Origin: Escherichia coli
GTDB lineage: Bacteria; Pseudomonadota; Gammaproteobacteria; Enterobacterales; Enterobacteriaceae
Reading direction: 5' to 3' (one strand)
Length of the DNA: 64,000 bases
NCBI RefSeq assembly: GCF_013315695.1
Contig: NZ_CP054353.1
The notes under the pieces were generated by a model, which worked only from the letters and a program-made list of their open reading frames with translations, was not told where the DNA came from and did no database searches. Below, one piece after another: positions 1 through 64,000 of the stretch. The translations under genes and the position numbers were made by a program. Numbering within the stretch: the first letter of the stretch is position 1; each line of letters starts with the position of its first letter.

Positions 1-445
1 CGGATTTAATCTCTACTTGCATGCGTATGGCACCTACGGTTCTGCGAATCGTGTGAATTTCCATGACGATATGTTCCTTTACGGGATCGGCTACAATTTC
101 ACCGGCAGCGGTTGGTGGTTCAAACCGTTCTTTGCAAAACGCTATACAGACCAAACCTATTATACCGGCGATAACGGTTATGTCGCCGGTTGGGTTGCAG
201 GTTACAGCTTTATGCTGGGCAGTGAGAAATTCACCCTCACCAACTGGAACGAGTACGAGTTTGATCGTGATGCCACCTACGCGGCAGGTAATGGCGGCAA
301 AGAAGGTCTGAACGGTGCCGTCGCACTTTGGTGGAATGCAACTTCACACATCACCACAGGGATTCAGTATCGTTATGCGGATGACAAACTGGGCGAAGAT
401 TTTTACCAGGATGCAATAATCTACTCCATCAAATTTAATTTCTGA
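1..445 (+). CDS. yfeN: Outer-membrane beta-barrel protein YfeN, C-terminal part (gene starts upstream of window)
   Basis: Open frame runs from window edge with no stop; translation ends in aromatic-rich ...IKFNF typical of OM beta-barrel C-terminus; position upstream of yfeR matches K-12 order. Confidence 0.65.
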   Translation, partial: GFNLYLHAYGTYGSANRVNFHDDMFLYGIGYNFTGSGWWFKPFFAKRYTDQTYYTGDNGYVAGWVAGYSFMLGSEKFTLTNWNEYEFDRDATYAAGNGGKEGLNGAVALWWNATSHITTGIQYRYADDKLGEDFYQDAIIYSIKFNF

Positions 446-482
446 TTGATTACTGCCGGGGCTCCCGGCAGTATGAATAGCT

Positions 483-1409
483 CTATATCTGATACAGCGG
501 ATCCCCTTCCCGCCCAGCCATTAGCGCACGGCCCTGGCCTCGTACCACGTCCCATAACGCTTGTGCGGCGGTGAAAAGTGAACGGTTCTTCCTGCGCACC
601 AGCATCAACTGGCGTTCCACCACCGGCGTAATGCGCTTTACCACCAGCGGGCTACCTTCAGGCAATGGTAGCGCCAGTGCGGGAAGAATACTGATGCCGA
701 TGCCTGCGGCTACCATCGGGAACAGCGTCGCCGGATGTCCAATCTCCTGCACAATATTCGCCTGAATACCATTGCGCGCCAGAGCTGCGTCAATCAGCGG
801 TCGGCTGCCTGACGCGTAATCCTGCAACACCAATTTCGCTCCCTGTAATGCCTGCCAGGGGACATAATCTTCCGCGGCCAAAGCGCTATCGCGATGGCAA
901 AGCAAGAAGAAAGGCTCGGAAAGAATCGCTTCACATTGCAGATCGCTCACTGAGCCTGGATCGATGACGATGCCAAAATCGACATCTCCCTGGCGAATAC
1001 TTTCCATCACCCACTGCTGCGGACGATCGTGCAGGACAAACTGAATATCTGGATAGCGGCGATGGCTTTCAGCAATGCATTGCGGAATAAGATGCGCGGA
1101 AATGGTCTGGCTGGCAGCGACCCGAACTTTTCCGCTCAGTTGTTGCCCCATACGCCCGGTATCGCGCAACGTGCTGTTAAGTTCATCCAGCAGTCGCTCA
1201 AGACGCAAAGCCAACTGCTGCCCTGCATCTGTAAGCACCACTTCACGCGTGGTTCTGTCCAGCAGGCGAACACCAGTATGATTTTCCAGCTCCTTCACAC
1301 TGTGACTCACTGCCGACTGGCTCAGGCCGATACGCTCTCCTGCACGACTAAAACTTTTCTCCTGCGCTACTGTGACGAAAACCTTTAATTGCTTTAAAGA
1401 ATAATTCAT
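483..1409 (-). CDS. yfeR: LysR-family transcriptional regulator
   Basis: 308-aa ORF; N-terminal HTH ([38 protein letters not shown]) typical of LysR family; divergent from yfeH. Confidence 0.85.
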
Positions 1410-1498
1410 CTGTTTTCTTCATGAATGGATGCAATAAATCAATTTTATTTCTCAAACTGGAAGAAGCACAATAGAACCATCGATCATCTGGAGTCTTT

Positions 1499-2497
1499 AT
1501 GAAACTTTTTCGTATCCTCGATCCTTTCACCTTAACCCTGATCACGGTGGTGTTGCTGGCCTCTTTCTTTCCGGCCAGAGGCGATTTCGTCCCCTTCTTT
1601 GAAAATCTGACCACTGCAGCTATTGCCCTGCTGTTCTTTATGCACGGCGCGAAGTTGTCGCGTGAGGCGATTATTGCTGGCGGTGGTCATTGGCGACTGC
1701 ATTTGTGGGTAATGTGCAGCACCTTCGTGCTGTTCCCAATTTTGGGCGTGCTGTTTGCCTGGTGGAAACCGGTAAATGTCGACCCGATGCTCTATTCCGG
1801 TTTTCTCTACTTGTGCATTCTTCCTGCTACCGTGCAGTCTGCAATCGCCTTCACGTCAATGGCGGGCGGTAACGTCGCGGCGGCGGTTTGTTCTGCGTCA
1901 GCATCCAGCCTGCTGGGGATTTTCCTTTCACCATTGCTGGTTGGTCTGGTGATGAATGTTCACGGTGCAGGGGGCAGCCTTGAGCAGGTCGGTAAAATTA
2001 TGCTGCAACTGCTGCTGCCGTTTGTGTTGGGGCATCTTTCCCGGCCGTGGATTGGTGACTGGGTGTCGCGCAATAAAAAATGGATTGCGAAAACTGACCA
2101 GACGTCCATTCTGTTGGTGGTTTATACGGCATTCAGCGAAGCCGTCGTTAACGGTATCTGGCACAAAGTTGGCTGGGGATCATTGCTGTTTATCGTGGTG
2201 GTCAGTTGCGTTCTTCTGGCTATCGTGATTGTAGTTAACGTCTTTATGGCACGCCGACTGGGCTTCAATAAGGCAGATGAAATTACTATCGTCTTTTGTG
2301 GTTCGAAAAAGAGTCTGGCAAATGGCATCCCGATGGCAAACATTCTGTTCCCCACATCGGTGATCGGTATGATGGTGCTGCCCCTGATGATTTTTCATCA
2401 GATCCAATTGATGGTCTGTGCGGTGCTGGCGCGTCGATACAAACGCCAGACCGAACAGTTACAGGCGCAGCAGGAAAGCAGCGCCGATAAAGCTTAA
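1499..2497 (+). CDS. yfeH: Bile acid:sodium symporter (BASS) family membrane transporter
   Basis: 332-aa highly hydrophobic ORF; synteny between yfeR and ligA. Confidence 0.8.
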   Translation: MKLFRILDPFTLTLITVVLLASFFPARGDFVPFFENLTTAAIALLFFMHGAKLSREAIIAGGGHWRLHLWVMCSTFVLFPILGVLFAWWKPVNVDPMLYSGFLYLCILPATVQSAIAFTSMAGGNVAAAVCSASASSLLGIFLSPLLVGLVMNVHGAGGSLEQVGKIMLQLLLPFVLGHLSRPWIGDWVSRNKKWIAKTDQTSILLVVYTAFSEAVVNGIWHKVGWGSLLFIVVVSCVLLAIVIVVNVFMARRLGFNKADEITIVFCGSKKSLANGIPMANILFPTSVIGMMVLPLMIFHQIQLMVCAVLARRYKRQTEQLQAQQESSADKA

Positions 2498-2712
2498 AGC
2501 GGACGCTTCAGGGGCTGGACCAGTTGCGTCAGCCCCTCGGTTTTAATCAGCAGCGTGATTTGCATTAGCTCACCGAGCTTCCCTGCCGGGAACTCATCTT
2601 TGCGGGCAAACCACAGCAGATACTCCTCCGGCAGGTCGATTAAGCGACGCCCTTTGTACTTGCCAAACGGCATTATCGTATTGGCTATTTCAATCAGCTG
2701 CTCTTTTTCCAT
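2494..2712 (-). CDS. ypeB: Small conserved protein YpeB (DUF3820)
   Basis: ORF track gives 103 aa; internal ATG at 2712 yields 72-aa product MEKEQLIEIANTIMPFGKYKGRRLIDLPEEYL...; lies immediately downstream of ligA stop. Confidence 0.65.
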   Translation of the reverse strand: MEKEQLIEIANTIMPFGKYKGRRLIDLPEEYLLWFARKDEFPAGKLGELMQITLLIKTEGLTQLVQPLKRPL

Positions 2713-2713
2713 C

Positions 2714-4738
<2,025 letters not shown>

Positions 4739-4744
4739 TCAATG

Positions 4745-4770
4745 CTAAAAACCCCCGACAAGCGGGGGTT
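4745..4770 (-). terminator. Rho-independent terminator-like hairpin between zipA and ligA
   Basis: Minus strand reads CCCCCG-cttgt-CGGGGG followed by TTTTT. Confidence 0.5.
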
Positions 4771-4799
4771 CGAAGAGGAGTTAATTTGCCTTAAGTGTA

Positions 4800-5798
4800 T
4801 CAGGCGTTGGCGTCTTTGACTTCGCGGATGATGTCCTGGTACTCGCGCAATTTCTGCGGAGTCATCATACGGCGCTGATCGTCAAGCACTACACCGCCCA
4901 CTTCATCGGCAATATGCTGCGCAGATTGCAGCATCAGCTTGAAGTTCTGCAGCTCGTCACCGTAAGACGGTACCTGCATAAAGATAGTGACACCCGGAGT
5001 AGTGAAATCCTTCATTTCAGGATCAAAGGTTCCCGGTTTCACCATATTCGCCAGGCTAAATAACGCCGGGCCGCTGCCATCCGGGCTAAGATGACGATGG
5101 TAAATATTCATATCGCCAAAAATGAAGCCCGCTTGTTGAATGCTGTTAAGAAGCAGTTCACCGTTTAGCTCGCTACCGTGATGCGCCGCGACGTTCATGA
5201 TAATCACCGCTTCTTTGCGCTTCGGTTTATCCATAACTGGAGCCGGTTCCGCTACAGGCTCAGGCTGTGGTGCCGCTACAGGCTCTGCAGGCTGGAAAGC
5301 CTGTTGTGCCGGTTGCGGTGCTGAATGCACTGGCTGCGGCGCTGATGCGACCTGTGGCGAAACTGGCTGCTGCAACGGCTGTTCAGGCTGCGGCTGATAG
5401 GCAGGCTGCTGCACGGGTTGCTGCACCGGCTGCGCTGGACGCGGAGCATGTTGCGGCGGTACCTGAGCTTCAGGCGGCTGCTGGACCGGTTGACGCGGCT
5501 GCGCAGACGCATAAGGCGGTTGGTACTGGTGTTGCGGCGACGGACGAGCAGCCTCATGCTCCTGGGCGTTAGCCGGGGCATGATTCACGCGGTGAACTCG
5601 AACCTCACCAACGCCCTCATCATCTTCGACATCCTCGTCATAAGAATCGTCGTCACGTTTTGACTTCATTCGTTTTAATGGCCGATCGCGGAACATAGAA
5701 GATCGTTCTTTACGGCTGGTCCAGAAACCATGTACCAGTAAAGCGATTATGGCGATCGCGCCAACAATGATTAATATCAGACGCAAATCCTGCATCAT
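4800..5798 (-). CDS. zipA: Cell division protein ZipA (FtsZ membrane anchor)
   Basis: Product begins [25 protein letters not shown] (N-terminal TM anchor) at tandem ATG at 5798; long P/Q-rich linker; ORF track start at 5849 is an upstream extension. Confidence 0.93.
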
Positions 5799-6027
5799 TA
5801 TATTCTCTGTTGTTCTAACACCTTGCCACCACGGCAAACATTTACTCACTAAGAGTATTTGCCGATTACCTCAAGTGCAAGTGCACTATTAACTTTCACA
5901 GCACAAAGATAGATGAAATCGTGCTTTTTGCTGTTTTTTCGAACATATCCTAACTGTCCATTGCGCAATTACCCGGTAAAATACGCAGAATTTTCCTGGG
6001 ATTGGTCAAAAGGAGCTCATCCTGATT

Positions 6028-6789
6028 ATGGTTTCATCATTCACATCTGCCCCACGCAGCGGTTTTTACTATTTTGCGCAAGGCTGGAAGCTCGTCTCGC
6101 AACCTGGGATTCGGCGTTTCGTTATTTTACCGCTGCTGGTCAATATTTTGTTGATGGGGGGCGCATTCTGGTGGCTATTTACGCAGCTCGATGTCTGGAT
6201 CCCGACGCTCATGAGTTATGTTCCGGACTGGTTACAATGGCTGAGCTATCTGTTGTGGCCTCTGGCAGTCATCTCCGTGCTGTTAGTGTTTGGCTATTTC
6301 TTCTCAACGATTGCTAACTGGATTGCCGCTCCGTTCAACGGTTTATTGGCTGAACAACTGGAAGCAAGATTGACTGGCGCTACACCGCCAGATACCGGGA
6401 TTTTCGGTATCATGAAAGATGTGCCGCGAATCATGAAACGCGAATGGCAAAAATTTGCCTGGTATCTGCCGCGCGCAATTGTATTGCTAATTCTTTACTT
6501 CATCCCTGGTATTGGGCAAACCGTCGCGCCGGTACTATGGTTCCTGTTTAGCGCCTGGATGTTAGCCATCCAGTATTGCGATTACCCCTTCGATAACCAC
6601 AAAGTGCCGTTTAAAGAGATGCGCACCGCCCTGCGCACACGCAAAATCACCAATATGCAGTTTGGTGCTTTAACCAGCCTGTTTACGATGATCCCGCTGC
6701 TTAATCTGTTCATTATGCCCGTTGCCGTTTGTGGCGCGACGGCGATGTGGGTCGATTGCTATCGCGATAAACACGCCATGTGGCGGTAA
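6028..6789 (+). CDS. cysZ: Sulfate transporter CysZ
   Basis: 253-aa multi-TM ORF; upstream of cysK as in cys regulon. Confidence 0.9.
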
Positions 6790-6973
6790 CAATCTACCGG
6801 TTATTTTGTAAACCGTTTGTATGAAACAGGGGTGGCTTATGCCGCCCCTTATTCCATCTTGCATGTCATTATTTCCCTTCTGCATATAGATATGCTAAAT
6901 CCTTACTTCCGCATATTCTCTGAGCGGGTATGCTACCTGTTGTATCCCAATTTCATACAGTTAAGGACAGGCC

Positions 6974-7945
6974 ATGAGTAAGATTTTTGAAGATAACTCG
7001 CTGACTATCGGTCACACGCCGCTGGTTCGCCTGAATCGCATCGGTAACGGACGCATTCTGGCGAAGGTGGAATCTCGTAACCCCAGCTTCAGCGTTAAGT
7101 GCCGTATCGGTGCCAACATGATTTGGGATGCCGAAAAGCGCGGCGTGCTGAAACCAGGCGTTGAACTGGTTGAACCAACCAGCGGTAATACCGGGATTGC
7201 ACTGGCCTATGTCGCTGCCGCTCGCGGTTACAAACTTACCCTGACCATGCCAGAAACCATGAGTATTGAACGCCGCAAGCTGCTGAAAGCGTTAGGTGCA
7301 AACCTGGTGCTGACCGAAGGTGCTAAAGGCATGAAAGGCGCAATCCAAAAAGCAGAAGAAATTGTCGCCAGCAATCCAGAGAAATACCTGCTGCTGCAAC
7401 AATTCAGCAATCCGGCAAACCCTGAAATTCACGAAAAAACCACCGGTCCGGAGATCTGGGAAGATACCGACGGTCAGGTTGATGTATTTATTGCTGGCGT
7501 TGGGACTGGCGGTACGCTGACTGGCGTCAGCCGCTACATTAAAGGCACCAAAGGCAAGACCGATCTTATCTCTGTCGCCGTTGAGCCAACCGATTCTCCA
7601 GTTATCGCCCAGGCGCTGGCAGGTGAAGAGATTAAACCTGGCCCGCATAAAATTCAGGGTATTGGCGCTGGTTTTATCCCGGCTAACCTCGATCTCAAGC
7701 TGGTCGACAAAGTCATTGGCATCACCAATGAAGAAGCCATTTCTACCGCACGTCGTCTGATGGAAGAAGAAGGTATTCTTGCTGGTATCTCTTCTGGAGC
7801 AGCTGTTGCCGCGGCGTTGAAACTACAAGAAGATGAAAGCTTTACCAACAAGAATATTGTGGTTATTCTACCATCATCGGGTGAGCGTTATTTAAGCACC
7901 GCATTGTTTGCCGATCTCTTCACTGAGAAAGAACTGCAACAGTAA
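6974..7945 (+). CDS. cysK: Cysteine synthase A (O-acetylserine sulfhydrylase A)
   Basis: 323-aa ORF with PLP-binding lysine motif (SFSVKCRIG) and glycine-rich loop GVGTGGT. Confidence 0.97.
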
Positions 7946-7969
7946 TGCCAGCTTGTTAAAAATGCGTAA

Positions 7970-7996
7970 AAAAGCACCTTTTCAGGTGCTTTTTTG
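7970..7996 (+). terminator. Rho-independent terminator after cysK
   Basis: AGCACCT-tttc-AGGTGCT stem followed by TTTTT. Confidence 0.55.
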
Positions 7997-8328
7997 TGGC
8001 CTGCTTCAAACTTTCGCCCCTCCTGGCATTGATTCAGCCTGTCGGAACTGGTATTTAACCAGACTAATTATTTTGATGCGCGAAATTAATCGTTACAGGA
8101 AAAGCCAAAGCTGAATCGATTTTATGATTTGGTTCAATTCTTCCTTTAGCGGCATAATGTTTAATGACGTACGAAACGTCAGCGGTCAACACCCGCCAGC
8201 AATGGACTGTATTGCGCTCTTCGTGCGTCGCGTCTGTTAAAAACTGGCGCTAACAATACAGGCTAAAGTCGAACCGCCAGGCTAGACTTTAGTTCCACAA
8301 CACTAAACCTATAAGTTGGGGAAATACA

Positions 8329-8586
8329 ATGTTCCAGCAAGAAGTTACCATTACCGCTCCGAACGGTCTGCACACCCGCCCTGCTGCCCAGTTTGTAAAA
8401 GAAGCTAAGGGCTTCACTTCTGAAATTACTGTGACTTCCAACGGCAAAAGCGCCAGCGCGAAAAGCCTGTTTAAACTGCAGACTCTGGGCCTGACTCAAG
8501 GTACCGTTGTGACTATCTCCGCAGAAGGCGAAGACGAGCAGAAAGCGGTTGAACATCTGGTTAAACTGATGGCGGAACTCGAGTAA
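8329..8586 (+). CDS. ptsH: Phosphocarrier protein HPr
   Basis: 85-aa [26 protein letters not shown]... with active-site His15 context. Confidence 0.97.
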
Positions 8587-8630
8587 TTTCCCGGGTTCTT
8601 TTAAAAATCAGTCACAAGTAAGGTAGGGTT

Positions 8631-10358
8631 ATGATTTCAGGCATTTTAGCATCCCCGGGTATCGCTTTCGGTAAAGCTCTGCTTCTGAAAGAAGACGAAA
8701 TTGTCATTGACCGGAAAAAAATTTCTGCCGACCAGGTTGATCAGGAAGTTGAACGTTTTCTGAGCGGTCGTGCCAAGGCATCAGCCCAGCTGGAAACGAT
8801 CAAAACGAAAGCTGGTGAAACGTTCGGTGAAGAAAAAGAAGCCATCTTTGAAGGGCATATTATGCTGCTCGAAGATGAGGAGCTGGAGCAGGAAATCATA
8901 GCCCTGATTAAAGATAAGCACATGACAGCTGACGCAGCTGCTCATGAAGTTATCGAAGGTCAGGCTTCTGCCTTGGAAGAGCTGGATGATGAATACCTGA
9001 AAGAACGTGCGGCTGACGTACGTGATATCGGTAAGCGCCTGCTGCGCAACATCCTGGGCCTGAAGATTATCGACCTGAGCGCCATTCAGGATGAAGTCAT
9101 TCTGGTTGCCGCTGACCTGACGCCGTCCGAAACCGCACAGCTGAACCTGAAGAAGGTGCTGGGTTTCATCACCGACGCGGGTGGCCGTACTTCCCACACC
9201 TCTATCATGGCGCGTTCTCTGGAACTGCCTGCTATCGTGGGTACCGGTAGCGTCACCTCTCAGGTGAAAAATGACGACTATCTGATTCTGGATGCCGTAA
9301 ATAATCAGGTTTACGTCAATCCAACCAACGAAGTTATTGATAAAATGCGCGCTGTTCAGGAGCAAGTGGCTTCTGAAAAAGCAGAGCTTGCTAAACTGAA
9401 AGATCTGCCAGCTATTACGCTGGACGGTCACCAGGTAGAAGTGTGCGCTAACATTGGTACGGTTCGTGACGTTGAAGGTGCAGAGCGTAACGGCGCTGAA
9501 GGCGTTGGTCTGTATCGTACTGAGTTCCTGTTCATGGACCGCGACGCGCTGCCCACTGAAGAAGAACAGTTTGCTGCTTACAAAGCAGTGGCTGAAGCGT
9601 GTGGCTCGCAGGCGGTTATCGTTCGTACCATGGACATCGGCGGCGACAAAGAGCTGCCATACATGAACTTCCCGAAAGAAGAGAACCCGTTCCTCGGCTG
9701 GCGCGCTATCCGTATCGCGATGGATCGTAAAGAGATCCTGCGCGATCAGCTCCGCGCTATCCTGCGTGCCTCGGCTTTCGGTAAATTGCGCATTATGTTC
9801 CCGATGATCATCTCTGTTGAAGAAGTGCGTGCACTGCGCAAAGAGATCGAAATCTACAAACAGGAACTGCGCGACGAAGGTAAAGCGTTTGACGAGTCAA
9901 TTGAAATCGGCGTAATGGTGGAAACACCGGCTGCCGCAACAATTGCACGTCATTTAGCCAAAGAAGTTGATTTCTTTAGTATCGGCACCAATGATTTAAC
10001 GCAGTACACTCTGGCAGTTGACCGTGGTAATGATATGATTTCACACCTTTACCAGCCAATGTCACCGTCCGTGCTGAACTTGATCAAGCAAGTTATTGAT
10101 GCTTCTCATGCTGAAGGCAAATGGACTGGCATGTGTGGTGAGCTTGCTGGCGATGAACGTGCTACACTTCTGTTGCTGGGGATGGGTCTGGACGAATTCT
10201 CTATGAGCGCCATTTCTATCCCGCGCATTAAGAAGATTATCCGTAACACGAACTTCGAAGATGCGAAGGTGTTAGCAGAGCAGGCTCTTGCTCAACCGAC
10301 AACGGACGAGTTAATGACGCTGGTTAACAAGTTCATTGAAGAAAAAACAATCTGCTAA
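8631..10358 (+). CDS. ptsI: PTS Enzyme I (phosphoenolpyruvate-protein phosphotransferase)
   Basis: 575-aa ORF; operon context ptsH-ptsI-crr. Confidence 0.97.
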
Positions 10359-10398
10359 TCCACGAGATGCGGCCCAATTTACTGCTTAGGAGAAGATC

Positions 10399-10908
10399 AT
10401 GGGTTTGTTCGATAAACTGAAATCTCTGGTTTCCGACGACAAGAAGGATACCGGAACTATTGAGATCATTGCTCCGCTCTCTGGCGAGATCGTCAATATC
10501 GAAGACGTGCCGGATGTCGTTTTTGCGGAAAAAATCGTTGGTGATGGCATTGCTATCAAACCAACGGGTAACAAAATGGTCGCGCCTGTAGACGGCACCA
10601 TTGGTAAAATCTTTGAAACCAACCACGCGTTCTCTATCGAATCTGATAGCGGCGTTGAATTGTTCGTCCACTTCGGTATCGACACCGTTGAACTGAAAGG
10701 CGAAGGCTTCAAGCGTATTGCTGAAGAAGGTCAGCGCGTGAAAGTTGGCGATACCGTGATTGAATTCGATCTGCCGCTGCTGGAAGAGAAAGCCAAGTCT
10801 ACCCTGACTCCGGTTGTTATCTCCAACATGGACGAAATCAAAGAACTGATCAAACTGTCCGGTAGCGTAACCGTGGGTGAAACCCCGGTTATCCGCATCA
10901 AGAAGTAA
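10399..10908 (+). CDS. crr: Glucose-specific PTS EIIA component (EIIA-Glc)
   Basis: 169-aa [42 protein letters not shown]... Confidence 0.97.
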
Positions 10909-10922
10909 TTCTTGCCGCAGTG

Positions 10923-10952
10923 AAAAATGGCGCCCATCGGCGCCATTTTTTT
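10923..10952. terminator. Bidirectional rho-independent terminator between crr and pdxK
   Basis: AAAAATGGCGCC-catc-GGCGCCATTTTTTT; the A/T runs on both sides allow termination from either direction. Confidence 0.6.
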
Positions 10953-11802
10953 ATGCTTCAGCCAGAGGCGGCAAAATCAATTCATCGCTCTCATGCTGCT
11001 GGGTATAGCGCATCACTTCCAGTACGCGCAACCCCGCGCGGTGCACCGCATCGTTTAACGCCTTCCCTTTCAGCAAACCACTGATAAGCTGAGCACAAAA
11101 CAGGTCGCCAGTCCCTTTCAGGTCGGTTTTTACCCGTGAATGGGAAATGACATTCACGCTGTCGGCACTCACCACCACCACCTGCATCTCCTGATTTTCT
11201 TCATTGCCGGAGGCGCTGGTAATCACCACCCATTTTAATGTGTCTGAAAGCAGACTTTTTGCGGCAGCAATGGCACTGTCGAGATCGCGGCAATCTTTAC
11301 CGGTCAGGATTTCCAGCTCAAAGATATTGGGGGTAATTCCCTGTGCCAGCGGCAGTAAATATTGTCGATACGCCTCGGGAAGGTCAGGTTTGACATAAAT
11401 TCCGCTATCAATATCGCCAATCACCGGATCGACCATGATCAATAGGTCAGGATGGTCTTTGCGTAGCGCAGTCAGCCACTCGGCAAGGATTTTGATTTGC
11501 GATGCCGTTCCCATATAGCCCGTGGTTACAGCACGAAGTTGGCGCAGCGCATCACGCTCCTGAAGCGCACGCAAATAACCGCTAAACCATTCATCCGGAA
11601 TCGCACCACCGTAGAAAGTGTCATAATGCGGCGTATTGCTCAGCAATACCGTCGGCACGGCAAAGACATTCAGGCCGTTCTGTTTGATAGCAGGCACCGC
11701 AATGCTGTTGCCTACGCTGCCGTACACTACCTGCGACTGCACGGCAACGATATCCGCCTGCAGTGCCCTGCTCTTATCGTTAAACAACAACAAACTACTC
11801 AT
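10951..11802 (-). CDS. pdxK: Pyridoxal/pyridoxine/pyridoxamine kinase
   Basis: 283-aa ribokinase-fold ORF; synteny after crr. Confidence 0.92.
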
Positions 11803-11815
11803 TTAATTTTTTCTC

Positions 11816-11881
<66 letters not shown>

Positions 11882-11882
11882 C

Positions 11883-12275
<393 letters not shown>

Positions 12276-12277
12276 TC

Positions 12278-13189
12278 TTAAATCCCCGCCCCCTGGCTAA
12301 AATGCTCTTCCCCAAACACCCCGGTAGAAAGGTAGCGATCGCCACGATCGCAGATGATCGCCACCACCACCGCGCCAGGGTTAGCTTTTGCCACCCGCAG
12401 TGCTCCGGCAACCGCGCCGCCGGAGCTGACGCCACAGAATATTCCTTCCCGCGCCGCCAGTTCGCGCATAGTGTTTTCCGCATCGCGCTGATGAATATCC
12501 AGCACCTCATCCACCAGAGAAGCGTTGAAAATCCCCGGCAGATATTCCGCAGGCCAGCGGCGAATGCCTGGAATACTGCTGCCTTCTTCCGGCTGCAGGC
12601 CAACAATCGTCACCGGTTTGGATTGTTCGCGCATAAAGCGTGACACGCCGGTGATAGTGCCGGTTGTTCCCATGCTGGAGACAAAATGGGTAATGCGCCC
12701 GCCGGTTTGCTGCCAGATTTCCGGTCCGGTAGTGGTGTAATGGGCGTAAGGGTTATCGGGATTATTGAACTGATCGAGCAGCTTTCCTTCACCACGATTG
12801 GCCATCTCCAGCGCCAGATCGCGCGCACCTTCCATGCCCTGCTCTTTGGTGACCAGAATCAGTTCCGCACCGTAGGCACGCATTGCCGCACGGCGTTCCT
12901 GGCTCATGTTGTCGGGCATCAGCAATTTCATGCGATAGCCTTTAAGCGCGGCAATCATTGCCAGCGCAATGCCGGTGTTACCACTGGTGGCTTCGATCAG
13001 CACGTCACCCGGTTTAATTTCCCCGCGCTTTTCCGCCTCGACGATCATCGAAAGTGCCGCACGATCTTTTACCGAACCTGCCGGGTTATTGCCTTCCAGT
13101 TTCAACCAGACTTCACTGCCGTTATTCGGCCCCATTCGCTGCAACTTCACCAGAGGCGTATTGCCAATTGTTTGTTCTAATGTACTCAC
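12278..13189 (-). CDS. cysM: Cysteine synthase B (O-acetylserine sulfhydrylase B)
   Basis: Product from GTG at 13189 begins (V/M)STLEQTIGNTPLVKLQRMG..., 303 aa; ORF track start at 13267 is an upstream extension; first gene of cysM-A-W-U-P block. Confidence 0.92.
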   Translation of the reverse strand: MSTLEQTIGNTPLVKLQRMGPNNGSEVWLKLEGNNPAGSVKDRAALSMIVEAEKRGEIKPGDVLIEATSGNTGIALAMIAALKGYRMKLLMPDNMSQERRAAMRAYGAELILVTKEQGMEGARDLALEMANRGEGKLLDQFNNPDNPYAHYTTTGPEIWQQTGGRITHFVSSMGTTGTITGVSRFMREQSKPVTIVGLQPEEGSSIPGIRRWPAEYLPGIFNASLVDEVLDIHQRDAENTMRELAAREGIFCGVSSGGAVAGALRVAKANPGAVVVAIICDRGDRYLSTGVFGEEHFSQGAGI

Positions 13190-13212
13190 GATCTCTGTCC
13201 ATACGTGGTGTT

Positions 13213-13248
13213 GCCTGATGCGACGCTTGCGCGTCTTATCAGGCCTAC
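13213..13248. repeat. REP (repetitive extragenic palindromic) element
   Basis: GCCTGATGCGACGCTTGCGCGTCTTATCAGGCCTAC, canonical REP palindrome between cysM start and cysA end. Confidence 0.55.
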
Positions 13249-13322
13249 AGGTTACAAACCTTGCCATTAAAAAGCCCGGATCGCGGGAAGCGCCTCCGGG
13301 CGTTTAACATTCACTCAACCTA

Positions 13323-14420
13323 TCAGGCGCTTTGTGCGAGAGCAAGTTCCTCATCGCGGGTTTCAATACGCTCGTCGCCGTTATACAGCCGCGCATGTTG
13401 CAGACCAACGAATAAACGCTCGCCACGCTGCGGGGCATCGTCGCCATGCATCACAACCGTCAGCGCTTCGTTGTACCACCCCAGCGGCTGCACGACTAAT
13501 TGGGTGTAGTGGCCTTTCGGGCTGGCTTCCAGTACCTGTACCGGCAGCGGCGAATCGAGGCTGGTACGGCGGCTGATATCCACTTCCCACGGACGCAGGA
13601 AGAGATCCACTGGCCCCTGATACGCAGGTGTATAGCCCAGCGGCCAGCGATGTGCGCCAACATGGAACTGCCCGCCGCGAATGGTTCCCTGCAGGCGGTT
13701 CACTTCGCCCATAAATTCGAGTACAAAACGGGTCGCTGGTTCGCGCCATACCTGGTCCGGTGCATCAGCCTGCTCGATATTGCCCTGGCTCATCACCACC
13801 ACACGATCGGCTACTTCGGTCGCTTCTTCCTGATCATGGGTCACAAACACGCTGGTGAATTTCAGCTCTTCATGTAACTGACGCAGCCAGCGACGCAACT
13901 CTTTACGCACCTGCGCATCCAGCGCGCCAAACGGTTCATCAAGCAGCAGAATTTGCGGTTCTACAGCCAGCGCGCGCGCCAGTGCCACACGCTGTTTCTG
14001 GCCGCCGGAAAGCTGTGCTGGATAACGATCCGCCAGATGCGCAAGCTGCACCATCTCCAGCAAGTTTGTCACTTTCGCTTTGATAGCTGCGGCATTCGGG
14101 CGCTCGCGACGCGGCAGCACCGTCAGGCCGAAAGCGATATTGTCGAACACCGTCATATGGCGGAACAGCGCGTAATGCTGAAACACGAAACCGACTTTAC
14201 GATCGCGCGCATGCAGGCGGCTGACGTCGGTGCCGTGGAAGCGAATATGCCCGCTGGTTTGATGCTCCAGCCCGGCGATAATTCGCAGCAGCGTGGTTTT
14301 CCCGGAACCGGACGGCCCCAGCAACGCGACCATCTGACCAGAAGGAATATCCAGTGAGATATCGTTCAGCACCTGGGTGCGACCAAAAGACTTCTTAATA
14401 TTGGCAATCTCAATGCTCAT
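13323..14420 (-). CDS. cysA: Sulfate/thiosulfate ABC transporter ATP-binding subunit
   Basis: 365-aa ORF with Walker [13 protein letters not shown] signature LSGGQKQR, Walker B ILLLDEP. Confidence 0.95.
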
Positions 14421-15285
14421 GATGTTCCTCCTGCTGCGCGCGTTTTTCCTGATTCTCCAGACGCCACTGCAACATACTCTTTAAAAACAGGGTGATAATC
14501 GCCATCAGCGTCAACAACGCGGCAGCGGTAAAGGAGCCGACGGTGTTGTAGTCCTGCTCCAGCAATTCAATCTGTAACGGCAGCGAAAGTGTTTCGCCGC
14601 GAATCGAGCCGGAAACCACCGACACCGCACCAAACTCGCCAATCGCGCGGGCGTTGGTCAGCACCACGCCATAAAGCAGCGCCCAGCGGATGTTCGGCAG
14701 CGTGACGCGACGGAACATCTGCCAGCCAGATGCGCCCAGCAAAATCGCTGCTTCGTCTTCCTGGCTGCCCTGGCTTAACATTACCGGCACCAGCTCGCGC
14801 ACCACAAACGGACAGGTCACGAAGATGGTGACCAGCACCATTCCCGGCCAGGAGAACATAATTTGCAGGTTATGCTCATCCAGCCAGCCACCGAGCGGGC
14901 CGTTAGAGCCGTAAAACAGCAGATACACCAGACCGGCAACCACCGGCGACACGGCAAACGGAATGTCCAGCAGCGTCAGCAGCAACTGGCGTCCGGGGAA
15001 GTTAAAGCGCGTCACCAGCCAGGCCAGCAGAATGCCGAACACCAGGTTCACCGGCACGGCAATCAGCGCAATCATCACCGTCAGCCAGATGGCGTGCAGC
15101 ATGTCCGGATCGGCCAGATTCTGTAAAACTGGCATCAGCCCTTTGCTGAATGCCTGCACGAAGATGTAAATCATCGGCACCAGCAGGATGAACGCCGAAA
15201 CCAGCATCCCGATGCCAATCAGAAACCATTTGCCCCAGTTAATCGGGCGCGCGTCATAACGCTTCAATTGGGTAACTTCCGCCAT
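14410..15285 (-). CDS. cysW: Sulfate/thiosulfate ABC transporter permease
   Basis: 291-aa multi-TM ORF; overlaps cysA start by 11 bp. Confidence 0.93.
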
Positions 15286-16118
15286 TAATGACCTACCACA
15301 CGCCGACCAAAGCGACTTTGCAGAGTGTTAATTGAGAACAGCAGCAGCAGGGATGCCGCGAGGATCACCGAAGCAATCGCGCTCGCCGCCGGGTAATCAA
15401 ACTCCTGTAAGCGAACAAAAATCATCAGCGACGTCACTTCCGTCTTCCAGGCAATGTTCCCGGCGATGAAAATCACCGCGCCAAATTCACCAAGACTACG
15501 GGTAAACGACAGCGCCACGCCCGCCACCAGCGCCGGAGAAAGCTCCGGCAGCACCACTTTGCAGAAACTCTGCCAGCGCGTTGCGCCGAGCGTTTCTGCC
15601 GCTTCTTCATATTCCGGGCCTAACTCTTCCAGCACCGGCTGCACGGTACGCACCACAAACGGAATACTGGTAAAAGCCATCGCCACCGCAATCCCCAGCC
15701 AGGTATAGGTAACTTTGATATCAAACTTCGCCAGCCATTCACCGTAAAAACCGTTCACGGAAAAGAGCGAGGCCAGCGTTAAACCGGCCACTGCCGTTGG
15801 CAGCGCAAAGGGTAAATCCATCAGCGCATCGAGCAGCGTGCGGCCCGGAAAGCGATAGCGGGTTAAGATCCACGCCATCAGCAAACCGAAAACGCCGTTA
15901 AAAATCGACGCGACAAACGCTGACAGCAGCGTCACTTTGTAGGCCGCGACCACCTGCGGGTTGGTGATCACCTCCCAGTACTGCGCCCAGCTCATCTGAG
16001 CCAGCTGCATCACCAGCGCGGAGAGCGGCAGCAGCAAAATCAGGCACACAAACAGCAGACTGGTGCCGAGGCTTAAGGTAAAGCCCGGCAGCACGCGTCT
16101 TGATGAAACTGCAAACAT
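15285..16118 (-). CDS. cysU: Sulfate/thiosulfate ABC transporter permease (CysU/CysT)
   Basis: 277-aa multi-TM ORF; 1-bp overlaps with cysW and cysP. Confidence 0.93.
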   Translation of the reverse strand: MFAVSSRRVLPGFTLSLGTSLLFVCLILLLPLSALVMQLAQMSWAQYWEVITNPQVVAAYKVTLLSAFVASIFNGVFGLLMAWILTRYRFPGRTLLDALMDLPFALPTAVAGLTLASLFSVNGFYGEWLAKFDIKVTYTWLGIAVAMAFTSIPFVVRTVQPVLEELGPEYEEAAETLGATRWQSFCKVVLPELSPALVAGVALSFTRSLGEFGAVIFIAGNIAWKTEVTSLMIFVRLQEFDYPAASAIASVILAASLLLLFSINTLQSRFGRRVVGH

Positions 16119-17134
16119 TAATTACGCCCCGCCGCTAACAGCTTGTCTAACTCGCCGCCGCTGGTGAAGTGGGTTTTCATCACTTCCGGCCAGGAGCCAA
16201 ATTTGTCTTCCACGCGGAACAGTTCGGTCTGCGGGAATTTGTCTTTCAGTTTGTCCATAACTTCCGGGTTATTTACGCGGTAGTAATAGTCGGTGATGAT
16301 GGTTTGCGCCTGCGGGCTGTAGAGCCAGTTCAGGTAAGCTTTTGCTGCTTTTTCCGTACCGTTGGCCTGCACGTTTTTATCGACCCACGCCACCGGGAAT
16401 TCCGCCAGAATATTGGTTTTCGGAATCACCACTTCAAAGCCTTGCGCTTCATACTGTTTGCGAATGTTGTTCACTTCCGATTCAAAGCTAATCAGTACAT
16501 CGCCCAGCCCGCGCTCGGCAAAAGTGGTGGTCGCGCCACGACCGCCGGTATCGAACACTTCAACGTTTTTCAGGAACTGGGTCATAAACTGTTCGGTTTT
16601 GGCTTTGTCGCCACCGTCAGCTTTATCCGCTGCGCCCCATGCCGCCAGATAGGTATAACGCGCGTTACCCGACGTTTTCGGATTCGGGAAAATCAGCTTC
16701 ACGTCGGAGCGCACGAGGTCGTTCCAGTCGTGAATATTCTTCGGGTTGCCCTTACGCACCAGGAAGCCCATGGTGGAGTAGAACGGCGAGCTATTATTCG
16801 GCAGGCGCGACTGCCAGTCGGCCGGGATCAGCTTGCCTTTGTCATGCAGGATTTGTACGTCGGTCACCTGGTTATAAGTGACAACGTCGGCTTTTAAGCC
16901 CTGCAAAATCGCCAGCGCCTGTTTTGATGACCCGGCATGAGATTGTTTTATAGTCAGTTTGTCGCCGCCGTTATCTTTTGCCCATTGTTGCTCAAACGGC
17001 GGGTTCAGGGCGGCAAACAGCTCGCGGGAGACGTCATAAGAACTGTTCAGCAGTTCCGTTGCCTGTACATGGCCCGCCAGCAGCAGAGAAGCGACCAGCG
17101 CGAGTGAGTTCTTTTTCAGTAAGTTAACGGCCAT
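16118..17134 (-). CDS. cysP: Thiosulfate-binding periplasmic protein
   Basis: 338-aa ORF with signal peptide; first gene of cysPUWAM as read on minus strand. Confidence 0.93.
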
Positions 17135-17291
17135 TGCGCACCCTTATAAATTTAATGACTTTCTAATAGCCATCATATTTATAACGGACGTGAAAGGAGT
17201 AACGGTTTTATATACCGTTTGGTGATTTGGAAGTTGAAAAGGGAATAAGACGAAATCCTCCCCACAAATGCAGGGAGGAAACAGAGGTGAA

Positions 17292-18083
17292 TCAGATGCC
17301 GACGCTGACCGTCTCCGGCAGTGTGCTGCCGCCATCAATCACATTCTGTGTACCGGTTAAATAACTTGATTCATCCGATGCGAGGAAGGCTGCCAGTTCG
17401 CCGACTTCCAGCGGATCGGCGAGGCGACGCATCGGGATTGCTTTTGCCATTTCAGTCAGCACCGATTCTGGATCTTCCGGGTTCGACTGGCGGGCAATGC
17501 TTTCCGCCATTGGCGTGCGTACGTATCCCGGGCAGATGGCGTTAACGCGAATACCAGACTGCGCGTACTCCACCGCCAGCGATTTAGTCAGGCCAACAAT
17601 CGCCGCTTTCGTTAAGGCGTACGCCGTTTCGCCCGGATCGGCCACCATATCGCCAGTGACTGAAGACATCATCACAATGCGGCCATCTTTGCGGGCAATC
17701 ATCTCCGGCAGCACCGCCTTCGTGACGTTCCATACGCCTTTTATATTGATATCAATATGGAAATCGCGATCTTCATCGCTCATATCGAGGAAACTGCCCA
17801 GACGACAAACGCCTGCGTTATTCACCAGAATATCAATGCGCCCTTCTTTTTCCTTAGCGCGCTTGATAGCTGCGGCGACCGACGCCGGGTCACGCACATC
17901 GGCGACAACCGCCGTACAGCGATGACCACGACCACACAGTTCGTCCGCCAGCTTTTCGATCTCAGGGGAGATATCCAGCAAGATTAGGTTTGCGCCATGA
18001 CGCGCAAAAGTTCTGGCAATTCCTTCGCCAATTCCCTGCAATGCGCCCGTAATCAGTGCTGTCTTGCCCGTGAGTTTACCCAT
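17292..18083 (-). CDS. ucpA: Short-chain dehydrogenase/reductase UcpA
   Basis: 263-aa product from ATG at 18083 (MGKLTGKTALITGALQGIGEGIA..., Rossmann TGxxxGIG); AAGGAG RBS upstream; ORF track start at 18149 is an extension. Confidence 0.85.
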   Translation of the reverse strand: MGKLTGKTALITGALQGIGEGIARTFARHGANLILLDISPEIEKLADELCGRGHRCTAVVADVRDPASVAAAIKRAKEKEGRIDILVNNAGVCRLGSFLDMSDEDRDFHIDINIKGVWNVTKAVLPEMIARKDGRIVMMSSVTGDMVADPGETAYALTKAAIVGLTKSLAVEYAQSGIRVNAICPGYVRTPMAESIARQSNPEDPESVLTEMAKAIPMRRLADPLEVGELAAFLASDESSYLTGTQNVIDGGSTLPETVSVGI

Positions 18084-18211
18084 TTTAATGCTCTCCTTGT
18101 TAATACAGAGCGTTACACTCCATTCCCTCTGAAAATACAGGATAAACAAAATATTGCTGCGGATCAGCTCACTAATTCAGGAAAATCTCAATCCAGTCGC
18201 TGCTTTATGCA

Positions 18212-19069
18212 TCATTTCAGGCGTTGTGTTAGCTCACTGCTGCGCTCAATCATTTTCAATGACTCCACATCATTGAGTTGCACAAGGCCAACAAACAGTA
18301 AGTCGGTAACAGAATTTTGCGCCGTGCGGGTAGACATCGACGAGCTACGCCATTCGGTTTCGCCAGAAACGGTATCGAGGGTGTAATGCGCCAGCCGCCG
18401 CAGCGGGGAATCGGTTAATGAGGTAATGGCAATCACCGTTGCCCCCTGCTTTCGCGCTGCCTCGGCGCACAAGACAATCTCTTTTTTACTGCCGCTGTAA
18501 GAGATAGCGATTTGTACATCGCCTTTTTTTAGCGCCTGAGAAACGGTGGCTTGTACGTGCGTGTCGGCTTCACAGGCCACGCGATAGCCAATTTTCATCA
18601 GTTTGAACGACAGATCGCGCCCCACCAGCGCCGACCCGCCCAGGCCCGTTATCTGGATAAGCGGTGCTTTACTGATGGCCTCAATGATTTTTTGCAGCCG
18701 CGCGTAGTCGAACAACGCGCAGGTTTGCTCCAGCGCCAGCTCTTTTTCGCGATTCAGTTTGCGGGCAATCACTTCCAGCGAATCATCACTGGTAATCGAA
18801 CTGTGCAGGTGCAGCGCCGTGGCATTCGTTTTCTCCCGGCTGGCACTGTATTCGCCAATTAACGCCATACGCAATTCAGTAAATCCTTGCGCGCCGAGCT
18901 TCTGGGCAAACTTCACAATACTCGACTGGCTGATGCCGAGCTGTTTCGCCATCTTGCGCGAAGAGACGGATTTCAGCTCACTCACGTTGGCCCGCAGAAA
19001 GTCAGCAATTTTTTGCTCGTTCCCGGTAAATTCACTTTCCGCATTGCGTATTTTCGTCAGGTACAACAT
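18212..19069 (-). CDS. murR: RpiR/MurR-family repressor of N-acetylmuramic acid catabolism (HTH + SIS domain)
   Basis: 285-aa product from ATG at 19069 ([25 protein letters not shown]...); divergent from murQP; ORF track start at 19324 overlaps murQ and is an extension. Confidence 0.88.
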
Positions 19070-19232
19070 CTTCCACTCTCCTGGGCTGGCAGCAAAAATT
19101 CCGCTTAAGTTCTTATGACGCTCTTCACACTCTGCGAGTGTAGACTCAATGATTCCTTTAAGTCTGTCAATTCGGGATATATGATTCCATACATCTGCAA
19201 TTATTTGATCGTAAATAGTAAGGTCACCACCG
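19070..19232. promoter_or_regulatory. murR-murQ divergent control region
   Basis: 163-bp AT-rich intergenic region between divergently oriented murR and murQP; known in K-12 to carry MurR operators; individual sites not resolved here. Confidence 0.45.
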
Positions 19233-20129
19233 ATGCAACTTGAAAAGATGATTACCGAAGGCTCGAACGCCGCTTCGGCTGAAATTGACCGCGTATCAAC
19301 GCTGGAAATGTGCCGGATTATCAACGATGAAGATAAAACCGTACCACTCGCCGTTGAGCGCGTACTGCCGGATATCGCCGCAGCGATCGATGTTATCCAC
19401 GCCCAGGTAAGCGGCGGCGGGCGTCTGATTTATCTCGGTGCGGGAACATCAGGTCGTCTGGGGATTCTGGATGCCAGCGAATGTCCGCCGACCTACGGCG
19501 TGAAACCGGGTCTGGTGGTTGGATTAATTGCTGGCGGCGAATATGCCATTCAGCACGCGGTGGAAGGCGCAGAAGATAGCCGGGAAGGCGGCGTTAACGA
19601 TCTGAAAAATATTAATTTAACGGCACAGGATGTGGTGGTTGGCATTGCTGCCAGCGGTCGCACGCCGTATGTGATTGCCGGACTGGAATATGCACGCCAG
19701 CTCGGCTGCCGTACAGTGGGAATTTCCTGTAATCCGGGGAGTGCCGTTTCCACCACCGCTGAGTTTGCCATTACACCGATTGTAGGTGCCGAAGTGGTTA
19801 CCGGTTCTTCACGAATGAAAGCAGGCACAGCGCAGAAACTGGTGCTCAATATGCTCTCCACCGGGCTGATGATTAAATCCGGCAAAGTGTTCGGCAACCT
19901 GATGGTCGATGTGGTCGCCACCAACGAAAAACTGTATGTGCGCCAGGTCAATATCGTCAAAAACGCTACCGGATGTAATGCCGAACAAGCGGAAGCGGCG
20001 TTAATTGCTTGCGAGCGCAACTGTAAAACGGCCATTGTGATGGTACTGAAAAATCTCGATGCCGATGAAGCTAAAAAATGCCTGGATCAACACGGCGGTT
20101 TTATTCGCAAGGCTCTGGAAAAGGAATAA
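19233..20129 (+). CDS. murQ: N-acetylmuramic acid 6-phosphate etherase (SIS domain)
   Basis: 298-aa ORF. Confidence 0.93.
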
Positions 20130-20132
20130 CCC

Positions 20133-21557
<1,425 letters not shown>

Positions 21558-21561
21558 TAAT

Positions 21562-22866
21562 ATGAAACGGACAATGCTCTATCTTTCTCTGCTGGCTGTC
21601 AGCTGTAGCGTCAGCGCCGCAAAATACCCTGTTCTGACAGAAAGTTCGCCAGAGAAGGCAGGGTTTAACGTCGAACGGCTTAATCAGATGGATCGCTGGA
21701 TAAGCCAGCAAGTTGATGCCGGTTATCCCGGCGTAAACCTGCTGATTATAAAAGATAATCAGATTGTTTATCGCAAAGCCTGGGGCGCGGCGAAAAAGTA
21801 CGATGGCAGCGCGTTAATGGCGCAGCCTGTAAAAGCCACCACCGGGACGCTGTATGATCTGGCCTCAAACACCAAGATGTACGCCACTAACTTCGCGCTG
21901 CAAAAGCTGATGAGCGAAGGCAAACTGCATCCTGACGATCGGATTGCGAAATATATTCCAGGGTTTGCCGACAGCCCGAACGATGCGATCAAAGGCAAAA
22001 ACACGCTGCGGATTTCTGATCTGCTGCATCACAGCGGCGGTTTCCCGGCAGATCCGCAATACCCGAATAAAGCGGTCGCGGGCGCGTTATATTCCCAGGA
22101 TAAAGGCCAGACGCTGGAGATGATCAAGCGCACGCCGCTGGAGTATCAGCCCGGCAGCAAGCATATCTACAGCGATGTCGATTATATGCTGCTTGGATTT
22201 ATCGTCGAGTCGGTTACCGGTCAGCCACTTGACCACTATGTTGAAGAGTCGATTTATCGCCCGCTCGGCCTGACGCATACGGTGTTTAATCCGCTACTGA
22301 AAGGCTTTAAACCGCAACAAATTGCCGCCACGGAACTCAACGGCAATACCCGCGATGGCGTGATCCATTTCCCGAATATCCGCACCTCCACTCTCTGGGG
22401 TCAGGTGCACGATGAAAAAGCCTTTTATTCGATGGGCGGCGTTTCCGGGCACGCAGGTTTGTTTTCCAATACCGGCGATATTGCGGTGTTAATGCAAACG
22501 ATGCTGAACGGCGGTGGCTATGGTGATGTGCAGCTGTTCAGTGCGGAAACGGTGAAGATGTTCACCACCAGCTCTAAGGAAGATGCCACTTTTGGCCTCG
22601 GCTGGCGCGTGAATGGTAATGCCACCATGACGCCGACGTTTGGCACGCTGGCAAGCCCGCAAACCTACGGTCACACTGGCTGGACCGGGACGGTGACCGT
22701 TATCGATCCGGTGAATCATATGGCGATTGTGATGTTAAGCAATAAGCCGCATTCGCCAGTAGCCGATCCGCAAAAGAATCCCAATATGTTCGAAAGCGGT
22801 CAGTTGCCGATTGCAACTTATGGTTGGGTTGTTGATCAGGTATATGCGGCGTTGAAGCAGAAGTAA
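21562..22866 (+). CDS. yfeW: Penicillin-binding protein 4B / beta-lactamase-family protein
   Basis: 434-aa product from ATG at 21562 (MKRTMLYLSLLAVSCSVSA signal peptide); SxxK motif (SNTK); ORF track start at 21475 overlaps murP and is an extension. Confidence 0.85.
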   Translation: MKRTMLYLSLLAVSCSVSAAKYPVLTESSPEKAGFNVERLNQMDRWISQQVDAGYPGVNLLIIKDNQIVYRKAWGAAKKYDGSALMAQPVKATTGTLYDLASNTKMYATNFALQKLMSEGKLHPDDRIAKYIPGFADSPNDAIKGKNTLRISDLLHHSGGFPADPQYPNKAVAGALYSQDKGQTLEMIKRTPLEYQPGSKHIYSDVDYMLLGFIVESVTGQPLDHYVEESIYRPLGLTHTVFNPLLKGFKPQQIAATELNGNTRDGVIHFPNIRTSTLWGQVHDEKAFYSMGGVSGHAGLFSNTGDIAVLMQTMLNGGGYGDVQLFSAETVKMFTTSSKEDATFGLGWRVNGNATMTPTFGTLASPQTYGHTGWTGTVTVIDPVNHMAIVMLSNKPHSPVADPQKNPNMFESGQLPIATYGWVVDQVYAALKQK

Positions 22867-22867
22867 T

Positions 22868-22903
22868 AAAAAGGCCAGTCAGTAATGTTACTGCCTGGCC
22901 TTT
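22868..22903. terminator. Bidirectional terminator hairpin between yfeW and yfeX
   Basis: Long imperfect palindrome AAAAAGGCCAGTCAGTAA-tg-TTACTGCCTGGCCTTT with A/T runs on both sides. Confidence 0.55.
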
Positions 22904-22923
22904 AATCAATGAATCAGAAACGC

Positions 22924-23907
<984 letters not shown>

Positions 23908-23918
23908 TCAGACGCAAA

Positions 23919-24494
23919 TTAACGCCGCCAGATAATTTTACTGACTTTCCAGTTTTTCAGGGTATCGTCCGAAGGCATTAACCCTTCAGGACCACTCCAT
24001 TCCCCGCTGAACTGGTAGCTAATATGTTGACTGCCTTCGGCTTTACATTCGACGGCACGATTATCATCACCATCAGCTTTTTGGCAATTGCCAAATGCTT
24101 TGCTGTAAAGGTCGCTAAACGGTGTACCGATTTTAACACCGGTGTCAGCAGGAATATCGCTATCCAGCACATCAATGCGGCTGATCGTACCCTGATCGCC
24201 GTTAATCACCATCGCCACGTTGTCGCCTTTCATCACTTCAAAAAAGCGCACCACGTTGCCGTTCGCGGTTTTCATTCCGCTGCGCAGGCGATAATCGCCA
24301 TCAAGCGCATCGGCAATGGCTTGTTCTTGCAGTGGTGTGGACGCCGTTAATTCACCCACGCCCTGCTCGCTCACTTTGGTGGACGACCCAAACCAGTTCC
24401 ACGGGTTAGCGGCAGACCAGTTAACTGACGACATCGTGGAACAGCCGGTCAGCATCAACGGCATAGCGCATAACATTAAACGCAGCGATTTCAT
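23919..24494 (-). CDS. yfeY: Outer-membrane lipoprotein YfeY (DUF1131)
   Basis: 191-aa ORF with lipobox LTGC after signal peptide. Confidence 0.8.
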   Translation of the reverse strand: MKSLRLMLCAMPLMLTGCSTMSSVNWSAANPWNWFGSSTKVSEQGVGELTASTPLQEQAIADALDGDYRLRSGMKTANGNVVRFFEVMKGDNVAMVINGDQGTISRIDVLDSDIPADTGVKIGTPFSDLYSKAFGNCQKADGDDNRAVECKAEGSQHISYQFSGEWSGPEGLMPSDDTLKNWKVSKIIWRR

Positions 24495-24554
24495 GTCACT
24501 TCCTTTGGTTATTCAATAACGTTGCTTGGAGTGCAAATTCACCAAAAAGTGCCG

Positions 24555-25010
24555 TTATTCTTTTTCTTCATTAAAACAAGCGCGTAAACGTCGATTGGTC
24601 AGCAGCCAGATTAACGCCACGATATCCGCCACTACCAGCGCCAGACCGATACCGCTAACGGATTCACCGTTCAGCCACAGCCACGGTTGCCAGCAAAGTA
24701 AAACCACCTGCGCCAACAGCAACAGAAAATAGAGCACATGCCAGATACGGGGAAATGAAGCCCGCCGACCACTCAGCAAAAATGCCAGCACCGCCGGAAT
24801 ACCGGGAATCAACCCCAGCCAGAAATTATCGTGATCGGGATAAAACAGATTTAGCAGTGCAGTACCCTGCTCGCGCGACGCACCGGCAATGACAAACAGC
24901 ACCCAGGTTCGCGCCTGAAGCAATAGCACAAGCCAGAAGAGCAAGGGTAAACGCAGGCGACCGTGCGCATCATAATGGACAGGATGAAACTCAGTACTCT
25001 TCATCTTCAA
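24555..25010 (-). CDS. yfeZ: Inner-membrane protein YfeZ
   Basis: 151-aa hydrophobic ORF; overlaps ypeA 3' end. Confidence 0.78.
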
Positions 25011-25416
25011 TCAAACGCTTACCCAGACTCAGTACGTCGGCGTGTTCATATCCCAGGCGTTCATACATTCCGAGCACCATGTCGTTATCTTCCGGCACGT
25101 TGATCTGAATTTTCGGACAGCCGCGAGCAATCAGCTTTTTCTCCAACCGATTAAGCAACGCATTAGCAATCCCACGCCCACGAAACTCTGGATGCACGCC
25201 AAGATAATAAGCAGACCCGCGATGCCCGTCATAACCGCCCATCACCGTTCCGACCACTTCACCGTTTACCTCAGCGACCAGAAACAAACTGACGTCATGG
25301 TTCATCTTACGCTCGATGTCCATTTCCGGATCGTTCCACGGACGCAGCAAGTCGCAACGCTCCCAAAGGGTGATGACCTCTTCGAAATCTTCCTGGCGAA
25401 ATACGCGTATCTCCAT
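24991..25416 (-). CDS. ypeA: GNAT-family N-acetyltransferase YpeA
   Basis: 141-aa product from ATG at 25416 ([31 protein letters not shown]...); GNAT motif [10 protein letters not shown]; ORF track start at 25527 is an extension. Confidence 0.85.
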
Positions 25417-25629
25417 GGTATTCGTTACCTTTTTGCGGGTTAAAAGGCTGATTATGGCGTGAACGGTCGAATTAGCCAATATCTGACGAAAATCGGTTGA
25501 AAAAGTGGCATAATGGGGAGTTGTCAACTATTGAAATGAAAAGTAAAACAATTCTCAACAGCAAACGGTCGTAACGGATTACGCGATACGATATAACATC
25601 TGGAACTTTATTATTACAACTCAGGCCGT

Positions 25630-26499
25630 ATGAGCACTTTTAAACCACTAAAAACACTCACTTCGCGCCGCCAGGTGCTGAAAGCCGGTTTGGCTGCCCT
25701 GACGTTGTCAGGAATGTCGCAAGCCATCGCCAAAGACGAACCTTTAAAAACCAGCAACGGACACAGCAAGCCGAAAGCCAAAAAATCTGGCGGCAAACGT
25801 GTCGTTGTTCTCGATCCAGGCCACGGCGGGATTGATACCGGAGCGATCGGACGCAACGGTTCGAAAGAAAAACATGTGGTGCTGGCGATTGCTAAAAACG
25901 TCCGTTCCATTTTGCGTAATCATGGCATTGATGCGCGTTTAACGCGTTCTGGCGATACGTTTATCCCACTATACGATCGCGTTGAAATCGCCCATAAACA
26001 TGGCGCAGATCTGTTTATGTCAATTCATGCCGATGGCTTTACCAACCCGAAAGCTGCCGGTGCTTCGGTATTTGCCCTCTCTAACCGCGGTGCTAGTAGC
26101 GCAATGGCGAAATACCTGTCTGAACGCGAAAACCGCGCTGATGAAGTTGCCGGTAAAAAGGCGACTGACAAGGATCACCTATTGCAGCAAGTGCTGTTTG
26201 ATCTGGTGCAAACCGATACTATTAAAAACAGCCTGACGCTCGGCTCGCATATTCTGAAGAAGATTAAGCCGGTGCATAAACTGCACAGCCGCAACACCGA
26301 ACAAGCCGCGTTTGTGGTGTTGAAATCGCCGTCGGTTCCGTCGGTGCTGGTGGAAACCTCGTTTATCACCAACCCGGAAGAAGAGCGGCTGTTAGGCACG
26401 GCGGCGTTTCGCCAGAAAATCGCCACAGCGATTGCCGAAGGCGTGATCAGTTATTTCCACTGGTTTGACAACCAGAAAGCACACTCGAGAAAGCGATAA
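25630..26499 (+). CDS. amiA: N-acetylmuramoyl-L-alanine amidase A (Tat-exported)
   Basis: 289-aa ORF with twin-arginine signal (SRRQVLKAGLAALTLSG); Amidase_3 fold. Confidence 0.93.
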   Translation: MSTFKPLKTLTSRRQVLKAGLAALTLSGMSQAIAKDEPLKTSNGHSKPKAKKSGGKRVVVLDPGHGGIDTGAIGRNGSKEKHVVLAIAKNVRSILRNHGIDARLTRSGDTFIPLYDRVEIAHKHGADLFMSIHADGFTNPKAAGASVFALSNRGASSAMAKYLSERENRADEVAGKKATDKDHLLQQVLFDLVQTDTIKNSLTLGSHILKKIKPVHKLHSRNTEQAAFVVLKSPSVPSVLVETSFITNPEEERLLGTAAFRQKIATAIAEGVISYFHWFDNQKAHSRKR

Positions 26500-27402
<903 letters not shown>

Positions 27403-27407
27403 CTCCC

Positions 27408-28460
27408 TCACCCCCACTCCCGCATCCGCTGATGCAGCGTCAGTGACGGCTTCTCGGCAAACAGTTGCTGATAATCCGTAGCAAATTGCCCAAGATGCCA
27501 GAATCCCCACTGCATGGCGGCGTCTTTTACCGTCATACTTTGCGACCACGGGCTTATCAGTTCGCGGCGCACGGCGTTCAGGCGAATGCGTTTCAGCCAC
27601 GCGTTTGGGCCAATGCCTAAAATAGCGTGAAAAGCGTTTTGTAGCGTGCGGCGGCTGACATGTAGTTGATTACACAAGTCCAGCACCGTCACCGGTTCGG
27701 ACATGTTTTCCAGCACATATTCACGGGCGCGGGAAAGCAATCGACGGTAACTCTGATGACTGATGCTTTCCGCCGTCACCATTGGCTGCGCTTCTTCCAG
27801 CATCGCCCCCATCGCCATTAGCAAGTTATCCCCCAGCACTTTTCGCACTGCAGGCTGATGGAGATTTTCCGGGTTCTCGCAAAACGTCGCCAGCGCCTGT
27901 TGGACAAAGCCCCACAGAGCGGCTTTATGCTGCTCTTTCACTTCCAGCGCCGACTGGCTACGCAGCATATGTAATACCCGATCCGGATTATGCAAAAAGT
28001 TAGCCTGACGAGTGATGACATCTTCAGAAAGCACTACGCCCAGGATCGTGTAATCGTCCGGCGTACTTAATTCAAACTCGGTTCCACCCGGGCGCGTCGC
28101 AATTTCTGCGCTTCCCAGACATTGCGAACCGATAAATCCCTGCTCACCGCGCGTCGCCGGAATGCCAAACCAGAACGAGTTCGGCCAGACCAGGCACGAC
28201 TGACGCAGCGCCAGACCGGTGTATTCACGAAAAACCTGAATATCATCGAGTAGAATTTCCGTAAATTCACCATGAAACTTGCCCGGATGCAGCTGATCGT
28301 AAATCTGCTGCCAGGCGGTAATCGTCAAAGCATGTTCATAGACATCCGTTGTCTGTCGTTGATGAACATTATCCACTTCGACCTTCGGCGTGAGCTTCAG
28401 GTTTTCGGGTAAGGGTTCATGATAAAGATGGTGCAAATTGGCTGTACGGGTCTTTTTCAT
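27408..28460 (-). CDS. eutR: AraC-family transcriptional activator of the eut operon
   Basis: 350-aa ORF with C-terminal AraC HTH; last gene of eut operon. Confidence 0.93.
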
Positions 28461-28505
28461 GATGTTAATGCCGGGTGTTGTAGGACACCCGGCACCTCCG
28501 ACAGG

Positions 28506-29012
28506 TTAATGGGGCTTGAGACGGTAACGACTACTGCGTTTACGTAACGTCCCGGCAGAAAAGAGCTGTTCGAGCGCATTTCTGGCTTTTTCCAGCGGCC
28601 AGCCAAAGTGGGCAGCCACTTCTCCTGCCGTCATTCCCTGACGTACTGATGTTAACAGCGCCAACAACTCGTCAGCAGATTCCGCGTCGATAACTGGCGC
28701 GTCGGGTTCCTTTACGGGTTGCTTCGGCTGGCGGTTAAAGCCAGTAACCAGCCACTGGGTGTCATCGTCTGGCCGACCGATCTCCTTACGGCTGATGACA
28801 CGCCCGGTACGCATCGCGGCAGCACAACCTGCGTCCAGCGCCGCACGACACGCCGCCAGATCGCCTTCCACCACCAGCGTTAGGCGACCAGGGTCAAGCA
28901 CTTCATGGCTGAGCAGACGAACGTTAGCTGCTTTGAGCATGGCATCCGCTGCATCTATCGCGGCGACCATGCCGTCAACTTCCAGCAATCCCAGTGCATT
29001 GATCATCGGCAA
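28506..29012 (-). CDS. eutK: Microcompartment shell protein EutK (BMC domain + C-terminal HTH)
   Basis: 168-aa ORF with N-terminal BMC domain (INALGLLEVDGMVAAIDAADAMLKAANV). Confidence 0.9.
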   Translation of the reverse strand: MPMINALGLLEVDGMVAAIDAADAMLKAANVRLLSHEVLDPGRLTLVVEGDLAACRAALDAGCAAAMRTGRVISRKEIGRPDDDTQWLVTGFNRQPKQPVKEPDAPVIDAESADELLALLTSVRQGMTAGEVAAHFGWPLEKARNALEQLFSAGTLRKRSSRYRLKPH

Positions 29013-29018
29013 CCTCCG

Positions 29019-29678
29019 TTACGCACGCTGGATTGGATTACGCGCGATTTCCAGCACTGCATCGGTAAAGGCGTTACAGGCTGCTTTACACGCGGCCTGG
29101 CTACCGGTTAAAAATGCTGCCGAGTAGTTGGTTTCAGACGGTGGCGGGACATAGGTCACCAGCTGCACGTCGGCAGATTTCAACGCTGCATCAATGCCGT
29201 AGGTCGCTTCCAGCGGCGGTGCCACCAGATACGCCATCGGATCGCCAAGCGTGATCCCGGCGGTTGATGAGAGATAAGAACCGGTACGCGAAACGACATG
29301 TGCCAGGAAGGCTGTATTTTCTGCGTCATTAGCCCACTGGAAAGCAGCGCCATTTTCAATATGCGCAACCATCGCATCCAGACCAGCACGCACTTCCGCC
29401 GGGTTTGGCCCACCCAGCATAATCAGCACTTCACCGGCAGTCGGTGACGGGCCGTGTGCGGCTCCCGCATACAGCGAGCGGCCATACACCACTTCCACCA
29501 TCGCCTGCTTGGTCGCTTCGTCAGCCGCAATGTAGGTGACGTCATCTGAATCAGCAGAAATCAGCCCGAGGCTACGAATATGCGGCGGCAATTTCAGTTC
29601 ACGTGCAAATTCGGCGTTAACGGAGGCAATCACCCGCATGGCGGTTACCGACGGTCGAATCAAATCTAAAGCTGGCAT
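29019..29678 (-). CDS. eutL: Microcompartment shell protein EutL (tandem-BMC)
   Basis: 219-aa ORF. Confidence 0.92.
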
Positions 29679-29687
29679 GATGCCTCC

Positions 29688-30575
29688 TTATCGGGTCATG
29701 TTGATGCCGGATGCTTTCTGCTCCAGCATACGTTTCGCCAAATCCACAATGACGGCTGCGGCTTCAACCGGCGGCGTGCCGCCCTGGTGAATGTTAGAGA
29801 TACAGGTGCGATCGGCCTCAACGGTGGTCGCCATACGCGGCGAGTAAACGGCGTAGCAGGAGAGGCTTTCTGACTGCCCCAACCCCGGACGTTCGCCCAC
29901 CAGCAGGATCACCACTTTCGCACCGAGGATCTCACCGATCTGATCTTCAATCTTCACGCGACCATAACGAACAAAGAATGGCGTACCAACTTTCAGCCCG
30001 GCCTGTTTCAGGCCCGCCATCAGCGGCGGCAGGATCTCTTCGTAGTTCACGGTGATCGCATCAGTTGACAGGCCATCAGAAATAACGACCTGCACGTCCG
30101 GATTAGCAACACACTGTGCTTTCAGCGCTTCAACAGCTTCTGCACACAGGCGGCGGCCCATATCCGGGCGAGTCAGGTAGAGATTTTTGTCGCTGATTTC
30201 GGAGCGGACTTCCAGCAAGCCCTGCGCTTTCACCCACTCTTCCGGCACTTCTTTCAGTACAGTATCTTTCGAACGAGAGTGATCGGCCAGGAAACGCAGC
30301 AACGCCTGGGTACGCGGACGCGGACCGGCACGACCGGTACAAACGCGGGCCACGGTGCTGCGACGCAGTTCTGTTAATACGTCTGCGCGATGCGGGTTTT
30401 CAACACCAATCCACGCTTTTGCTTCCGCAGAGCCTAAATCCAGCGCGCAGCTTTCCGAGGTCACCGGTGCCGCACAGGTGGTGGTGGCGCACTTTGCTTC
30501 TGACGGCGCGGGGGCCGCTTGTCCCATTGACGCCATCACGCTGCGTACAATTTCTTCAATCTGTTTTTGATCCAT
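29688..30575 (-). CDS. eutC: Ethanolamine ammonia-lyase small subunit
   Basis: 295-aa ORF; follows eutB. Confidence 0.95.
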
Positions 30576-30595
30576 GATGTGTTATCTCCGCGTCA

Positions 30596-31957
30596 TCAGA
30601 AGAACAGTGACGGATCGCCCGCCCGTTTGGTCAGGCGACCGTTTGCCATAATGCCCATGCTTTCCAGCCAGCGTTCAAACTCCGGTGACGGGCGCAGGTT
30701 GAGTAACTGACGCACAGTGGCAGTGTCGTGGAATGCGGTGGTCTGATAGTTGAGCATGATGTCATCACCCAGCGGCATCCCCATGATGTAGTTGCAGCCT
30801 GCGGTGGCGAGCAGGATCATCAGGTTTTCGTTGAGGTTCTGGTCAGCGTCAGCGTGGTTGGTGTAGCAGCAGTCACAGCCCATAGAGATGCCGCTCAGCT
30901 TGCCCATAAAGTGATCTTCTAAGCCCGCGCGGATAATCTGGCGGTCGTTGTAGAGATACTCCGGCCCAATAAAACCGACCACGGTGTTGACGATAAACGG
31001 ATCGTAATGACGCGCCAGCCCATAGTTACGCGCTTCCATCGTCACCTGGTCAGCGCCGAAGTTAGCGCCAGCAGACAGCGCCGAACCTTGTCCGGTTTCG
31101 AAGTAGAGGCAGTTTTCCCCAGCGATACGGTTAAACTCTGCACCCACTGCGCGCGCTTCGTCGAGCATCGCCAGCTCCACGCCAAACTCTTTCAGCCCTT
31201 TTTCGCTGCCGCAAATACTCTGGAAAATCAGCCCGCCCGGTGCGCCGCGACGAATCGCTTCGATCTGGGTGGTGACGTGCGCCAGTACGCAGCCCTGAGT
31301 TGGGATGTTGAATTTGTCGATCACGCCATAGATGGTATCCAACACGCGGCTTAAGTTTTCCACGTCGTCCGTCACCGGGTTAACGCCGATCACCGCATCG
31401 CCCACCCCGAAGGAAAGCCCTTCGTAGATTTGCGCGGCGATACTTTGCACATCGTCACGGGTATCGTTTGGCTGCAAGCGGGCGCTAAAGGTGCCCGGAA
31501 TACCGATGGTGGTATTGGCCTTTTTGATCACCGGCATTTTCTTCGCGCCGTAGATCAGGTCCGCGTTAGAACTGATCTTCGCCACCGCCGCGACCACTTC
31601 CGAGGTCAGCCCTTTGCGGGTAAAGGCAATGTCGTCAACGCTGGTTTCGTCGCTCAGGACGTATTCACGCAGTTCGCTGATGCTCCAGTTTTTAATCTGG
31701 TTGTAGGCCGTTTCGTTAACATCGTCCTGAATCAGCCGCGTCACGCAGTCATCTTCATAGGCAATCACCGGATTATTGCGGATGTCCGCTACGGTCATTT
31801 CCGACAACACCTGCTTTGCCGCCACGCGCTCCTGTGAACTTGCCGCTGCAACGCCTGCCAGCACATCCCCCGAACGCAGTTCGTTGGCTTTAGCCAGCAC
31901 CTCTTTTACATCCTTAAACTGATATACATTGCCGAACAATGTGGTCTTTAGTTTCAT
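30596..31957 (-). CDS. eutB: Ethanolamine ammonia-lyase large subunit
   Basis: 453-aa ORF. Confidence 0.96.
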   Translation of the reverse strand: MKLKTTLFGNVYQFKDVKEVLAKANELRSGDVLAGVAAASSQERVAAKQVLSEMTVADIRNNPVIAYEDDCVTRLIQDDVNETAYNQIKNWSISELREYVLSDETSVDDIAFTRKGLTSEVVAAVAKISSNADLIYGAKKMPVIKKANTTIGIPGTFSARLQPNDTRDDVQSIAAQIYEGLSFGVGDAVIGVNPVTDDVENLSRVLDTIYGVIDKFNIPTQGCVLAHVTTQIEAIRRGAPGGLIFQSICGSEKGLKEFGVELAMLDEARAVGAEFNRIAGENCLYFETGQGSALSAGANFGADQVTMEARNYGLARHYDPFIVNTVVGFIGPEYLYNDRQIIRAGLEDHFMGKLSGISMGCDCCYTNHADADQNLNENLMILLATAGCNYIMGMPLGDDIMLNYQTTAFHDTATVRQLLNLRPSPEFERWLESMGIMANGRLTKRAGDPSLFF

Positions 31958-31968
31958 AAGTCGTTCCC

Positions 31969-33372
31969 TCAGGAAGGAAATGCGAGTGATTTCACCGTCA
32001 CCGGCACAACCGATCCGCCAAAAAGAGGCGTACCAATGTCGATATAGTCCCCCGCGCGGACAATCACTTCGTCAATGACTGCCAACGGGAGTTGTTGTAG
32101 CTGTGGGCGCAACAACATGCCCAGAGCTTTACCAAAGTCCTGCCCGGCCACCACCAGCAGGGGATGCGGATTCGGAAAACGCGCGACGAAATCGACCAAC
32201 GCGTTGATGACCGTCAGTACCGCGGCGTAACGCACAGGCAGCGAGGCGGGAAGCGCCAGCACGTACGCGTCAGTTTTAGGATCAAGATCCAGCTGAATCA
32301 GCGCCTGTTGCCAGGCACTCACCAGATCCGTTTCATCAATCGGGATCGCCACCGGCAAATTGCGCAGCGGCAGTTGTACGCCCTCCAGCCAGATTGTGCT
32401 GCCAGAGAGCGAAAGGGTATGAGCTCCCGCGCCAATCACCGTGGCGCGCACGGTTTGCGCCGGAAACTGCACGTTCATCTCACGCAGGCGCGGATGGTCA
32501 TGCAGCGCCGTTGCCAGAAGCGGGCCAATATCGGCAAAACAGAACGGGTCGGCGGGCTGGTGGCGATAACATTCGCCAACGCCGCCAGAAAGCGTAATGA
32601 TTTCGGGCGTAACACCTACGGGCAGCAAACCGGTTTGCATCAATGCCTGCGCGAGCGGCGAAAGCGTTCCGTCAATCACTTCGACAATCAGCTCTGCCAT
32701 CCGCCGGGTAACCTGCACCAGCTGCGCGCCAGTCAGCGAACGGGCGTCGGTGCCTGCACCGAAGCACTCATCCACAATCATCTGCCCCGGTTTATGAGCG
32801 TAAACCACGCGCCCCTGGCTGTCGGTTTCCAGCAGGCGACCGCCGACATTGAGGCAGGCGGTGCCGCTGATTTTTCCGGCATCGAACAGGGCGTAGTTCG
32901 CGGTGCCACCGCCGATGTCGATATTCAGTACCCGACACAGCCGTTGTTCAGAAAGGGTTTGCGCCCCGGCACCGTGACCGGCGATCACGGATTCGAGATG
33001 CGGCCCGGCGCTGGCGACGACAAAATCGCCCAGCGACTGGGAGAGCGTCATCACCGCCGGGCGAGCGTTGCGGGTTTTCGCGCTTTCACCGGTGATAATG
33101 ATGGCACCAGAATCAACGCTTTCCGGCGCAATGCCCGCAGCCTGATATTGCTCGAGGATTAAGGTTTTCAGTTCCGCTTCTTTTAAACCACCCTGTTTAT
33201 CGACAGGGGTAAAGAACACCGGGCTTTGCCAGCTAATTTCGCGTTTGATGAATTCGTAGCGCGGCACCTGCGACACCGCCGCACGGTTAACCAGCTCCAG
33301 GTGGGAGAAGATCACCTGGGTGGTGGTGGTGCCGATATCGATACCGACGCTCAGTAGCTGGCGAGTGTTCAC
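31969..33372 (-). CDS. eutA: Ethanolamine ammonia-lyase reactivase
   Basis: 467-aa ORF; only 11 bp separate its stop from the eutB start (no prophage between them). Confidence 0.95.
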   Translation of the reverse strand: MNTRQLLSVGIDIGTTTTQVIFSHLELVNRAAVSQVPRYEFIKREISWQSPVFFTPVDKQGGLKEAELKTLILEQYQAAGIAPESVDSGAIIITGESAKTRNARPAVMTLSQSLGDFVVASAGPHLESVIAGHGAGAQTLSEQRLCRVLNIDIGGGTANYALFDAGKISGTACLNVGGRLLETDSQGRVVYAHKPGQMIVDECFGAGTDARSLTGAQLVQVTRRMAELIVEVIDGTLSPLAQALMQTGLLPVGVTPEIITLSGGVGECYRHQPADPFCFADIGPLLATALHDHPRLREMNVQFPAQTVRATVIGAGAHTLSLSGSTIWLEGVQLPLRNLPVAIPIDETDLVSAWQQALIQLDLDPKTDAYVLALPASLPVRYAAVLTVINALVDFVARFPNPHPLLVVAGQDFGKALGMLLRPQLQQLPLAVIDEVIVRAGDYIDIGTPLFGGSVVPVTVKSLAFPS

Positions 33373-34595
33373 GATTGCGCCTCCGCTTCGGTTTTAGCCG
33401 TGGTCGCGTCTTCTTTTGGCACCAGCATCATCGCCACGCCAATCGCCGTTACGCCGCCGATCAACTTGCCGACAATCATCGGGAAGATCATGGCGTTCAT
33501 GTTGGCAGCGGCGAAGCCTAAGTGGTCGCCCAGGGCGAAAGCAGCGGAAACGGCGAAGGCACAGTTGATGACTTTGCCGCGGGTATCCATCTGCTTCATC
33601 ATGCCAAACATCGGGATGTTGTTGGCAAGCGTTGCCACCATGCCGGCTGCCGCGATGTTGTTCATATTCAGCACCTTACCGACGCTCATCAGCGGTTTTT
33701 CAAACCAGCGAGTCAGCAGCAGCACCATCGGATACGCCCCTAACAGAACGCAGGAGATCGAGCCGATAACTTCAATGGCGCGCATCACTTCACCGGGTTT
33801 ATCGCCAGGGGCCATAAAGATAGGATCAAGGCCCGGGATCAGTTCCCAGCCAAGGAGGAATTTCACTACCGCAGCGGCAAGACCGAGGGTGATCAATGCA
33901 ACGAGGAATTTGGCGAAGATCTGGAAGCCGTTGATCATTTTTTCCGGGATGAATTTCAGCCCCAGCGCCACCAGCACCGCAACGATAAGTACCGGGATCA
34001 TGTTCATCAGGATCAGCGCAAAGGTGAATTCCACTGGCTGACCGTTGATCTGCACACCGGAGTACATAGCCACCAGACCACCGGCAATACAGCCAATCGG
34101 AATGGTCACAATGCCCGCCAGCACGCCGAGCGCCAGATAACGACGGTCAGAAGGTTCGATAATGCCGAGCGCCACCGGAATGGAAAACACAATCGTTGGC
34201 CCCATCATCGACCCGAGAATTAATCCAGAGTATAGCCACGCTGCTACGTCGCCGCCCGCCAACTCTTTGGCGAGGAAGAAGCCGCCCATATCGCACGCCA
34301 GCAGTGTTCCGGCGAACATTGACGGGTTTGCGCCGAGCATTTCGTAAACCGGGATAATCACCGGTCCGAGTACGTGGGCCAGAACAGGTGCCAGCGCGGT
34401 CATACCAACCATCGCCAGGCCCAAAGCGCCCATTGCCATAAAGCCTTCTTCGAACTGACCGCCGGATCCTTCGATACTTTTACCGAACTTACCGAGGAAA
34501 CGAGCAGAACCGCCGAACTGCGACAGGATCCTGTCTACGGCAGCTATCAGCATAAAGAACATCATGATGTACATGATGATTTCGTTAATTCCCAT
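33369..34595 (-). CDS. eutH: Ethanolamine permease
   Basis: 408-aa multi-TM ORF; 4-bp overlap with eutA. Confidence 0.95.
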   Translation of the reverse strand: MGINEIIMYIMMFFMLIAAVDRILSQFGGSARFLGKFGKSIEGSGGQFEEGFMAMGALGLAMVGMTALAPVLAHVLGPVIIPVYEMLGANPSMFAGTLLACDMGGFFLAKELAGGDVAAWLYSGLILGSMMGPTIVFSIPVALGIIEPSDRRYLALGVLAGIVTIPIGCIAGGLVAMYSGVQINGQPVEFTFALILMNMIPVLIVAVLVALGLKFIPEKMINGFQIFAKFLVALITLGLAAAVVKFLLGWELIPGLDPIFMAPGDKPGEVMRAIEVIGSISCVLLGAYPMVLLLTRWFEKPLMSVGKVLNMNNIAAAGMVATLANNIPMFGMMKQMDTRGKVINCAFAVSAAFALGDHLGFAAANMNAMIFPMIVGKLIGGVTAIGVAMMLVPKEDATTAKTEAEAQS

Positions 34596-34626
34596 CGCCT
34601 TTACTCCCTGTTAGTTGTTATTTATT

Positions 34627-34709
34627 GGCGGATGCGGCGTGAACGTCTTATCCGCCCTACATGTGCAATCCCGAAGGCCGGATAAGACGCGGCAAGCGTC
34701 GCATCCGGC
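34627..34709. repeat. BIME (two inverted REP elements) between eutH and eutG
   Basis: GGCGGATGCGGCGTGAACGTCTTATCCGCCCTAC ... GGCCGGATAAGACGCGGCAAGCGTCGCATCCGGC, canonical REP palindromes in opposite orientation. Confidence 0.6.
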
Positions 34710-34711
34710 AT

Positions 34712-35899
34712 TTATTGCGCCGCTGCGTACAGACCGACAATCTGCTCCAGGCTGGCGGTACGCGGGTTACTGCGCAGACAAACATCTTCCAGCGCGGCCT
34801 GCGCCCATGCACCGTAATGCGCAGATGTCGCACCAATATCGCCCAGTCGTTTACCAATCCCGACTTCCGCAATCAGCTCACTTACCGCGTTAATAGCGTC
34901 ACGATCGTCGGATTTTTTAGTTCTCAGCGCCCGGCCAATCTGACTAAACCGATCACGACAAACCATCCGGTTAAATTCCATCACCGTTGGCAGCAACATA
35001 GCGTTCGCCAGACCGTGCGGAATATGCAGCGCCGCCCCTGGCTGATGCGCCATCGCGTGGCACAACCCAAGTCCGGCACTGGAAAACGCCATTCCCGCCA
35101 TACATGAAGCCAGCAACATGCTCTCGCGGGCGGCAAGGTCGTGACCGTAGCCCACCGCTTTCGGCAGCGATTTGCCAATCATCGCAATGGCACCAATCGC
35201 CAGACTGTCGGTAAACGGTGTGGCGTTCAGCGCGCTGTACGCTTCAATGGCATGGGTTAACGCATCAATGCCAGTCATCGCCGTGACATGCGACGGCACA
35301 CCTTCGGTCAATGCGGCGTCGAGGATCGCCACATCCGGCATCAGCGAGGCATGGGCTAACACCTGTTTGCGCCCGCTTACCGCATCGATAATCACCGTCA
35401 CGTTAGTCGTTTCAGAGCCGGTTCCGGCGGTCGTTGGAATGGCAATCAACGGCAGGCGCGGTTGCAGAACGCTGGTTTCTGACATTTCTGCCAGCGTGCT
35501 ATCCGGGTTCGTCACCAGCAACGCCACGGCTTTCGCCGCATCCAGCACCGAGCCGCCGCCAAACGCGATCACCCCGTCACAACCTGATTCACGCAACTGC
35601 GCCACGGCTGCACACACGTCGGTGATGCATGGTTCGCCCACCGGACATGGCCAGAGCGTCATGGCGATACCTTTAACGGCCAGGCTACGCGTCAGCCCGG
35701 CGGTCATCCCGGTCTGATGCAAAAAGCTGTCTGCCATCACGAACAGATGTTTCAGCCCACGCGTTTGCGCTTGCTGCCCACAACTGCTCACCGCGCCCGG
35801 ACCGCAAAGCGTCACCGGTGGAACGCTAAATGTTTTTACCCGTTGCAGATTCAGGGTATCGAACGCCTGAAAGAGCGCGGTCTGCAATTCATTTTGCAT
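34712..35899 (-). CDS. eutG: Iron-containing alcohol dehydrogenase EutG
   Basis: 395-aa ORF. Confidence 0.95.
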   Translation of the reverse strand: MQNELQTALFQAFDTLNLQRVKTFSVPPVTLCGPGAVSSCGQQAQTRGLKHLFVMADSFLHQTGMTAGLTRSLAVKGIAMTLWPCPVGEPCITDVCAAVAQLRESGCDGVIAFGGGSVLDAAKAVALLVTNPDSTLAEMSETSVLQPRLPLIAIPTTAGTGSETTNVTVIIDAVSGRKQVLAHASLMPDVAILDAALTEGVPSHVTAMTGIDALTHAIEAYSALNATPFTDSLAIGAIAMIGKSLPKAVGYGHDLAARESMLLASCMAGMAFSSAGLGLCHAMAHQPGAALHIPHGLANAMLLPTVMEFNRMVCRDRFSQIGRALRTKKSDDRDAINAVSELIAEVGIGKRLGDIGATSAHYGAWAQAALEDVCLRSNPRTASLEQIVGLYAAAQ

Positions 35900-36725
35900 A
35901 TAGCCCCTCCGCTTTCTCTCGCCCGCTACTGGCGATCGCCAGCGGGGTCATAAACAAACTGTGCTGCGGTAAATGCACCTGTAACGCCGGGAATTGTTTG
36001 CGAAACAGTTCCGCCACGCCCGGTTGCATACAAGAGCCGCCCGCCAGCCATAAATCCGTAATGCCCTGCCCTTCAATATGCCGGGCGACGATGTCCGCCA
36101 TTTTTTCGTACACCGGTTTCACCGCGGGCCAAATCTCTTCACCGTGACCGCGCTTGTACTGCTCTGCCTCTTCCAGCGAAATACGACGATTTCCGGCGAG
36201 AGTCAGAGAGATGTGATGTCCGCCGGTCGCTTCATCCGCCGAGTACGTCACCTTGCCCTTTTTCACGATGGCAATACCAGTAGTGCCACCGCCGATATCC
36301 ACTACACCGGCGTTGTCCAGTTGCAGCAGATCCGCGACTGCGGTTGGCTCATCCAGTACATGGCTCACTTCCAGTCCGGCAGATTCCAGCACGTTGATGG
36401 AAATACGCGGGTCCGTACCTGGAGGAAAAGAGGTCGCCGCATGGCTAAAACGGCGACCGAATTGCTGCTCGAGGGTGTCGAGATGGCGACGAACAATGGT
36501 GACCGCACCGAAGAAATCCCAGACGATGCCGTCGCGGACCACATCGGCCCAGTCGAGGCATACCGCCACCGGCAGACCGTCGCGGTCGACAACCATCGAC
36601 ACCACATCGCAGGTGCCCAGATCCACCCCCAGCCACAGCGGAGATTCCGTCGCGGCGGGCGTCTGGTTACACAGCGTTGCCGCCGTTTGCAGACGTGGGG
36701 TGAGCCATTGTTCATCGTGCGCCAT
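35889..36725 (-). CDS. eutJ: Hsp70/actin-fold chaperone-like protein EutJ
   Basis: 278-aa ORF; overlaps eutG start. Confidence 0.94.
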   Translation of the reverse strand: MAHDEQWLTPRLQTAATLCNQTPAATESPLWLGVDLGTCDVVSMVVDRDGLPVAVCLDWADVVRDGIVWDFFGAVTIVRRHLDTLEQQFGRRFSHAATSFPPGTDPRISINVLESAGLEVSHVLDEPTAVADLLQLDNAGVVDIGGGTTGIAIVKKGKVTYSADEATGGHHISLTLAGNRRISLEEAEQYKRGHGEEIWPAVKPVYEKMADIVARHIEGQGITDLWLAGGSCMQPGVAELFRKQFPALQVHLPQHSLFMTPLAIASSGREKAEGLYAK

Positions 36726-36735
36726 CGGTTACTCC

Positions 36736-38139
36736 TTAAACAATGCGAAACGCATCGACTAATACACAGCGACGCAGACGGACAAACGTCCGCGCGCTGG
36801 TTACCCCTTCACCGGTTGGCGTGGTGATGGTCATGGTGGTCCAGCCTTCCCCGCCCAGCCCCAGCCCGGCAATGCACGGTCCGTTCTTAACGAAAATGCT
36901 GGTATCAATGGCATTCGCCATCTGGTTCATGTTCTCGATATTGCGCGAGTGCATTGCCGCCGTGTGGTGGCAACCGCCTTCCAGTTTCACCGCCAGCGCA
37001 ATGGCATCCGCCACGTTGGCGACGCGCACGACGGGCAGCACCGGCATCATCAGTTCAGTCACAGCAAACGGATGTTCTGCGGTGGTTTCTACAAACAGCA
37101 GTCGCGTTTGTTCCGGAACTTTAAGGCCGATTGCCGCCGCGATTTTCGCCGCATCGCGACCAACCCAGTCACGGCTGACGGTGCCTTTTCCGCGCTCGTC
37201 GATATTTTTCAGCAACACCGGTTGCAGCTGCTGCGCCTGCTCTGCGGTCAGTTTCACCGCGTGCTGGCCTTCCATCAGACGCATCAGTTCATCGGCTACG
37301 CTATCCACAACAATCAGTACCTTTTCGTCGGCACAAATGATGTTGTTATCGAAAGACGCGCCTTTGACGATGGACTGAGCAGCACGGGCGAGGTCGGCGG
37401 TTTCATCCACCACTACCGGCGGGTTGCCAGCGCCTGCGGCAATCAGACGTTTATTGGTGTGTTTACGCGCCGCTTCTACTACCGCTTCGCCGCCGGTCAC
37501 CACCAGCAGGCCGATGCCCGGAAACTTGAACAAACGTTGAGCGGTTTCGATATCCGGATTTGCCACAGTAACCAGTAAGTTTTCCGGCCCGCCTGCGGCA
37601 ACAATCGCCTGGTTGAGCAGCGTGATCGCCCGCTGGGAGACTTTTTTCGCCGCCGGATGCGGGGCAAAAATGACGCTGTTGCCCGCGGCAATCAGGCTGA
37701 TGGCGTTGTTAATTACGGTTGCCGCCGGGTTAGTGGAAGGCGTCACCGAAGCCACTACGCCCCAGGGCGCGTTTTCAATTAAAGTCAGGCCGTTGTCACC
37801 GGTCAGCACTTGCGGAGAGAGGCACTCAACGCCTGGTGTGCCGCGCGCCTGAGCGACGTTTTTGGCAAATTTATCTTCAACGCGCCCCATGCCGGTTTCA
37901 CTGACGGCAAGTTCCGCTAAATCTCTGGCGTGTTTTTCGCCTGCTTCACGAATGGCAGCAATGGCTAACTGGCGCATTGCCACGCTTTTTAACCCTTGCT
38001 GGGCGACTTTGGCTGCCGCAACGGCGTCATCCAGGGACGCGAAAACGCCCATCTCATGAACGGCGGCGGGCGGCGTGTCACTGCTTTGCATTTTCAGCAG
38101 TACCGCTTTCACCACCTGTTCAATATCCTGTTGATTCAT
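36736..38139 (-). CDS. eutE: CoA-acylating acetaldehyde dehydrogenase EutE
   Basis: 467-aa aldehyde dehydrogenase-family ORF. Confidence 0.95.
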   Translation of the reverse strand: MNQQDIEQVVKAVLLKMQSSDTPPAAVHEMGVFASLDDAVAAAKVAQQGLKSVAMRQLAIAAIREAGEKHARDLAELAVSETGMGRVEDKFAKNVAQARGTPGVECLSPQVLTGDNGLTLIENAPWGVVASVTPSTNPAATVINNAISLIAAGNSVIFAPHPAAKKVSQRAITLLNQAIVAAGGPENLLVTVANPDIETAQRLFKFPGIGLLVVTGGEAVVEAARKHTNKRLIAAGAGNPPVVVDETADLARAAQSIVKGASFDNNIICADEKVLIVVDSVADELMRLMEGQHAVKLTAEQAQQLQPVLLKNIDERGKGTVSRDWVGRDAAKIAAAIGLKVPEQTRLLFVETTAEHPFAVTELMMPVLPVVRVANVADAIALAVKLEGGCHHTAAMHSRNIENMNQMANAIDTSIFVKNGPCIAGLGLGGEGWTTMTITTPTGEGVTSARTFVRLRRCVLVDAFRIV

Positions 38140-38150
38140 GATGTTCTGCC

Positions 38151-38438
38151 TTATTTGTGGAAAATGACCTGACCGCCAGACACCACCTCATCGACGATGC
38201 CAATCACGCACAGATCGACCGGTGACGTTTCGCTTTTATGCGCCTGGCGGGCGGAACTGCCACTCACCAGCAACACCCACTCCCCGGTTCCCGCGCCAAT
38301 ATTGTCGATGGCGACGGCGCATTGCCCGTCAGGATTACCTTGTGGATCAATCATTTCCACCATCAGCAATTTGTCATGCGCCAGTCCGTGATGGCGTACG
38401 GTACAAACAATTTGTCCAGTGACGACTGCCAGTTTCAT
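38151..38438 (-). CDS. eutN: Microcompartment vertex protein EutN
   Basis: 95-aa ORF MKLAVVTGQIVCTVRHHGL... Confidence 0.93.
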   Translation of the reverse strand: MKLAVVTGQIVCTVRHHGLAHDKLLMVEMIDPQGNPDGQCAVAIDNIGAGTGEWVLLVSGSSARQAHKSETSPVDLCVIGIVDEVVSGGQVIFHK

Positions 38439-38544
38439 ACCCGCCTCCGTGGCGTATTTCAGGTAAAAGCTCCCCCTACCCTCCGCAGAAGGTAAAATGA
38501 TAAAGGAGAGAGCGTGACGCCCGAATCGACGTCACACAGGGTGA

Positions 38545-38838
38545 TTACAGGTTGCTGCTATCGCCTTTCAGGCCGATCGGGAACACTTCTTCCAGGTCGC
38601 CGTGCGGACGCGGGATAACGTGTACAGATACCAGCTCGCCGATACGCTGTGCCGCTGCGGCACCTGCATCGGTCGCGGCTTTACAGGCTGCAACATCACC
38701 ACGAACCATGGCAGTACACAGGCCGCCGCCAATCTGCTTAACACCAACCAGCTTGACGCGCGCAGCTTTAACCATCGCGTCAGAAGCCTCAATCAGTGCA
38801 ACCAGGCCCCGGGTTTCGATCATTCCTAATGCTTCCAT
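38545..38838 (-). CDS. eutM: Major microcompartment shell protein EutM (BMC-H)
   Basis: 97-aa product from ATG at 38838 ([26 protein letters not shown]...) with GAGGAAA RBS; ORF track start at 38880 is an extension. Confidence 0.93.
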
Positions 38839-38876
38839 TGTGCTTTCCTCTTTATCAGGGTCCAGAACGGGACCGT

Positions 38877-39893
38877 TCATTCAACCAGTGTTTGTAAACT
38901 GCTTTCGCGGTTCACTTCTGTCTGACGCGGCACAGCTGCCACCAGCGCCAGCTCGATAATTTCCTGCACGCTACAACCACGAGAGAGATCGTGCATCGGC
39001 GCGGCAAGTCCTTGTATCAATGGCCCGACGGCACGATATCCGCCGAGTCGTTGTGCGATTTTGTAGCCAATATTTCCGGCTTCCAGCGACGGAAAAACCA
39101 TCACATTGGCCTTGCCCTGTAGCGGGCTGGCAGGCGCTTTTTGCGCCGCCACTTCCGGCACGAAGGCGGCGTCAAACTGCAACTCGCCATCGACTACCAG
39201 CTTTGGTGCGCGCTCACGGACGATTTCTGTCGCCTGCTGGACGTTGGCAACGCAGGGGTGACGGGCACTACCATTGCTGGAAAACGACAGCATCGCCACG
39301 CGCGGTTCTTCTCCGGTGATGGCCTGCCAGGTTTCGGCGCTGGCAAGCGCGATATCCGCCAACTGCGCCGCCGTCGGCTGTGGCACCACGCTGCAATCGG
39401 CAAAACCCAACGCCGGACCGCTGTACTGTGGCAGCATCAGGAAAATGGATGAGAGCGTTTTACAGCCTGGCTGCAAGCCGATAATGCGTAATCCGGCACG
39501 CAGCACATTCGCCGTGGAAGAGAGGTTGCCCGCGATACAGACATCCGCTTTACCGGCGCTGACCATTGCTGCGGCGAACATCAGCGGGTCGGTAAGTTTT
39601 TCCAGCGCATCCGGCGGCGTTTTTTCGCCCGCGCGGGCCAGCCAGCGATGAGCAAATTCTTCCCGCATTGCGAGGTTGCCATGCGGATCAATCACCTGTA
39701 GCCCGTCCATCGCCACGCCATGACTGAGCGCAAACTGACGAAGTTCAAACGGATTGGCGACCAGAATGGGCGTTGCCAGACCTTGTTGATGTAAATATTG
39801 CGCAGCTTTCAGCACACGTTGATCTAACGCATCCGGAAAAACTACTCTGGCGGGCGCTCGCAACGCCAGTTCACGACAACGTTCAATAATCAT
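38877..39893 (-). CDS. eutD: Phosphotransacetylase EutD
   Basis: 338-aa ORF. Confidence 0.95.
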
Positions 39894-40693
39894 TGCGTTT
39901 CCCCCAGTCGTTGTTGGATCTGCTTCACCGTTAGCGGCTGCTTCGTTACGCTCAGGATCATCATCACGTAGACCGTGCTGGAAAGGCGGTTCAGCGCCTG
40001 CAAAATGTCCGGGCGTAATACTTCAAAGCTGCGGGTGATAAAGACCTGCGCCGCTACGGTTTCGGTTTCCCGCACTTTGGTGCGTAGCAGATTTAGCAAC
40101 GCCGCATCGCGCCCGTGGCTGGCTTCCGGCACCAGATGATCGTGGTCGAGATAACGCAGCGGCTGGTGAGAAAGCCGATGCAGATCTTCGTCAGAAAGCC
40201 CGACAATCGCTTGGCAGGCCAGCGGTTCCCCCAGCGCATCGGCACGCATAATGTTGCCAAGACGCGAACGGATATCCGCCAGCCACGGCTGCCACGGTTC
40301 CGCCAGTTCAATTTGCAGCCACACTGCCAGCGCAATGGTGCTGTCGAGAACAGCGCGAAAAGCCAGGCGCGGATCGCTTTTGGCAACCATTTTTTCCGCC
40401 GACAGGTGAGTCAGCGTGTCCGGCTTTTTCGCCACCGGCTGGCGGCACAGTTCGCAGCACGCCTGCGGATGTTCATCACTACTGGTCAGCCCGTGAACGG
40501 GCTGCGGCTGCTGCTGTTCATCGTCAACAAACAGGCGGCCCTGCTCGTCAATAAACTTGATGCGCAGATGGCGGCTTTCCAGTAACTCCCGGGCAGAGGG
40601 CGTCAGGCGACTGTCCGCAGGGAGATGGATCTCTGCGCCTTCGCTAAGCGTATGATTCGCTCTTAGCCATGCTTCGGTGATGAAATCTTTCAT
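39890..40693 (-). CDS. eutT: Cob(I)alamin adenosyltransferase EutT
   Basis: 267-aa ORF; 4-bp overlaps with eutD and eutQ. Confidence 0.93.
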
Positions 40694-41391
40694 AGGGATT
40701 GCCAGTTAGCCGGCCAGGCGACATACAGGAATTTCACACTGGATGTCGTACCAAATTCGATGCTGGAGCCTTTCGGGATAAACATCACATCGCCTGCTTT
40801 GGCGATCATGGTTTCGCCTTCGTGGCGAACGTGCAGTTCCCCTTCCAGTACCATATCGATTTCGTCATAGTTGAGGGTCCACGGGAAGAAGGCGTTCTCC
40901 CACTGCATAAAACCGGCGGCCATGCTGCTGCCGTCGTCTCCGGTGACCAGATCCGTTAATCCGACGCAGTGTGGCTGTGCGCCGTCGAAACGACCAAACT
41001 TGACGCTGCTGCCATCAATCACTTTGATGCCGCCTTTGCCGGTCACCGATTTGAAGCTCGGCTGCATTGCACCCTGCTCCAGTGACTGTTTTTCCTTCAT
41101 CACTTTTTCCATCAGCTGCGCGACCAGGCTTTCGGTAAACTGGCCTTCCGGTAGCTGGGCGATGATGGTTTCGCGGATGCGCTGGCTTTCGGTTTTATCG
41201 GCTGGCACGCTGGCGGGAACGGACGTCGTTACCGCAGTCGATTCATCACATTCGGTGATGGTAAAACCCAACAGATCAGCCACTTCACGAGCTTCCGGGG
41301 TAATAATGCTGGCGCGCAGAACCACGGACATTGCCAGTTCGCCGCGCGCGTGTGCTTCACGAATATCATTCGCTGTGATGAGTTTTTTCAC
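40690..41391 (-). CDS. eutQ: Cupin-fold protein EutQ
   Basis: 233-aa ORF. Confidence 0.92.
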   Translation of the reverse strand: MKKLITANDIREAHARGELAMSVVLRASIITPEAREVADLLGFTITECDESTAVTTSVPASVPADKTESQRIRETIIAQLPEGQFTESLVAQLMEKVMKEKQSLEQGAMQPSFKSVTGKGGIKVIDGSSVKFGRFDGAQPHCVGLTDLVTGDDGSSMAAGFMQWENAFFPWTLNYDEIDMVLEGELHVRHEGETMIAKAGDVMFIPKGSSIEFGTTSSVKFLYVAWPANWQSL

Positions 41392-41845
41392 CTGCTTCCT
41401 CCTGTTTGGTGAGAGATGCCAGATAATCCACCAGTTGCTGCACGCTTTGCGGGTCGTGGCTGTTTAGCTCGAAAATCGGCTCTTCGAAGCCCGTCTCAAG
41501 CAATAACTTTCGCGTTGCGGCGACGTCAGCATCTGGCATGTCCGTTTTACTGATGACGGCGATTTGCCGTTTGCTGACGCCAATATCCAGCAACCCGGCA
41601 GGCAACCGACTTTCCGGGTCATTCGCGCCGTGGACATAGATCAGCATGTCCACATCCTGTAGCGTGGTAATTAAGGCGTGATACCAGCGGGGATGGCTAA
41701 AATATTCACCCGGCGTATCAATATCGCCCTTATCATTAAATTCCACGGCCTGTGTTTTTCTTGCGAGGGTATAATTCCCCTGCAACGCATTAAATAACGT
41801 TGTTTTTCCTGCCCCGACGGTACCCACAAACGCAATTCGTTTCAT
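41366..41845 (-). CDS. eutP: P-loop NTPase EutP
   Basis: 159-aa ORF with Walker A GTVGAGKTT; its GAGG RBS is retained 3' of the IS1 insertion point. Confidence 0.92.
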   Translation of the reverse strand: MKRIAFVGTVGAGKTTLFNALQGNYTLARKTQAVEFNDKGDIDTPGEYFSHPRWYHALITTLQDVDMLIYVHGANDPESRLPAGLLDIGVSKRQIAVISKTDMPDADVAATRKLLLETGFEEPIFELNSHDPQSVQQLVDYLASLTKQEEAGEKTHHSE

Positions 41846-41874
41846 GAATGCCTCGTATTAACTTTTGGTCATTT

Positions 41875-41883
41875 CACAAAGCG
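41875..41883. repeat. IS1 target-site duplication, left copy (CACAAAGCG)
   Basis: Identical 9-mer directly abuts both ends of the IS1 element. Confidence 0.85.
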
Positions 41884-41898
41884 GGTAATGACTCCAAC

Positions 41899-42402
41899 TT
41901 ATTGATAGTGTTTTATGTTCAGATAATGCCCGATGACTTTGTCATGCAGCTCCACCGATTTTGAGAACGACAGCGACTTCCGTCCCAGCCGTGCCAGGTG
42001 CTGCCTCAGATTCAGGTTATGCCGCTCAATTCGCTGCGTATATCGCTTGCTGATTACGTGCAGCTTTCCCTTCAGGCGGGATTCATACAGCGGCCAGCCA
42101 TCCGTCATCCATATCACCACGTCAAAGGGTGACAGCAGGCTCATAAGACGCCCCAGCGTCGCCATAGTGCGTTCACCGAATACGTGCGCAACAACCGTCT
42201 TCCGGAGCCTGTCATACGCGTAAAACAGCCAGCGCTGGCGCGATTTAGCCCCGACATAGCCCCACTGTTCGTCCATTTCCGCGCAGACGATGACGTCACT
42301 GCCCGGCTGTATGCGCGAGGTTACCGACTGCGGCCTGAGTTTTTTAAGTGACGTAAAATCGTGTTGAGGCCAACGCCCATAATGCGGGCTGTTGCCCGGC
42401 AT
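41899..42402 (-). CDS. insB: IS1 InsB (transposase C-terminal frame, expressed as InsAB' by -1 frameshift)
   Basis: 167-aa ORF matching IS1 InsB (…[21 protein letters not shown]…). Confidence 0.93.
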
Positions 42403-42596
42403 CCAACGCCATTCATGGCCATATCAATGATTTTCTGGTGCGTACCGGGTTGAGAAGCGGTGTAAGTGAACTGCAGTTGCCATGTTTTACGGCAGTGAGA
42501 GCAGAGATAGCGCTGATGTCCGGCGGTGCTTTTGCCGTTACGCACCACCCCGTCAGTAGCTGAACAGGAGGGACAGCTGATAGAAACAGAAGCCAC
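42321..42596 (-). CDS. insA: IS1 InsA (transposition inhibitor / N-terminal transposase frame)
   Basis: 91-aa [26 protein letters not shown]…; the A6C slippery run lies in the insA/insB overlap. Confidence 0.93.
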
Positions 42597-42646
42597 TGGA
42601 GCACCTCAAAAACACCATCATACACTAAATCAGTAAGTTGGCAGCA

Positions 42647-42970
42647 TCACCCACAAAGCGTATAATTTAATAAGCGTCCTAAACCACTGACGGTTTGTGA
42701 TAACGCTTCTTCTACTGCGCCCACCGAGCCATAAATCACCAGCGCGCCGCTAAAACGGTCGAGAAAACCGATATGCACATCGGCGGCTTTCAACGCTAAA
42801 TCACCGGCGATCATCGCCGTTTCTCCGGGAGTTAGCGTCATAATGCCAATTGCGCCCGCATCCGGAACGCCGATTTTCTTCGCCAGTTCCTCGCCGGGAT
42901 GCGCGATGAGATGCGCCAGTGTGACCTGTTTACCGGGCACAAATTCCTGAATGATGCGTTCTTTATCCAT
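42647..42970 (-). CDS. eutS: Microcompartment shell protein EutS with C-terminus rewritten by the IS1 insertion
   Basis: Product from ATG at 42970 ([21 protein letters not shown]…, permuted BMC domain); reading frame enters the IS1 inverted repeat and stops at 42647-42649. Confidence 0.88.
42652..42660. repeat. IS1 target-site duplication, right copy (CACAAAGCG)
   Basis: Identical 9-mer directly abuts both ends of the IS1 element. Confidence 0.85.
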
Positions 42971-43335
42971 GAGTCGCCGCCTGTGAAAAACTTTCGTGTA
43001 TCGTGACAATTTTTCGTCAGAGTAAATAACAAAATTCGGCAAGCGCGTTTAAAAGGTGAGGTAGATCACGAACAATGGGGAAAATACTTTATGCAAAGAA
43101 AATCACATACATCACATGAATACAAACAGGAGTCGATAAGTTTTATTTATCATATGTTACCCACCCCATTTTTAATGGTTCTTCGCATAACCCTATGTAG
43201 CATTTATAATAATTATCAGAATACATATCCCATGAACTGTTGTATTCTGAAAATATTATTATACTCACCCCATTTAAGGTACAACATAAACGATGAGTTT
43301 ATTCAGGGCATAAAAGAAATGGATGGATACCTGTA
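42971..43335. promoter_or_regulatory. Divergent AT-rich control region: eut operon promoter (upstream of eutS) and promoter of the glycosyltransferase gene
   Basis: 365-bp visibly AT-rich intergenic region between divergent eutS and the GT gene; the main eut promoter is known to lie upstream of eutS; individual sites not resolved. Confidence 0.4.
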
Positions 43336-44406
43336 ATGAAAATTCACTACCTTGTCACCACTCTCGAAACGGGAGGCGCTGAATTTGCGATTCCTGATAT
43401 TGTGACTACTCTACAAGATCTTGGTCATGAGGTGAAAATTTATGTATGTGAACCCCGAGATATGGGCGCGGCACCGCGTCTGAAAGCGGCCGGTTTATCC
43501 TGGTGTTTATTATCAAATCGGCGGCGTTCTGTTCCAGTGCTTGTCGGTGCTTATCTGGCAAAAATCATTTACGACAAACCCGATCTCATCTGGACTTCGT
43601 TAAGTTGGGGGACGCGTATTGGACAATGGGGCGGCCGACTTATGGGCATTCCGGTTATCAGTTTTAAACATAGCGCCAGCGTAAAACCAGCAACCTGGCG
43701 TATGCGCAGCATGTCACGTTTATGGATTGGCGATTCTGCAACCGTAACTCAATACCTGCATGAAACCATGCGGATCCCGAAGCAACAAGTGATGTGCTGG
43801 CCTTTTTTTCAGGCTAATCCGCAAGCTGCTCAAGCGAAAAAGTGGGACGGGGTATCAGTTTTACAATTAGGCACCGTTGGTCGCCTGCATGAAGTTAAAA
43901 ATTACGCAGGATTAATTACTGCACTCGCTTCGTTTGTCGATAAAAACCCGCAATTGCGCTCGCGAATCCGACTAACCCTTCTCGGTGAGGGAGCCGAACA
44001 AGAGGTTTTGAAAAAGACCATAACACAACACGCCATGGAGGATGTAGTTTGTTTAGCGGGGTTTTCTGCGGATATCGAAAATTTTCTTGCCGGATTACAT
44101 GTCTATATCCAAACTTCCCGCTACGAAGGGATGTGCCTCGCCGCACACGAAGCCATGAATGCAGGGCTTGCGATCATTACGCCCCCTGTAGGTGAACTTA
44201 AAGAATCGGTAATTGATGGTCATACCGGCTATATACTTAATGGCGAACTAACTCCAGCACTGGAGGAAGTACTTAACCGTATTTTCAATGAACCCACAGA
44301 ATTACAACACTATGGGCAAAATGCGCGTCAGTATGTATTACAGAAATTCAGCCATGAAAATTTTGTCCAGTCTGCAATCAACATTGTTAATAGACTTATT
44401 CACTGA
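43336..44406 (+). CDS. Glycosyltransferase, GT-B fold, family-4-like (retaining), orphan accessory gene
   Basis: 356-aa ORF; N-terminal Gly-rich motif (TLETGGAEFAIPDIVTTLQDLGHEV) and C-terminal EX7E motif (YEGMCLAAHEAMNAGLAIITPPVGE) typical of GT4 enzymes; lower G+C than neighbours. Confidence 0.75.
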   Translation: MKIHYLVTTLETGGAEFAIPDIVTTLQDLGHEVKIYVCEPRDMGAAPRLKAAGLSWCLLSNRRRSVPVLVGAYLAKIIYDKPDLIWTSLSWGTRIGQWGGRLMGIPVISFKHSASVKPATWRMRSMSRLWIGDSATVTQYLHETMRIPKQQVMCWPFFQANPQAAQAKKWDGVSVLQLGTVGRLHEVKNYAGLITALASFVDKNPQLRSRIRLTLLGEGAEQEVLKKTITQHAMEDVVCLAGFSADIENFLAGLHVYIQTSRYEGMCLAAHEAMNAGLAIITPPVGELKESVIDGHTGYILNGELTPALEEVLNRIFNEPTELQHYGQNARQYVLQKFSHENFVQSAINIVNRLIH

Positions 44407-44409
44407 ATA

Positions 44410-44445
44410 AGGCAGTAAAAAGGCATTTTTTGGTACTGCCTTTTC
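44410..44445 (+). terminator. Terminator-like hairpin after the glycosyltransferase gene
   Basis: GGCAGTA…TACTGCC stem with inner A5/T5 pairing, followed by TTTTC. Confidence 0.4.
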
Positions 44446-44954
44446 ACCGAATACTATGGTTATCGTACTTGTCGTGGCGATGGGAAAAGTCGTTACAGTT
44501 TTCATTCCCTTGCATAGCCGTGACGCCCCCTTTTCACACACAAAGAAAATGGTGGATGTTTTATACTCCTCCACCACCAAAGGCAGTCAAGATGGATAAG
44601 TTAATGCTCGCCCATGCCCCCAATTTATGGGCCATGGAAAAACGTCTTGCAAACAGCTGTGTACGGGAATAATAGCAGTGCGGGTATGAGCAAGACATTA
44701 TTTTATCATGACGGGCAAAATTGCAGCCGGACCTAGGGCGGTGCATTGCAGATGCTGAAACTGGACCCGCTATGTTTATTATCTCCAGAATTTAATGCGT
44801 CTGGAAGTACCTACAACTGCTGCGCCTTTTATTGATGGCATGCATACGCTTTCTGGTGTTGGCGACGTTACATTCATGATGCCTGGCTACAACTTAAGGG
44901 CTCGCCTCAGCAATTCTGAGTGGATGTACAGCGGCGTATACAGAAGTGGGTCAG

Positions 44955-44990
44955 CAAAACCGCTTACCCCGAATAAACAGGGTAAGCGTG
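44955..44990 (-). terminator. Terminator-like hairpin downstream of maeB
   Basis: Minus strand reads CGCTTACCC-tgtttattc-GGGTAAGCG followed by GTTTTGCTG. Confidence 0.45.
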
Positions 44991-45005
44991 ATTTAAAGGA
45001 ATGAA

Positions 45006-47285
45006 TTACAGCGGTTGGGTTTGCGCTTCTACCACGGCCAGCGCCACCATGTTGACGATACGACGTACCGATGCGATCGGCGTTAACACGTGAACCGGTT
45101 TCGCCACGCCCATCAGCACCGGACCGACTGTCACACCTTCCGAGCTGGAAACGCGCAGTAAGTTGTAACTAATGCGGGCAGCTTCCATGTTCGGCATCAC
45201 CAGAATATTAGCGGAACCTTTCAAAGGGCTGTCCGGCATACGGTCGTTGCGAATCGCTTCCACCAGCGCTGCATCGCCGTGCATTTCACCATCAATCATC
45301 AGTTCTGGCGCACGTTCCCTGACCAGTTCCAGCGCCTGACGCATTTTGCTCGACGACGGGCAGTCAGAAGAACCAAAGTTGGAGTGCGACAACAGAGCCA
45401 CACGCGGTTCAATACCAAAACGACGAACAGTTTCTGCCGCCATCAAGGTGATCTCCGCCAGCTCTTCTGCATCAGGCTCATCATTGACGTAGGTATCGGC
45501 AATAAAGGTGTTACCACTCGGCAACAGCAGCGCGTTCATGGCACCTGCGGTGTGAACGCCATCGCGATAACCAAAGACATTTTTCACCACGCTAAAGTGT
45601 TCATGATAATCGCCCACCGTACCGCAAATCATTGCATCGGCTTCGCCACGCTGAACCATGATCGCGCCGATCACTGTCGGGTTACTGATCAGCGCACGCT
45701 GCGCCTGCTCCTGAGTGACACCGCGACGCTTCATGATCTGGAAGTATTCGGTCCAGTACTCTTTAAAGCGCGGATCGGATTCGTTATTGACGATCTCAAA
45801 ATCAACACCCGCTTTGATCTGCAAGCCCAGTTTCTGAATGCGCATTTCGATCACGTTCGGACGACCAATAAGGATCGGTTTCGCCAGTCCCAGCGTTACC
45901 AGTTCCTGAGTGGCATGCAGAACGCGCGCCTCTTCCCCTTCCGGCAGAACGACGCGCTTCGGCGCTTTGCGAGCCTGGGAGAAAATCGGCTTCATAAACA
46001 GGTTGGTTTTGTAAACGAACTCCGTCAGCTTGTCGATGTAGACGTCGAAATCAGCAATCGGACGCGTCGCCACGCCCGACTCCATCGCGGCTTTAGCGAC
46101 CGCAGGAGCGATCTTAACGATCAAGCGCGGATCAAACGGTTTTGGAATGATGTATTCCGGACCAAAGCTCAGATCCTGATCGCCATAAGCTGAAGCCACC
46201 ACTTCACTCTGTTCCGCATGGGCCAGTTCTGCAATCGCGTGTACCGCCGCCAGTTTCATCTCTTCGTTGATGGCGGTTGCGCCAACGTCCAGCGCGCCAC
46301 GGAAGATGAACGGGAAGCAAAGCACGTTATTAACCTGGTTCGGGTAGTCGGAACGGCCGGTACAGATGATGGCATCCGGACGCACTTCTTTCGCCAGCGG
46401 CGGCAGAATTTCTGGTTCCGGGTTCGCAAGCGCCAGGATCATCGGCGCACGAGCCATTTTCTTCACCATTTCCTGGGTCAGCACTTTCGGGCCGGAACAA
46501 CCCAGGAAAATATCCGCGCCTTCAATCACATCATCGAGGGTACGTTTGCCGTCATCCACTACCGCATATGCGGCTTTGGTTTCCGCCATGTTTGGCTCAC
46601 GGCCCTGATAGATAACGCCTTTTGAATCGCAAACCACGATGTTATGTTTTTGCAGCCCCAGCGCCACCAGCAGGTTCATACAGGCGATTGCTGCGGCACC
46701 CGCGCCAGAAACCACCATCCGCACGTCGGAGATGTTTTTCTCCACCACGCGCAAGCCGTTGAGGATGGCGGCAGTGCTGATAATTGCCGTGCCGTGCTGA
46801 TCGTCGTGGAATACCGGAATATTCATCCGCTCGCGCAGTTTCTGTTCAATATAGAAACATTCTGGCGCTTTAATGTCTTCGAGGTTGATGCCGCCGAAGG
46901 TCGGTTCGAGCGCAGCGACGACTTCAATAAATTTGTCCGGGTCGAGTTCATCAACTTCAATGTCAAATACATCAATCCCGGCGAATTTCTTAAACAGAAC
47001 ACCCTTGCCTTCCATCACCGGTTTGCCTGCCAGCGCGCCAATGTTGCCTAACCCCAGCACTGCCGTACCGTTAGAGATCACCGCTACCAGGTTACCGCGC
47101 GCGGTATATTTGTAGGCTTTTAACGGGTCTTTTTCGATTTCAAGACAAGGTGCGGCAACGCCTGGTGAGTAGGCCAGCGCCAGATCGCGCTGCGTTGCCA
47201 GAGGCTTGGTTGGAGAAACCTGGATTTTCCCTGGAACTGGAAATTCATGGAAATCAAGTGCACTTTGTTTTAACTGGTCATCCAT
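45006..47285 (-). CDS. maeB: NADP-dependent malic enzyme (malic enzyme + PTA-like domain)
   Basis: 759-aa ORF. Confidence 0.96.
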
Positions 47286-47573
47286 TTGGTTGTTCCTTTC
47301 ACGTAACGTTCACAAATAAAGTGTGTGGGCAACAGCCCCTGCCCACAACGTGGCGCACATTATTACCTTGCCGGAGTCTACAGACTTTGAGCAAGTCCAA
47401 ACTCTCACCATTAATATAATGTTTTGGTAATAATCCTATAACACTGATGTTACCTGCTTAATCCAGCAATACCATGCCTGTCTGCTATGCTTTTTTGATG
47501 CGTTTAGCGAAATTTCTCAGAAGTGTGAATTAACGCACTCATCTAACACTTTACTTTTCAAGGAGTATTTCCT

Positions 47574-48524
47574 ATGAACGAGTTAGACGGCATCAAACAG
47601 TTCACCACTGTCGTGGCAGACAGCGGCGATATTGAGTCCATTCGCCATTATCATCCCCAGGATGCCACCACCAATCCTTCGCTGTTACTCAAGGCTGCCG
47701 GATTATCACAATATGAGCATTTAATAGACGATGCTATCGCCTGGGGTAAAAAAAATGGCAAGACCCAGGAACAACAGGTGGTCGCTGCATGTGACAAACT
47801 GGCGGTCAATTTCGGTACTGAAATTCTCAAAATCGTACCCGGTCGCGTGTCAACAGAAGTTGATGCTCGCCTCTCTTTTGATAAAGAAAAAAGTATTGAG
47901 AAGGCGCGCCATTTGGTGGACTTGTATCAGCAACAAGGCGTTGAGAAATCACGTATTCTGATCAAGCTGGCTTCAACCTGGGAAGGAATTCGCGCGGCAG
48001 AAGAACTGGAAAAAGAAGGTATTAACTGCAACCTGACGCTACTGTTTTCTTTTGCTCAGGCGCGGGCCTGTGCAGAAGCAGGCGTTTTTCTGATTTCGCC
48101 GTTTGTCGGGCGTATTTATGACTGGTATCAGGCGCGTAAGCCGATGGACCCGTATGTGGTGGAAGAAGATCCAGGCGTTAAATCAGTACGCAATATCTAC
48201 GACTACTATAAGCAACACCACTATGAAACCATTGTGATGGGCGCGAGTTTCCGTCGCACCGAACAAATCCTCGCCTTAACCGGCTGCGATCGACTGACTA
48301 TCGCACCGAATTTGCTAAAGGAGCTGCAGGAAAAAGTTTCGCCAGTGGTACGTAAATTAATCCCACCTTCTCAGACGTTCCCACGCCCAGCTCCCATGAG
48401 CGAAGCGGAGTTCCGTTGGGAGCACAATCAGGATGCAATGGCGGTAGAAAAACTGTCTGAAGGCATTCGTCTGTTCGCCGTTGATCAACGCAAACTGGAA
48501 GATCTTCTTGCCGCCAAACTATAA
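47574..48524 (+). CDS. talA: Transaldolase A
   Basis: 316-aa ORF. Confidence 0.95.
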
Positions 48525-48543
48525 ACCAGCCACGGAGTGTTAT

Positions 48544-50547
48544 ATGTCCCGAAAAGACCTTGCCAATGCGATTCGCGCACTCAGTATGGATGCGGTACAA
48601 AAAGCCAATTCTGGTCATCCCGGCGCGCCGATGGGCATGGCTGATATTGCCGAAGTGCTGTGGAACGATTTTCTTAAACATAATCCTACCGACCCAACCT
48701 GGTATGATCGCGACCGCTTTATTCTTTCCAACGGTCACGCGTCGATGCTGCTCTACAGTTTGCTGCATCTGACCGGTTACGACCTGCCGCTGGAAGAACT
48801 GAAGAACTTCCGTCAGTTGCATTCGAAAACCCCTGGTCACCCGGAAATCGGCTATACGCCTGGTGTTGAAACCACCACCGGTCCACTTGGACAAGGTTTG
48901 GCGAACGCCGTCGGGCTGGCGATAGCAGAGCGTACGCTGGCGGCGCAGTTTAACCAGCCAGATCATGAAATTGTCGATCACTTCACCTATGTGTTTATGG
49001 GCGACGGCTGCCTGATGGAAGGTATTTCCCACGAAGTCTGTTCGCTGGCGGGCACGCTGGGACTGGGCAAGCTGATTGGTTTTTACGATCACAACGGTAT
49101 TTCCATCGACGGTGAAACCGAAGGCTGGTTTACCGACGATACAGCAAAACGTTTTGAAGCCTATCACTGGCATGTGATCCACGAGATCGACGGTCACGAT
49201 CCGCAGGCGGTGAAGGAAGCGATCCTTGAAGCGCAAAGCGTGAAAGATAAGCCGTCGCTGATTATCTGCCGTACGGTGATTGGCTTTGGTTCGCCGAATA
49301 AAGCAGGTAAGGAAGAGGCGCACGGCGCACCACTGGGGGAAGAAGAAGTGGCGCTGGCACGGCAAAAACTGGGCTGGCACCATCCGCCATTTGAGATCCC
49401 TAAAGAGATTTATCACGCCTGGGATGCCCGCGAAAAAGGCGAAAAAGCGCAGCAGAGCTGGAATGAGAAGTTTGCCGCCTATAAAAAGGCTCATCCGCAA
49501 CTGGCAGAAGAGTTTACCCGTCGGATGAGCGGTGGTTTACCGAAGGACTGGGAGAAAACGACTCAGAAATATATCAATGAGTTGCAGGCGAATCCGGCGA
49601 AAATCGCTACCCGTAAGGCTTCGCAAAATACGCTTAACGCTTACGGGCCTATGCTACCGGAGCTGCTCGGCGGTTCGGCGGATCTGGCTCCCAGCAACCT
49701 GACCATCTGGAAAGGTTCTGTTTCGCTGAAGGAAGATCCGGCGGGCAACTACATTCACTACGGGGTGCGTGAATTTGGCATGACCGCTATCGCCAACGGC
49801 ATTGCGCACCACGGCGGCTTTGTGCCGTATACCGCGACGTTCCTGATGTTTGTTGAATACGCCCGTAACGCCGCGCGGATGGCGGCACTGATGAAAGCGC
49901 GGCAGATTATGGTTTATACCCACGACTCAATTGGCCTGGGCGAAGATGGTCCTACGCACCAGGCTGTTGAGCAACTGGCCAGTCTGCGCTTAACGCCAAA
50001 TTTCAGCACCTGGCGACCGTGCGATCAGGTGGAAGCAGCGGTGGGCTGGAAGCTGGCGGTTGAGCGCCACAACGGACCGACGGCACTGATCCTCTCCAGG
50101 CAGAATCTGGCCCAGGTGGAACGTACGCCGGATCAGGTTAAAGAGATTGCTCGTGGTGGTTATGTGTTGAAAGACAGCGGCGGTAAGCCAGATATTATTT
50201 TGATTGCCACCGGTTCAGAGATGGAAATCACCCTGCAAGCGGCAGAGAAATTAGCGGGAGAAGGTCGCAATGTACGCGTAGTTTCCCTGCCCTCGACCGA
50301 TATTTTCGACGCCCAGGATGAGGAATATCGGGAGTCGGTGTTGCCTTCTAACGTTGCGGCTCGCGTAGCGGTGGAAGCAGGCATCGCCGATTACTGGTAC
50401 AAGTATGTTGGTCTGAAAGGGGCAATTGTCGGGATGACGGGTTACGGGGAATCTGCTCCGGCGGATAAGCTGTTCCCGTTCTTTGGCTTTACCGCCGAGA
50501 ATATTGTGGCAAAAGCGCATAAGGTGCTGGGAGTGAAAGGTGCCTGA
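48544..50547 (+). CDS. tktB: Transketolase 2
   Basis: 667-aa product from ATG at 48544 ([40 protein letters not shown]…); ORF track start at 48481 overlaps talA and is an extension. Confidence 0.95.
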
Positions 50548-50649
50548 TGGTGATCGCCGGATGCTGTATGTTCCCCTAACCCTAACCCTCTCCCCAGAGG
50601 GGCGAGGAGACAGTCTGTGCGCTTTTTAGGGGCGCATCTGGGATTTTGT

Positions 50650-51693
50650 TTAACGGGTGATCCACAACGTGGGCCAGGCGTCTGGCCCATGCCAGTTATC
50701 GCAGGTGGGTTCTGCGGCGTAACGCACCAGGCGAAAACGCTGACCGTCAAAGCGCCAGCGCGCCTGAATGCCACAATCGCTTAATCCGCGCCCTTTCGCT
50801 AAGGTCACCAGTTCACGCGATTTCTCATCAAATGTTGCGTTCATCAGTTCCAGTTCATTCGTCTCCTGACCGTTGTTGAACGGCAAACGCAACCGAACCG
50901 GGCGCGAGGCTAGCGGCTTTTTACGCGACACAATCCATGCCAAATCAATGGTGTTATAGGCCCCTGCCTCACAGCTAATCATCATCAGTGCTTTATCATC
51001 GGTCAGCGCAGTGACATTCACCTCACGACGTAACGGATCAAGCGAGCAGCGCAGACCATTCATCCGCCAGTTTCCATAATCCAGCAAATCGTTGCGTTCT
51101 TCGAGTGAGAGTGGCGTCGGCGTTGGGTTAACCACCGCGACCTCTTTCAGCGCAGGCGCGGGCGGTACGCTGAGCGGCGGTTCGTCCCCTTTCTTTATCC
51201 ACGCGGTTTCACTGCCAACGCGCTTTTGCTGAGCATCAATAAACAACAACGCCGCTTTTAAGCCATTCAGAGAAATGGTCTGATTGCCATCGCGTAAGGT
51301 GATTGCCTTCCCTTCCTGAATCAGCTGCAAAAACGCGGTGATGGTTGCCGTATCATCGGTTACTAGTAACCATGGTGAAATCCGCCACTTGTCACCACTT
51401 AACGCCAACGGCTCACCATCTAACAGCAGCCGTGGCGCTATCTCCCCTTCAGACGCATCCGGCGACTTCAACCCGCCGCGCTCAATACGTAAAACGGCAT
51501 CGGTATGCGCCCCGGCGCTGCGGCTCAGGGTCATCACCAGTCCGTTATGATCGCCCGTATTACGTGCCACGCAGAAGTTTTGGTTATTACAGGTGACCTG
51601 CCAGTCGGAAAACGCCCGTTGCGCTGGTGCCGCCCACACCAAAGACGTCGGCAACAAAGCGAAAAAAAAGAGAAGGAAAATGCGATAGCGCAT
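50650..51693 (-). CDS. ypfG: DUF1176-family periplasmic protein YpfG
   Basis: 347-aa ORF with signal peptide MRYRIFLLFFFALLPTSLVWA. Confidence 0.8.
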   Translation of the reverse strand: MRYRIFLLFFFALLPTSLVWAAPAQRAFSDWQVTCNNQNFCVARNTGDHNGLVMTLSRSAGAHTDAVLRIERGGLKSPDASEGEIAPRLLLDGEPLALSGDKWRISPWLLVTDDTATITAFLQLIQEGKAITLRDGNQTISLNGLKAALLFIDAQQKRVGSETAWIKKGDEPPLSVPPAPALKEVAVVNPTPTPLSLEERNDLLDYGNWRMNGLRCSLDPLRREVNVTALTDDKALMMISCEAGAYNTIDLAWIVSRKKPLASRPVRLRLPFNNGQETNELELMNATFDEKSRELVTLAKGRGLSDCGIQARWRFDGQRFRLVRYAAEPTCDNWHGPDAWPTLWITR

Positions 51694-51818
51694 GGACGGT
51701 ACGACCCCAGAAGTTCAAACAAACAGCACAAGTCGTATCTTCGTTGCGCAGGTAGCGCGGCTCAATCGGATTTGTCGGATTGAGCCAATAATAAACAACG
51801 AAATATTATTGTTATTTT

Positions 51819-52394
51819 TCAGTCCATTAAATGTGACGTTTGCAAATAGTTAAGCAATAACACCGTCTTACCGTCACGTATCTCGCCGGTTTTAATCATC
51901 TCCAGCGCCTGGCTGAACGGCAGCTCAAGCACTTCAATATCTTCATCTTCGACACCACCACCGGCGTTAGCGCGCTGGCTGTCACTGTATTCGGCGATAA
52001 AAAAGTGGATTAGCTCAGTCACACCGCCAGGCGACATATACAGTTCAAATAATTTGCGCACTTCGCCAACTTCATAGCCCGTCTCTTCAATCGCTTCTTT
52101 GCGAATGCACACTTCCGGTTCGTCGTTATCCAGCAGCCCGGCGCAGGTTTCAATCAGTTGCCCGCTTTCATTGCCATTAACCCAGGTAGCGACGCGGAAC
52201 TGACGAATCAGAACCACGGTCTTTTTCTTCGCGTTGTACAGGAGGATCGTCGCACCATTACCGCGATCGTAAACTTCACGTTTATGGCGGATAACTTCGC
52301 CATCTTTCCGCGTGAGATCGTAGGTAATGTTGTGCAGGGTGAAATAGTTATCGGAGAGAATTTTGTCTTTAATGAGGGTGATTTGTTGCGTCAT
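51819..52394 (-). CDS. nudK: GDP-mannose pyrophosphatase (Nudix hydrolase)
   Basis: 191-aa product from ATG at 52394 ([20 protein letters not shown]…); Nudix box region (…[12 protein letters not shown]…); ORF track start at 52421 is an extension. Confidence 0.88.
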
Positions 52395-52461
52395 ACCGAC
52401 TCCACAGCGCGAAATGAACAATTATCTTACGCTGTGAAGTCGGGTTTGTCTGCGCAGGCTA

Positions 52462-54441
52462 TCAGTGAGATTTGACTGATTTTACCCCCAGCCAGTCAAT
52501 GATCCCCTGTGCCGCATGACGTCCTTCTGCCATTGCGGTAACCACCAGATCCGCACCACGCACGGCGTCACCACCGGCGAAGATTTTCGGATTGGTGGTC
52601 TGGTAACGGTACTGGCTTTCCACATCCGCGATGATGCGGCCCCATTTGTCTACCGTTACACCGTGCGACTCCAGCCACGGCATCCCGTGTGGATTGAAGC
52701 CAAACGCCATAATCACCGCGTCGGCTGGCATGACAAATTCACTGCCTTCCACCGGCACTGGACGCCGACGCCCCTGGGCATCCGGCTCGCCAAGACTCGT
52801 ACGCAGGAAACGAATTCCGCAAACGTGACCTTGCTCATTCAGCTCAAGCGCCACCGGCTGGACGTTAAATTCAAAGTTGGCCCCCTCTTCGCGGGCGTTC
52901 TTCACCTCTTTCTTCGAGCCTGGCATGTTAGCTTCATCACGACGATAAGCGCAGGTGACGTTACTCGCGCCGTGGCGCAGCGCGGTACGCACACAGTCCA
53001 TCGCGGTGTCGCCGCCGCCCAGTACCACGACGTTGAGTCCGGCGGTATTGATAAACGGCTCTTCCGGTAGCTCTTCGAGTCCCATCACCTGTTTAGTGTT
53101 GGCGATGAGGAACGGCAGGGCGTCATAAACGCCCGGCGCATCTTCATTGGGTAAACCCGCTTTCATGGAACGGTAAGTGCCTACGCCAACGAAGACCGCG
53201 TCGTATTGTTCCAAAAGCGAATCCAAAGAGACATCTTTACCCACTTCACAATTGAGTTCGAAGTGAATCCCCATCGCGCTGAAGATTTCCCGACGGCGTG
53301 CCAGCAGGGATTTATCCAGTTTGAAAGAAGGAATGCCGAAAGTGAGCAAGCCACCGATTTCTGGATGGCGATCGTACACCGTCACCGCCACGCCATTGCG
53401 GGTCAGAACATCCGCACAGGCCAGCCCTGCCGGACCTGCACCGATAATCGCCACCCGCTTGTCCACTTTGGTGACATGACTTAAGTCAGGACGCCAACCT
53501 TTCGCCAACGCCTGATCTGAAATGTAGCGTTCAATGTTGCCGATAGTTACTGCGCCGTGCTCATCGCGAATAGTACAGGCACCTTCACACAAACGGTCTT
53601 GCGGGCAAACGCGTCCGGTAATTTCCGGCAGGGTGTTGGTCTGGTGAGAAAGCTCGACGGCGGCGTCGATGTTTCCGGCTTTCACCAGTTCAATCCACTG
53701 CGGTATATGGTTATGCAGCGGGCAGGTCCATTCACAAACGCTGTGCTCGCCGCACTTAAGGCAGCGCGAGGCTTCCCGTTGTGCCTGATCGGCACGGAAT
53801 GGCAGATAAATTTCATCAAAACCGGTTTTGCGCGCTTCAATCGCCAGTTTGTCCGGCTCGCCACGCGCGGGCGTTGCCTGCATTTGCTCGACTTTACTCA
53901 TTACCGGCATTTCTTGTGCCGCGGTACTGGCATGCCACGGTTGATGTTCCTGACGTGCTGTGCGCAAGCGGCGGGATTTCGCTATGCCGGAGAGTGCGGC
54001 ATCAGTGACCAGTTGCAGCGCGTCTGCCGGGCAATTCTCGACACAGGCAGGACCGTTTTCGCGCCCTGCACAAAGGTCGCATTTATGCGCCGTGGCTTTA
54101 ACTTTGCCAGCCGCAACGGGTGTCAGGACGATTTGCATCGTACCAAATGGACAGGCCACCACGCAGGATTTACAGCCAATACACTTTTGCTGATTGACCT
54201 GAATGCTGTCATCAACGTGGCTGATTGCGCCATTAGGGCAGCTACGGGCGCAGGGCGCATCTTCACAATGGTGACAGGTCACTGCACTACGTTGCTGCTG
54301 ATGTTTGATAACCGTAATTCGGGGATGAAAATGGCGTTGGCTCAGGACATGTTGCTCGTCATTGTGAGCCATGACACAGGCGATTTCACAAGCATGACAA
54401 CCCAGACATTGCTGACTGTTGGCCATAATAAAACGATTCAT
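52462..54441 (-). CDS. aegA: Fe-S cluster-containing FAD/NAD(P)-binding oxidoreductase AegA
   Basis: 659-aa ORF with multiple ferredoxin-type CxxCxxCxxxCP motifs at N-terminus and GltD-like nucleotide-binding domain. Confidence 0.9.
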   Translation of the reverse strand: MNRFIMANSQQCLGCHACEIACVMAHNDEQHVLSQRHFHPRITVIKHQQQRSAVTCHHCEDAPCARSCPNGAISHVDDSIQVNQQKCIGCKSCVVACPFGTMQIVLTPVAAGKVKATAHKCDLCAGRENGPACVENCPADALQLVTDAALSGIAKSRRLRTARQEHQPWHASTAAQEMPVMSKVEQMQATPARGEPDKLAIEARKTGFDEIYLPFRADQAQREASRCLKCGEHSVCEWTCPLHNHIPQWIELVKAGNIDAAVELSHQTNTLPEITGRVCPQDRLCEGACTIRDEHGAVTIGNIERYISDQALAKGWRPDLSHVTKVDKRVAIIGAGPAGLACADVLTRNGVAVTVYDRHPEIGGLLTFGIPSFKLDKSLLARRREIFSAMGIHFELNCEVGKDVSLDSLLEQYDAVFVGVGTYRSMKAGLPNEDAPGVYDALPFLIANTKQVMGLEELPEEPFINTAGLNVVVLGGGDTAMDCVRTALRHGASNVTCAYRRDEANMPGSKKEVKNAREEGANFEFNVQPVALELNEQGHVCGIRFLRTSLGEPDAQGRRRPVPVEGSEFVMPADAVIMAFGFNPHGMPWLESHGVTVDKWGRIIADVESQYRYQTTNPKIFAGGDAVRGADLVVTAMAEGRHAAQGIIDWLGVKSVKSH

Positions 54442-54646
54442 AACGACCTTCTTTTTTGGTTGTAAAAACCTTATTCTTTATATGAGTGTTGTTATTACCC
54501 GACTTACAGGGGAATCGGCAATGTTCATGTGCCCAGAATAAGTAACTATTTCGCTATAAACTGTGGCAGATCAAATAATCCCATCACTGACTAAATTGCG
54601 TTTCAGCGAACTGGAACATTAATGATTTTTTGTGGAGAAGACGCGT

Positions 54647-56347
54647 GTGATTGTTAAACGACCCGTCTCGGCCAGTCTGGCCCGGGCCTTTTTTTACATT
54701 GTGCTGCTGTCGATTCTTTCCACGGGTATCGCTCTGCTAACGCTGGCGAGCAGTTTACGCGACGCTGAGGCTATCAATATTGCCGGATCGCTGCGTATGC
54801 AGAGTTACCGCCTGGGCTACGACTTGCAAAGTGGCAGTCCACAACTCAATGCACATCGCCAGTTATTTCAGCAGGCACTGCATTCACCGGTATTAACCAA
54901 TCTCAACGTCTGGTATGTGCCAGAGGCAGTAAAAACCCGCTATGCGCATCTGAATGCCAACTGGCTGGAGATGAATAATCGGCTCAGCAAGGGCGATTTG
55001 CCGTGGTATCAGGCCAATATTAATAATTATGTTAATCAGATAGACCTGTTCGTGCTGGCTTTACAGCACTACGCTGAACGCAAAATGCTGCTGGTGGTGG
55101 CGATTTCCCTGGCTGGCGGCATCGGTATTTTCACGCTGGTCTTTTTTACTTTGCGCCGCATACGCCATCAGGTGGTTGCCCCGCTGAATCAGCTGGTTAC
55201 CGCCAGTCAGCGTATTGAACACGGGCAGTTCGACTCGCCGCCGCTGGATACCAGCCTGCCGAATGAGCTTGGCCTGCTTGCAAAAACCTTTAACCAGATG
55301 TCGAGCGAGCTGCATAAATTGTACCGTTCGCTGGAGGCGTCAGTAGAAGAAAAGACCCGCGATCTCCACGAGGCCAAGCGTCGTCTGGAGGTGTTGTATC
55401 AGTGTTCGCAGGCGCTAAACACCAGCCAGATTGATGTGCATTGTTTCCGCCATATTTTGCAGATTGTTCGCGACAATGAAGCGGCTGAATATCTGGAGTT
55501 AAATGTTGGTGACAACTGGCGGATTAGCGAAGGGCAGCCAAACCCGGAATTGCCGATGCAGATTTTACCGGTGACAATGCAAGAGACGGTTTACGGCGAA
55601 CTGCACTGGCAAAATAGTCACGTTTCATCATCAGAACCGCTGCTTAACAGCGTTTCGTCGATGCTGGGACGCGGTTTGTACTTTAATCAGGCGCAGAAGC
55701 ATTTTCAGCAGTTATTGTTGATGGAAGAACGTGCGACCATCGCCCGCGAATTGCACGACTCGCTGGCTCAGGTACTTTCTTACTTACGTATCCAGTTGAC
55801 GTTACTGAAGCGTTCGATACCGGAAGATAATGCCACCGCACAAAGTATCATGGCCGATTTTTCCCAGGCGTTGAATGATGCTTATCGGCAGTTACGCGAG
55901 CTGTTAACTACTTTCCGCCTGACGCTGCAGCAGGCGGATCTCCCCTCCGCGTTGAGGGAAATGCTGGATACGTTACAAAATCAAACCAGCGCCAAACTGA
56001 CCCTCGACTGCCGTCTGCCAACCCTGGCGCTGGATGCGCAAATGCAGGTGCATTTGTTGCAAATTATTCGCGAAGCGGTGCTGAATGCGATGAAGCACGC
56101 CAACGCCAGCGAAATCGCCGTTAGCTGCGTCACCGCGCCGGATGGCAATCACACAGTCTATATTCGCGACAACGGAATTGGCATCGGTGAACCGAAAGAA
56201 CCCGAAGGCCATTATGGTCTGAATATCATGCGCGAACGCGCGGAAAGATTGGGTGGGACGCTGACTTTTTCGCAACCTTCCGGCGGCGGCACGTTAGTGA
56301 GTATTAGCTTTCGCTCTGCGGAGGGTGAGGAAAGTCAGCTGATGTAA
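54647..56347 (+). CDS. narQ: Nitrate/nitrite sensor histidine kinase NarQ
   Basis: 566-aa product from GTG at 54647 (M/V-IVKRPVSASLARAFFYIVLL…); HAMP and histidine-kinase regions; ORF track begins 15 bp upstream at an alternative GTG. Confidence 0.92.
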   Translation: MIVKRPVSASLARAFFYIVLLSILSTGIALLTLASSLRDAEAINIAGSLRMQSYRLGYDLQSGSPQLNAHRQLFQQALHSPVLTNLNVWYVPEAVKTRYAHLNANWLEMNNRLSKGDLPWYQANINNYVNQIDLFVLALQHYAERKMLLVVAISLAGGIGIFTLVFFTLRRIRHQVVAPLNQLVTASQRIEHGQFDSPPLDTSLPNELGLLAKTFNQMSSELHKLYRSLEASVEEKTRDLHEAKRRLEVLYQCSQALNTSQIDVHCFRHILQIVRDNEAAEYLELNVGDNWRISEGQPNPELPMQILPVTMQETVYGELHWQNSHVSSSEPLLNSVSSMLGRGLYFNQAQKHFQQLLLMEERATIARELHDSLAQVLSYLRIQLTLLKRSIPEDNATAQSIMADFSQALNDAYRQLRELLTTFRLTLQQADLPSALREMLDTLQNQTSAKLTLDCRLPTLALDAQMQVHLLQIIREAVLNAMKHANASEIAVSCVTAPDGNHTVYIRDNGIGIGEPKEPEGHYGLNIMRERAERLGGTLTFSQPSGGGTLVSISFRSAEGEESQLM

Positions 56348-56510
56348 TGCCTCTTATTGACCAAAGAATAGTGGCACTTAAGGTTCAGTATAAAAGGGCA
56401 TGATAATTTACATTAACTCCTTTTTTTCTCCACGATTGGCTCGTACCTTGCCGCTACAGTGAAGCAAGTCAAGCCTACAACGATACGCAGAAACACGAGG
56501 TCCTCTTTTA

Positions 56511-59500
56511 ATGGCGAATTTCTTTATTGATCGCCCCATTTTTGCCTGGGTGCTGGCAATCCTGTTGTGTCTGACAGGTACCCTGGCGATTTTTTCATTG
56601 CCCGTTGAACAATACCCCGATCTCGCGCCACCGAATGTGCGAGTGACCGCTAACTATCCCGGCGCATCGGCCCAGACGCTGGAAAACACCGTGATCCAGG
56701 TTATCGAGCAAAATATGACCGGCCTCGATAATCTCATGTATATGTCGTCTCAGAGCAGTGGCACCGGCCAGGCATCTGTCACGTTAAGTTTTAAAGCAGG
56801 CACCGATCCGGACGAAGCCGTGCAGCAAGTACAAAACCAGCTGCAATCAGCCATGCGAAAGTTACCGCAGGCGGTGCAAAATCAGGGCGTGACGGTGCGT
56901 AAAACCGGCGATACCAATATTCTGACCATTGCCTTCGTCTCTACCGATGGTTCGATGGATAAACAGGATATTGCCGATTACGTTGCCAGTAATATTCAGG
57001 ATCCGTTAAGCCGCGTGAATGGCGTCGGGGATATCGATGCCTATGGTTCGCAATATTCCATGCGTATCTGGCTGGACCCGGCGAAACTCAACAGTTTCCA
57101 GATGACGGCTAAAGATGTCACTGATGCCATTGAGTCACAGAACGCGCAGATTGCGGTTGGGCAACTTGGTGGTACGCCTTCCGTCGATAAGCAGGCGCTC
57201 AACGCCACCATTAACGCCCAGTCACTGCTGCAAACACCAGAACAGTTCCGCGATATCACCTTACGGGTGAATCAGGACGGTTCAGAGGTAAGGCTGGGCG
57301 ATGTCGCCACCGTCGAAATGGGGGCGGAGAAATACGATTATCTTAGCCGCTTCAATGGTAAGCCAGCCTCCGGGCTGGGGGTAAAACTGGCCTCCGGCGC
57401 GAACGAAATGGCGACTGCGCAGCTGGTGCTCAATCGTCTCGACGAGCTGGCGCAGTATTTTCCACACGGACTGGAATACAAGGTGGCGTATGAAACCACC
57501 TCGTTTGTTAAAGCCTCCATTGAAGACGTGGTGAAAACGCTGCTGGAAGCTATCGCCCTGGTTTTCCTCGTTATGTATCTGTTCCTGCAAAACTTCCGCG
57601 CCACGCTGATACCCACTATCGCCGTGCCGGTGGTGTTGATGGGAACCTTCTCCGTACTTTACGCCTTCGGTTACAGCGTCAACACCTTAACCATGTTCGC
57701 GATGGTACTGGCGATCGGTCTGCTGGTGGATGACGCCATCGTGGTGGTGGAAAACGTCGAACGTATTATGAGTGAGGAAGGACTCACTCCTCGCGAAGCC
57801 ACACGTAAATCGATGGGGCAGATCCAGGGGGCACTGGTCGGGATTGCGATGGTGCTTTCGGCGGTATTTGTACCAATGGCCTTCTTCGGCGGCACCACCG
57901 GTGCCATCTATCGCCAGTTCTCTATTACCATTGTTGCGGCGATGGTGCTGTCAGTACTGGTAGCGATGATCCTCACTCCGGCTCTGTGTGCCACACTACT
58001 TAAGCCACTGAAAAAAGGTGAGCATCACGGGCAAAAAGGCTTTTTTGCCTGGTTTAACCAGATGTTTAACCGCAACGCCGAACGCTACGAAAAAGGGGTG
58101 GCGAAAATTCTCCACCGCAGCCTGCGCTGGATTGTGATTTATGTCCTGCTGCTTGGCGGCATGGTGTTCCTGTTCCTGCGTTTGCCGACGTCGTTCTTGC
58201 CACTGGAAGACCGGGGCATGTTTACTACCTCGGTACAGTTGCCCAGCGGTTCAACCCAACAACAGACCCTGAAAGTCGTTGAGCAAATCGAGAAATACTA
58301 CTTCACCCATGAAAAAGACAACATCATGTCGGTGTTTGCCACTGTTGGTTCTGGCCCTGGGGGTAACGGGCAAAACGTGGCGAGAATGTTTATCCGCCTG
58401 AAAGACTGGAGCGAACGCGACAGTAAGACCGGCACCTCGTTTGCCATTATCGAGCGTGCAACGAAGGCGTTTAACAAGATTAAAGAAGCTAGCGTTATCG
58501 CCAGCAGCCCGCCAGCAATTAGCGGTCTTGGTAGTTCTGCAGGTTTTGATATGGAGTTGCAGGACCACGCTGGAGCGGGTCACGATGCGCTGATGGCAGC
58601 ACGAAACCAGTTGCTGGCGCTGGCAGCGGAAAACCCGGAGCTAACCCGTGTGCGCCATAACGGCCTCGACGACAGTCCGCAGTTGCAGATTGATATCGAC
58701 CAGCGTAAAGCTCAGGCGCTGGGCGTTGCTATCGACGATATTAACGACACACTGCAAACCGCCTGGGGTTCGAGCTATGTGAATGACTTTATGGATCGCG
58801 GTCGCGTGAAGAAAGTCTATGTGCAGGCAGCTGCGCCGTATCGCATGCTGCCAGATGACATCAATCTCTGGTATGTCCGAAATAAAGATGGCGGCATGGT
58901 GCCCTTCTCTGCTTTCGCGACCTCACGCTGGGAGACAGGCTCGCCGCGTCTGGAACGCTATAACGGTTATTCTGCGGTAGAGATTGTAGGGGAAGCCGCA
59001 CCGGGGGTCAGTACCGGTACGGCGATGGATATTATGGAATCGTTAGTGAAGCAGCTGCCAAACGGCTTTGGTCTGGAGTGGACGGCGATGTCGTATCAGG
59101 AGCGGCTTTCCGGCGCGCAGGCTCCGGCGCTGTACGCTATTTCCTTGCTGGTGGTATTCCTGTGTCTGGCGGCGTTGTATGAAAGCTGGTCGGTGCCGTT
59201 CTCGGTAATGCTGGTCGTGCCGCTGGGGGTTATCGGCGCGCTGCTGGCAACCTGGATGCGCGGGCTGGAAAACGACGTTTACTTCCAGGTGGGCCTGTTA
59301 ACGGTCATTGGTTTATCGGCGAAAAACGCCATCCTGATCGTCGAGTTTGCTAACGAGATGAACCAAAAAGGCCACGACCTGTTTGAAGCGACGCTCCACG
59401 CCTGCCGTCAGCGTTTACGCCCGATTCTGATGACTTCGCTGGCATTTATCTTCGGCGTATTGCCAATGGCAACCAGCACGGGTGCCGGTTCCGGTGGTCA

Positions 59501-59624
59501 GCATGCGGTGGGTACTGGCGTAATGGGCGGGATGATTTCGGCCACTATTCTGGCTATTTACTTCGTGCCGCTGTTCTTTGTGCTGGTGCGCCGCCGCTTC
59601 CCGCTGAAGCCGCGCCCGGAATAA
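56511..59624 (+). CDS. acrD: RND-family multidrug/aminoglycoside efflux pump AcrD
   Basis: 1037-aa [44 protein letters not shown]…. Confidence 0.95.
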
Positions 59625-59630
59625 GCAATA

Positions 59631-59662
59631 AAAAAGGCGACATGCTAATGTGTCGCCTTTTT
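59631..59662 (+). terminator. Rho-independent terminator after acrD
   Basis: AAGGCGACA-tgctaatg-TGTCGCCTT followed by TTT. Confidence 0.6.
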
Positions 59663-59722
59663 CAATTTTCCGATTAAGAACCTGCTCAGCGGGTTCTTGC
59701 TGTTTGTACTTTGTCTCAGGAA

Positions 59723-59782
59723 TTACTTACGAAGCATAACTTCGATAAAGTCTTTCCAGTTCCCCAGTTCACGTTCAATCAT
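59723..59782 (-). CDS. ypfM: Small protein YpfM (19 aa)
   Basis: Minus strand ATG ATT GAA CGT GAA CTG GGG AAC TGG AAA GAC TTT ATC GAA GTT ATG CTT CGT AAG TAA = MIERELGNWKDFIEVMLRK; too short for the ORF track; matches the K-12 small-protein position between acrD and yffB. Confidence 0.6.
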   Translation of the reverse strand: MIERELGNWKDFIEVMLRK

Positions 59783-60144
59783 AACAACCTCTCTTATAAT
59801 TATGGGTATTCTACGGAAACAATATACCGTGGTGAAGCTAATTTACTCGATTGCTGCGATGACTACCTCCGGGGGACAAACCTTATGTAAATACTATGGT
59901 CCTGCGGTGATAATTTGTATGTGATACACAGCAACATTTCGAGATATTCATACGGCATCTAATACTGATTTAATTCTGGCTAAAATACAGACAGATAACA
60001 AGATGAATATTTTTAATGTTTACGTTAAAAATGTTTAATATTATTTAATAGTTGTTAATTTGAATACTTCGATAATGTTATATTTCCTGATAATCATTTG
60101 CAGGCAAAATGTTTTCACCCTTAAATGAGTATTTATTCTCATAA

Positions 60145-60519
<375 letters not shown>

Positions 60520-60522
60520 TCT

Positions 60523-61650
60523 ATGTCGTGCCCGGTTATTGAGCTGACACAACAGCTTATTCGCCGCCCTTCCCTGAGTCCTGATGACGCAGGATGCCAG
60601 GCTTTGTTGATTGAACGTTTGCAGGCGATCGGTTTTACCGTTGAACGCATGGACTTTGCCGATACGCAGAATTTTTGGGCATGGCGTGGGCAGGGTGAAA
60701 CGTTAGCCTTTGCCGGGCATACCGACGTGGTGCCGCCTGGCGACGCCGACCGTTGGATCAATCCGCCGTTTGAACCCACCATTCGTGACGGCATGTTATT
60801 CGGGCGCGGTGCGGCAGATATGAAAGGCTCGCTGGCGGCGATGGTGGTAGCGGCAGAACGTTTTGTCGCACAACATCCCAACCATACGGGGCGACTGGCA
60901 TTTCTGATCACCTCTGATGAAGAAGCCAGTGCCCACAACGGTACGGTAAAAGTCGTCGAGGCGTTAATGGCACGTAATGAGCGTCTCGATTACTGCCTGG
61001 TCGGCGAACCGTCGAGTATCGAAGTGGTAGGTGATGTGGTGAAAAATGGTCGTCGCGGATCATTAACCTGCAACCTTACCATTCATGGCGTTCAGGGGCA
61101 TGTTGCCTACCCGCATCTGGCTGACAATCCGGTACATCGCGCAGCACCTTTCCTTAATGAATTAGTGGCTATTGAGTGGGATCAGGGCAATGAATTTTTC
61201 CCGGCGACCAGTATGCAGATTGCCAATATTCAGGCGGGAACGGGCAGTAACAACGTTATTCCGGGTGAACTGTTTGTGCAGTTTAACTTCCGCTTCAGCA
61301 CCGAACTGACTGATGAGATGATCAAAGCGCAGGTACTTGCCCTGCTTGAAAAACATCAACTGCGCTATACGGTGGATTGGTGGCTTTCCGGGCAGCCATT
61401 TTTGACCGCACGCGGTAAACTGGTGGATGCGGTCGTTAACGCGGTTGAGCACTATAATGAAATTAAACCGCAGCTACTGACCACAGGCGGAACGTCCGAC
61501 GGGCGCTTTATTGCCCGCATGGGGGCGCAGGTGGTGGAACTCGGGCCGGTCAATGCCACTATTCATAAAATTAATGAATGTGTGAACGCTGCCGACCTGC
61601 AGCTACTTGCCCGTATGTATCAACGTATCATGGAACAGCTCGTCGCGTGA
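60523..61650 (+). CDS. dapE: N-succinyl-L,L-diaminopimelate desuccinylase
   Basis: 375-aa M20 peptidase-family ORF (…[10 protein letters not shown]…). Confidence 0.95.
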
Positions 61651-61677
61651 TGAGTGGTTCCGCAAGAGGAAATAAGC

Positions 61678-61878
61678 ATGGACTGGCTGGCTAAATATTG
61701 GTGGATTCTGGTGATTGTCTTTTTGGTAGGCGTCCTGCTGAACGTGATTAAAGATCTCAAGCGCGTCGACCATAAGAAATTTCTCGCCAACAAGCCGGAG
61801 CTTCCCCCGCATCGTGATTTCAACGATAAGTGGGACGATGACGACGACTGGCCGAAAAAGGATCAACCGAAGAAGTAA
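61678..61878 (+). CDS. ypfN: Small membrane protein YpfN
   Basis: 66-aa product from ATG at 61678 ([29 protein letters not shown]…); ORF track start at 61654 is an extension. Confidence 0.8.
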
Positions 61879-61886
61879 GCTAAGTG

Positions 61887-61916
61887 GCCGGATAAGGCGT
61901 TAACGCCGCATCCGGC
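61887..61916. repeat. REP element
   Basis: GCCGGATAAGGCGTTAACGCCGCATCCGGC palindrome after ypfN. Confidence 0.55.
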
Positions 61917-61958
61917 CATGATGCCTGATACAGTCTTATCAGACCTACCCGGCTATTA

Positions 61959-62657
61959 TTACATCATTTCAATCACATCATCATCGCCAGGCTTACCGCC
62001 GCTTAGCGCTTCGTCGAAATAATGTTTCGGAATGGTATAACGCAAGTGATCCAGAGCAAATTGCATACTGCGATTGTCGATCGCATGGCCTAAATCCTCC
62101 ACGATATCCAGCGTCACGTCACCACCGGCACTGATTAACGCTTCCTGCGCCGCAACCGCATGCGCCAGATCGATAACCGGATCTTCACCGCCATGAATCA
62201 GGTGAATTGTCGTGGCTGTAGACGCAGTTTCCGGCAGGCTCGCATACCGTCCGTTAAAGGCAATGACGCGTGAGGCAAGGCCCGGTTCGGCTTTAATGCT
62301 CTCCAGCGCCATAATCGCGCCTTGAGAGAAACCGATTAGCGCCGTGGCGTTAGCCCCTACTCCGCTCTGTTTCTGCCAGTAGCGCACCGTTTCAATAAAC
62401 GTCGGCATGATGGCATCCACACGCGCCTGGCGATTATCTTCCGTAATACCCTGCACCGAAAACCACTGACGCCCCGCCGGATTACCGCTCGGCTCCGCGC
62501 CTCTGACACTCACCACCAGCGCATCAGGAAATAGCGGCGCAAACCAGCTGCCTATTTCCCCCATTGCCACCGGGTTATCCCCGACACCGTGGAAAAGCAG
62601 TAACAACTGTTGCGCAGGTTTATCCGGGCTTTGAACAACAAAATGGTCATGTTTCAT
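61959..62657 (-). CDS. ypfH: Alpha/beta-hydrolase esterase YpfH
   Basis: 232-aa product from ATG at 62657 (MKHDHFVVQSPDKPAQQLLLLFHGVGDNP…) with AAGGAG RBS; nucleophile motif GFSQG; ORF track start at 62681 is an extension. Confidence 0.85.
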   Translation of the reverse strand: MKHDHFVVQSPDKPAQQLLLLFHGVGDNPVAMGEIGSWFAPLFPDALVVSVRGAEPSGNPAGRQWFSVQGITEDNRQARVDAIMPTFIETVRYWQKQSGVGANATALIGFSQGAIMALESIKAEPGLASRVIAFNGRYASLPETASTATTIHLIHGGEDPVIDLAHAVAAQEALISAGGDVTLDIVEDLGHAIDNRSMQFALDHLRYTIPKHYFDEALSGGKPGDDDVIEMM

Positions 62658-62730
62658 GGCGAACTCCTTAACTGATGTCATTAATTTTACGCCGCTGACT
62701 CACAATGACCATGGGAGAAAATTGAAGGAG

Positions 62731-64000
62731 TCAGTGAAAAAATTGCCATTGCGTTATGCGATCGCGCAAACGCTCAGTGCGAACATCATCAAGTGCGTAT
62801 AGCGCCTGCGCGGCCTCTTCCCGCTGACGGACCAGTAACAGCTTACGGCCTGAAAGTTTAAGTGTGGTACATAACTGCGCGTCACTGGCGTTTTTCTGTA
62901 AACGCCCACGCAGCGCCGGTAATGCCATTTCGCTGGTTTGTAACAGACGCATTAAGCAACCTAACGACGTTAATAGCGGACGATGAGCGAAAGCAAAACC
63001 GGCCAGTTCAAGCCAGTCGTCGTCAGAAAGGACGGCATCGTTTAGTGGATCAACGGGAAGCATTTCGCCATTCCACTGCGCGAGAGCTTGCGCATCGCGA
63101 CGTAAACGGTAATGCTCACGTTCAGCCAGCTGTTTACCCGCATCACTCATCGGTAACAGTGCCATCGCCGTATAGCAACCGCTGCTGGCTTCACGATGAT
63201 TACCCATTCGCACCAGCACAAAACCGCAGCGTTGCCAGAAACGCCATAACTCCCCGGTGTAACCAAAACTCACCGAAAGATAGTCGAGGTCATGCGTATA
63301 TTGCAAAGCACCAGCAATAAGTTGCCGCCCTGTGCCTTCCCGCTGACGCGCCGGATGAACTGCTATCCGGCTTACCCGCCGTCCACGCAATGTCGCTGCC
63401 AGTGGATTGCTGCCGTGCGCCGCCAGCGACTGGGCCACCAGATTACCCCGAGGGCGACGAAAACCTGCCCATACCGCCTGACTGAGTTGTTGAGATAATC
63501 CCCCCTCATCCACCAGCCACAGCGCTCCGGCAATCTCGTTTTCGCCAGCCGCCTGTAAAAAATGTTGCCCTGGTGCATCCATCATCCGGCGTAAATCCAG
63601 CGGCGAGGTCCGGTAGTGCGCGCCAGACAATAGCTGATATACCTTTAACGGCGTTTCTGGTTCGCTTCGCCATAACGTCTGTTCAAAAGCAGAAATGACG
63701 ATGTCACCTTGTGGTTCGTGAGTGAAGTTTTCATCGTCAAACACCAGTGCCTCACTAACCATTTTTTCCAGCGGGCATCCCTGCGCCCAGCGGATCGGCT
63801 GTTGTAGTTCAAAACGGTGTAAATGCGGAAAGCGAGCGCAAAATTTCAGCAAAAAACCACGTCCGGTGCCTTCGTAGCCCTGCACCGTAGTGGTTAACAA
63901 CGTTCGAGGAAAACGCAATACCAGTTGATGCAACAACGGCGCAGGTATAGCTGCGGCTTCATCGACCACCAGCCAGTCGGCTTGCTCATCGCTGGCTAAC
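62731..64000 (-). CDS. tmcA: tRNA(Met) cytidine acetyltransferase TmcA, C-terminal part (gene continues beyond window end)
   Basis: Open frame on minus strand reaches window end without a start; translation matches GNAT plus tRNA-binding C-terminal half. Confidence 0.8.
   Translation of the reverse strand, partial: LASDEQADWLVVDEAAAIPAPLLHQLVLRFPRTLLTTTVQGYEGTGRGFLLKFCARFPHLHRFELQQPIRWAQGCPLEKMVSEALVFDDENFTHEPQGDIVISAFEQTLWRSEPETPLKVYQLLSGAHYRTSPLDLRRMMDAPGQHFLQAAGENEIAGALWLVDEGGLSQQLSQAVWAGFRRPRGNLVAQSLAAHGSNPLAATLRGRRVSRIAVHPARQREGTGRQLIAGALQYTHDLDYLSVSFGYTGELWRFWQRCGFVLVRMGNHREASSGCYTAMALLPMSDAGKQLAEREHYRLRRDAQALAQWNGEMLPVDPLNDAVLSDDDWLELAGFAFAHRPLLTSLGCLMRLLQTSEMALPALRGRLQKNASDAQLCTTLKLSGRKLLLVRQREEAAQALYALDDVRTERLRDRITQWQFFH

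Follow-up and report, generated by a model that had tools for sequence, protein, structure and literature searches.

Natural in-frame length variation of the P/Q linker of ZipA in Escherichia coli and its probable origin by slippage between short direct repeats

The Pro- and Gln-rich tract that lies inside zipA in the stretch of E. coli DNA analyzed here (64,000 nucleotides, referred to below as the window) is the linker of the cell division protein ZipA, and it varies in length between strains. Very probably, this variation is generated by slippage between short, in-phase direct repeats, and the products are then filtered by selection acting on an essential gene. In the following we present the identity of the gene, the composition and predicted disorder of the linker, the census of its natural length alleles, and the sequence of the indel junctions, together with the alternative readings on which each of these bears.

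The zipA coding sequence, as defined by the open reading frame (ORF) list and by the sequence, occupies positions 4800 to 5798 of the minus strand (999 nt, 332 codons plus the stop codon) and starts with ATGATG at 5798. Its product, when queried without the first four residues, matches the NCBIfam equivalog TIGR02205 (septum_zipA) with 413.5 bits (cut-off 119.65), and it contains the FtsZ-binding domain PF04354 (ZipA_C; E value of 3.1e-46, 156.9 bits in Pfam). The matching gene is annotated as zipA in 5,425 of 5,426 complete E. coli genomes, and the zipA DNA of the window is 100% identical to the RefSeq-annotated zipA of E. coli ATCC 11775. The flanking genes, ligA (2714 to 4729, minus strand) and cysZ/cysK (6028 to 7945, plus strand), represent the usual E. 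coli arrangement, the cysZ/zipA/ligA context being found both in the ORF list and in the RefSeq annotation of six strains; the content of the whole 64-kb window corresponds to the dapA-eut-cys-ptsHI-crr-cysK-cysZ-zipA-ligA region, as in the ATCC 11775 chromosome. With respect to K-12, the ZipA protein of the window is 99% identical and shows a second VQQP unit and three amino acid substitutions, with no residue differences in the FtsZ-binding domain. Judged by its sequence, the window gene is ZipA, since it presents every defining feature of this protein that can be recognized at the sequence level, while the binding of the FtsZ C-terminal peptide and the requirement for division are predicted properties. 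The preliminary description of this DNA, made from the letters alone, had placed the repeat-rich tract (5230 to 5580, corresponding to residues 73 to 190) inside zipA, and on this placement TIGR02205, PF04354, and the RefSeq annotation agree.

The arrangement of the protein follows that published for K-12, where the membrane helix spans residues 7 to 28, the charged domain residues 29 to 85, the PQ domain residues 86 to 185, and the FtsZ-binding domain residues 186 to 328 (PMC6904479); it is because of these limits that residues 86 to 189 are taken here as the P/Q domain. The N-terminal membrane anchor (residues 1 to 28; 5715 to 5798, minus strand) was delimited with the published limits, with the hydrophobic sequence, and with the AlphaFold model, and the hydrophobic stretch at residues 7 to 28 and the predicted helix at residues 2 to 32 (pLDDT 86 to 96) are those of a single N-terminal transmembrane anchor. 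The following domain (residues 29 to 85; 5544 to 5714, minus strand) is recognized by its composition, rich in R, D, E, and K, and the sole indel found in it among roughly 110 protein clusters is the insertion of a single E at about residue 80. [quoted passage not shown] These chains align to residues 189/193 to 332, the isolated-domain structures beginning at residues 189 to 194. PDB entry 9iue holds the full-length 328-aa ZipA sequence in 18 chains. The window tract and the K-12 P/Q domain, which passages of PMC6904479 attribute to Hale and de Boer 1997 and Ohashi et al. 2002, share the gene, the position, the composition, and the helix-charged-P/Q-FtsZ-binding architecture, and they differ through the second VQQP unit, the linker counting 104 residues in the window and 100 in K-12.

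The AlphaFold prediction, run with a 71-sequence family alignment, places neither helix nor strand between about residues 33 and 175 (pLDDT 46 to 60), whereas the folded domain at residues 190 to 332 is predicted with the high values given above. The P/Q linker is thus predicted to be disordered, with no stable structure in the model. Among the cited literature, Ohashi et al. 2002 is quoted in a passage of PMC6904479 as describing the P/Q region as an unstructured flexible tether, while PMC6904479 argues that in lipid particles this region is packed more tightly than a free tether would be. In 116 full-length representatives of the ZipA family, the region between the anchor and the folded domain has a median length of 156 aa (interquartile range 130 to 182, with extremes above 300), and P and Q make up a median fraction of 0.13 of it, compared to 0.37 in the ZipA of the window. 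It follows that a variable spacer is general to the ZipA family and that the P/Q richness is lineage specific. One distant relative in this family (P0206, 874 aa) gave three matched stretches and apparently carries several ZipA_C-like domains in tandem. A comparable element is the C-terminal linker of FtsZ, an unstructured spacer between a folded domain and an anchoring element of the Z ring, whose length and sequence vary between species. The two linkers resemble each other in being disordered, variable spacers of the Z ring, but they belong to different proteins, differ in composition, and are not claimed to be homologous; the FtsZ linker is mentioned in PMC8669495, a paper on the folded domain of ZipA.

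The composition of residues 86 to 189 (P 30% and Q 25%, that is, 55% P+Q, with A 15% and V 10%) and a Shannon entropy of 2.78 bits, compared to 4.11 in the C-terminal domain, show the enrichment in Pro and Gln and the low complexity that characterize a P/Q tether. At the DNA level, the GC content of the tract is 65.5%, against 53.1% across the whole window, and its 23 repeated 8-mers are more than are found anywhere else in the 64 kb over the same length of 312 nt, where the mean is 1.9. In the shuffling tests, the 24 repeated 8-mers counted were to be compared with 4.8 ± 3.1 after dinucleotide shuffling (none of 1000 shuffles being as high) and with 12.5 ± 5.0 after shuffling of the codon order (25 of 1000 being as high), so that the excess over the latter is modest, and no significant excess of 10-mers or longer words was detected in the tract. 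Tandem Repeats Finder at a score of 30 reported no array in zipA, an ungapped repeat search recovered short families only, and no homopolymer or simple-sequence run was found in the tract.

Two local duplications could be recognized. The first consists of two tandem 12-nt units, GTGCAGCAACCC and GTGCAGCAGCCT, at 5403 to 5426 of the minus strand, which encode VQQP-VQQP and were placed by alignment as a single event, the K-12 type having one unit; with just two units that are identical at 10 of 12 positions, they do not amount to the head-to-tail periodic array of a tandem repeat. The second, found by a repeat and pattern search, is the 13-nt exact repeat GAGCCTGTAGCGG, which occurs twice, 24 nt apart (5249 to 5261 and 5273 to 5285, minus strand), where it encodes EPVAAPQP and EPVAEPAP. 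Furthermore, the short motif CAGCCG has five copies within 126 nt (5376 to 5501), compared to 60 on both strands of the whole window. Identical 7-mer pairs spaced by 12 to 150 nt number 54 in the P/Q DNA, of which all except one (53 of 54) lie at a multiple of 3, the corresponding numbers elsewhere in zipA being 2 and 0. The so-called repeat tract is therefore mainly low codon diversity combined with two small local duplications, and not a periodic array. As regards the preliminary description, which had proposed a linker encoded by degenerate repeats, the tract is in fact the most self-similar 312 nt of the 64 kb, but Tandem Repeats Finder and the codon shuffles speak against a true array. 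Its quoted peptide matches ZipA exactly, and its example of a repeat is the one at 5249 to 5285; the 41-mer that it gave was located at 5245 to 5285 of the minus strand with a single wrong base, the first one, where the DNA has G and not C.

The proposal that the linker could differ in length between strains was examined by aligning zipA across strains. An alignment of five strains presented three lengths: the window shares the 332-aa form with O157:H7, K-12-like and APEC strains are shorter by one 12-nt VQQP unit (328 aa), and strain EM10-18-28, with a 111-nt deletion, has 295 aa. For the census, a 200-nt probe across the hotspot was compared to 5,427 records of complete E. coli genomes. The records with 90 to 95% identity over a 188-nt span, which reflects the 12 nt missing from the K-12 type, amounted to 3,048, those with at least 95% identity, corresponding to the two-unit type, to 2,378, and those with coverage below 80% to 62. 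A second method used 25 junction-specific probes in one concatenated query, devoid of any 28-mer from the four full-length alleles; two probes derived from the protein-only alleles P0011 and P0003 were left out owing to unclean back-translation. These probes matched 251 records, from which 189 were removed as false positives arising from the single-nucleotide polymorphism Q107P, leaving 62. The two independent methods agree, therefore, on 62 complete-genome records with large in-frame indels, and of the 5,426 complete genomes about 56% are of the 328-aa type (one VQQP unit), about 43% of the 332-aa type (two units), and 1.1% of other types. Q107P itself (CAG to CCG at codon 107, window 5478 to 5480), present in 189 complete E. 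coli genomes, gives 36-nt matches to one of the junction probes.

Nearly half of the 62 records (30) carry the 300-aa allele, with an 84-nt deletion with respect to the K-12 type; they are isolates of human and bovine origin with genomes of about 5.4 Mb, among them strain ML775 (L005, 617 to 1519) and an O103 strain, and the allele looks like a clonal lineage marker. About 22 more carry the 309-aa allele, among them the O25:H4 strain CU568-3, where the coding sequence is annotated with 930 nt (L018, 523 to 1452). The 305-aa allele accounts for two records, one being the complete genome HCP5S3_I2, the 341-aa duplication allele for one (MS14386; L017, 463 to 1488), and other alleles, including those of 314, 303, 308, and 295 aa, for seven. 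In a larger protein collection, the E. coli ZipA clusters range from 295 to 375 aa. Where both ends of the cluster sequence are intact, the 85 N-terminal and the 143 C-terminal residues are 98 to 100% identical to those of the window, and the middle segment counts 70 to 147 residues. Natural alleles with middle segments in this range occur in viable strains. Alignment of 101 distinct middle segments revealed at least 25 indel structures, all within about residues 99 to 185, plus the single-residue insertion at about residue 80. Moreover, among the four full-length E. coli alleles the linker shows 2.9 variable sites per 100 nt, compared to 0.7 to 0.8 in the flanking domains, and all three non-synonymous differences fall in the linker. 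A length of 308 aa is found on two backgrounds, VASAP and VAPAP (proteins P0051 and P0060), which suggests an independent recurrence of the deletion or recombination. In Escherichia albertii, ZipA has length classes of 321 and 331 aa with the same hotspot (P0080 and P0110 compared to P0016 and others). Both the expected length polymorphism and a repeat structure were thus found, the former as two major alleles of 328 and 332 aa with at least 25 others, from 295 to 375 aa, confined to the linker.

It could be objected that such length differences are artefacts of assembly or annotation in a repetitive, GC-rich stretch, and several of the extreme alleles are indeed each represented by one draft or metagenome contig, with possible assembly errors, as for the 375-aa allele, which lies on a 3.5-kb contig; for singletons such as this one the objection may hold. 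As an account of the variation as a whole we regard it as extremely unlikely, given that variants are found in finished chromosomes, with one junction in 30 and another in about 22 independent complete genomes, that the 309-aa protein is indexed in 1,861 blocks of a public collection, and that the frame is kept in all variants, which random misassembly would not do. Since one allele recurs in 30 and another in about 22 finished genomes, the large-indel alleles are inherited and do not represent noise.

To characterize the junctions, the DNA of eleven rare alleles was considered, each being treated as the outcome of one event on a backbone of the 332 or the 328 type. All the indels examined are multiples of 3 nt and lie inside the coding sequence. 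Among the deletions, those of 111 nt (295 aa) and of 60 nt (308 aa, for which 72 nt is also given) have the 8-nt junction repeat CAGCAGCC, that of 69 nt (309 aa) has the 9-nt repeat GCGCAGCCG, that of 84 nt (300 aa) the 7-nt repeat CGCAGCC, and that of 72 nt (304 aa) the 8-nt repeat GCAGCCTG; in the two remaining cases, of 66 nt (310 aa) and 54 nt (314 aa), the best placement leaves 1 and 2 exact nucleotides, respectively, with a 7-nt repeat adjacent. In particular, two copies of GCGCAGCCG at 5496 to 5504 and 5427 to 5435 (5427 to 5504 overall, minus strand) delimit the deletion seen in the 309-aa allele (69 nt) and its counterpart in the 305-aa allele, and three copies of CAGCAGCC at 5476 to 5483, 5404 to 5411, and 5365 to 5372 (5365 to 5483 overall, minus strand) bound the 111-nt and the 60/72-nt deletions. 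Exact junction repeats of 7 to 9 nt occur, therefore, in five of seven DNA-verified deletions, whereas random in-frame deletions of 36 to 111 nt in the same tract would have a junction repeat of at least 7 nt in 2.4% of cases (binomial P = 1.5e-7).

In the duplications (39, 51, 81, and 141 nt) the segment is copied perfectly and in tandem. For three of the four, the parental sequence has flanking repeats of 6 to 10 nt (CAGCCG for the 51-nt and CGCCGCAACA for the 81-nt duplication), the 141-nt one being without. The 51-nt segment, flanked by CAGCCG at 5427 to 5432 and 5376 to 5381 (5376 to 5432 overall, minus strand), is perfectly duplicated in the 349-aa allele. Its 39-nt equivalent in the K-12 type is present in one, two, and three copies in the proteins of 328, 341 (MS14386), and 354 aa (L007), respectively, and once duplicated this segment acts like a small true tandem repeat.

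Variation in copy number (the 12-nt unit at one or two copies, the 39-nt unit at one to three) is a feature shared with the VNTR and contingency loci of pathogens, and it is what would speak for a true VNTR-like or contingency locus in zipA, where length would change at high frequency and act as a switch. Different from such loci, zipA lacks a long array, frame shifting, and any sign of rapid switching: neither the array nor the homopolymer or simple-sequence runs searched for in the tract were found, two alleles account for 98.9% of the complete genomes, and the rare alleles are common to related genomes, which points to slow clonal inheritance. In addition, every change is in frame and nothing is turned on or off, neither by a frame shift nor through a promoter. 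We consider this reading very unlikely.

Slipped misalignment, by which the DNA between short direct repeats is deleted or duplicated, is a general mutational mechanism of bacteria. The zipA alleles resemble its products in their junction repeats of 6 to 10 nt, in their perfect tandem duplications, and in the retention of one repeat copy, with the difference that in zipA the mechanism is read entirely from natural alleles. The P/Q domain is written in few codons (CAG, CCG, CCT, GCN, and GTG), and it is because of this restricted vocabulary that the DNA is rich in direct repeats of 6 to 13 nt that keep to the reading frame. As we would reconstruct it, misalignment between such repeats during replication, a slipped-strand event that is presumably RecA independent, would delete the intervening segment or duplicate it in tandem, and the products would be in frame because the repeats are in phase. 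In zipA, an essential gene in which the FtsZ-binding domain follows the linker, only in-frame events would survive, and since a flexible tether would function at various lengths, many of the length changes would persist and become lineage markers. We infer slippage from the products preserved in the alleles and, likewise, the near-neutrality of the length changes; mutational bias, selective tolerance, or both may underlie the variation.

A different interpretation takes the P/Q region as a specific binding or assembly module, in which the length or the number of repeats would tune FtsZ bundling and the alleles would be adaptive. MAP/Tau-like repeats in ZipA were proposed by RayChaudhuri 1999, as cited in a passage of PMC6904479. 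Such an interpretation could draw on the lineage restriction of the 300-aa allele (in a group including the O103 strain) and of the 309-aa allele (in a group including the O25:H4 strain), as well as on the location in the linker of all three non-synonymous differences mentioned above. However, the natural deletions remove different, overlapping parts of residues ~99 to 185, which argues that no single segment is indispensable, the family as a whole does not share the P/Q richness, as the median P+Q fractions reported above indicate, and the tract has no repeat periodicity. We therefore judge a specific module to be unlikely. Improbable to the same degree is the related idea that linker length is a selected tuning parameter, with slippage supplying graded tethers of 70 to 147 residues; if this were true, tether lengths would alter the spacing between the Z ring and the membrane or the bundling of FtsZ, and the lineage-fixed alleles of 300 aa (O103 group) and 309 aa (O25:H4 group) would reflect adaptation. 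The linkers of ZipA and FtsA were reportedly found to be dispensable in a 2020 J Bacteriol study, which serves here as background and not as evidence.

The tract is also covered by other ORFs. Five of at least 40 aa besides zipA overlap it, two of them with 101 aa: the longest antisense ORF (5267 to 5572, plus strand) and one in another frame of the zipA strand (5276 to 5581, minus strand), both taken from the ORF list and both without a Pfam match. Since these two frames are open across the tract and the summed ORF coverage of the tract falls in the top 1.5%, one of them might be thought to be a real gene nested in zipA or antisense to it. This appears close to impossible: no Pfam match was obtained for the four largest non-zipA ORFs and RefSeq annotates none, the translations are rich in A, R, and L, as mirror images of the P, Q, and A codons, six of its nine variable sites are third positions of zipA codons, indicating that substitutions track the zipA frame, and the count of ORFs is ordinary. 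In fact, including zipA there are six over the tract, compared to a mean of 4.8 ± 1.5 over the window, and 31% of the stretches compared reach six; stop codons are mildly depleted, with 16 against 24.8 ± 6.4. The preliminary description had explained a cluster of spurious overlapping ORFs by the repeats; what holds is that the ORFs are long, with a coverage in the top 1.5%, and that they are by-products of composition, while in number they form no unusual cluster. For annotation, the lesson is that long ORFs in several frames across tracts of this kind are composition artefacts.

In the window as a whole (1 to 64000), no Rfam family scored as high as its gathering threshold, and neither tRNA nor tmRNA genes were found. 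The only tandem-repeat call in the window is a weak array of a 13-nt unit with 2.8 copies at 31051 to 31085. Other repeat-rich or stop-poor spots, at about 37.4 kb, 12.3 kb, and 36 to 40 kb, turned out to be ordinary eut and other coding sequence. Between yfeX and murP, the ATCC 11775 record has a short pseudogene that RefSeq lists as partial ("hypothetical protein, incomplete"; 1454487 to 1454573, corresponding to about 20691 to 20777 of the window).

As a feature, the tract is already known and ordinary: it is the textbook P/Q linker of ZipA, here in the form that ATCC 11775-like strains typically carry. Variation in ZipA length is readily visible in RefSeq protein lengths and is expected of a low-complexity, disordered linker; the literature searched yielded no previous account of length alleles of zipA in nature. 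What the present analysis adds is a catalogue of natural linker lengths, together with the observation that repeats in phase with the reading frame explain the in-frame products. The length alleles of zipA are usable as cheap lineage markers, and their catalogue represents a natural experiment on the length of tether that is tolerated by an essential division protein.

Follow-up and report, generated by a model that had tools for sequence, protein, structure and literature searches.

The cysK-ptsH intergenic region

The analysed window is a stretch of 64,000 nucleotides (64 kb) of Escherichia coli DNA, in which the open reading frames of cysZ (6028-6789), cysK (6974-7945), ptsH (8329-8586, with its ATG at 8329), ptsI (8631-10358) and crr (10399-10908) are all located on the plus strand. 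A preliminary description of this DNA had named the downstream gene ptsH, which is borne out by the reading frame at 8329-8586, and had drawn attention to the interval 8103-8185, in which it noted a perfect inverted repeat and a sequence resembling a Cra (FruR) half-site. Both motifs lie inside the E. coli cysK-ptsH intergenic region of 383 bp. At the cysK end, a terminator hairpin on the plus strand at 7968-7995, in which a perfect inverted repeat of 12 bp precedes a T-run, forms the upstream limit of the regulatory region.

Window position x corresponds to position x + 2,525,435 of U00096.3 and x + 2,523,457 of U00096.2. This conversion was checked against MG1655, from which the cysK-ptsH interval of the window differs by a single base, at 7983. 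The 396-bp cysK-ptsH interval was present in 5425 of 5426 complete genomes, and its identity was at least 99% in 5380 E. coli records. For comparison over longer distances, a PtsH-based scan yielded 80 loci of the Enterobacterales, from Escherichia to Yersinia, Serratia, Pectobacterium, Sodalis and Erwinia, and cysK was located upstream of ptsH in 79 of them. The alignment of the 80 intergenic regions contains conserved blocks with sharp edges, at 7966-8010, 8028-8034, 8049-8059, 8066-8090, 8110-8137, 8150-8160 and 8246-8328, and the cysK terminator hairpin is kept in the 80 genomes. The stretch 8186-8245 is unconserved among these loci and has been deleted outright in the Enterobacter/Lelliottia lineage.

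Promoters and operators upstream of ptsHI-crr

The control of ptsHI-crr by Cra, CRP and Mlc is long established, and nothing reported here is new to the field. The preliminary description had also placed ptsHI under these three regulators, in agreement with the published regulation data. The literature on the promoters of the operon includes De Reuse and Danchin 1988, De Reuse 1992, Ryu and Garges 1994, Ryu 1995, Kim 1999, Plumbridge 1999 and Tanaka 1999. Three promoters, P0, P1a and P1b, are recognised in the literature.

Using 5'-triphosphate-enriched transcription start site profiling of mid-log cells in glucose minimal medium, Kim et al. 2012 reported three 5' ends for ptsH; their U00096.2 positions, 2531623, 2531717 and 2531756, correspond to window positions 8166, 8260 and 8299. 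The first of these, a G at 8166 on the plus strand supported by 42 reads and giving a 163-nt 5'UTR, is the mapped start of P1 (P1a). The P1a core occupies a conserved block on the same strand and consists of the -35 element TTGGTT (8129-8134), an 18-bp spacer and the -10 element CATAAT (8153-8158), a geometry that is compatible with the mapped start at G8166; the core sequence GCATAATG was present at the orthologous position in 68 of the 80 genomes. A candidate -10 element of P1b, TTTAAT, lies at 8160-8165 (plus strand), with a predicted start near 8172, as judged from geometry and from the promoter literature. P0, also on the plus strand, has a core at 8029-8057 that coincides with conserved blocks and comprises the -35 element TTGATT (8029-8034), a 17-bp spacer and the extended -10 element TGgTATTTA (8049-8057). 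Its start would lie near 8064 on the same two grounds, and is not among the ptsH 5' ends of Kim et al. 2012. Since the built-in sigma-70 scan returned no promoter in 7900-8400 at its thresholds, the promoter assignments rest on conservation, on geometry and on the mapped start. The interval 8103-8185 is the P1 promoter of ptsHI-crr, which has been mapped experimentally since the late 1980s.

The highest CRP-matrix score of the whole window (16.5, as compared to a mean maximum of 13.6 in shuffled windows) was obtained for TGTGG-N6-TCAAA at 7992-8013, centred on 8002.5 and named here CRP site I. The matrix is approximate, and its training sites score between 8.3 and 18.5. Both half-sites of CRP site I are conserved in the 80-genome alignment around a variable spacer, and the CRP-like pattern TGTGN-N6-TCANA was found at the orthologous position in all 80 genomes. 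A P0 start near 8064 would place this site at about -61.5. CRP-like site II, TATGA-N6-TCAAT at 8120-8141 (centre 8130.5), shares 6 bp with the Cra operator and also overlaps the P1a -35 element. It is weak, its score of 8.5 being the second best in the intergenic region and at the low end of the true sites with this approximate matrix, and the loose pattern TNTGA-N6-TCANN was present in 43 of the 80 genomes. If the P1b start lies near 8172, CRP site II would be at -41.5 from it. Binding of CRP at ptsH was reported by genomic SELEX, and another paper, with reference to Ryu and Garges 1994, puts CRP binding at P1b. Elsewhere in the window, strong scores with the approximate CRP matrix were also given by AAGTGTGAATTAACGCACTCAT at 47521-47542 (14.8) and by AAAGGTGAGGTAGATCACGAAC at 43052-43073 (13.9).

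The Mlc operator of P0, ATTATTTTGATGCGCGAAATTAA at 8067-8089, has the form TT-N9-AA with A/T at positions +/-11, and was identified both with a matrix and in a published scan. The NagC/Mlc matrix, symmetrised and with positions +/-11 masked, was derived from the ten NagC sites that the FITBAR paper gives in its Table 1. With it, 8067-8089 reached the best score of the window, 20.1, compared to 16.2-24.5 for the training sites and to a maximum of 17.7 for the shuffled windows. The genome scan with a NagC matrix in the FITBAR paper lists the identical 23-mer upstream of ptsH, at position 2531523, and A/T at +/-11 is a published mark of Mlc-type operators. The Mlc pattern was found at the orthologous position in 79 of the 80 genomes, and a P0 start near 8064 would place the operator at approximately +3 to +25. 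The Mlc operator at 8067-8089 and the strongest CRP site at 7992-8013 would serve promoter P0, and both lie outside the interval 8103-8185. The second-best NagC/Mlc-matrix score in the 64 kb (13.97) belongs to 8050-8072, which lies over the P0 -10 element, 17 bp upstream of the main Mlc site; this match may be a composition effect of an AT-rich promoter or an auxiliary site.

The Cra-like motif was present as GCTGAATCGATTT; it occupies 8110-8122 and not 8108-8121, as initially given, an offset of 2 nt. This conserved core is followed by TAT, and the operator as a whole extends over 8110-8125 on the plus strand with a degenerate right half. The resemblance to a Cra operator that had been noted is supported by the consensus match and by the invariance of the motif across the Enterobacteriaceae, Hafnia, Serratia, Rahnella and Yersinia. 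When compared to the published Cra ChIP-exo motif, gcTGAAtCGaTTCAgc, 8110-8125 agrees at 12 of 16 positions, which are the contiguous first 12 bases, that is, the left half and the centre. Counting matches to this 16-bp palindrome has no discriminating power, given that 6 sites with at least 12/16 matches were found where 2.2 were expected. The degenerate 14-nt Cra consensus, RSTGAAWCSNTHHW, has a single exact match in the 64-kb window, at this operator, and is by itself a weak pattern, with at least one match in 44 of 100 shuffles; the exact 12-mer GCTGAATCGATT would be expected about 0.008 times per 64 kb under uniform composition. The significance of the motif comes from its position and its conservation, since GCTGAATCGATT was found at a constant distance from the ATG in 70 of the 80 orthologous regions, with a 5' flank that varies (20-60% identical). 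The distance from the centre of the operator to the mapped P1 start downstream of it is about 48 bp. Ramseier 1993 deals with the in vitro binding of FruR to the pts operon, and a cra deletion raises ptsHI transcription in Salmonella. On the grounds of consensus match and conservation, 8110-8125 is assigned as a deeply conserved, already known Cra operator that forms part of the P1 control region. A second similarity to the Cra palindrome (11/16), CTGGCATTGATTCAGC at 8023-8038 with the right half TGATTCAGC, overlaps the P0 -35 element; it is probably fortuitous, because its CAGC part is unconserved.

The reconstructed map was compared to the published architecture of the ptsHI-crr promoter region, which comprises P0, P1a/P1b, two CRP sites, a FruR box and an Mlc site at P0. 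In this architecture, P0 and P1 are reportedly separated by about 100 bp, the FruR box reportedly overlaps in part with the CRP site of P1, and the Mlc footprint is reported to extend from +1 to +25 of P0. CRP reportedly represses P1a and activates P1b, which constitutes a P1a/P1b promoter switch. The Cra operator overlaps CRP site II, which itself overlaps the P1a -35 element, so that Cra and CRP-cAMP would compete. As suggested by geometry and by the promoter literature, this competition could shift initiation between two close starts, G8166 for P1a (-10 element CATAAT) and a predicted start near 8172 for P1b (putative -10 element TTTAAT). A 2023 Science Advances paper claims direct binding of ampicillin to a 12-bp stretch of the pts promoter around P1b, in competition with CRP. 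The claim is an unusual one, and it concerns the region examined here, at approximately 8120-8175.

The inverted repeat at the P1 start

The perfect inverted repeat TGACGT-ACGAA-ACGTCA is located exactly at 8165-8181, as had been described, with its end 148 bp upstream of the ptsH ATG. Considered as a repeat it is unremarkable and occurs at chance frequency. Perfect 6-bp inverted repeats with a spacer of 3-8 nt number 145 in the 64-kb window (2.3 per kb), and at least one of them was present in 41% of the shuffled 383-bp intergenic regions; the chance expectation of zero for this exact repeat sequence reflects only the fact that this exact sequence was searched for. Within E. coli, the repeat is 100% identical in 5388 of 5427 records. 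Across the 80-genome alignment its columns are 10-80% identical, which is a moderate conservation; the 5-bp arms, TGACG-N7-CGTCA, were found at the orthologous position in 26 of the 80 genomes and the complete 6-bp repeat in 4.

The repeat begins one base before the mapped transcription start, G8166, and so covers positions -1 to +16 relative to the P1a start. It corresponds to the initial transcribed sequence of P1, and we consider that it most probably lacks a dedicated regulatory role and at most forms a weak hairpin at the 5' end. Its partial conservation in the E. coli-Salmonella-Klebsiella-Enterobacter group would then be due to its overlap with the start sites. To our knowledge, no role has been assigned to the TGACGT/ACGTCA repeat in the papers on the ptsHI-crr promoters.

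The main alternative, which we regard as rather unlikely, is that the repeat acts in the RNA, where the P1a transcript would begin in a stem that stabilises the P1a-derived ptsHI mRNA. The 5' stem-loop of ompA stabilises its mRNA, and RppH needs unpaired 5' nucleotides. With no unpaired 5' nucleotide, attack by RppH and by 5'-end-dependent RNase E would be hindered. In favour of this possibility, the first base of the stem is G8166, a 5'-triphosphate-enriched start, and the first 20 nt of the transcript fold into GACGU-ACGAA-ACGUC as their minimum free energy structure (-5.7 kcal/mol, 95% of the ensemble, z = -1.9). The 5'-terminal hairpin is also part of the minimum free energy structure of the 180-nt leader, whose z is -2.9 as a whole. 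The centroid fold contains a 10-bp long-range helix between 8166-8175 and 8220-8229 (GACGUACGAA/UUCGUGCGUC, with one G-U pair), which competes with the 5' hairpin and, by eye, is retained in Escherichia only; this competition counts against the RNA reading.

The comparative evidence on the hairpin points both ways. A repeat core of 4-5 bp, GACG...CGTC, is kept in most core Enterobacteriaceae, with a few changes that are compensatory or lead to wobble pairs. Pairing is maintained with an altered sequence in E. albertii (GATG/CATC) and in an Enterobacter sp. (L044; GGCGA/TCGCC), and through G-U pairs in K. michiganensis and Pluralibacter. Moreover, Enterobacter retains the hairpin even though the 64 bp after it have been deleted. 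A stem is present in about 30 of the 80 genomes. Against the RNA reading, it is broken in Leclercia, Kluyvera, Pseudocitrobacter, Cedecea and Buttiauxella, and no hairpin was found at the equivalent place in Serratia, Hafnia, Rahnella and Yersinia. The sixth pair, to which the repeat owes its perfect symmetry, exists in only 8 of 42 distinct sequences, and most species have a stem of 4 bp with a 7-nt loop, at -2.4 to -3.8 kcal/mol (z of -1.0 and -2.3 in the two that were folded). The covariation test, performed on six pairs in a gap-free alignment of 46 sequences from core Enterobacteriaceae with 500 column shuffles, was not significant for the repeat. The pairs were formed in 74.6% of cases as compared to 73.6% in the shuffles, 65 of the 500 shuffles scored as high, and there were three isolated double changes where 1.6 were expected. 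The RNAalifold consensus structure omits the repeat hairpin as well. The fixation in E. coli, the retention of the core, the compensatory changes and the retention in Enterobacter leave some scope for a function of the repeat.

A further step would be a promoter-specific RNA switch. With a P1b start near 8172, inside the loop, P1b transcripts would lack the hairpin that P1a transcripts carry; if so, the Cra/CRP promoter switch would alter the protection of the 5' end and hence the stability of ptsHI mRNA. We consider such a switch improbable. If the repeat were a 5' hairpin specific to one P1 start, promoter choice would be linked to mRNA stability in a central metabolic operon.

It is very unlikely that the repeat is the operator of a further dimeric transcription factor that would repress P1 from its start sites. 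The perfect dyad is centred on 8173, over the mapped and the predicted start, which is a classic position for a repressor, and its arms are better conserved than its spacer in the core Enterobacteriaceae. The majority sequence of the other genera, AGCGAAACGT, resembles the left half-operator of the RbsR type of the LacI family, a likeness that can serve as a lead only. On the other hand, there is no significant excess over chance, the arms occur in far fewer genomes than the three operators of the region (26 against 70-80 of the 80), and in L044 and E. albertii they are wholly changed, to a degree incompatible with recognition by a sequence-specific protein. In addition, no second copy of the motif was found in the 64-kb window. 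We know of no further regulator reported at P1.

The preliminary description had suggested that the repeat might be a Cra, CRP or Mlc operator of ptsH; all three scans gave background values. For the NagC/Mlc matrix, the best score overlapping the repeat was 2.45, as compared to 16.2-24.5 for true sites, and the Mlc pattern search of the region returned 8067-8090 and nothing at the repeat. For the approximate CRP matrix, the best overlapping score was 4.9, as compared to 8.3-18.5 for the training sites, and the repeat was not among the CRP-pattern matches with up to 2 mismatches. The best overlapping 16-mer matched the Cra palindrome at 7 of 16 positions, and no RSTGAAWCSNTHHW match was found at the repeat. 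The geometry is wrong for all three regulators: the TT-N9-AA and the A/T-rich arms of an Mlc operator are missing; the arms TGACG/CGTCA stand at N7, and not at the N6 of a CRP site; and the repeat is a 17-bp odd-centred dyad, as opposed to the even, CG-centred Cra site. Considering also that better sites exist elsewhere (8110-8125 for Cra, 7992-8013 and 8120-8141 for CRP, 8067-8089 for Mlc), it is extremely unlikely that the repeat is one of the known operators, despite its location in the promoter region of an operon that all three regulators control.

A comparison with the assigned operators led to the same result, as neither the Mlc-type site at 8067-8089 nor the best CRP site at 7992-8013 is at the repeat. 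Because these two sites are located outside 8103-8185, the suggestion is refuted for the repeat on the terms in which the preliminary description itself had put it. Two other types of candidate were also rejected. A MetJ-, PurR- or RbsR-like site was compared by eye with consensus sequences and amounted at most to a half-site, CGAAACG, and an intrinsic terminator or attenuator would require a U-run, which does not follow the repeat.

In summary, we propose, with a probability of roughly 0.6, that the interval 8103-8185 contains the P1 promoter and a Cra operator, and that the repeat serves none of Cra, CRP and Mlc as a binding site and corresponds to the initial transcribed sequence of P1, most probably with no dedicated function. 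The analysis places the operators in the window, the Cra site within this interval and the Mlc and main CRP sites outside it. It also holds a negative lesson, namely that a perfect 6-bp repeat in a famous promoter is no evidence of an operator.

The ptsH leader and comparison with known systems

The 83 nt that precede the ptsH start codon (8246-8328) are almost invariant in the 80 Enterobacterales and surpass the operators for Mlc, Cra and CRP in conservation. Within them lies a hairpin at 8261-8294 with stems at 8261-8270 and 8285-8294, the core CTAAAGTC/GACTTTAG and a variable loop. This hairpin, which was the positive control for the covariation test applied to the repeat, covaries significantly: 93.6% of its pairs were formed, 6 pairs had double changes where 1.4 were expected, and none of the 500 shuffles scored as high. 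Three compensatory pairs occur in Pluralibacter gergoviae. The hairpin lies between the mapped 5' ends at 8260 and 8299, and the Shine-Dalgarno region would be enclosed in a second helix, UCC.CAAC/GUUG.GGA, that is also predicted. Apart from noise, an Rfam search of the 5'UTR returned no family at E <= 1. We know of no description of the element at 8261-8294, which is a more interesting by-product of the analysis than the repeat.

Some further observations concern the leader. In the seven Enterobacter/Lelliottia loci (L002, L008, L010, L013, L019, L038 and L052), the intergenic region measures 317 bp as compared to about 380 bp; this lineage lacks 8182-8245, precisely the unconserved stretch, so that the repeat is joined directly to the conserved 5'UTR module. 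In the window, the repeat is directly followed by a small hairpin at 8182-8196, GCGG-TCAACAC-CCGC, at the position where other genera carry different stems, for instance GGCAA-GAAG-TTGCC in Citrobacter. The differing stems hint at a structure that is kept without its sequence. Within the coding sequence, 8348-8357 (ptsH codons 7-10) is perfectly complementary over 10 nt, CCATTACCGC, to positions 158-167 of the annotated UhpU sRNA (L082, 2731-2996, minus strand); the shuffle probability of this complementarity, in a search for exact complementary runs, is about 0.04. The mRNA of ptsH is mentioned in a PNAS paper of 2025 that deals with UhpU.

The elements of the region can be compared to four known systems. 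The first are the ompA-type 5'-terminal stabilising stem-loops of E. coli mRNAs, reportedly described by Emory, Bouvet and Belasco in 1992. Like these, the stem of the repeat starts at +1 of a mapped primary transcript, but, at 5 bp and -5.7 kcal/mol, it falls far short of them in length and strength, is restricted to some lineages and lacks significant covariation. Among the operators of Mlc and NagC (ROK family), 8067-8089 is a high-scoring member with the Mlc-type A/T at +/-11; it is located 76 bp upstream of the inverted repeat, which, with its score of 2.45, falls outside this group. In 8110-8125 the left half and the centre are perfect and the right half is degenerate, as is usual for the Cra (FruR) operators of enteric bacteria; the site belongs to the promoter of an operon under Cra control, is kept across the Enterobacterales and has nothing unusual about it. 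Finally, the reconstructed map agrees with the published architecture of ptsHI-crr in the spacing of the promoters, in the start mapped at 8166, in the Mlc site just past the P0 start and in the overlap of the FruR and CRP sites.

Follow-up and report, generated by a model that had tools for sequence, protein, structure and literature searches.

A yfeK–cysM junction lacking yfeS in Escherichia coli as the probable unoccupied site of a horizontally acquired cassette

The window analysed here, a stretch of Escherichia coli DNA 64,000 nucleotides in length, contains two convergent genes whose stop codons almost touch. On the plus strand, the ORF list gives yfeK (11907–12275) as a 122-amino-acid coding sequence with a GTG start and a DUF5329 product, ending in a TAA stop codon at 12273–12275. 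Pfam family PF17263 matches residues 24–115 of this protein (E = 1.8e-31), and the gene is annotated as a YfeK family protein in the RefSeq entry of the near-identical strain MS 21-1. On the minus strand, cysM (12278–13189, from the RefSeq CDS of MS 21-1) encodes the 303-amino-acid cysteine synthase B, and is the last gene of the sulfur-assimilation operon cysPUWAM; the CysM proteins of the window and of MS 21-1 are 100% identical. The cysM stop codon reads TTA (= TAA) at 12278–12280, leaving a 2-bp spacer, tc, at 12276–12277, and positions 12260–12289 read ggtgcctgcg caa TAA tc TTA aatccccgc. Both the window sequence and the ORF list thus confirm the 2-bp distance between stop codons given in a preliminary description of this DNA. 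As far as annotation is concerned, this junction is an ordinary, already annotated gene arrangement.

A close sequenced relative is MS 21-1, to which an 801-bp stretch spanning the junction is 100% identical. Over the full 64 kb the identity is 99.97%, and the window carries one extra IS1; the window strain is a close relative of MS 21-1, not the same strain. Because of these differences, I dropped the transfer of the MS 21-1 RefSeq annotation to the whole window, and re-derived the coordinates beyond 41884 from the window itself.

Upstream of yfeK, a pattern match on the plus strand predicts a sigma-E-type promoter motif (GAAACTT-N16-TCAAA, 11846–11873). It is identical to the K-12 sequence, and is found also in E. 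albertii and in the Enterobacteriaceae genome UBA5654. Passages of three papers (PMC2685091, PMC11502571, PMC3326320) report yfeK, or yfeKS, as an operon of the sigma-E regulon, and in two of them (PMC2685091, PMC11502571) the passages describe yfeK and yfeS of K-12 as co-transcribed from the sigma-E promoter. In the window, neither the sequence nor the ORF list contains a WGR-domain gene (PF05406) between yfeK and cysM, and the reported absence of yfeS at this site is therefore correct.

The preliminary description also had a 244-residue WGR-domain gene separating the two genes in K-12, and an alignment showing them equally adjacent there was named as the finding that would overturn this. Comparison with K-12 bears the statement out. 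In a K-12-derived genome (L001), yfeK (124 amino acids) is followed by 32 bp, then by yfeS (735 bp, 244 amino acids), and then by a 188-bp spacer leading to the cysM stop codon, and the yfeK and cysM stop codons of K-12-type genomes are 955 bp apart. The Pfam WGR domain (PF05406) covers residues 9–71 of K-12 YfeS (E = 6e-18). The K-12 locus (b2419–b2421) otherwise has the same flanking genes in the same order and orientation, with the same sigma-E motif, and its flanks are 95–99% identical to those of the window. What differs is that the window lacks the 955 bp of yfeS and REP sequence, so that its stop codons are separated by 2 bp as opposed to 955, and that its YfeK ends in PAQ (122 amino acids) as opposed to PAEGN (124 amino acids).

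The inserted segment has a compact anatomy. The yfeS cassette is 0.94–0.97 kb long: a strong ribosome-binding site (AGGAGG) precedes yfeS, and a terminator hairpin and a pair of REP elements follow it. Apart from yfeS, the hairpin and the REPs it has no contents: no mobility gene (integrase or transposase) and no tRNA attachment site was found within it. Its GC content is 0.36–0.42, compared to 0.48 for yfeK and 0.56 for cysM. The REP pair is present only in the occupied allele (L001 2862–2965), and sequences matching this pair recur at numerous other sites in each E. coli genome; no REP palindrome is found in the spacer of the window, which is just 2 bp. The hairpin located 3′ of yfeS is intact in the BL21 and AST85 alleles (L025 2271–2307), with a 12-bp core stem and a folding energy of −26 kcal/mol (z = −5.3), while in K-12 (L001 2823–2850) and in a Pseudocitrobacter metagenome-assembled genome (MAG) a 16-bp deletion has removed its 3′ arm. 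As for function, a boric-acid sensitivity phenotype of a K-12 yfeS deletion is mentioned in the excerpts of the literature found. Among the titles, abstracts and passages of the yfeS and yfeK literature, none concerned a presence/absence polymorphism of yfeS.

The position at which the cassette is inserted can be defined closely. Likeness between the window and the yfeS-bearing alleles ends after position 12269 and returns at 12273 (TAATC), placing the insertion point at 12270–12272; the split BLAST match restarts at query base 394, corresponding to window position 12273. The aligned K-12, BL21, AST85 and Pseudocitrobacter alleles give the same boundaries, and these are identical from one allele to the next, which would point to a single origin of the cassette. 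A short repeat at the junction had been proposed as something to look for, and an 8-bp direct repeat, ATTAATCC, is indeed present at both ends of the K-12 cassette. With 17 families of 8-bp repeats counted in 1.1 kb, such a repeat is statistically unremarkable, and ATTAATCC is notable only for its position at both boundaries. Across the boundary, the end of yfeK changes from caa TAA in the empty allele to gaa gga aat TAA in the occupied one, and the protein tail accordingly from PAQ to PAEGN; the change falls outside the DUF5329 domain (residues 24–115).

I then considered how frequent the two arrangements are. In a set of 5426 complete E. coli genomes, yfeK and cysM are contiguous in 4039 (74%), and yfeS is present in 1387, always as a single copy, with K-12 and BL21 among the carriers. 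As these counts together account for the whole set, E. coli shows essentially two states at this site. Among the matches listed, the genomes with a contiguous junction or without a yfeS match include CFT073, Nissle, the type strain ATCC 11775 and ST131, as well as O104:H4, O111, O55:H7, O157:H7 and O145:H28 strains; I take these to represent phylogroups B2, B1 and E. The carriers, again among the matches listed, include K-12, DH1, O16:H48 and BL21/B, mostly with genomes of 4.5–5.0 Mb, and these presumably belong to phylogroup A; for carriers and non-carriers alike, the phylogroup labels go by the named strains, as opposed to computed typing. In 1223 carriers yfeS is at least 99% identical to that of K-12, and in 165 it is 95–99% identical (for example the BL21 and AST85 types); the alleles differ by 3–4% from one another. 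An IS1 breaks the gene in LR-03 and in 254D-1, and ET650 has a truncated copy, so yfeS is dispensable in some carriers.

The same junction was also compared in other members of the family. No yfeS is present in Escherichia sp. E1V33, from a cryptic clade, where yfeK and cysM overlap by 12 bp; in Pseudocitrobacter faecalis, which has a 2-bp gap and a near-identical junction sequence; or in UBA5654, with a 1-bp gap. C. amalonaticus, Superficieibacter sp. and Entomohabitans likewise have no yfeS, nor any gene between yfeK and cysM, and their gaps are 31–57 bp. Across taxa, the gap of the empty site thus ranges from −12 to +57 bp. In E1V33 (L003 1417–1428), a small deletion has removed the yfeK stop codon, such that yfeK runs 12 bp into cysM in antisense; the cysM stop codon of this strain is TGA. 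Other Pseudocitrobacter genomes carry the yfeS and REP cassette between yfeK and cysM, with boundaries identical to those in E. coli (L006 4376–5316; L032 3909–4643).

In further relatives, the junction is occupied by unrelated sequences. E. albertii (L010 4331–6149) has 1.8 kb of 34.5% GC with two ORFs, both on the opposite strand, and C. sedlakii (L011 4364–8182) has 3.8 kb with two ORFs of ∼630–650 amino acids, one of which possesses TPR repeats. In Klebsiella and Superficieibacter electus, a DUF4440/SnoaL gene is found at this position and overlaps the cysM stop codon by 4 bp, and in Salmonella a 116-amino-acid ORF lies at the yfeK–cysM junction (coordinates for these three, given jointly: L031 3898–4293; L013 4473–4895; L030 3876–4226). 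In one Enterobacter, the gene that faces yfeK is DsbA-like, and 3 bp separate the two. The tail of YfeK following ...DKT varies with each downstream content. Because the deeper relatives are heterogeneous, as illustrated by the Salmonella ORF and the Klebsiella and S. electus DUF4440 gene, the ancestral state of the junction for the whole family is uncertain. For Escherichia it appears to be empty, in a survey of relatives where E. albertii carries other cargo and is not empty, and where E. fergusonii was outside the sample. The recurrence of unrelated cargo, along with one cassette common to E. coli and Pseudocitrobacter, provides modest points of interest for pan-genome studies.

Two directions of change can account for the two alleles, and the preliminary description had left both standing, with yfeS either lost here or gained by K-12. 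The observations on the anatomy of the site, its frequency in the population, its state in related taxa, base composition and the distribution of homologues bear on this choice. The cassette is present or absent at one exact site, its GC content is atypical, and its homologues are patchy, as is characteristic of a horizontally acquired cassette. In a homologue search, YfeS sequences from E. coli and Shigella, at ∼80% identity and above, are followed by one sequence at 65%, and then by homologues at 55–58% from Paenibacillus, Dysgonomonas, Lysinibacillus and Clostridium, that is from Firmicutes and Bacteroidota; this search returned no named enterobacterial intermediates between the E. coli and Shigella sequences and those at 55–58%. 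When K-12 is compared to the Pseudocitrobacter MAG, identity at third codon positions is 92% for yfeS, as opposed to 59% for yfeK and 73% for cysM; the cassette is thus of more recent date than the flanking genes, and has been exchanged between these genera. I also searched the 5426 genomes with a synthetic query in which the K-12 flanks are joined at the ATTAATCC repeat. The excision product predicted in this manner (a 124-amino-acid YfeK and a 3-bp gap, gcg gaa gga aat TAA tcc TTA) was found in 0 of the 5426 genomes; every full-length match to the query is the empty allele gcg caa TAA tc TTA, which is 7 bp shorter. This argues against loss.

The opposite history, in which yfeS is ancestral and was deleted from the window lineage and from most of the species by recombination at ATTAATCC, would explain why this repeat sits exactly at both cassette boundaries, and the 3–4% divergence among yfeS alleles implies that the cassette is not very recent. 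I nonetheless consider it very improbable: the deletion product it calls for is missing from all 5426 genomes, and the same empty sequence is found in P. faecalis, with a variant in the cryptic Escherichia clade. In addition, yfeS has ∼40% GC, its nearest named relatives outside E. coli, Shigella and Pseudocitrobacter belong to Firmicutes and Bacteroidota, and its identity at synonymous sites between genera is far above that of the flanks. Occasional secondary loss could occur, since the flanking 8-bp repeat is of a kind able to mediate excision. Given how widespread the empty site is, the low GC of yfeS, its distant homologues and the missing excision product, it is highly probable that the window has the unoccupied junction, original for Escherichia, and that the K-12 lineage gained yfeS as a horizontally acquired cassette. 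Of the two possibilities raised initially, the gain is thus favoured over the loss.

Under this gain of yfeS, K-12, BL21 and some quarter of sequenced E. coli would carry a low-GC cassette that was acquired horizontally and entered the window sequence between 12269 and 12273. The insertion would have exchanged the last yfeK codon and its stop for gaa gga aat TAA, placed yfeS within the sigma-E-driven yfeK transcription unit, and left the ATTAATCC direct repeat at the cassette ends. This corrects an expectation centred on K-12: yfeS is an accessory gene of about one quarter of sequenced E. coli, and the K-12 gene order would be the derived one.

A further statement of the preliminary description was that convergent transcription is now unbuffered at this junction. 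This is not supported as worded: stop codons this close together are the older arrangement and a widespread one, and convergent pairs that are similarly tight, or that overlap, are frequent both in the window and at this locus in other genera. Three of the ten convergent pairs in the 64-kb window have a gap of 5 bp or less: in addition to yfeK and cysM, yfeH and ypeB overlap by 4 bp (2494–2497), and hemF and eutR are 5 bp apart (27403–27407). The ten gaps are −4, 2, 5, 37, 42, 57, 80, 98, 102 and 599 bp. A preprint on K-12 counts 704 convergent pairs, 207 of them with REP elements, with pairs of zero or negative spacing set aside. The abutment is therefore not unusual, and I infer that the layout is tolerated and long-lived.

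How transcription ends at such a junction was approached from sequence features. A scan of 11700–13400 revealed no intrinsic terminator (or promoter consensus), where 2.3 terminator-like sites are expected in shuffled sequences, and no Rfam family was detected at the junction in 11000–13500, even at a permissive threshold. A REP-like palindrome is found at 13212–13244, in the cysA–cysM spacer upstream of cysM, with a partial match to the Rfam family naRNA4 (37.9 bits, for a gathering threshold of 59.5). At the junction itself, a repeat search identified a 9-bp perfect inverted repeat, ATTGCGCAG (12240–12248) and CTGCGCAAT (12265–12273), separated by a 16-nt loop. It falls inside the 3′-terminal codons of yfeK, with 4 nt between it and the cysM stop codon. 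On the minus strand, corresponding to the 3′ end of the cysM mRNA, the RNA hairpin folds at −16.3 kcal/mol (z = −3.4; among 200 shuffled sequences, 1 does as well), and on the plus strand at −14.0 kcal/mol (z = −2.0). It is followed by AUAAUCUUAAAU on the plus strand and by UUAACGCAUGUAAAAAA on the minus strand, neither of which is a U-tract. The hairpin is weakened in the yfeS-bearing alleles, lost in E1V33 and absent in UBA5654, and folding of the junction in other taxa revealed no common hairpin. Synonymous identity across genera is 0.59–0.66 at the yfeK 3′ end, compared to 0.29–0.49 in the first 48 codons; as this is only mildly raised, and one window in the middle of the gene reaches 0.65, I do not claim a special synonymous constraint on the yfeK 3′ end.

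The composition of the sequence beyond each stop codon was also examined. Untranslated antisense RNA is an established target of Rho-dependent termination in E. coli. Beyond the yfeK stop, on the plus strand and antisense to the cysM 3′ end, positions 12276–12353 form a C-rich, G-poor stretch, which by its composition is a candidate Rho-loading region (C 0.37, G 0.19, C/G 1.93). Among all 78-nt windows of the 64 kb, both strands included, this ratio is above the 95th percentile (1.71) and below the 99th (2.15). On this yfeK read-through side, no 78-nt window has a C/G below 1.3 up to and including the one that ends ∼300 nt beyond the stop codon; on the cysM read-through side it is 1.1–1.5, rising to 2.0 at +196 to +299. 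Such a composition would fit with Rho-dependent termination. In the empty state, where there is no intrinsic terminator, each transcript would probably enter the opposing gene briefly as untranslated antisense RNA, and Rho would probably stop these read-through RNAs, possibly aided by the 9-bp hairpin at 12240–12273 and, when both promoters are active, by polymerase collisions.

Stronger roles can be envisaged for the same features. The 34-nt hairpin at 12240–12273, which is part of the yfeK coding sequence, might act as a terminator in both directions or as a place where polymerases collide; it would then set both 3′ ends and shield the cysM mRNA from exonucleases. Its stem is perfect over 9 bp, and on the strand of the cysM mRNA it lengthens to 11 bp, folds better than shuffled sequences and starts 4 nt past the stop codon; in two E. 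coli variants (L004 and L027) it is kept on the minus strand by G-U pairs and broken on the plus strand, and a preprint (Wang et al., 2022) reports that stem-loops lacking a U-tract determine where convergent polymerases collide. I regard this role as unlikely, as there is no U-tract on either strand, the terminator scan is negative, and the junctions of E1V33 and UBA5654 are equally tight where the hairpin is lost or absent; the two variants are both synonymous transitions, too few to establish covariation. A broader proposal, to which I give a slim chance, is that throughout Enterobacteriaceae this boundary has been conserved as a landing pad for foreign genes, with the hairpin in the last codons serving, where the site is empty, as a coding-embedded terminator or RNA stabiliser for the strongly induced cysPUWAM mRNA. 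If so, each insertion, that of yfeS included, would rewire the transcription interference between the sigma-E response and sulfur starvation.

It could also be imagined that the 2-bp abutment is itself a selected device, in which convergent transcription from the sigma-E promoter of yfeK and the CysB-dependent promoter of cysP makes envelope stress and sulfur limitation mutually repressive, by way of antisense RNA or of colliding polymerases. Two inducible promoters are indeed opposed here with no intrinsic terminator between them, the tight layout is kept across genera, and the synthetic and single-molecule literature indicates that convergent transcription can tune expression. Against this, many lineages have unrelated cargo freely inserted at the junction, a REP-bearing cassette sits there in one quarter of E. 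coli with no sign of compensation, and the gaps of the empty sites vary from −12 to +57 bp; given also that conservation of the yfeK 3′ end is only mildly raised, and that tight convergent pairs are common in general, I find a selected device quite improbable. With the gain of yfeS at a tolerated, spacer-less junction as the preferred reading, the empty and occupied alleles make a clean natural pair for studying how inducible convergent units without a spacer are ended, and what a REP-bearing insert does to this.

Several known systems are similar in part. Excerpts of the literature describe abutting or overlapping convergent gene pairs of E. coli with bidirectional termination, which likewise have common, or nearly common, 3′ ends and a stem-loop at the boundary. 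In contrast to these, the window lacks the arrangement of A-tract, stem and U-tract, its stem-loop lies within coding sequence, and its mode of termination is a prediction from sequence. The yfeS cassette also resembles small accessory-gene islets without mobility genes that are found at permissive sites between convergent genes, in its presence or absence at an exact site, its atypical GC, its short direct repeats and the presence of other cargo elsewhere; it has no integrase, transposase or tRNA, and differs in having the same boundaries in two genera, E. coli and Pseudocitrobacter. Finally, in Klebsiella and S. electus the 3′ end of cysM similarly meets a convergent gene without a spacer, with the DUF4440/SnoaL gene in place of yfeK, which there lies one gene further off.

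Elsewhere in the window, the extra IS1 is a complete 768-bp copy at 41884–42651, with the insA and insB ORFs on the minus strand, located between eutS and eutP of the ethanolamine-utilisation operon. It is flanked by a 9-bp target duplication, CACAAAGCG, at 41875–41883 and 42652–42660, and MS 21-1, otherwise 99.97% identical, lacks this element. The insertion may have polar effects on the eut genes downstream of it. Between eutS and maeB, a 356-amino-acid ORF (43336–44406) is annotated, from MS 21-1, as a glycosyltransferase of family 4, and K-12 is not known to have a gene at this position. The alignment to MS 21-1 also includes a 1-bp gap somewhere in 1–41883. The eutE gene (36736–38139) is intact in the window, with 467 codons and no internal stop, whereas the RefSeq annotation of MS 21-1 lists it as a pseudogene with an internal stop codon.

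Follow-up and report, generated by a model that had tools for sequence, protein, structure and literature searches.

An IS1 insertion in the last codons of eutS in an otherwise coding-intact eut operon of Escherichia coli

Introduction

In the classical IS1 mutations of gal and lac, a 768-bp element flanked by an 8-9 bp duplication lies early in a polycistronic operon, the downstream genes are silenced by Rho-dependent termination inside IS1, and reversion occurs by precise excision. Such insertions are polar in either orientation, through Rho, and their polarity is strong without being absolute. IS1 prefers AT-rich DNA and makes duplications of 8-9 bp (PMC5009759), and in EAEC an IS1A that carries predicted Rho-dependent terminators reduces the amount of the aggR transcript upstream of it (PMC8595720).

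E. coli's eut operon offers a further precedent. All of its genes are driven by P1, upstream of eutS, and only eutR has a promoter of its own, the weak constitutive P2 (PMC5821096); both P1 and EutR binding have been placed immediately upstream of eutS (PMC5821096, PMC4643982). In K-12 BW25113, where the prophage CPZ-55 lies in eut, there is no growth on ethanolamine and induction of eutB is abolished, while the response of eutS and eutR persists (PMC7617246); an intact eut+ operon has been rebuilt in K-12 by taking out the prophage without leaving a scar (PMC11334477). Low expression, as in leaky Ptrc complementation, is enough for use of ethanolamine as a nitrogen source, and over-expression of eut slows growth (PMC11334477). 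Salmonella can assemble the microcompartment and grow on ethanolamine without EutS (PMC12487888). A third point of reference is the cryptic bgl operon, which is reported to be activated by IS1 or IS5 at many alternative sites and in both orientations within an AT-rich 5' regulatory region (PMC11043490, PMC9678765).

Here we describe an eut operon interrupted by IS1 in what we call the window, the whole 64,000-nucleotide stretch of E. coli DNA that was analysed. As in K-12 with CPZ-55, a mobile element lies within an otherwise coding-intact set of 17 eut genes and would cut the distal ones off from P1. CPZ-55, however, is 6.8 kb long, separates eutA from eutB and is transcribed against the direction of eut, whereas the element in the window is a co-oriented 768-bp IS1 at the tail of the first gene and would deprive 15 genes of P1, against 4 structural genes in K-12. 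The effect of CPZ-55 has been measured, whereas that of the present allele is deduced from its sequence. The likeness to gal and lac extends to the length of the element, the size of its duplication, its place early in a polycistronic operon and the intact genes beyond it; but those mutants were selected in the laboratory and their polarity was measured, whereas ours is a natural allele of a clinical-carriage isolate, with polarity that we infer. With bgl the window shares an IS1 placed in AT-rich DNA at a catabolic operon's 5' end. There the insertions lie upstream of the promoter, disrupt H-NS repression and activate the operon; here IS1 lies downstream of the promoter, in the first gene, and is expected to block expression.

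Results

The eut operon is coding-intact

Positions 26000-45000 of the window are 100% identical to the chromosome of E. coli MSB1_4I (NZ_LR898874.1). As the earlier note had claimed, all 17 eut genes are present in the order eutS-P-Q-T-D-M-N-E-J-G-H-A-B-C-L-K-R; both the RefSeq annotation and our own translation place them on one strand (minus) at 27408-42970, and the RefSeq record annotates 17 of 17 with no pseudogene flag. Reading upstream to downstream along this strand, the 16 genes beyond eutS are all intact: eutP (41366..41845, 159 aa), eutQ (40690..41391, 233 aa, GTG start), eutT (39890..40693, 267 aa), eutD (annotated pta; 38877..39893, 338 aa), eutM (38545..38838, 97 aa) and eutN (38151..38438, 95 aa), the last two identical to K-12, then eutE (36736..38139, 467 aa), eutJ (35889..36725, 278 aa), eutG (34712..35899, 395 aa), eutH (33369..34595, 408 aa), eutA (31969..33372, 467 aa, GTG start), eutB (30596..31957, 453 aa), eutC (29688..30575, 295 aa), eutL (29019..29678, 219 aa), eutK (28506..29006, 166 aa) and eutR (27408..28460, 350 aa), for which basal expression from its own P2 is expected (PMC5821096). 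CPZ-55 is absent between eutA and eutB.

By our translation, each of these 16 genes has a proper start and stop and the same length as in K-12 MG1655, from which it differs by 0-7 substitutions. The earlier note had held that every frame is full-length save for the tail of eutS and had named a frameshift or premature stop in any eut gene as the observation that would overturn this; when all 17 were translated and set against K-12 and MS 21-1, none contained an internal stop, a frameshift or a premature stop, and beyond the eutS tail the structural genes of the window carry no frameshift, premature stop or deletion as a mark of operon decay. Two details of that description need correcting. Its end coordinate of 43042 belongs to a TTG-extended open reading frame, the true eutS ATG being at 42970, and the junctions are not the "usual 1-11 bp overlaps": five overlap (eutP/Q by 26 bp, Q/T by 4, T/D by 4, J/G by 11 and H/A by 4), and at every other junction the genes are separated by 9-116 bp, as they are in K-12. 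The chromosomal neighbours are maeB-talA-tktB on one side and hemF-amiA on the other. Between maeB and eutS there is also a lineage-specific GT4 glycosyltransferase gene.

IS1 lies in codon 107 of eutS

The element (41884..42651, minus strand) is a complete IS1 of the IS1A type, 768 bp long, labelled "IS1A family transposase, programmed frameshift" in RefSeq. It encodes insA and insAB', with an A6C motif for the programmed -1 frameshift from insA into insB' at IS1 nt 307, is bounded by imperfect terminal inverted repeats of about 23 bp (GGTGATGCTGCCAACTTACTGAT / GGTAATGACTCCAACTTATTGAT), and is transcribed in the eut direction, its left inverted repeat adjoining eutS. A perfect 9-bp target duplication, CGCTTTGTG in the eut direction, flanks it on the upstream (42652..42660) and downstream (41875..41883) sides, both on the minus strand. 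The insertion had been placed at the first gene boundary; it is in fact within codon 107 of eutS, 17 nt ahead of the end of the native stop codon, and outside the eutS-eutP spacer. The interrupted gene, eutS' (42647..42970, minus), now ends at a TGA within the left end of IS1 and specifies 107 aa rather than the 111 of K-12, the C-terminal EMTKS being replaced by a single Gly, with residues 1-106 native and identical to PDB 3I96. On the far side of the element, the displaced DNA (41846..41874, minus) comprises the last 17 nt of native eutS (AAATGACCAAAAGTTAA) and the native 12-nt spacer, which retains the eutP ribosome-binding site. Removing IS1 and one copy of the duplication in silico restores the exact wild-type sequence.

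Close relatives and the age of the insertion

Among the genomes searched, the insertion junction is common to MSB1_4I and AF3 only. With IS1 removed, the window and AF3 are separated by a single mismatch over 16.9 kb, and the window and the IS1-free MS 21-1 by 7 mismatches and 1 gap over 24 kb. We conclude from these comparisons that the insertion is recent and lineage-restricted. AF3, a sister isolate that comes from a different continent and was sequenced independently, keeps the same right-hand junction; beside this IS1 it has lost the equivalent of window positions 42652-43183, which covers eutS and 213 bp of upstream DNA. MS 21-1 has independent lesions of its own, eutE Q255* and a frameshift in eutM. 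Genomes of this clade carry about 39-40 places that match IS1.

Promoters and terminators around the element

The 100 bp in which the literature places P1 and the EutR-binding region (42971..43070, minus) are identical to K-12. A consensus scan, which non-canonical promoters would escape, found no promoter-like site reading from the right end of IS1 into eutP, and in the 14.6 kb downstream of the element it returned a single weak promoter-like site, inside eutN, against 7.0 +/- 2.4 in shuffled sequence. The sole strong match is a predicted hybrid promoter (42638..42666, plus strand) created by the insertion itself, with -35 TTGGCA from the left end of IS1, a 17-bp spacer and -10 TATAAT from eutS (11 of 12 consensus positions); it points away from eutP, antisense through eutS toward the GT4 gene. 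Scanning IS1 in the sense direction gave no convincing candidate for an intrinsic terminator. Its sense RNA at nt 108-240 is C-rich and G-poor, which is compatible with Rho loading, and after insA it is G-rich, which is atypical of a Rho loading site. Because P1 is the sole inducible promoter and IS1 is polar, with no outward promoter predicted toward eutP, induction by ethanolamine and B12 should stop inside the element. That the operon is, in the earlier wording, "transcriptionally interrupted" is thus a reasonable inference.

IS1 at the eut 5' end across E. coli

Among 5,426 complete E. coli genomes, at least 50 have IS1 in the eut 5' end, at about 26 sites within u168-965 (some 800 bp; u numbers the IS1-free sequence along the direction of eut, window 43400 being u=1), and these counts of genomes and sites, like those below, are lower bounds, since the searches miss IS1-rich genomes at random. 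They represent at least 28 independent events. The sites coincide with the lowest-GC runs, identical 9-bp targets have been used in both orientations, and follow-up deletions and one inversion have eliminated or turned round eutS together with its upstream DNA; one allele is common to 13-14 genomes. The remaining ~14.2 kb of the operon has 5 IS1 sites, and a contiguous operon is kept in more than 87% of genomes. An unrelated intergenic control region 17 kb away that is more AT-rich (minimum GC 0.17) has IS1 in at least 28 genomes at 18 or more positions, whereas control sequence with minimum GC of 0.30-0.34 has it in at least 3 genomes. Since the more AT-rich control is matched as densely, the clustering at the eut 5' end reflects the target bias of IS1. 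Selection specific to eut as its cause is largely rejected, the two controls showing that IS1 density tracks AT content.

The insertion in the window is one of many equivalent events in the species. As for the earlier suggestion that this strain is a natural test of eut expression, a special standing for it is not supported, with at least 50 complete genomes carrying IS1 in the same ~800 bp and the CPZ-55 case already analysed experimentally (PMC7617246, PMC11334477). Our literature search for IS1 in eutS or eutP, or for IS elements in the E. coli eut operon, returned nothing relevant.

Discussion

Overall, we favour an account, to which we assign a probability of roughly 0.7, in which a recent insertion of IS1A in codon 107 of eutS has probably cost the downstream genes their induction from P1. 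The 768-bp element transposed into this codon recently, making the 9-bp duplication. The genes from eutP through eutK have no known promoter besides P1, and induced transcription would end within IS1; EutR would still be made at a basal level from P2, but its positive feedback would be lost, and the strain would be Eut-negative or very weakly positive. The choice of site would follow from the preference of IS1 for AT-rich DNA: no parts of the operon are richer in AT than the eutS 3' end and the region upstream of eutS, and the insertion probably landed in the former because of this preference and because IS1 copies abound in the host lineage. The undamaged state of the 16 downstream genes is equally expected from a very recent neutral event and from continued use of the operon.

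Read-through from an induced P1, or transcription from a promoter at the IS1 left end, could give some expression of eutP through eutK, and these sources or unmapped internal promoters might keep the strain Eut-positive, at least for nitrogen, so that the allele would be nearly silent in phenotype. Every gene beyond IS1 is intact, as is the ribosome-binding site of eutP; scans of IS1 in the sense direction predict no intrinsic terminator; the G-rich sense RNA past insA is a poor Rho substrate; a low level of eut expression is sufficient for growth on ethanolamine, and over-expression is harmful (PMC11334477); and the cell can do without EutS (PMC12487888). We nonetheless consider so leaky an insertion unlikely. 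Classical genetics found IS1 strongly polar in both orientations, and in EAEC the presence of IS1A reduces transcript levels (PMC8595720). The scans predict no outward promoter, and in AF3 both eutS and its upstream DNA are gone entirely. In K-12, moreover, the prophage abolishes induction of eutB (PMC7617246), and therefore no internal promoter is strong enough to rescue the distal genes. A misplaced IS1 copy in a repeat-rich assembly is an altogether different concern, one that the roughly 40 near-identical copies in the genome make legitimate, since misjoins can occur; but the perfect duplication around a complete element, the exact wild-type sequence left by its removal, and the right-hand junction shared with AF3, which comes from another continent and was sequenced independently, make such an artefact exceedingly improbable.

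A broader possibility is that loss or uncoupling of eut has been selected in some host-associated lineages, through the cost of the microcompartment or the toxicity of acetaldehyde, with EutR kept as a sensor, and that selection has enriched IS1 at the 5' end in addition to target bias. The 28 or more independent events with their follow-up deletions and inversion at eutS, the allele common to 13-14 genomes, and the independent eutE stop and eutM frameshift of the IS1-free MS 21-1 all speak for it, as do the slower growth that eut over-expression causes (PMC11334477) and the regulatory roles of EutR beyond eut (PMC5821096, PMC4643982). Yet the AT-rich intergenic control is equally dense and the less AT-rich controls are hardly affected, and therefore AT content alone predicts the pattern. 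Any site in the 10 kb upstream of eutBC would serve a silencing insertion equally well, yet IS1 is about 90-fold rarer there per kb; more than 87% of genomes keep the operon contiguous; and eut is advantageous in gut and urine (PMC6652756, PMC5821096). We regard selective silencing as very unlikely. A related and wider scheme, also doubtful in our judgement if somewhat less so, is that the AT-rich eut 5' end (comprising the intergenic DNA of maeB and eutS, the final 80 bp of eutS and the beginning of eutP) is a species-wide IS1 sink that acts as a recurrent, partly reversible off-switch, favoured by selection in IS1-rich host-associated lineages, with EutR left to sense ethanolamine on its own; the window might then represent an early, fully reversible stage.

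Returning to the polar insertion that we favour, what the window contains is a recent and correctly annotated IS1 insertion in a well-known operon, an event of a common and already understood kind, and its likely effect, a polar loss of induction, follows from fifty-year-old genetics. Calls based on gene presence would count this strain, along with at least 50 further complete genomes, among the eut-positive ones, although all of them are probably Eut-negative. Surveys of ethanolamine use in gut or urinary E. coli should therefore look for IS1 at the eutS-eutP junction and in the promoter region. The natural IS1 alleles of the species, with their varied sites and both orientations, would form a convenient panel in which to measure IS1 polarity in a native operon.

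The eut operon and its IS1 element

From 26000 to 45000 the window is identical (100%, full length) to the chromosome of E. coli MSB1_4I (NZ_LR898874.1; rectal swab, Australia), for which RefSeq annotates, on the window's minus strand, eutR-K-L-C-B-A-H-G-J-E-N-M-D(pta)-T-Q-P, an IS1A-family transposase and eutS, with zero pseudogene flags among them. The locus is bordered at one end by hemF/amiA and at the other by a GT4 glycosyltransferase gene, maeB and talA; everything else in the 64 kb is ordinary core genome. We translated the annotated eut genes and compared them with K-12 MG1655 and a close IS1-free relative, MS 21-1 (NZ_CP146670.1). From eutP to eutR, all 16 genes match K-12 exactly in length, have a proper start and stop, and contain no internal stop; each carries 0-7 substitutions relative to K-12, and 13 of the 16 are identical to MS 21-1. 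Annotation and translation thus agree with the earlier note that all 17 genes are present in full-length frames, that only the eutS tail is altered (107 aa, normally 111), and that no frameshift or premature stop interrupts any of them. A decayed operon can be rejected, since every eut gene is unbroken, and the locus shows the gene set, order, strand and chromosomal context of a standard EUT1 operon and the sequence features of IS1. At the same time, some details of that note require revision. The eutS end that it placed at 43042 belongs to a TTG-extended frame, the true ATG being at 42970; the "usual 1-11 bp overlaps" reduce to five overlapping junctions of 4-26 bp (P/Q 26 bp, Q/T 4, T/D 4, J/G 11, H/A 4), all others being gaps of 9-116 bp, as in K-12; and IS1 sits within eutS codon 107 rather than at the first gene boundary.

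By sequence reading, the element spans window 41884-42651 (768 bp), ends in the canonical inverted repeats (GGTGATGCTGCCAACTTACTGAT... and ...ATCAATAAGTTGGAGTCATTACC), contains insA, the A6C frameshift motif and insB', and has a perfect 9-bp direct repeat, CGCTTTGTG, on both sides. Its left end faces eutS, so that insA transcription is co-directional with eut. On its far side, IS1 is followed by the other repeat copy and by the 17 nt severed from the eutS end; the native 12-nt spacer, which holds the eutP ribosome-binding site, then leads into eutP itself. The native eutS end, ...TAT ACG CTT TGT GAA ATG ACC AAA AGT TAA, is broken after TGT G and, completed by bases of the IS1 left end, now reads TGT GGG TGA, which replaces EMTKS by Gly. 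The crystallised EutS of E. coli (3I96) is still matched exactly over residues 1-106, and the part that matches the Pfam BMC domain, residues 40-102, is unaffected.

The insertion also creates a predicted near-consensus hybrid sigma-70 promoter on the plus strand (window 42638-42666, 11/12 matches), whose -35, TTGGCA, comes from the IS1 left end and whose -10, TATAAT, lies in eutS, beyond a 17-bp spacer. It aims antisense through eutS and the region of P1, the inducible promoter upstream of eutS, toward the GT4 gene, and could interfere with P1 or express that gene. The latter (window 43336-44406, plus strand, 356 aa), between maeB and eutS and divergent from eutS, is missing in K-12 and found in the window's clade and some others; its Pfam match, "GT4-conflict", is weak and sub-threshold (24.0 bits, cut-off 26). 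K-12 homology returns ~110-160 bp upstream of the eutS ATG.

Origin and spread of the insertion

Removing IS1 and one repeat copy in silico restores a sequence collinear with its relatives, with 7 mismatches and one gap in 24 kb against MS 21-1 and 1 mismatch in 16.9 kb against the sister isolate AF3 (NZ_OZ547117.1; blood, UK). AF3 has the same IS1 and right-hand junction as the window; to the left, window 42652-43183, comprising all of eutS and 213 bp upstream, is gone, while the remaining 16 eut genes are intact. Such a pattern is characteristic of an adjacent deletion mediated by IS1; one descendant has already gone on to lose eutS together with the upstream DNA holding P1. The -10 element of the predicted hybrid promoter is removed as well. 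The right-hand IS1 junction of the window is absent from every complete genome searched other than MSB1_4I and AF3, in a clade that carries ~39-40 IS1-matching places per genome. Given the target duplication, the junction shared with AF3 and the near-identical relatives, the insertion is real, recent and lineage-restricted; an assembly artefact is rejected by the shared junction and the restored collinearity.

MS 21-1, although free of IS1 here, has eut damage of its own: an internal stop in eutE (Q255*; locus coordinates 13737-15140) and a 1-bp indel in eutM (locus coordinates 15559-15840) that changes the C-terminus (93 aa, compared with 97), either independent decay or sequencing error. It also carries the variants EutD C168 and EutL C70.

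Expected consequences for eut expression

In the published picture, P1, just ahead of eutS, serves every eut gene and is activated by EutR with ethanolamine and adenosylcobalamin; only eutR also has a promoter of its own, P2, which is weak and constitutive (PMC5821096, PMC4643982). The window shares with K-12 an identical sequence over the 100 bp before eutS, so P1 should fire, and its transcripts would enter IS1 after passing eutS. IS1 insertions exert strong polarity in both orientations, which is lifted by rho mutations, and we infer that the present insertion acts in the manner of the classical polar mutations that IS1 causes in gal and lac. Downstream of aggR, IS1A is the source of the first predicted Rho-dependent terminators, and aggR transcript levels rise after its deletion (PMC8595720). 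The sense RNA of the window's element is C-rich and G-poor at nt 108-240 and G-rich past nt 316, a composition compatible with a Rho mechanism that it does not by itself demonstrate; we see no convincing intrinsic terminator in IS1 in the sense direction. A consensus scan of the window finds no promoter-like site from the IS1 right end toward eutP, and in the 14.6 kb downstream of IS1 just one weak site versus 7.0 +/- 2.4 in dinucleotide-preserving shuffles. Consensus-like sigma-70 matches are thus depleted on both strands of the operon body (window 27300-41900).

The closest experimental precedent is K-12 BW25113, whose eutA and eutB are separated by the CPZ-55 prophage: with ethanolamine, eutS and eutR still respond while eutB is uninduced, and both microcompartments and ethanolamine growth are absent (PMC7617246). 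Scarless removal of CPZ-55 served to rebuild an intact eut+ operon (PMC11334477). The window's insertion would act alike. In contrast to the IS1 insertions that activate bgl, it lies downstream of the promoter. EutS is needed neither for compartment assembly nor for ethanolamine growth in Salmonella (PMC12487888), so the changed EutS tail is unlikely to matter and the transcription block would be decisive.

Overall, we favour a model, with a probability of roughly 0.7, in which induction of eutP to eutK is largely lost and EutR stays basal, without positive feedback; placing the locus in the class of polar IS mutations rests on this expected reduction of downstream expression. We retain as a rather unlikely alternative a leaky phenotype in which some eut function persists despite IS1, because nitrogen use needs only low eut expression (PMC11334477).

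Directly 3' of the eutM stop, the eutM-eutN spacer contains a GC-rich hairpin with a 10-bp stem (window 38512-38537, minus strand); a pyrimidine-rich tail comes next (TCTCTCCTTT). Such a structure may stabilise the mRNA or act as an attenuator, either of which would agree with EutM being far more abundant than EutN (PMC11334477).

IS1 insertions at the eut 5' end across E. coli

The insertion is not new in kind, and RefSeq already annotates the record in the same way. A query for junctions of IS1 with eutS or eutP returned ten more genomes, all with independent insertions and their own target duplications, at positions 653-938 of the K-12 reference. Synthetic queries (IS1, an operon segment and reverse-complemented IS1), which detect a nearby IS1 in either orientation, gave at least 45 IS1-positive genomes for the first 6.3 kb of the operon, such counts being lower bounds in that IS1-rich genomes are missed at random, the window's own genome once. 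Numbering the IS1-free sequence in the eut direction from u=1 at window 43400, span lengths put nearly all of these elements at u168-965, a stretch that takes in the maeB-eutS intergenic region, the final 80 bp of eutS, the spacer and 190 bp at the start of eutP. Just four are found further along (two in eutQ, one each in eutD and eutJ), and the remaining 9.1 kb, from the eutJ 3' end to eutR, has a single IS1 site, in eutK, common to 8 genomes.

Eight further loci mapped to the base pair show 8-9 bp duplications and both orientations, and two 9-bp targets (K-12 reference 1453-1461 and 1484-1492) were each used twice, in opposite orientations, in unrelated strains. In a group of 13-14 genomes (represented by O177:H21, locus coordinates 401-1168), IS1 links the end of maeB to eutP +130, and the DNA upstream of eutS, eutS itself and the 5' end of eutP are deleted; WS4437A-1 (locus coordinates 401-2395) carries an inverted eutS between two inverted IS1 copies. 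Altogether, the ~800 bp at the eut 5' end hold IS1 in at least 50 of 5,426 complete genomes, at ~26 sites and from at least 28 events, a ~90-fold difference per kb from the other 14.2 kb (5 sites). With insertions this frequent, the strain is not special as the natural test of eut expression that the earlier note saw in it.

The two lowest-GC runs of the whole operon, u29-460 (minimum 0.24) and u684-808 (minimum 0.28), coincide exactly with this pile-up. IS1 prefers AT-rich DNA and makes 8-9 bp duplications (PMC5009759), and AT-rich DNA bound by H-NS is a hotspot for transposition in general (PMC11335895). One might instead suppose that eut is being adaptively silenced; we consider this improbable, as two controls from the same window fit a general target bias. 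The 9.1 kb from talA to narQ, which contains three AT-rich runs whose GC falls no lower than 0.30-0.34, has IS1 in 3 genomes only, whereas the acrD-ypfM-yffB region, with a run minimum of 0.17, has it in at least 28 genomes, at 18 or more positions within ~430 bp and in both orientations. IS1 density thus rises with AT content. The cluster at the eut 5' end reflects how IS1 behaves on very AT-rich DNA in IS1-rich lineages and requires no selection on eut. The window's own acrD/ypfM/yffB intergenic region (59764-60193), its most AT-rich run, is free of IS1.

We found no description of this clustering in the literature on IS elements in E. coli eut. The species-wide cluster is the sole fresh item here, and known target bias accounts for it. 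In practice, scoring by gene presence probably overestimates the capacity for ethanolamine utilisation in ~1% of complete E. coli genomes.

What the first reader, a model, noticed from the sequence alone, without database searches (positions are those of the whole stretch)
31957..31969. Uninterrupted eutB-eutA junction (no CPZ-55 prophage)
The eutA stop and eutB start are separated by only 11 bp. In K-12 MG1655 the cryptic prophage CPZ-55 occupies this position. This strain therefore has the ancestral contiguous operon at this point, and its only operon-splitting element is the IS1 further upstream, an independent mobile-element hit on the same operon.
Basis: partly seen in the sequence, partly recalled or inferred. 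Interest (0 to 1): 0.3.

Follow-up and report, generated by a model that had tools for sequence, protein, structure and literature searches.

The report
Uninterrupted eutA–eutB junction, empty prophage site
This E. coli strain has the normal, unbroken join between two ethanolamine-utilisation genes where lab strain K-12 carries a small cryptic prophage. That is the usual state, but the join lies in the middle of an unexplained, unusually invariant 200-base stretch.

Summary

- **Junction.** On the minus strand, the eutA stop (31969-31971) and the eutB ATG (31955-31957) are 11 nt apart.
- **K-12.** MG1655 carries the 6.79-kb CPZ-55 element at this point. It is flanked by an 8-bp repeat, TCAGGAAG, which corresponds to window 31969-31976, the last 8 nt of eutA.
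- **How common.** The unbroken junction is the usual state: 4964 of 5426 complete E. coli genomes have it, and 408 have the K-12-type junction. All 43 outgroup loci examined are contiguous, with spacers of 9-16 nt.
- **IS1.** The only element that splits the operon is a 768-bp IS1 (41884-42651, 9-bp duplication CACAAAGCG) in the 3' end of eutS. Only two other genomes share this exact insertion.

All of this is already published or routine.

One new, unexplained thing came up. The junction lies at the centre of a ~200-nt block (31857-32055) that is almost invariant, wobble positions included, across eight enterobacterial genera. The flanks diverge 13-20%. In the block, 48 of 60 wobble sites are invariant, against 189 of 859 elsewhere in eutA and eutB (p = 9e-20). 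Other eut locus types do not show it. An mRNA element controlling eutB translation is the most plausible cause, but this is unproven.

The parts
31958..31968 (-). 11-nt eutA-eutB intercistronic spacer (GGGAACGACTT on the minus strand)
   Evidence: The length is the same (11 nt) in 35 other enterobacterial species representatives.
31969..33372 (-). eutA (ethanolamine ammonia-lyase reactivase, 467 aa); stop codon TGA at 31971-31969
   Evidence: NF007991, 1073 bits; annotation of the near-identical strain MSB1_4I.
30596..31957 (-). eutB (ethanolamine ammonia-lyase large subunit, 453 aa)
   Evidence: NF011649, 663 bits.
31969..31976 (.). Unoccupied attachment-site core TCAGGAAG of CPZ-55/IntZ-type integrative elements. 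It is the last 8 nt of eutA, including the stop codon.
   Evidence: Present once here. In K-12 it is duplicated on either side of the 6.79-kb CPZ-55 (PMC6379469).
31965..31970 (-). Shine-Dalgarno-like GAGGGA for eutB, overlapping the eutA stop codon (U-GAGGGA)
   Evidence: Read from the sequence. It is predicted to pair with UUUCCUU in a 7-bp hairpin whose loop-closing end includes the stop codon. UCCUGAGG is retained in Photorhabdus, Serratia fonticola, Pluralibacter gergoviae and Pseudomonas citronellolis.
31857..32055 (-). ~200-nt block (-98 to +100 relative to the eutB ATG) that is almost invariant at the nucleotide level among EutR-type eut operons of eight genera
   Evidence: 48 of 60 wobble sites are invariant, against 189 of 859 elsewhere in eutA and eutB (Fisher p = 9e-20). 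The block diverges about ten times less than its flanks.
41884..42651 (-). IS1 (768 bp, IS1A-type; transposase reads in the same direction as the eut operon)
   Evidence: Absent from the otherwise 99.97%-identical strain MS 21-1.
41875..41883 (.). Left copy of the 9-bp IS1 target-site duplication CACAAAGCG (right copy at 42652-42660)
42647..42970 (-). eutS interrupted near its 3' end. EutS is 111 aa normally and 107 aa here (...NYTLCG*, ending inside the IS1 terminal repeat). The displaced 3' remnant of eutS is 41858-41883.
   Evidence: translation compared with K-12 and MS 21-1; PGAP annotates a 324-nt eutS.
27408..41845 (-). The rest of the operon, eutPQTDMNEJGHABCLKR. All genes are full length and separated from the eutS promoter by the IS1.
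   Evidence: ORF lengths; no pseudogene flags in MSB1_4I, which differs by 1 mismatch in 40.4 kb; gene order as in K-12.

Best explanation
Positions 31957-31969 are the native, unbroken junction between eutA and eutB in a 17-gene EutR-type ethanolamine-utilisation operon. The two genes are 11 nt apart, and the ribosome-binding sequence of eutB (GAGGGA) overlaps the eutA stop codon. A ribosome finishing eutA therefore ends on the eutB initiation region, which suggests translational coupling (inferred, not shown).

The last 8 nt of eutA (TCAGGAAG on the plus strand) are the crossover core used by IntZ-type tyrosine-integrase elements such as CPZ-55. In this strain the site is empty, as in about 91% of E. 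coli and in every outgroup examined. This is the ancestral arrangement.

The operon is interrupted elsewhere. An IS1 inserted 26 nt before the end of eutS, 9.9 kb upstream. It separates the EutR-dependent promoter and eutS from the 16 downstream genes. Because IS1 insertions are classically polar, the strain is predicted to express eut poorly (inferred).

The junction also lies at the centre of a ~200-nt block under strong constraint at synonymous sites. Its most likely cause is an mRNA-level element that governs eutB translation. The constraint is shown; the mechanism is inferred.
For: - **Gene identities and spacing:**
- **K-12 comparison and the 8-bp core:**, in agreement with PMC6379469.
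- **Effect of the prophage in K-12:** eutB is not induced in BW25113, and scarless removal of the prophage was used to rebuild the operon (PMC7617246; PMC11334477).
- **Population frequencies:** 4964 of 5426 genomes are contiguous. 408 of 5426 have the K-12-type eutB-intZ junction. This matches the published 8%.
- **Outgroups:** all are contiguous, with spacers of 9-16 nt.
- **Site reuse:** an 11.1-kb IntZ-type element with different cargo occupies the same site in strain PCP06102, and the site is called a 'hot spot' in PMC6652756.
- **IS1:** 768 bp, inverted repeats, 9-bp duplication, with the empty site in MS 21-1.
- **Block:**
- **Sense-strand hairpins:** z = -2.0 and -2.95, while the antisense strand is not significant. 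There is one compensatory pair, and most variable sites fall in loops or keep pairing through G-U.
Against: - Nothing contradicts the structural description of the junction.
- Translational coupling and IS1 polarity were not measured.
- For the block, the RNA-structure reading is weak. The whole 190-nt region folds no better than shuffled sequence (z = -0.14).
- 43 of 57 predicted pairs never vary, so covariation cannot be assessed.
- Variable wobble sites are only marginally less paired than invariant ones (p = 0.07).
- The helices are not kept in other eut locus types.
- The outgroup sample was selected by a pattern that requires the EutB N-terminal amino acids. This could bias positions 0 to +56.
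Confidence: 0.9

Rival explanations
1. The clean junction is secondary. An IntZ-type element was once integrated in this lineage and later excised precisely, restoring the site without a scar.
For: Site-specific excision restores the attachment site exactly. Several K-12 derivatives (ER3413, EC600 transconjugant, DH1) have the contiguous junction although MG1655 carries CPZ-55. A laboratory W3110 is described as eut+ (PMC11334477).
Against: The contiguous state holds in 91.5% of E. coli and in all outgroups. The closest relative examined (MS 21-1, 99.97% identical) is also contiguous. Parsimony therefore favours 'never occupied'. Some of the K-12 cases may be engineered deletions.
Confidence: 0.06
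2. The ~200-nt invariant block reflects a more recent common ancestry of this segment, through inter-genus recombination or gene conversion, possibly promoted by elements that integrate at its centre. It does not reflect function.
For: - The edges are sharp, at about -98 and +100.
- The block is centred on the integration core.
- A pair of variants (+38A, +41C) is shared by E. whittamii and Pseudocitrobacter, which does not fit the species relationships.
- Block divergence does not correlate with flank divergence (Spearman 0.17).
Against: - Position +65 shows all four bases and +32 and +50 are widely polymorphic, while neighbouring wobble sites never change. This is site-specific constraint, not a recent sweep.
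- No phage, plasmid or viral contig carries a copy of the block.
- CPZ-55 shares only 8 bp plus weak similarity with the site.
- Fixation of a converted tract in every species of eight genera without selection is implausible.
Confidence: 0.15
3. The block is constrained by a second reading of the DNA. Candidates are an overlapping or antisense small ORF, a programmed -1 frameshift that fuses EutA to EutB, or an antisense RNA.
For: - The eutB frame is open for 38 codons upstream of its ATG.
- A 49-aa antisense ORF spans 31929-32078.
- An antisense promoter was mapped in the eutB-eutC spacer in K-12 (PMC2912661).
- Two weak terminator-like hairpins lie on the antisense strand at 31871-31898.
Against: - No alternative ORF matches the block's limits.
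- There is no canonical slippery heptamer, and no start codon in the upstream eutB frame (and reading of the sequence).
- The antisense strand folds no better than shuffled sequence.
- No promoter-like site was found in the region.
Confidence: 0.08

Closest known systems
Prophage-free eut operon of most E. coli (e.g. Nissle 1917, UPEC, EHEC) and of Salmonella enterica
   Same: Same 17-gene order, the same 11-nt eutA-eutB spacer, and an identical junction sequence.
   Different: This strain carries an IS1 in the 3' end of eutS and a rare glycosyltransferase islet upstream of eutS. Its eutA-eutB allele is at least 99% identical to only 8 of 5424 records.
E. coli K-12 MG1655 eut operon with cryptic prophage CPZ-55 (b2442-b2450, intZ-yffS)
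   Same: The flanking eutA and eutB sequences and the 8-bp core TCAGGAAG are the same.
   Different: K-12 has 6.79 kb inserted, transcribed opposite to eut, with the core duplicated. The window has a single core and no insert. K-12 has no IS1 in eutS.
Integrative elements that target the 3' end of a conserved gene (e.g. e14 and phage 21 in icd; islands in tRNA and tmRNA genes)
   Same: The crossover core lies at the very 3' end of a gene, so the coding sequence is preserved. The target is an exceptionally conserved sequence.
   Different: The target here is a protein-gene junction inside an operon, so integration uncouples the downstream genes. The shared identity is only 8 bp, plus weak similarity on one arm.
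Translationally coupled gene pairs with the downstream Shine-Dalgarno sequence held in a hairpin that the upstream ribosome opens
   Same: The spacer is short, the ribosome-binding sequence overlaps the upstream stop codon, and a 7-bp hairpin is predicted across both.
   Different: Coupling was not measured. The hairpin is weak (-4.6 kcal/mol, z = -1.06). A frozen region of ~200 nt is far longer than such elements normally need.

Membership tests
EutR-type 17-gene eut operon (eutSPQTDMNEJGHABCLKR) of Enterobacteriaceae | eutA, eutB and eutC adjacent and identified by curated models | tested here: met
   NCBIfam hits above the curated cutoffs for EutA, EutB, EutC, EutH and EutP.
EutR-type 17-gene eut operon (eutSPQTDMNEJGHABCLKR) of Enterobacteriaceae | Full gene order ending in eutR, located between hemF and maeB | tested here: met
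   ORF map; annotation of MSB1_4I, 1 mismatch in 40.4 kb; same order as K-12.
EutR-type 17-gene eut operon (eutSPQTDMNEJGHABCLKR) of Enterobacteriaceae | Operon functional (induced by ethanolamine plus B12; growth on ethanolamine) | not testable with these tools
   The IS1 in eutS predicts polarity on the 16 downstream genes. No expression data are available.
Unoccupied attachment site of CPZ-55/IntZ-type integrative elements | A single copy of the core TCAGGAAG, with flanks equal to the left flank of K-12 attL plus the right flank of K-12 attR | tested here: met
   Three-way alignment; published core (PMC6379469).
Unoccupied attachment site of CPZ-55/IntZ-type integrative elements | No integrase or element genes between eutA and eutB | tested here: met
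   Only 11 nt lie between the genes.
Unoccupied attachment site of CPZ-55/IntZ-type integrative elements | Site actually used by an integrase (integration observed) | tested here: met
   Occupied in 408 of 5426 genomes by elements with the K-12-type intZ junction, and by an 11.1-kb variant in PCP06102. Integration into this particular strain was not tested.
IS1 insertion | 768-bp element with terminal inverted repeats and an IS1-family transposase | tested here: met
   Length and inverted repeats; NF033558 IS1 transposase, 146 bits against a cutoff of 100; PGAP annotates IS1A with a programmed frameshift.
IS1 insertion | 9-bp target-site duplication and a known empty site | tested here: met
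   CACAAAGCG on both sides; MS 21-1 has the uninterrupted sequence.
Conserved cis-regulatory mRNA structure | Nucleotide conservation beyond what the coding sequence requires | tested here: met
   48 of 60 wobble sites invariant against 189 of 859 elsewhere, p = 9e-20; about tenfold lower divergence than the flanks.
Conserved cis-regulatory mRNA structure | Base pairs supported by compensatory changes | tested here: inconclusive
   1 compensatory pair and 43 of 57 pairs that never vary. The helices are not kept in other locus types.
Conserved cis-regulatory mRNA structure | Folding more stable than shuffled sequence | tested here: inconclusive
   The whole block gives z = -0.14. The sub-domains -98..-25 and +58..+102 give z = -2.0 and -2.95, but their limits were chosen after the alignment fold.
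Conserved cis-regulatory mRNA structure | Match to a described RNA family | tested here: not met
   No relevant Rfam hit at E <= 10 in 31500-32400.

The most novel reading that the evidence does not exclude
The eutA-eutB junction is the centre of an undescribed ~200-nt cis-acting mRNA element, specific to EutR-type eut operons. Sense-strand hairpins would span -98..-25, the ribosome-binding site and stop codon, +15..+31 and +58..+102. The element would set EutB synthesis relative to EutA and the rest of the operon. Its near-total invariance across genera would also explain why IntZ-type elements such as CPZ-55 use exactly this point as their attachment site. Integration would then cut the element in two, in addition to separating eutB from the promoter.
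Probability: 0.3. Interest if true: 0.55.

Novelty: already known. Interest (0 to 1): 0.2.

Why it matters
As written, the finding only says that this strain resembles most E. coli and differs from K-12 at a well-documented prophage site. It is useful for annotation and as a reminder that K-12 is the exception, and nothing more.

Two by-products matter somewhat more. First, the strain's eut operon is probably disabled anyway, by an IS1 in eutS, and IS1 has hit the same ~80 nt of eutS independently in other strains. Second, the junction lies in a ~200-nt stretch whose synonymous sites are frozen across Escherichia, Salmonella, Citrobacter, Klebsiella and four other genera. If this is a regulatory mRNA element, it is an overlooked layer of control in a well-studied operon linked to gut colonisation and virulence. 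It would also explain why this spot is a recurrent integration site. Both points can be tested directly with synonymous recoding.

Tried and rejected
- **Rfam scan** of 31500-32400 on both strands at E <= 10: only two chance-level hits, so no known RNA family and no cobalamin riboswitch.
- **Folding of the whole 190-nt region:** z = -0.14 on the sense strand and -1.63 on the antisense strand.
- **Promoter scan:** no sigma-70-like site in 31700-32300. An internal eutB promoter is therefore not supported. This agrees with eutB not being induced in BW25113.
- **Overlapping genes:** ORFs of at least 20 aa and stop-codon maps in all six frames show no ORF that matches the block.
- **Programmed -1 frameshift fusing EutA to EutB:** the eutB frame is open upstream, but there is no slippery heptamer. 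The EutA-EutB fusion proteins in public data are deletions at microhomologies.
- **A copy of the block carried by a mobile element:** the only phage hit is a mislabelled Salmonella chromosomal fragment. The plasmid hits are mis-assigned chromosomes. The only IMG/VR hit is host DNA with a contiguous junction.
- **A motif shared with the eutS promoter region** (possible EutR site): one shared 9-mer, against 0.6 expected by chance.
- **Literature searches** for a known element, internal promoter, sRNA or CsrA site at eutA-eutB found none. CsrA binding is reported on the eutS leader.
- **Covariation test:** uninformative, because the block hardly varies.
- **Within-E. coli identity bands:** the block is at least 99% identical in 5079 of 5423 records, but so is the eutA-side flank (5084 of 5412). 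Only the eutB-side flank is polymorphic (1037 of 5375). The within-species comparison therefore does not discriminate.
Full report
**Observation.** The eut operon is on the minus strand of the window.
- eutB occupies 30596-31957 and eutA 31969-33372. Both score far above the curated NCBIfam cutoffs.
- The eutA stop codon is 31971-31969, the eutB start codon is 31957-31955, and 11 nt (31958-31968) lie between them.

**Comparison with K-12.**
- In MG1655 the RefSeq record annotates 'cryptic prophage CPZ-55' (intZ, yffL-yffS) between eutB and eutA, transcribed opposite to the operon.
- I aligned the window with both K-12 junctions. The window equals the K-12 eutB side up to and including TCAGGAAG, and the K-12 eutA side from TCAGGAAG onward.
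- The K-12 insertion is thus 6.79 kb, flanked by an 8-bp direct repeat that corresponds to window 31969-31976. These are the last 8 nt of eutA, stop codon included.
- EutA, the 11-nt spacer and the eutB ribosome-binding site are all preserved in K-12. The damage there comes from separating eutB from its promoter.
- This core and its position are already published (PMC6379469).
- The functional consequence is published too. eutB is not induced and no microcompartments form in BW25113 (PMC7617246). Scarless removal of the prophage was used to reconstitute an intact operon (PMC11334477).

**How common the empty site is.**
- Of 5426 complete E. coli genomes, 4964 have the contiguous junction. 408 have a K-12-type eutB-intZ junction. 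This agrees with the published 8%.
- The site is reused by related elements. Strain PCP06102 carries an 11.1-kb element with an intZ-family integrase and different cargo at the same place. A UPEC study calls the site a prophage insertion hot spot (PMC6652756).
- For outgroups I scanned one genome per species for the back-translated EutB N-terminus. All 35 loci have eutA ending 11 nt before eutB. They come from Citrobacter, Klebsiella, Salmonella arizonae, Escherichia species, Yokenella, Pluralibacter, Intestinirhabdus and Pseudocitrobacter.
- A Salmonella enterica fragment, deposited as an unverified 'phage' record, shows the same.
- Seven more distant loci have eutA directly upstream, with spacers of 9-16 nt.
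- Contiguity is therefore ancestral.
- The one caveat is that precise excision leaves no trace, and some K-12 derivatives (ER3413, EC600, DH1) also show the clean junction.

**The IS1.**
- The window differs by one mismatch in 40.4 kb from E. coli MSB1_4I. It is 99.97% identical to MS 21-1, except for a 768-bp IS1 at 41884-42651 with a 9-bp duplication, CACAAAGCG.
- The IS1 sits 26 nt before the eutS stop. EutS loses its last five residues (111 aa becomes 107 aa).
- More importantly, the EutR-dependent promoter and eutS are cut off from eutP through eutR.
- All other eut genes are full length, and no other insertion exists relative to MS 21-1 or K-12.
- Only two genomes in the collection share this exact junction.
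- That the insertion is polar, and so disables the operon, follows from the classical behaviour of IS1. It was not tested.

**How the junction probably works.** On the mRNA the sequence reads UUUCCUUCC-UGA-GGGAACGACUU-AUG. The ribosome-binding sequence GAGGGA overlaps the eutA stop codon, and a 7-bp hairpin (UUUCCUU/GAGGGAA) is predicted across both. This is the typical layout of a translationally coupled pair. UCCUGAGG is kept even in distant eut loci. Coupling is inferred, not shown.

**An unexpected result: a frozen block.**
- In all 37 EutR-type sequences, a block from about -98 to +100 relative to the eutB ATG (window 31857-32055) is almost invariant, wobble positions included. Its edges are sharp, and the flanks show a change at nearly every third base.
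- Against the window, taxa whose flanks differ by 13-20% show only 1-3 differences in the 199 nt. The most divergent genera show up to 13. This is roughly a tenfold reduction.
- In a 13-sequence alignment, 48 of 60 wobble sites in the block are invariant, against 189 of 859 in the rest of eutA and eutB (Fisher p = 9e-20). The next-best window has 30 of 60, and the median is 11.
- Over about 12 kb of operon it is the longest and strongest such block. A shorter one lies at the eutB-eutC junction, where an antisense promoter was mapped in K-12 (PMC2912661).
- The freeze is specific to this operon type. In Photorhabdus, S. fonticola, P. citronellolis, Ignatzschineria and P. gergoviae, wobble sites in the same region vary normally (70-75% identity). 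Only about 30 nt around the stop codon and ribosome-binding site stay conserved.
- A recent sweep is unlikely. Position +65 shows all four bases and +32 and +50 are widely polymorphic, while their neighbours never change.
- The CPZ-55 core lies in the 100%-invariant centre. An integrase that must find its site in many hosts would be expected to target such a sequence.

**What the block might be.**
- Consensus folding of the alignment tiles the block with sense-strand hairpins at -98..-25, the ribosome-binding-site hairpin, +15..+31 and +58..+102.
- Folded alone, the two outer domains are more stable than shuffled sequence (z = -2.0 and -2.95). The antisense versions are not.
- Most variable positions lie in predicted loops or keep pairing through G-U. 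One pair is compensatory, G-C to A-U in Yokenella.
- The evidence is not decisive, for these reasons:
  - The block as a whole folds no better than chance.
  - 43 of 57 pairs never vary.
  - The loop preference of variable wobble sites is marginal (p = 0.07).
  - The domain limits were chosen after the fact.
  - The outgroup sample was selected on the EutB N-terminal peptide.
- The following alternatives all gave nothing: known RNA families, an internal promoter, overlapping ORFs, frameshifting, a mobile-element copy of the block, and a shared EutR motif.
- I found no description of this block in the searchable literature.

**Verdict.** The finding as written is correct and ordinary. It is an unoccupied, well-documented attachment site in an otherwise standard operon, plus an IS1 elsewhere. 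It is already known and of low interest. The frozen block around the junction is real and statistically strong, but its function is unexplained. It is the only reason to give this locus more than a minimal score.

Noticed in passing
window 31857-32055: The junction lies in a ~200-nt block that is almost invariant at synonymous sites across eight enterobacterial genera, with about tenfold less divergence than the flanks. Other eut locus types are not frozen in this way. The cause is unknown.
   Followed up: yes
window 30538-30667 (eutB-eutC junction): A second, shorter block of raised nucleotide conservation (mean pairwise identity about 0.95-0.99) lies at the eutB 3' end, the eutC start and its encapsulation-peptide codons. 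A published K-12 antisense promoter (PMC2912661) lies in this spacer.
   Followed up: partly
window 41858-41960 and 42652-42760; loci L047-L050: IS1 has hit eutS repeatedly. There are five independent insertions with different 9-bp duplications. Four fall within the last ~80 nt of eutS (this strain, GF124.3, STO_Bone1B, DAM) and one in the eutS-maeB spacer (strain 503025). About 29 genomes have an IS1 within ~700 bp of the eutP start.
   Followed up: partly
window 43079-44951 (gene 43336-44406, plus strand): A low-GC (35-49%) 1.9-kb islet carrying a family-4 glycosyltransferase lies between eutS and maeB and is absent from K-12. Only 6 of 5426 genomes have it full length, and 84 carry a variant that is 88.8% identical.
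   Followed up: partly
L046 14213-25308 (E. coli PCP06102): The same eutA/eutB site holds an 11.1-kb element with an intZ-family integrase and different cargo (an HNH endonuclease and a 727-aa hypothetical protein). The site therefore serves a family of elements, not only CPZ-55.
   Followed up: partly
proteins P0002, P0004, P0008, P0038, P0039: Public assemblies contain in-frame EutA-EutB fusion ORFs created by deletions at 2-3-residue microhomologies. Shigella carries EutG-EutB fusions. These are signs of eut decay, or assembly artefacts.
   Followed up: partly
L054 (E. coli EA2), equivalent to window 31857-31892: A 36-bp in-frame tandem duplication lies in the eutB 5' region between two copies of GCCAGCAC. 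It falls inside the conserved block (the +58..+102 hairpin domain).
   Followed up: partly
window 31460-32460: This eutA-eutB allele is rare. Only 8 of 5424 records are at least 99% identical, and most E. coli are 97-98% identical. The polymorphism is concentrated on the eutB side.
   Followed up: partly
window 34596-34711 (eutH-eutG spacer): K-12 has about 100 bp more here. An ~85-bp unit is present twice in K-12 and once in the window.
   Followed up: no
L002 25277-26680 (E. coli MS 21-1): The closest IS1-free relative has an internal stop in eutE. Both near-identical strains therefore carry different, independent lesions in the eut operon.
   Followed up: no

Follow-up and report, generated by a model that had tools for sequence, protein, structure and literature searches.

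A canonical IS1 in the 3' end of eutS in an Escherichia coli clone, with predicted polarity on the eut operon

The 64,000-nucleotide stretch of Escherichia coli DNA analysed here, called the window throughout, carries an insertion sequence near the start of the eut operon, and the locus raises the questions of what the element is and exactly where it lies, whether its arrival was a single event or one of many, and what it does to the expression of the genes beyond it. Overall, the best explanation, to which we give a probability of about 0.8, is a canonical IS1 transposition into the 3' end of eutS, with polarity on the downstream genes and certain side effects that are inferred.

The IS1 element and its junctions with eutS

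The eut operon of the window comprises 17 genes on the minus strand at positions 27408-42970, in the order eutS-P-Q-T-D(pta)-M-N-E-J-G-H-A-B-C-L-K-R. The region is 100% identical to that of E. coli MSB1_4I (NZ_LR898874.1; rectal swab, Australia), and the annotation of the identical record was used to delimit the operon (window coordinates are those of locus L001 plus 21499). None of the 17 genes carries a pseudogene flag in that record, and the CPZ-55 prophage is absent from between eutA and eutB in its annotation. The gene order is the canonical EUT1-type one: the operon lies between hemF and maeB, starts with eutS, and ends with eutR. An earlier note on this DNA had placed an IS1 after the first gene of the 17-gene operon, and the annotation, in which the rest of the operon is intact, agrees. 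The main eut promoter, P1, lies upstream of eutS and is switched on by EutR in the presence of ethanolamine and adenosylcobalamin; eutR has in addition its own weak constitutive promoter, P2 (PMC5821096), which corresponds to the internal eutR promoter that the note had invoked.

The element is a complete IS1 of 768 bp at positions 41884-42651 (minus strand), its left inverted repeat (IRL) being the high-coordinate end that adjoins eutS and its right inverted repeat (IRR) adjoining eutP; the direction of insAB' is thus that of the eut operon, both being on the minus strand. IRR occupies 41884-41906 (GGTAATGACTCCAACTTATTGAT) and IRL 42629-42651 (reverse complement, GGTGATGCTGCCAACTTACTGAT), and the two are identical at 18 of 23 positions. 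A length of ~768 bp, imperfect 23-bp ends starting GGT(G/A)ATG, and a target-site duplication of 8-9 bp are features of IS1. The insA gene (42321-42596, minus strand; 91 aa from a GTG start) specifies the repressor and the N-terminal part of the transposase, and the insB' reading frame lies at 41899-42402 on the same strand. The A6C slippery motif AAAAAAC for the programmed -1 frameshift is present at 42339-42345 (minus strand; IS positions 307-313), its role and the insA/insB' architecture of IS1 being as described (PMC12428005). The predicted frameshift product, InsAB', is 232 aa long without an internal stop, and it matches NF033558, the NCBIfam IS1 transposase equivalog, at 245 bits against a cut-off of 100. 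A consensus scan gave a promoter-like site (9/12 matches) at 42617-42644 on the minus strand, overlapping IRL, where the weak insA promoter of IS1 sits, and this agrees with the position described for PIS1 (PMC12428005).

Sequence reading, translation, and the NF033558 match therefore uphold the earlier description of a complete 768-bp IS1 with these ends, with insA and insB on the minus strand and with intact ORFs. The RefSeq annotation of NZ_LR898874.1 names the element an IS1A-family transposase between eutP and a 107-aa eutS. It is thus a canonical IS1, already annotated and of a known kind, and involves no new element type or mechanism. No second IS1 copy was found in the 64-kb window, and a composite transposon was rejected on that ground. 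This copy is apparently functional and transposition-competent, to judge from its intact ORFs and ends, and secondary rearrangements in members of the clone are consistent with activity. With the IS1A/IS1E-type elements of K-12 it shares the 768-bp length, 23-bp imperfect ends, A6C site, 232-aa InsAB', 9-bp duplication, and AT-rich targets (PMC12428005); there is no structural difference, and it is just another copy at another site. The IS1 load does differ, at least 40 matching places being found in the host genome (NZ_LR898874.1) against the six named K-12 copies, IS1A-F (PMC12428005).

Both flanks of the element carry the same 9-mer, CACAAAGCG, the left copy at 41875-41883 on the eutP side and the right copy at 42652-42660 within eutS codons; the chance of such identity for one given pair is 4^-9, or ~4e-6. 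The perfect 9-bp duplication reported before is thus real, but the placement of the insertion between eutS and eutP was wrong: the IS1 lies within eutS, 16 nt upstream of its native stop codon. The resulting eutS (42647-42970, minus strand; annotated as WP_001571747.1) encodes 107 aa ending in NYTLCG, whereas native EutS has 111 aa and ends in NYTLCEMTKS; the last five residues, EMTKS, are therefore replaced by a single G. The stop codon, TGA at 42647-42649, is supplied by the IS1 end, 3-5 nt into IRL. Over residues 1-106 the protein does not differ from the crystallised E. coli EutS (PDB 3I96), and it matches positions 1-106 of the 111 in model NF012012; the change to EutS is limited to its short C-terminal tail. 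On the other side, eutP (41366-41845, minus strand) is intact in the ORF list and annotation and keeps its ribosome-binding region, the 38 bp that separate its ATG from the IS1 being unaltered.

Empty site, lineage, and prevalence of the insertion

Upstream of eutS lies a 1,870-bp island (43082-44951), delimited by annotation and by comparison with the usual spacer, that has a GC content of 0.44 against 0.53 for the window. From a point 111 bp upstream of the eutS ATG, it takes the place of 127 bp in the 292-bp spacer normally found between maeB and eutS, and it contains a gene for a family-4 glycosyltransferase (43336-44406, plus strand) recognized by annotation and a profile match. Only 6 of 5,426 complete genomes have the island at a coverage of at least 80%.

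Removing the IS and one repeat copy in silico yielded a contiguous empty site, as the earlier note had anticipated: the canonical 111-aa eutS was restored, and the resulting 774-bp sequence aligned without interruption, at 100% identity, to that of TCM3e1, a strain free of the IS. Isolate AF14, from a UK blood culture, carries the same island and protein alleles and an intact 111-aa eutS, and is devoid of IS1; against the window stripped of the IS and one repeat it shows 2 mismatches over 7,035 bp. In isolate AF3 the IS1 and the eutP-side junction are identical to those of the window (0 mismatches), and alignment showed the loss of the 532-bp segment corresponding to 42652-43183, which includes eutS together with the DNA upstream of it and ~100 bp of island sequence. 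The AF3 deletion is flush with IRL and leaves no duplication, and there are 0 mismatches on either side. One lineage consequently displays a series from empty site to insertion to insertion with an adjacent deletion. The origin indicated by these alignments is an ordinary IS1 transposition, with its 9-bp duplication, into an AT-rich patch at the eutS 3' end in an ancestor of the clone with the rare glycosyltransferase island.

The exact 107-aa EutS protein occurs on 479 public contigs (1,052 index blocks). Both IS1 ends begin GGT(G/A)A, and either orientation at this position thus yields the same 107-aa EutS. Ten loci (L026-L035) were read among the contigs with this protein. Three of them, L028, L034, and L035, represent the event of the window, having the island, a 100% identical IS1 (as does AF3) in the same orientation, and the duplication; mismatches to the window numbered 0 in 6,324 bp for L028 and 1 for L034, and in L035 the IS and duplication are identical. 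The same event is found in GCA_000460675.1, GCA_900448625.1, and others, with 0-1 mismatch over 6.3 kb where comparable. In a further three loci (L026, L030, and L032) the eutS-IS1 side is as in the window and IRR is joined to prophage genes without a duplication, a rearrangement at the IS1 copy of the window. L031 and L033 lack the island and contain opposite-orientation IS1 variants (99.6% and 98.8% identity, respectively) at the same 9-bp target, with the duplication present; by their sequences, these are independent insertions. L027 has an internally deleted IS1 of 204 bp, again with the duplication. Finally, L029 has an inverted IS1 variant of 93.4% identity with the same eutS-side junction, the other end of which is joined to DNA aligning to window positions 1-1853 (yfeR/yfeH), ~42 kb away; this must be an inversion rather than a deletion because essential genes lie between the joined regions.

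The insertion is thus, on the evidence of these loci, a marker of a clone, recognizable by its 107-aa EutS, and it is not unique. A unique, very recent event was rejected, given the 479 contigs and the presence of the same event in GCA_000460675.1 and GCA_900448625.1. The earlier description of the transposition as relatively recent is correct on an evolutionary scale only, as the event is clone-wide and was followed by IS1-mediated deletion and rearrangement in some members. The 532-bp loss flush with IRL in AF3, the IRR-prophage joins in L026, L030, and L032, and the L029 join ~42 kb away all resemble classical IS1 adjacent deletion or IS-IS recombination. Such rearrangements could have come about by intramolecular transposition or through recombination with another IS1 copy present transiently, and the two are not distinguishable by sequence.

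Predicted consequences for transcription

Classical work on gal and lac established that IS1 is strongly polar in both orientations and that this polarity is Rho-dependent. In the window, transcripts from P1 would pass eutS and then enter IS1 in the sense direction. The insB frame would be translated only after a rare frameshift, which in IS1 has a frequency of ~2% (PMC12428005), leaving ~500 nt of largely untranslated RNA past insA. Most P1 transcripts are thus predicted to stop within IS1 by Rho-dependent polarity, aided by the untranslated insB region. The genes eutP-eutK would then remain uninduced, eutR would depend on the weak P2 only, and, with EutR at a basal level, the autoinduction loop would be broken. 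The predicted phenotype is an absence of ethanolamine use, with eutS itself still inducible; in other words, most of the eut operon is probably switched off by IS1 polarity, and the strain is probably Eut-negative. Independently of IS1, P1 might already have been altered in this lineage by the island, whose nearer edge is 111 bp from eutS on the upstream side.

Interruption of eut by a mobile element has a precedent in K-12. In BW25113, a prophage within eut abolishes ethanolamine use and its scarless removal restores it (PMC11334477), and eutS and eutR are ethanolamine-inducible in that strain, whereas eutB is not (PMC7617246). The element concerned, CPZ-55, lies between eutA and eutB in MG1655 and BW25113 and likewise splits the distal eut genes from P1 (PMC11334477, PMC7617246, PMC3045373). 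However, CPZ-55 consists of several kb of prophage DNA lying mid-operon with 6 genes downstream, whereas a 768-bp IS follows the first cistron here, 16 genes lie downstream, EutS is altered, and the effect is a predicted one. The caution of the earlier note that the phenotype is not predictable from sequence alone was judged fair. Ethanolamine catabolism has been linked to fitness in the gut and urinary tract (PMC5821096, PMC6652756), and the predicted loss of its inducible form in this strain and clone is useful in interpreting phenotypes and in building metabolic models; the 107-aa EutS provides a simple marker of the clone.

The insertion also appears to have created a strong-looking, near-consensus outward promoter. 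This hybrid promoter-like site at 42638-42666 (plus strand; 11/12 matches to the sigma-70 consensus by scan) consists of a -35 element, TTGGCA at 42638-42643 within IRL, a 17-nt spacer made up of 8 nt of the IS end and the 9-nt duplication, and a -10 element, TATAAT at 42661-42666 in eutS DNA. The spacer lies within the 16-18 nt expected of an IS1 hybrid promoter, and in the uninterrupted sequence no -35 match at that spacing was seen by eye. The IS1 inverted repeat is known to contain an outward -35 box that forms a hybrid promoter when a flanking -10 is well spaced (PMC8764528). The site reads antisense to eutS, in the direction of the glycosyltransferase gene ~660 nt away, and no terminator is predicted between the two; the putative promoter would thus transcribe antisense through eutS and P1 toward that gene. 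At afaA in E. coli ST131, an IS1 inverted-repeat -35 and a flanking -10 are likewise combined, and transcription there rises ~7 log2-fold (PMC8764528). In contrast, the promoter predicted here is antisense to the interrupted operon and directed toward an accessory glycosyltransferase. Hybrid promoters and adjacent deletions are both textbook behavior of IS1.

There may also be an effect on the element itself. Transcription entering IS1 from upstream raises both transposase transcription and transposition (PMC12428005), and P1 read-through into insAB' could therefore make this IS1 copy more active in the presence of ethanolamine.

Recurrence of IS1 at eutS and alternative explanations

IS1 was found between eutQ and maeB in the orientation of the window in 21 of 5,426 complete genomes, and in the opposite orientation in 8; the initial search detects only the former, and a flipped construct was needed for the latter. 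When the fetched loci were mapped, the independent insertions came to 16 in the same orientation and 4-5 in the inverted one, all with 8-9-bp duplications of their own; this set of complete genomes hence contains at least 20 independent events in the eutQ-maeB interval. About 10 fall in an 86-bp stretch at the 3' end of eutS (local GC 0.37) and nine are in the maeB-eutS spacer (GC 0.23-0.38), with eutP and eutQ having undergone a single event each. Two targets, AGCGACCTA and CGCTTCTTC, were each reused in identical form in both orientations. The eutS 3' end is, from these junctions, an IS1 hotspot at nucleotide resolution, the same 9 bp being reused independently. The insertion is not a singular event: IS1 has landed many times, independently, in its 9-bp target and in the AT-rich DNA around it. 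An orientation bias was considered as a sign of selection and rejected, as ~16 same-orientation versus 9 inverted events (including the inverted same-site loci) is not a robust difference.

As controls, the same IS1 was placed artificially at four other sites of the window and the identical genome search was performed. The maeB-tal spacer (minimum GC 0.39) was occupied in 0 genomes, eutN-eutM (minimum GC at least 0.45) in 1, yfeR-yfeH (0.32) in 4, and ypfM-yffB (0.22) in 8, whereas the real eutS site, with minima of 0.23 and 0.37 in its two AT-rich patches, gave 21. IS1 occupancy at the four control loci increases with AT-richness, though the genomes counted are not phylogenetically independent. 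Most of the recurrence in the eutS region can therefore be put down to the known preference of IS1 for AT-rich DNA. A hotspot beyond what AT-richness would produce was considered, as eutS has the highest count, but the AT trend covers most of it and selection is not claimed.

Two alternatives concern the window itself. A genome with at least 40 IS1-matching places has a repeat load able to confuse assemblers, and the IS1 at eutS might thus be an assembly artefact, a repeat copy that was misplaced. However, identical junctions and the duplication recur in assemblies made independently by different projects in different years (L028, L034, and L035, together with the eutP side of AF3), 479 contigs encode exactly the protein that the junction produces, and a perfect 9-bp duplication with an exact empty site in relatives is the signature of a real transposition. 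The matching junctions effectively refute an artefact, which we consider to have almost no chance of being correct. It is also conceivable that the insertion is largely non-polar, read-through from P1, the IS1 promoter, or a promoter at the IRR end sustaining eutP-eutR at a level sufficient for ethanolamine use, with the EutS C-terminus as the sole real change. IS1 runs in the direction of the operon, a scan of its eut-sense strand predicted no intrinsic terminator, the downstream eut genes are all intact with the eutP ribosome-binding region kept, and some transcription measurably exits IS1 into downstream reporters (PMC12428005); low-level expression beyond the element is possible. Against this, a consensus scan found no outward promoter-like site at the IRR/eutP junction, where the IRR hexamer TTGGAG meets, at the same spacing, AAATGA, which by eye is a poor -10. 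The strong polarity of IS1 in either orientation also argues against sustained expression. Several members of the clone have lost eutS and P1 or have had them detached, which would fit an operon that was already uninducible; such losses are consistent with an operon no longer under selection, but of course are not proof of it. Furthermore, an insertion within the E. coli eut operon abolishes ethanolamine use (PMC11334477). A non-polar insertion is consequently judged unlikely, and silencing of most of the operon by polarity is preferred.

The remaining alternative concerns why the hits at eutS persist. They may have been kept by selection rather than produced by target preference, either because loss of the costly eut microcompartment is favored in some host-associated lineages or because an outward promoter for the glycosyltransferase was selected. 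The occupancy at eutS (21 and 8 by orientation) exceeds that of all four controls, including the equally AT-rich ypfM-yffB with 8, and the clone in which the insertion has become fixed is well sampled. In a separate lineage, of at least 14 genomes, eutS and the promoter region are gone, and an IS1 lies between the maeB end and a eutP that has lost its 5' end. In addition, the 11/12 hybrid promoter faces the glycosyltransferase gene with no predicted terminator between them. Selection for loss of function should nevertheless scatter hits over the ~15-kb operon, and the eutN-eutM control gave only 1; instead, the hits cluster in two AT-rich patches (GC 0.23-0.38), with identical 9-bp targets reused in both orientations, which points to target preference, as does the climb of the control counts (0, 1, 4, and 8) with AT-richness. 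Selection of the promoter is further opposed by the inverted same-site events, which put the weaker IRR hexamer at that position such that the promoter is not a common feature, and by frameshifts in the glycosyltransferase gene in two members of the clone (L026 and L035). Selection as the cause of the recurrence is accordingly doubtful, and a joint reading, in which the hotspot hits were selected as a recurrent eut off-switch in host-associated E. coli and a strong outward promoter both yields antisense eutS RNA and drives the glycosyltransferase in the clone, is somewhat more doubtful still.

Canonical transposition with target preference thus remains the preferred explanation. A literature search found no published report of IS1 in eutS or elsewhere in the eut operon, and existing knowledge of IS1 or eut is unchanged by these results. 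The 5' end of eut, where IS1 has landed repeatedly, down to the same 9 bp, offers a small example of how target preference may lead to the recurrent inactivation of an operon.

Rearrangements at the ends of the inserted element

In clone members L026, L030, and L032 (position 4087/4088), the IRR of the same element, which in the window adjoins eutP, is instead joined to prophage genes, namely a tape-measure-like gene and an Sf6-type terminase. Such joins in several members of the clone imply an IS1-IS1 rearrangement by which eutS and the main operon promoter P1 are physically parted from the remaining genes of the operon. The sister isolate AF3 (L017, NZ_OZ547117.1) has lost 532 bp flush with IRL, corresponding to window positions 42652-43183 (junction at L017 4152/4153); the deletion removed eutS, the conserved 111 bp upstream of it, and about 100 bp of the adjacent island, and its endpoint clips another promoter-like site (43182-43210).

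The IRL/eutS junction itself contains a near-consensus candidate hybrid promoter on the plus strand (42638-42666), created by the IS1 insertion: IRL supplies TTGGCA, and TATAAT follows within eutS DNA after a spacer of 17 nt. It is directed antisense to eutS, towards the glycosyltransferase gene of the island.

The island between maeB and eutS

Where most genomes have 127 bp of maeB-eutS spacer, the window carries a lower-GC island of 1,870 bp (43082-44951; GC 0.44). The island starts 111 bp ahead of the eutS ATG, close enough that it might displace the EutR site or P1. It encodes a family-4 glycosyltransferase on the plus strand (43336-44406), for which no specific NCBIfam model was reached at cut-off, all scores falling below, and a small hypothetical ORF that adjoins maeB. 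Only 6 of the 5,426 complete E. coli genomes carry the island, and in L026 and L035 a frameshift breaks the glycosyltransferase gene in two.

Other IS1 insertions in and around eutS

The same eutS target is occupied in L027 (GCA_949281425.1; 3320-3523) by a 204-bp, internally deleted IS1 that retains about 103 nt of each end and the 9-bp duplication; this is either a genuine mini-IS1 or a collapse in short-read assembly. A divergent IS1 (93.4% identity) lies at this site in L029 (CP100005.1), where its far side adjoins the yfeR/yfeH region some 42 kb away (L029 4088-6324 versus window 1-1853). The join is probably an inversion, because the interval holds the essential genes ligA and zipA. Another lineage, represented by at least 14 complete genomes of multi-country origin (including L018, NZ_CP016546.1), has lost eutS and the entire promoter spacer; its IS1B lies between a eutP truncated at the 5' end and the extreme end of maeB.

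Transposase genes face eutS in eight of nine independent IS1 insertions in the maeB-eutS promoter spacer (L002, L003, L006-L008, L012, L013, L015, and L019), an orientation excess that does not hold up robustly when all the data are taken together. The ypfM-yffB spacer (window ~59,990-60,160; GC 0.22) is a further IS1-prone spot, occupied in eight complete genomes when insertions are counted in one orientation; EC488 and STO_Bone1B carry IS1 both there and near eutS.
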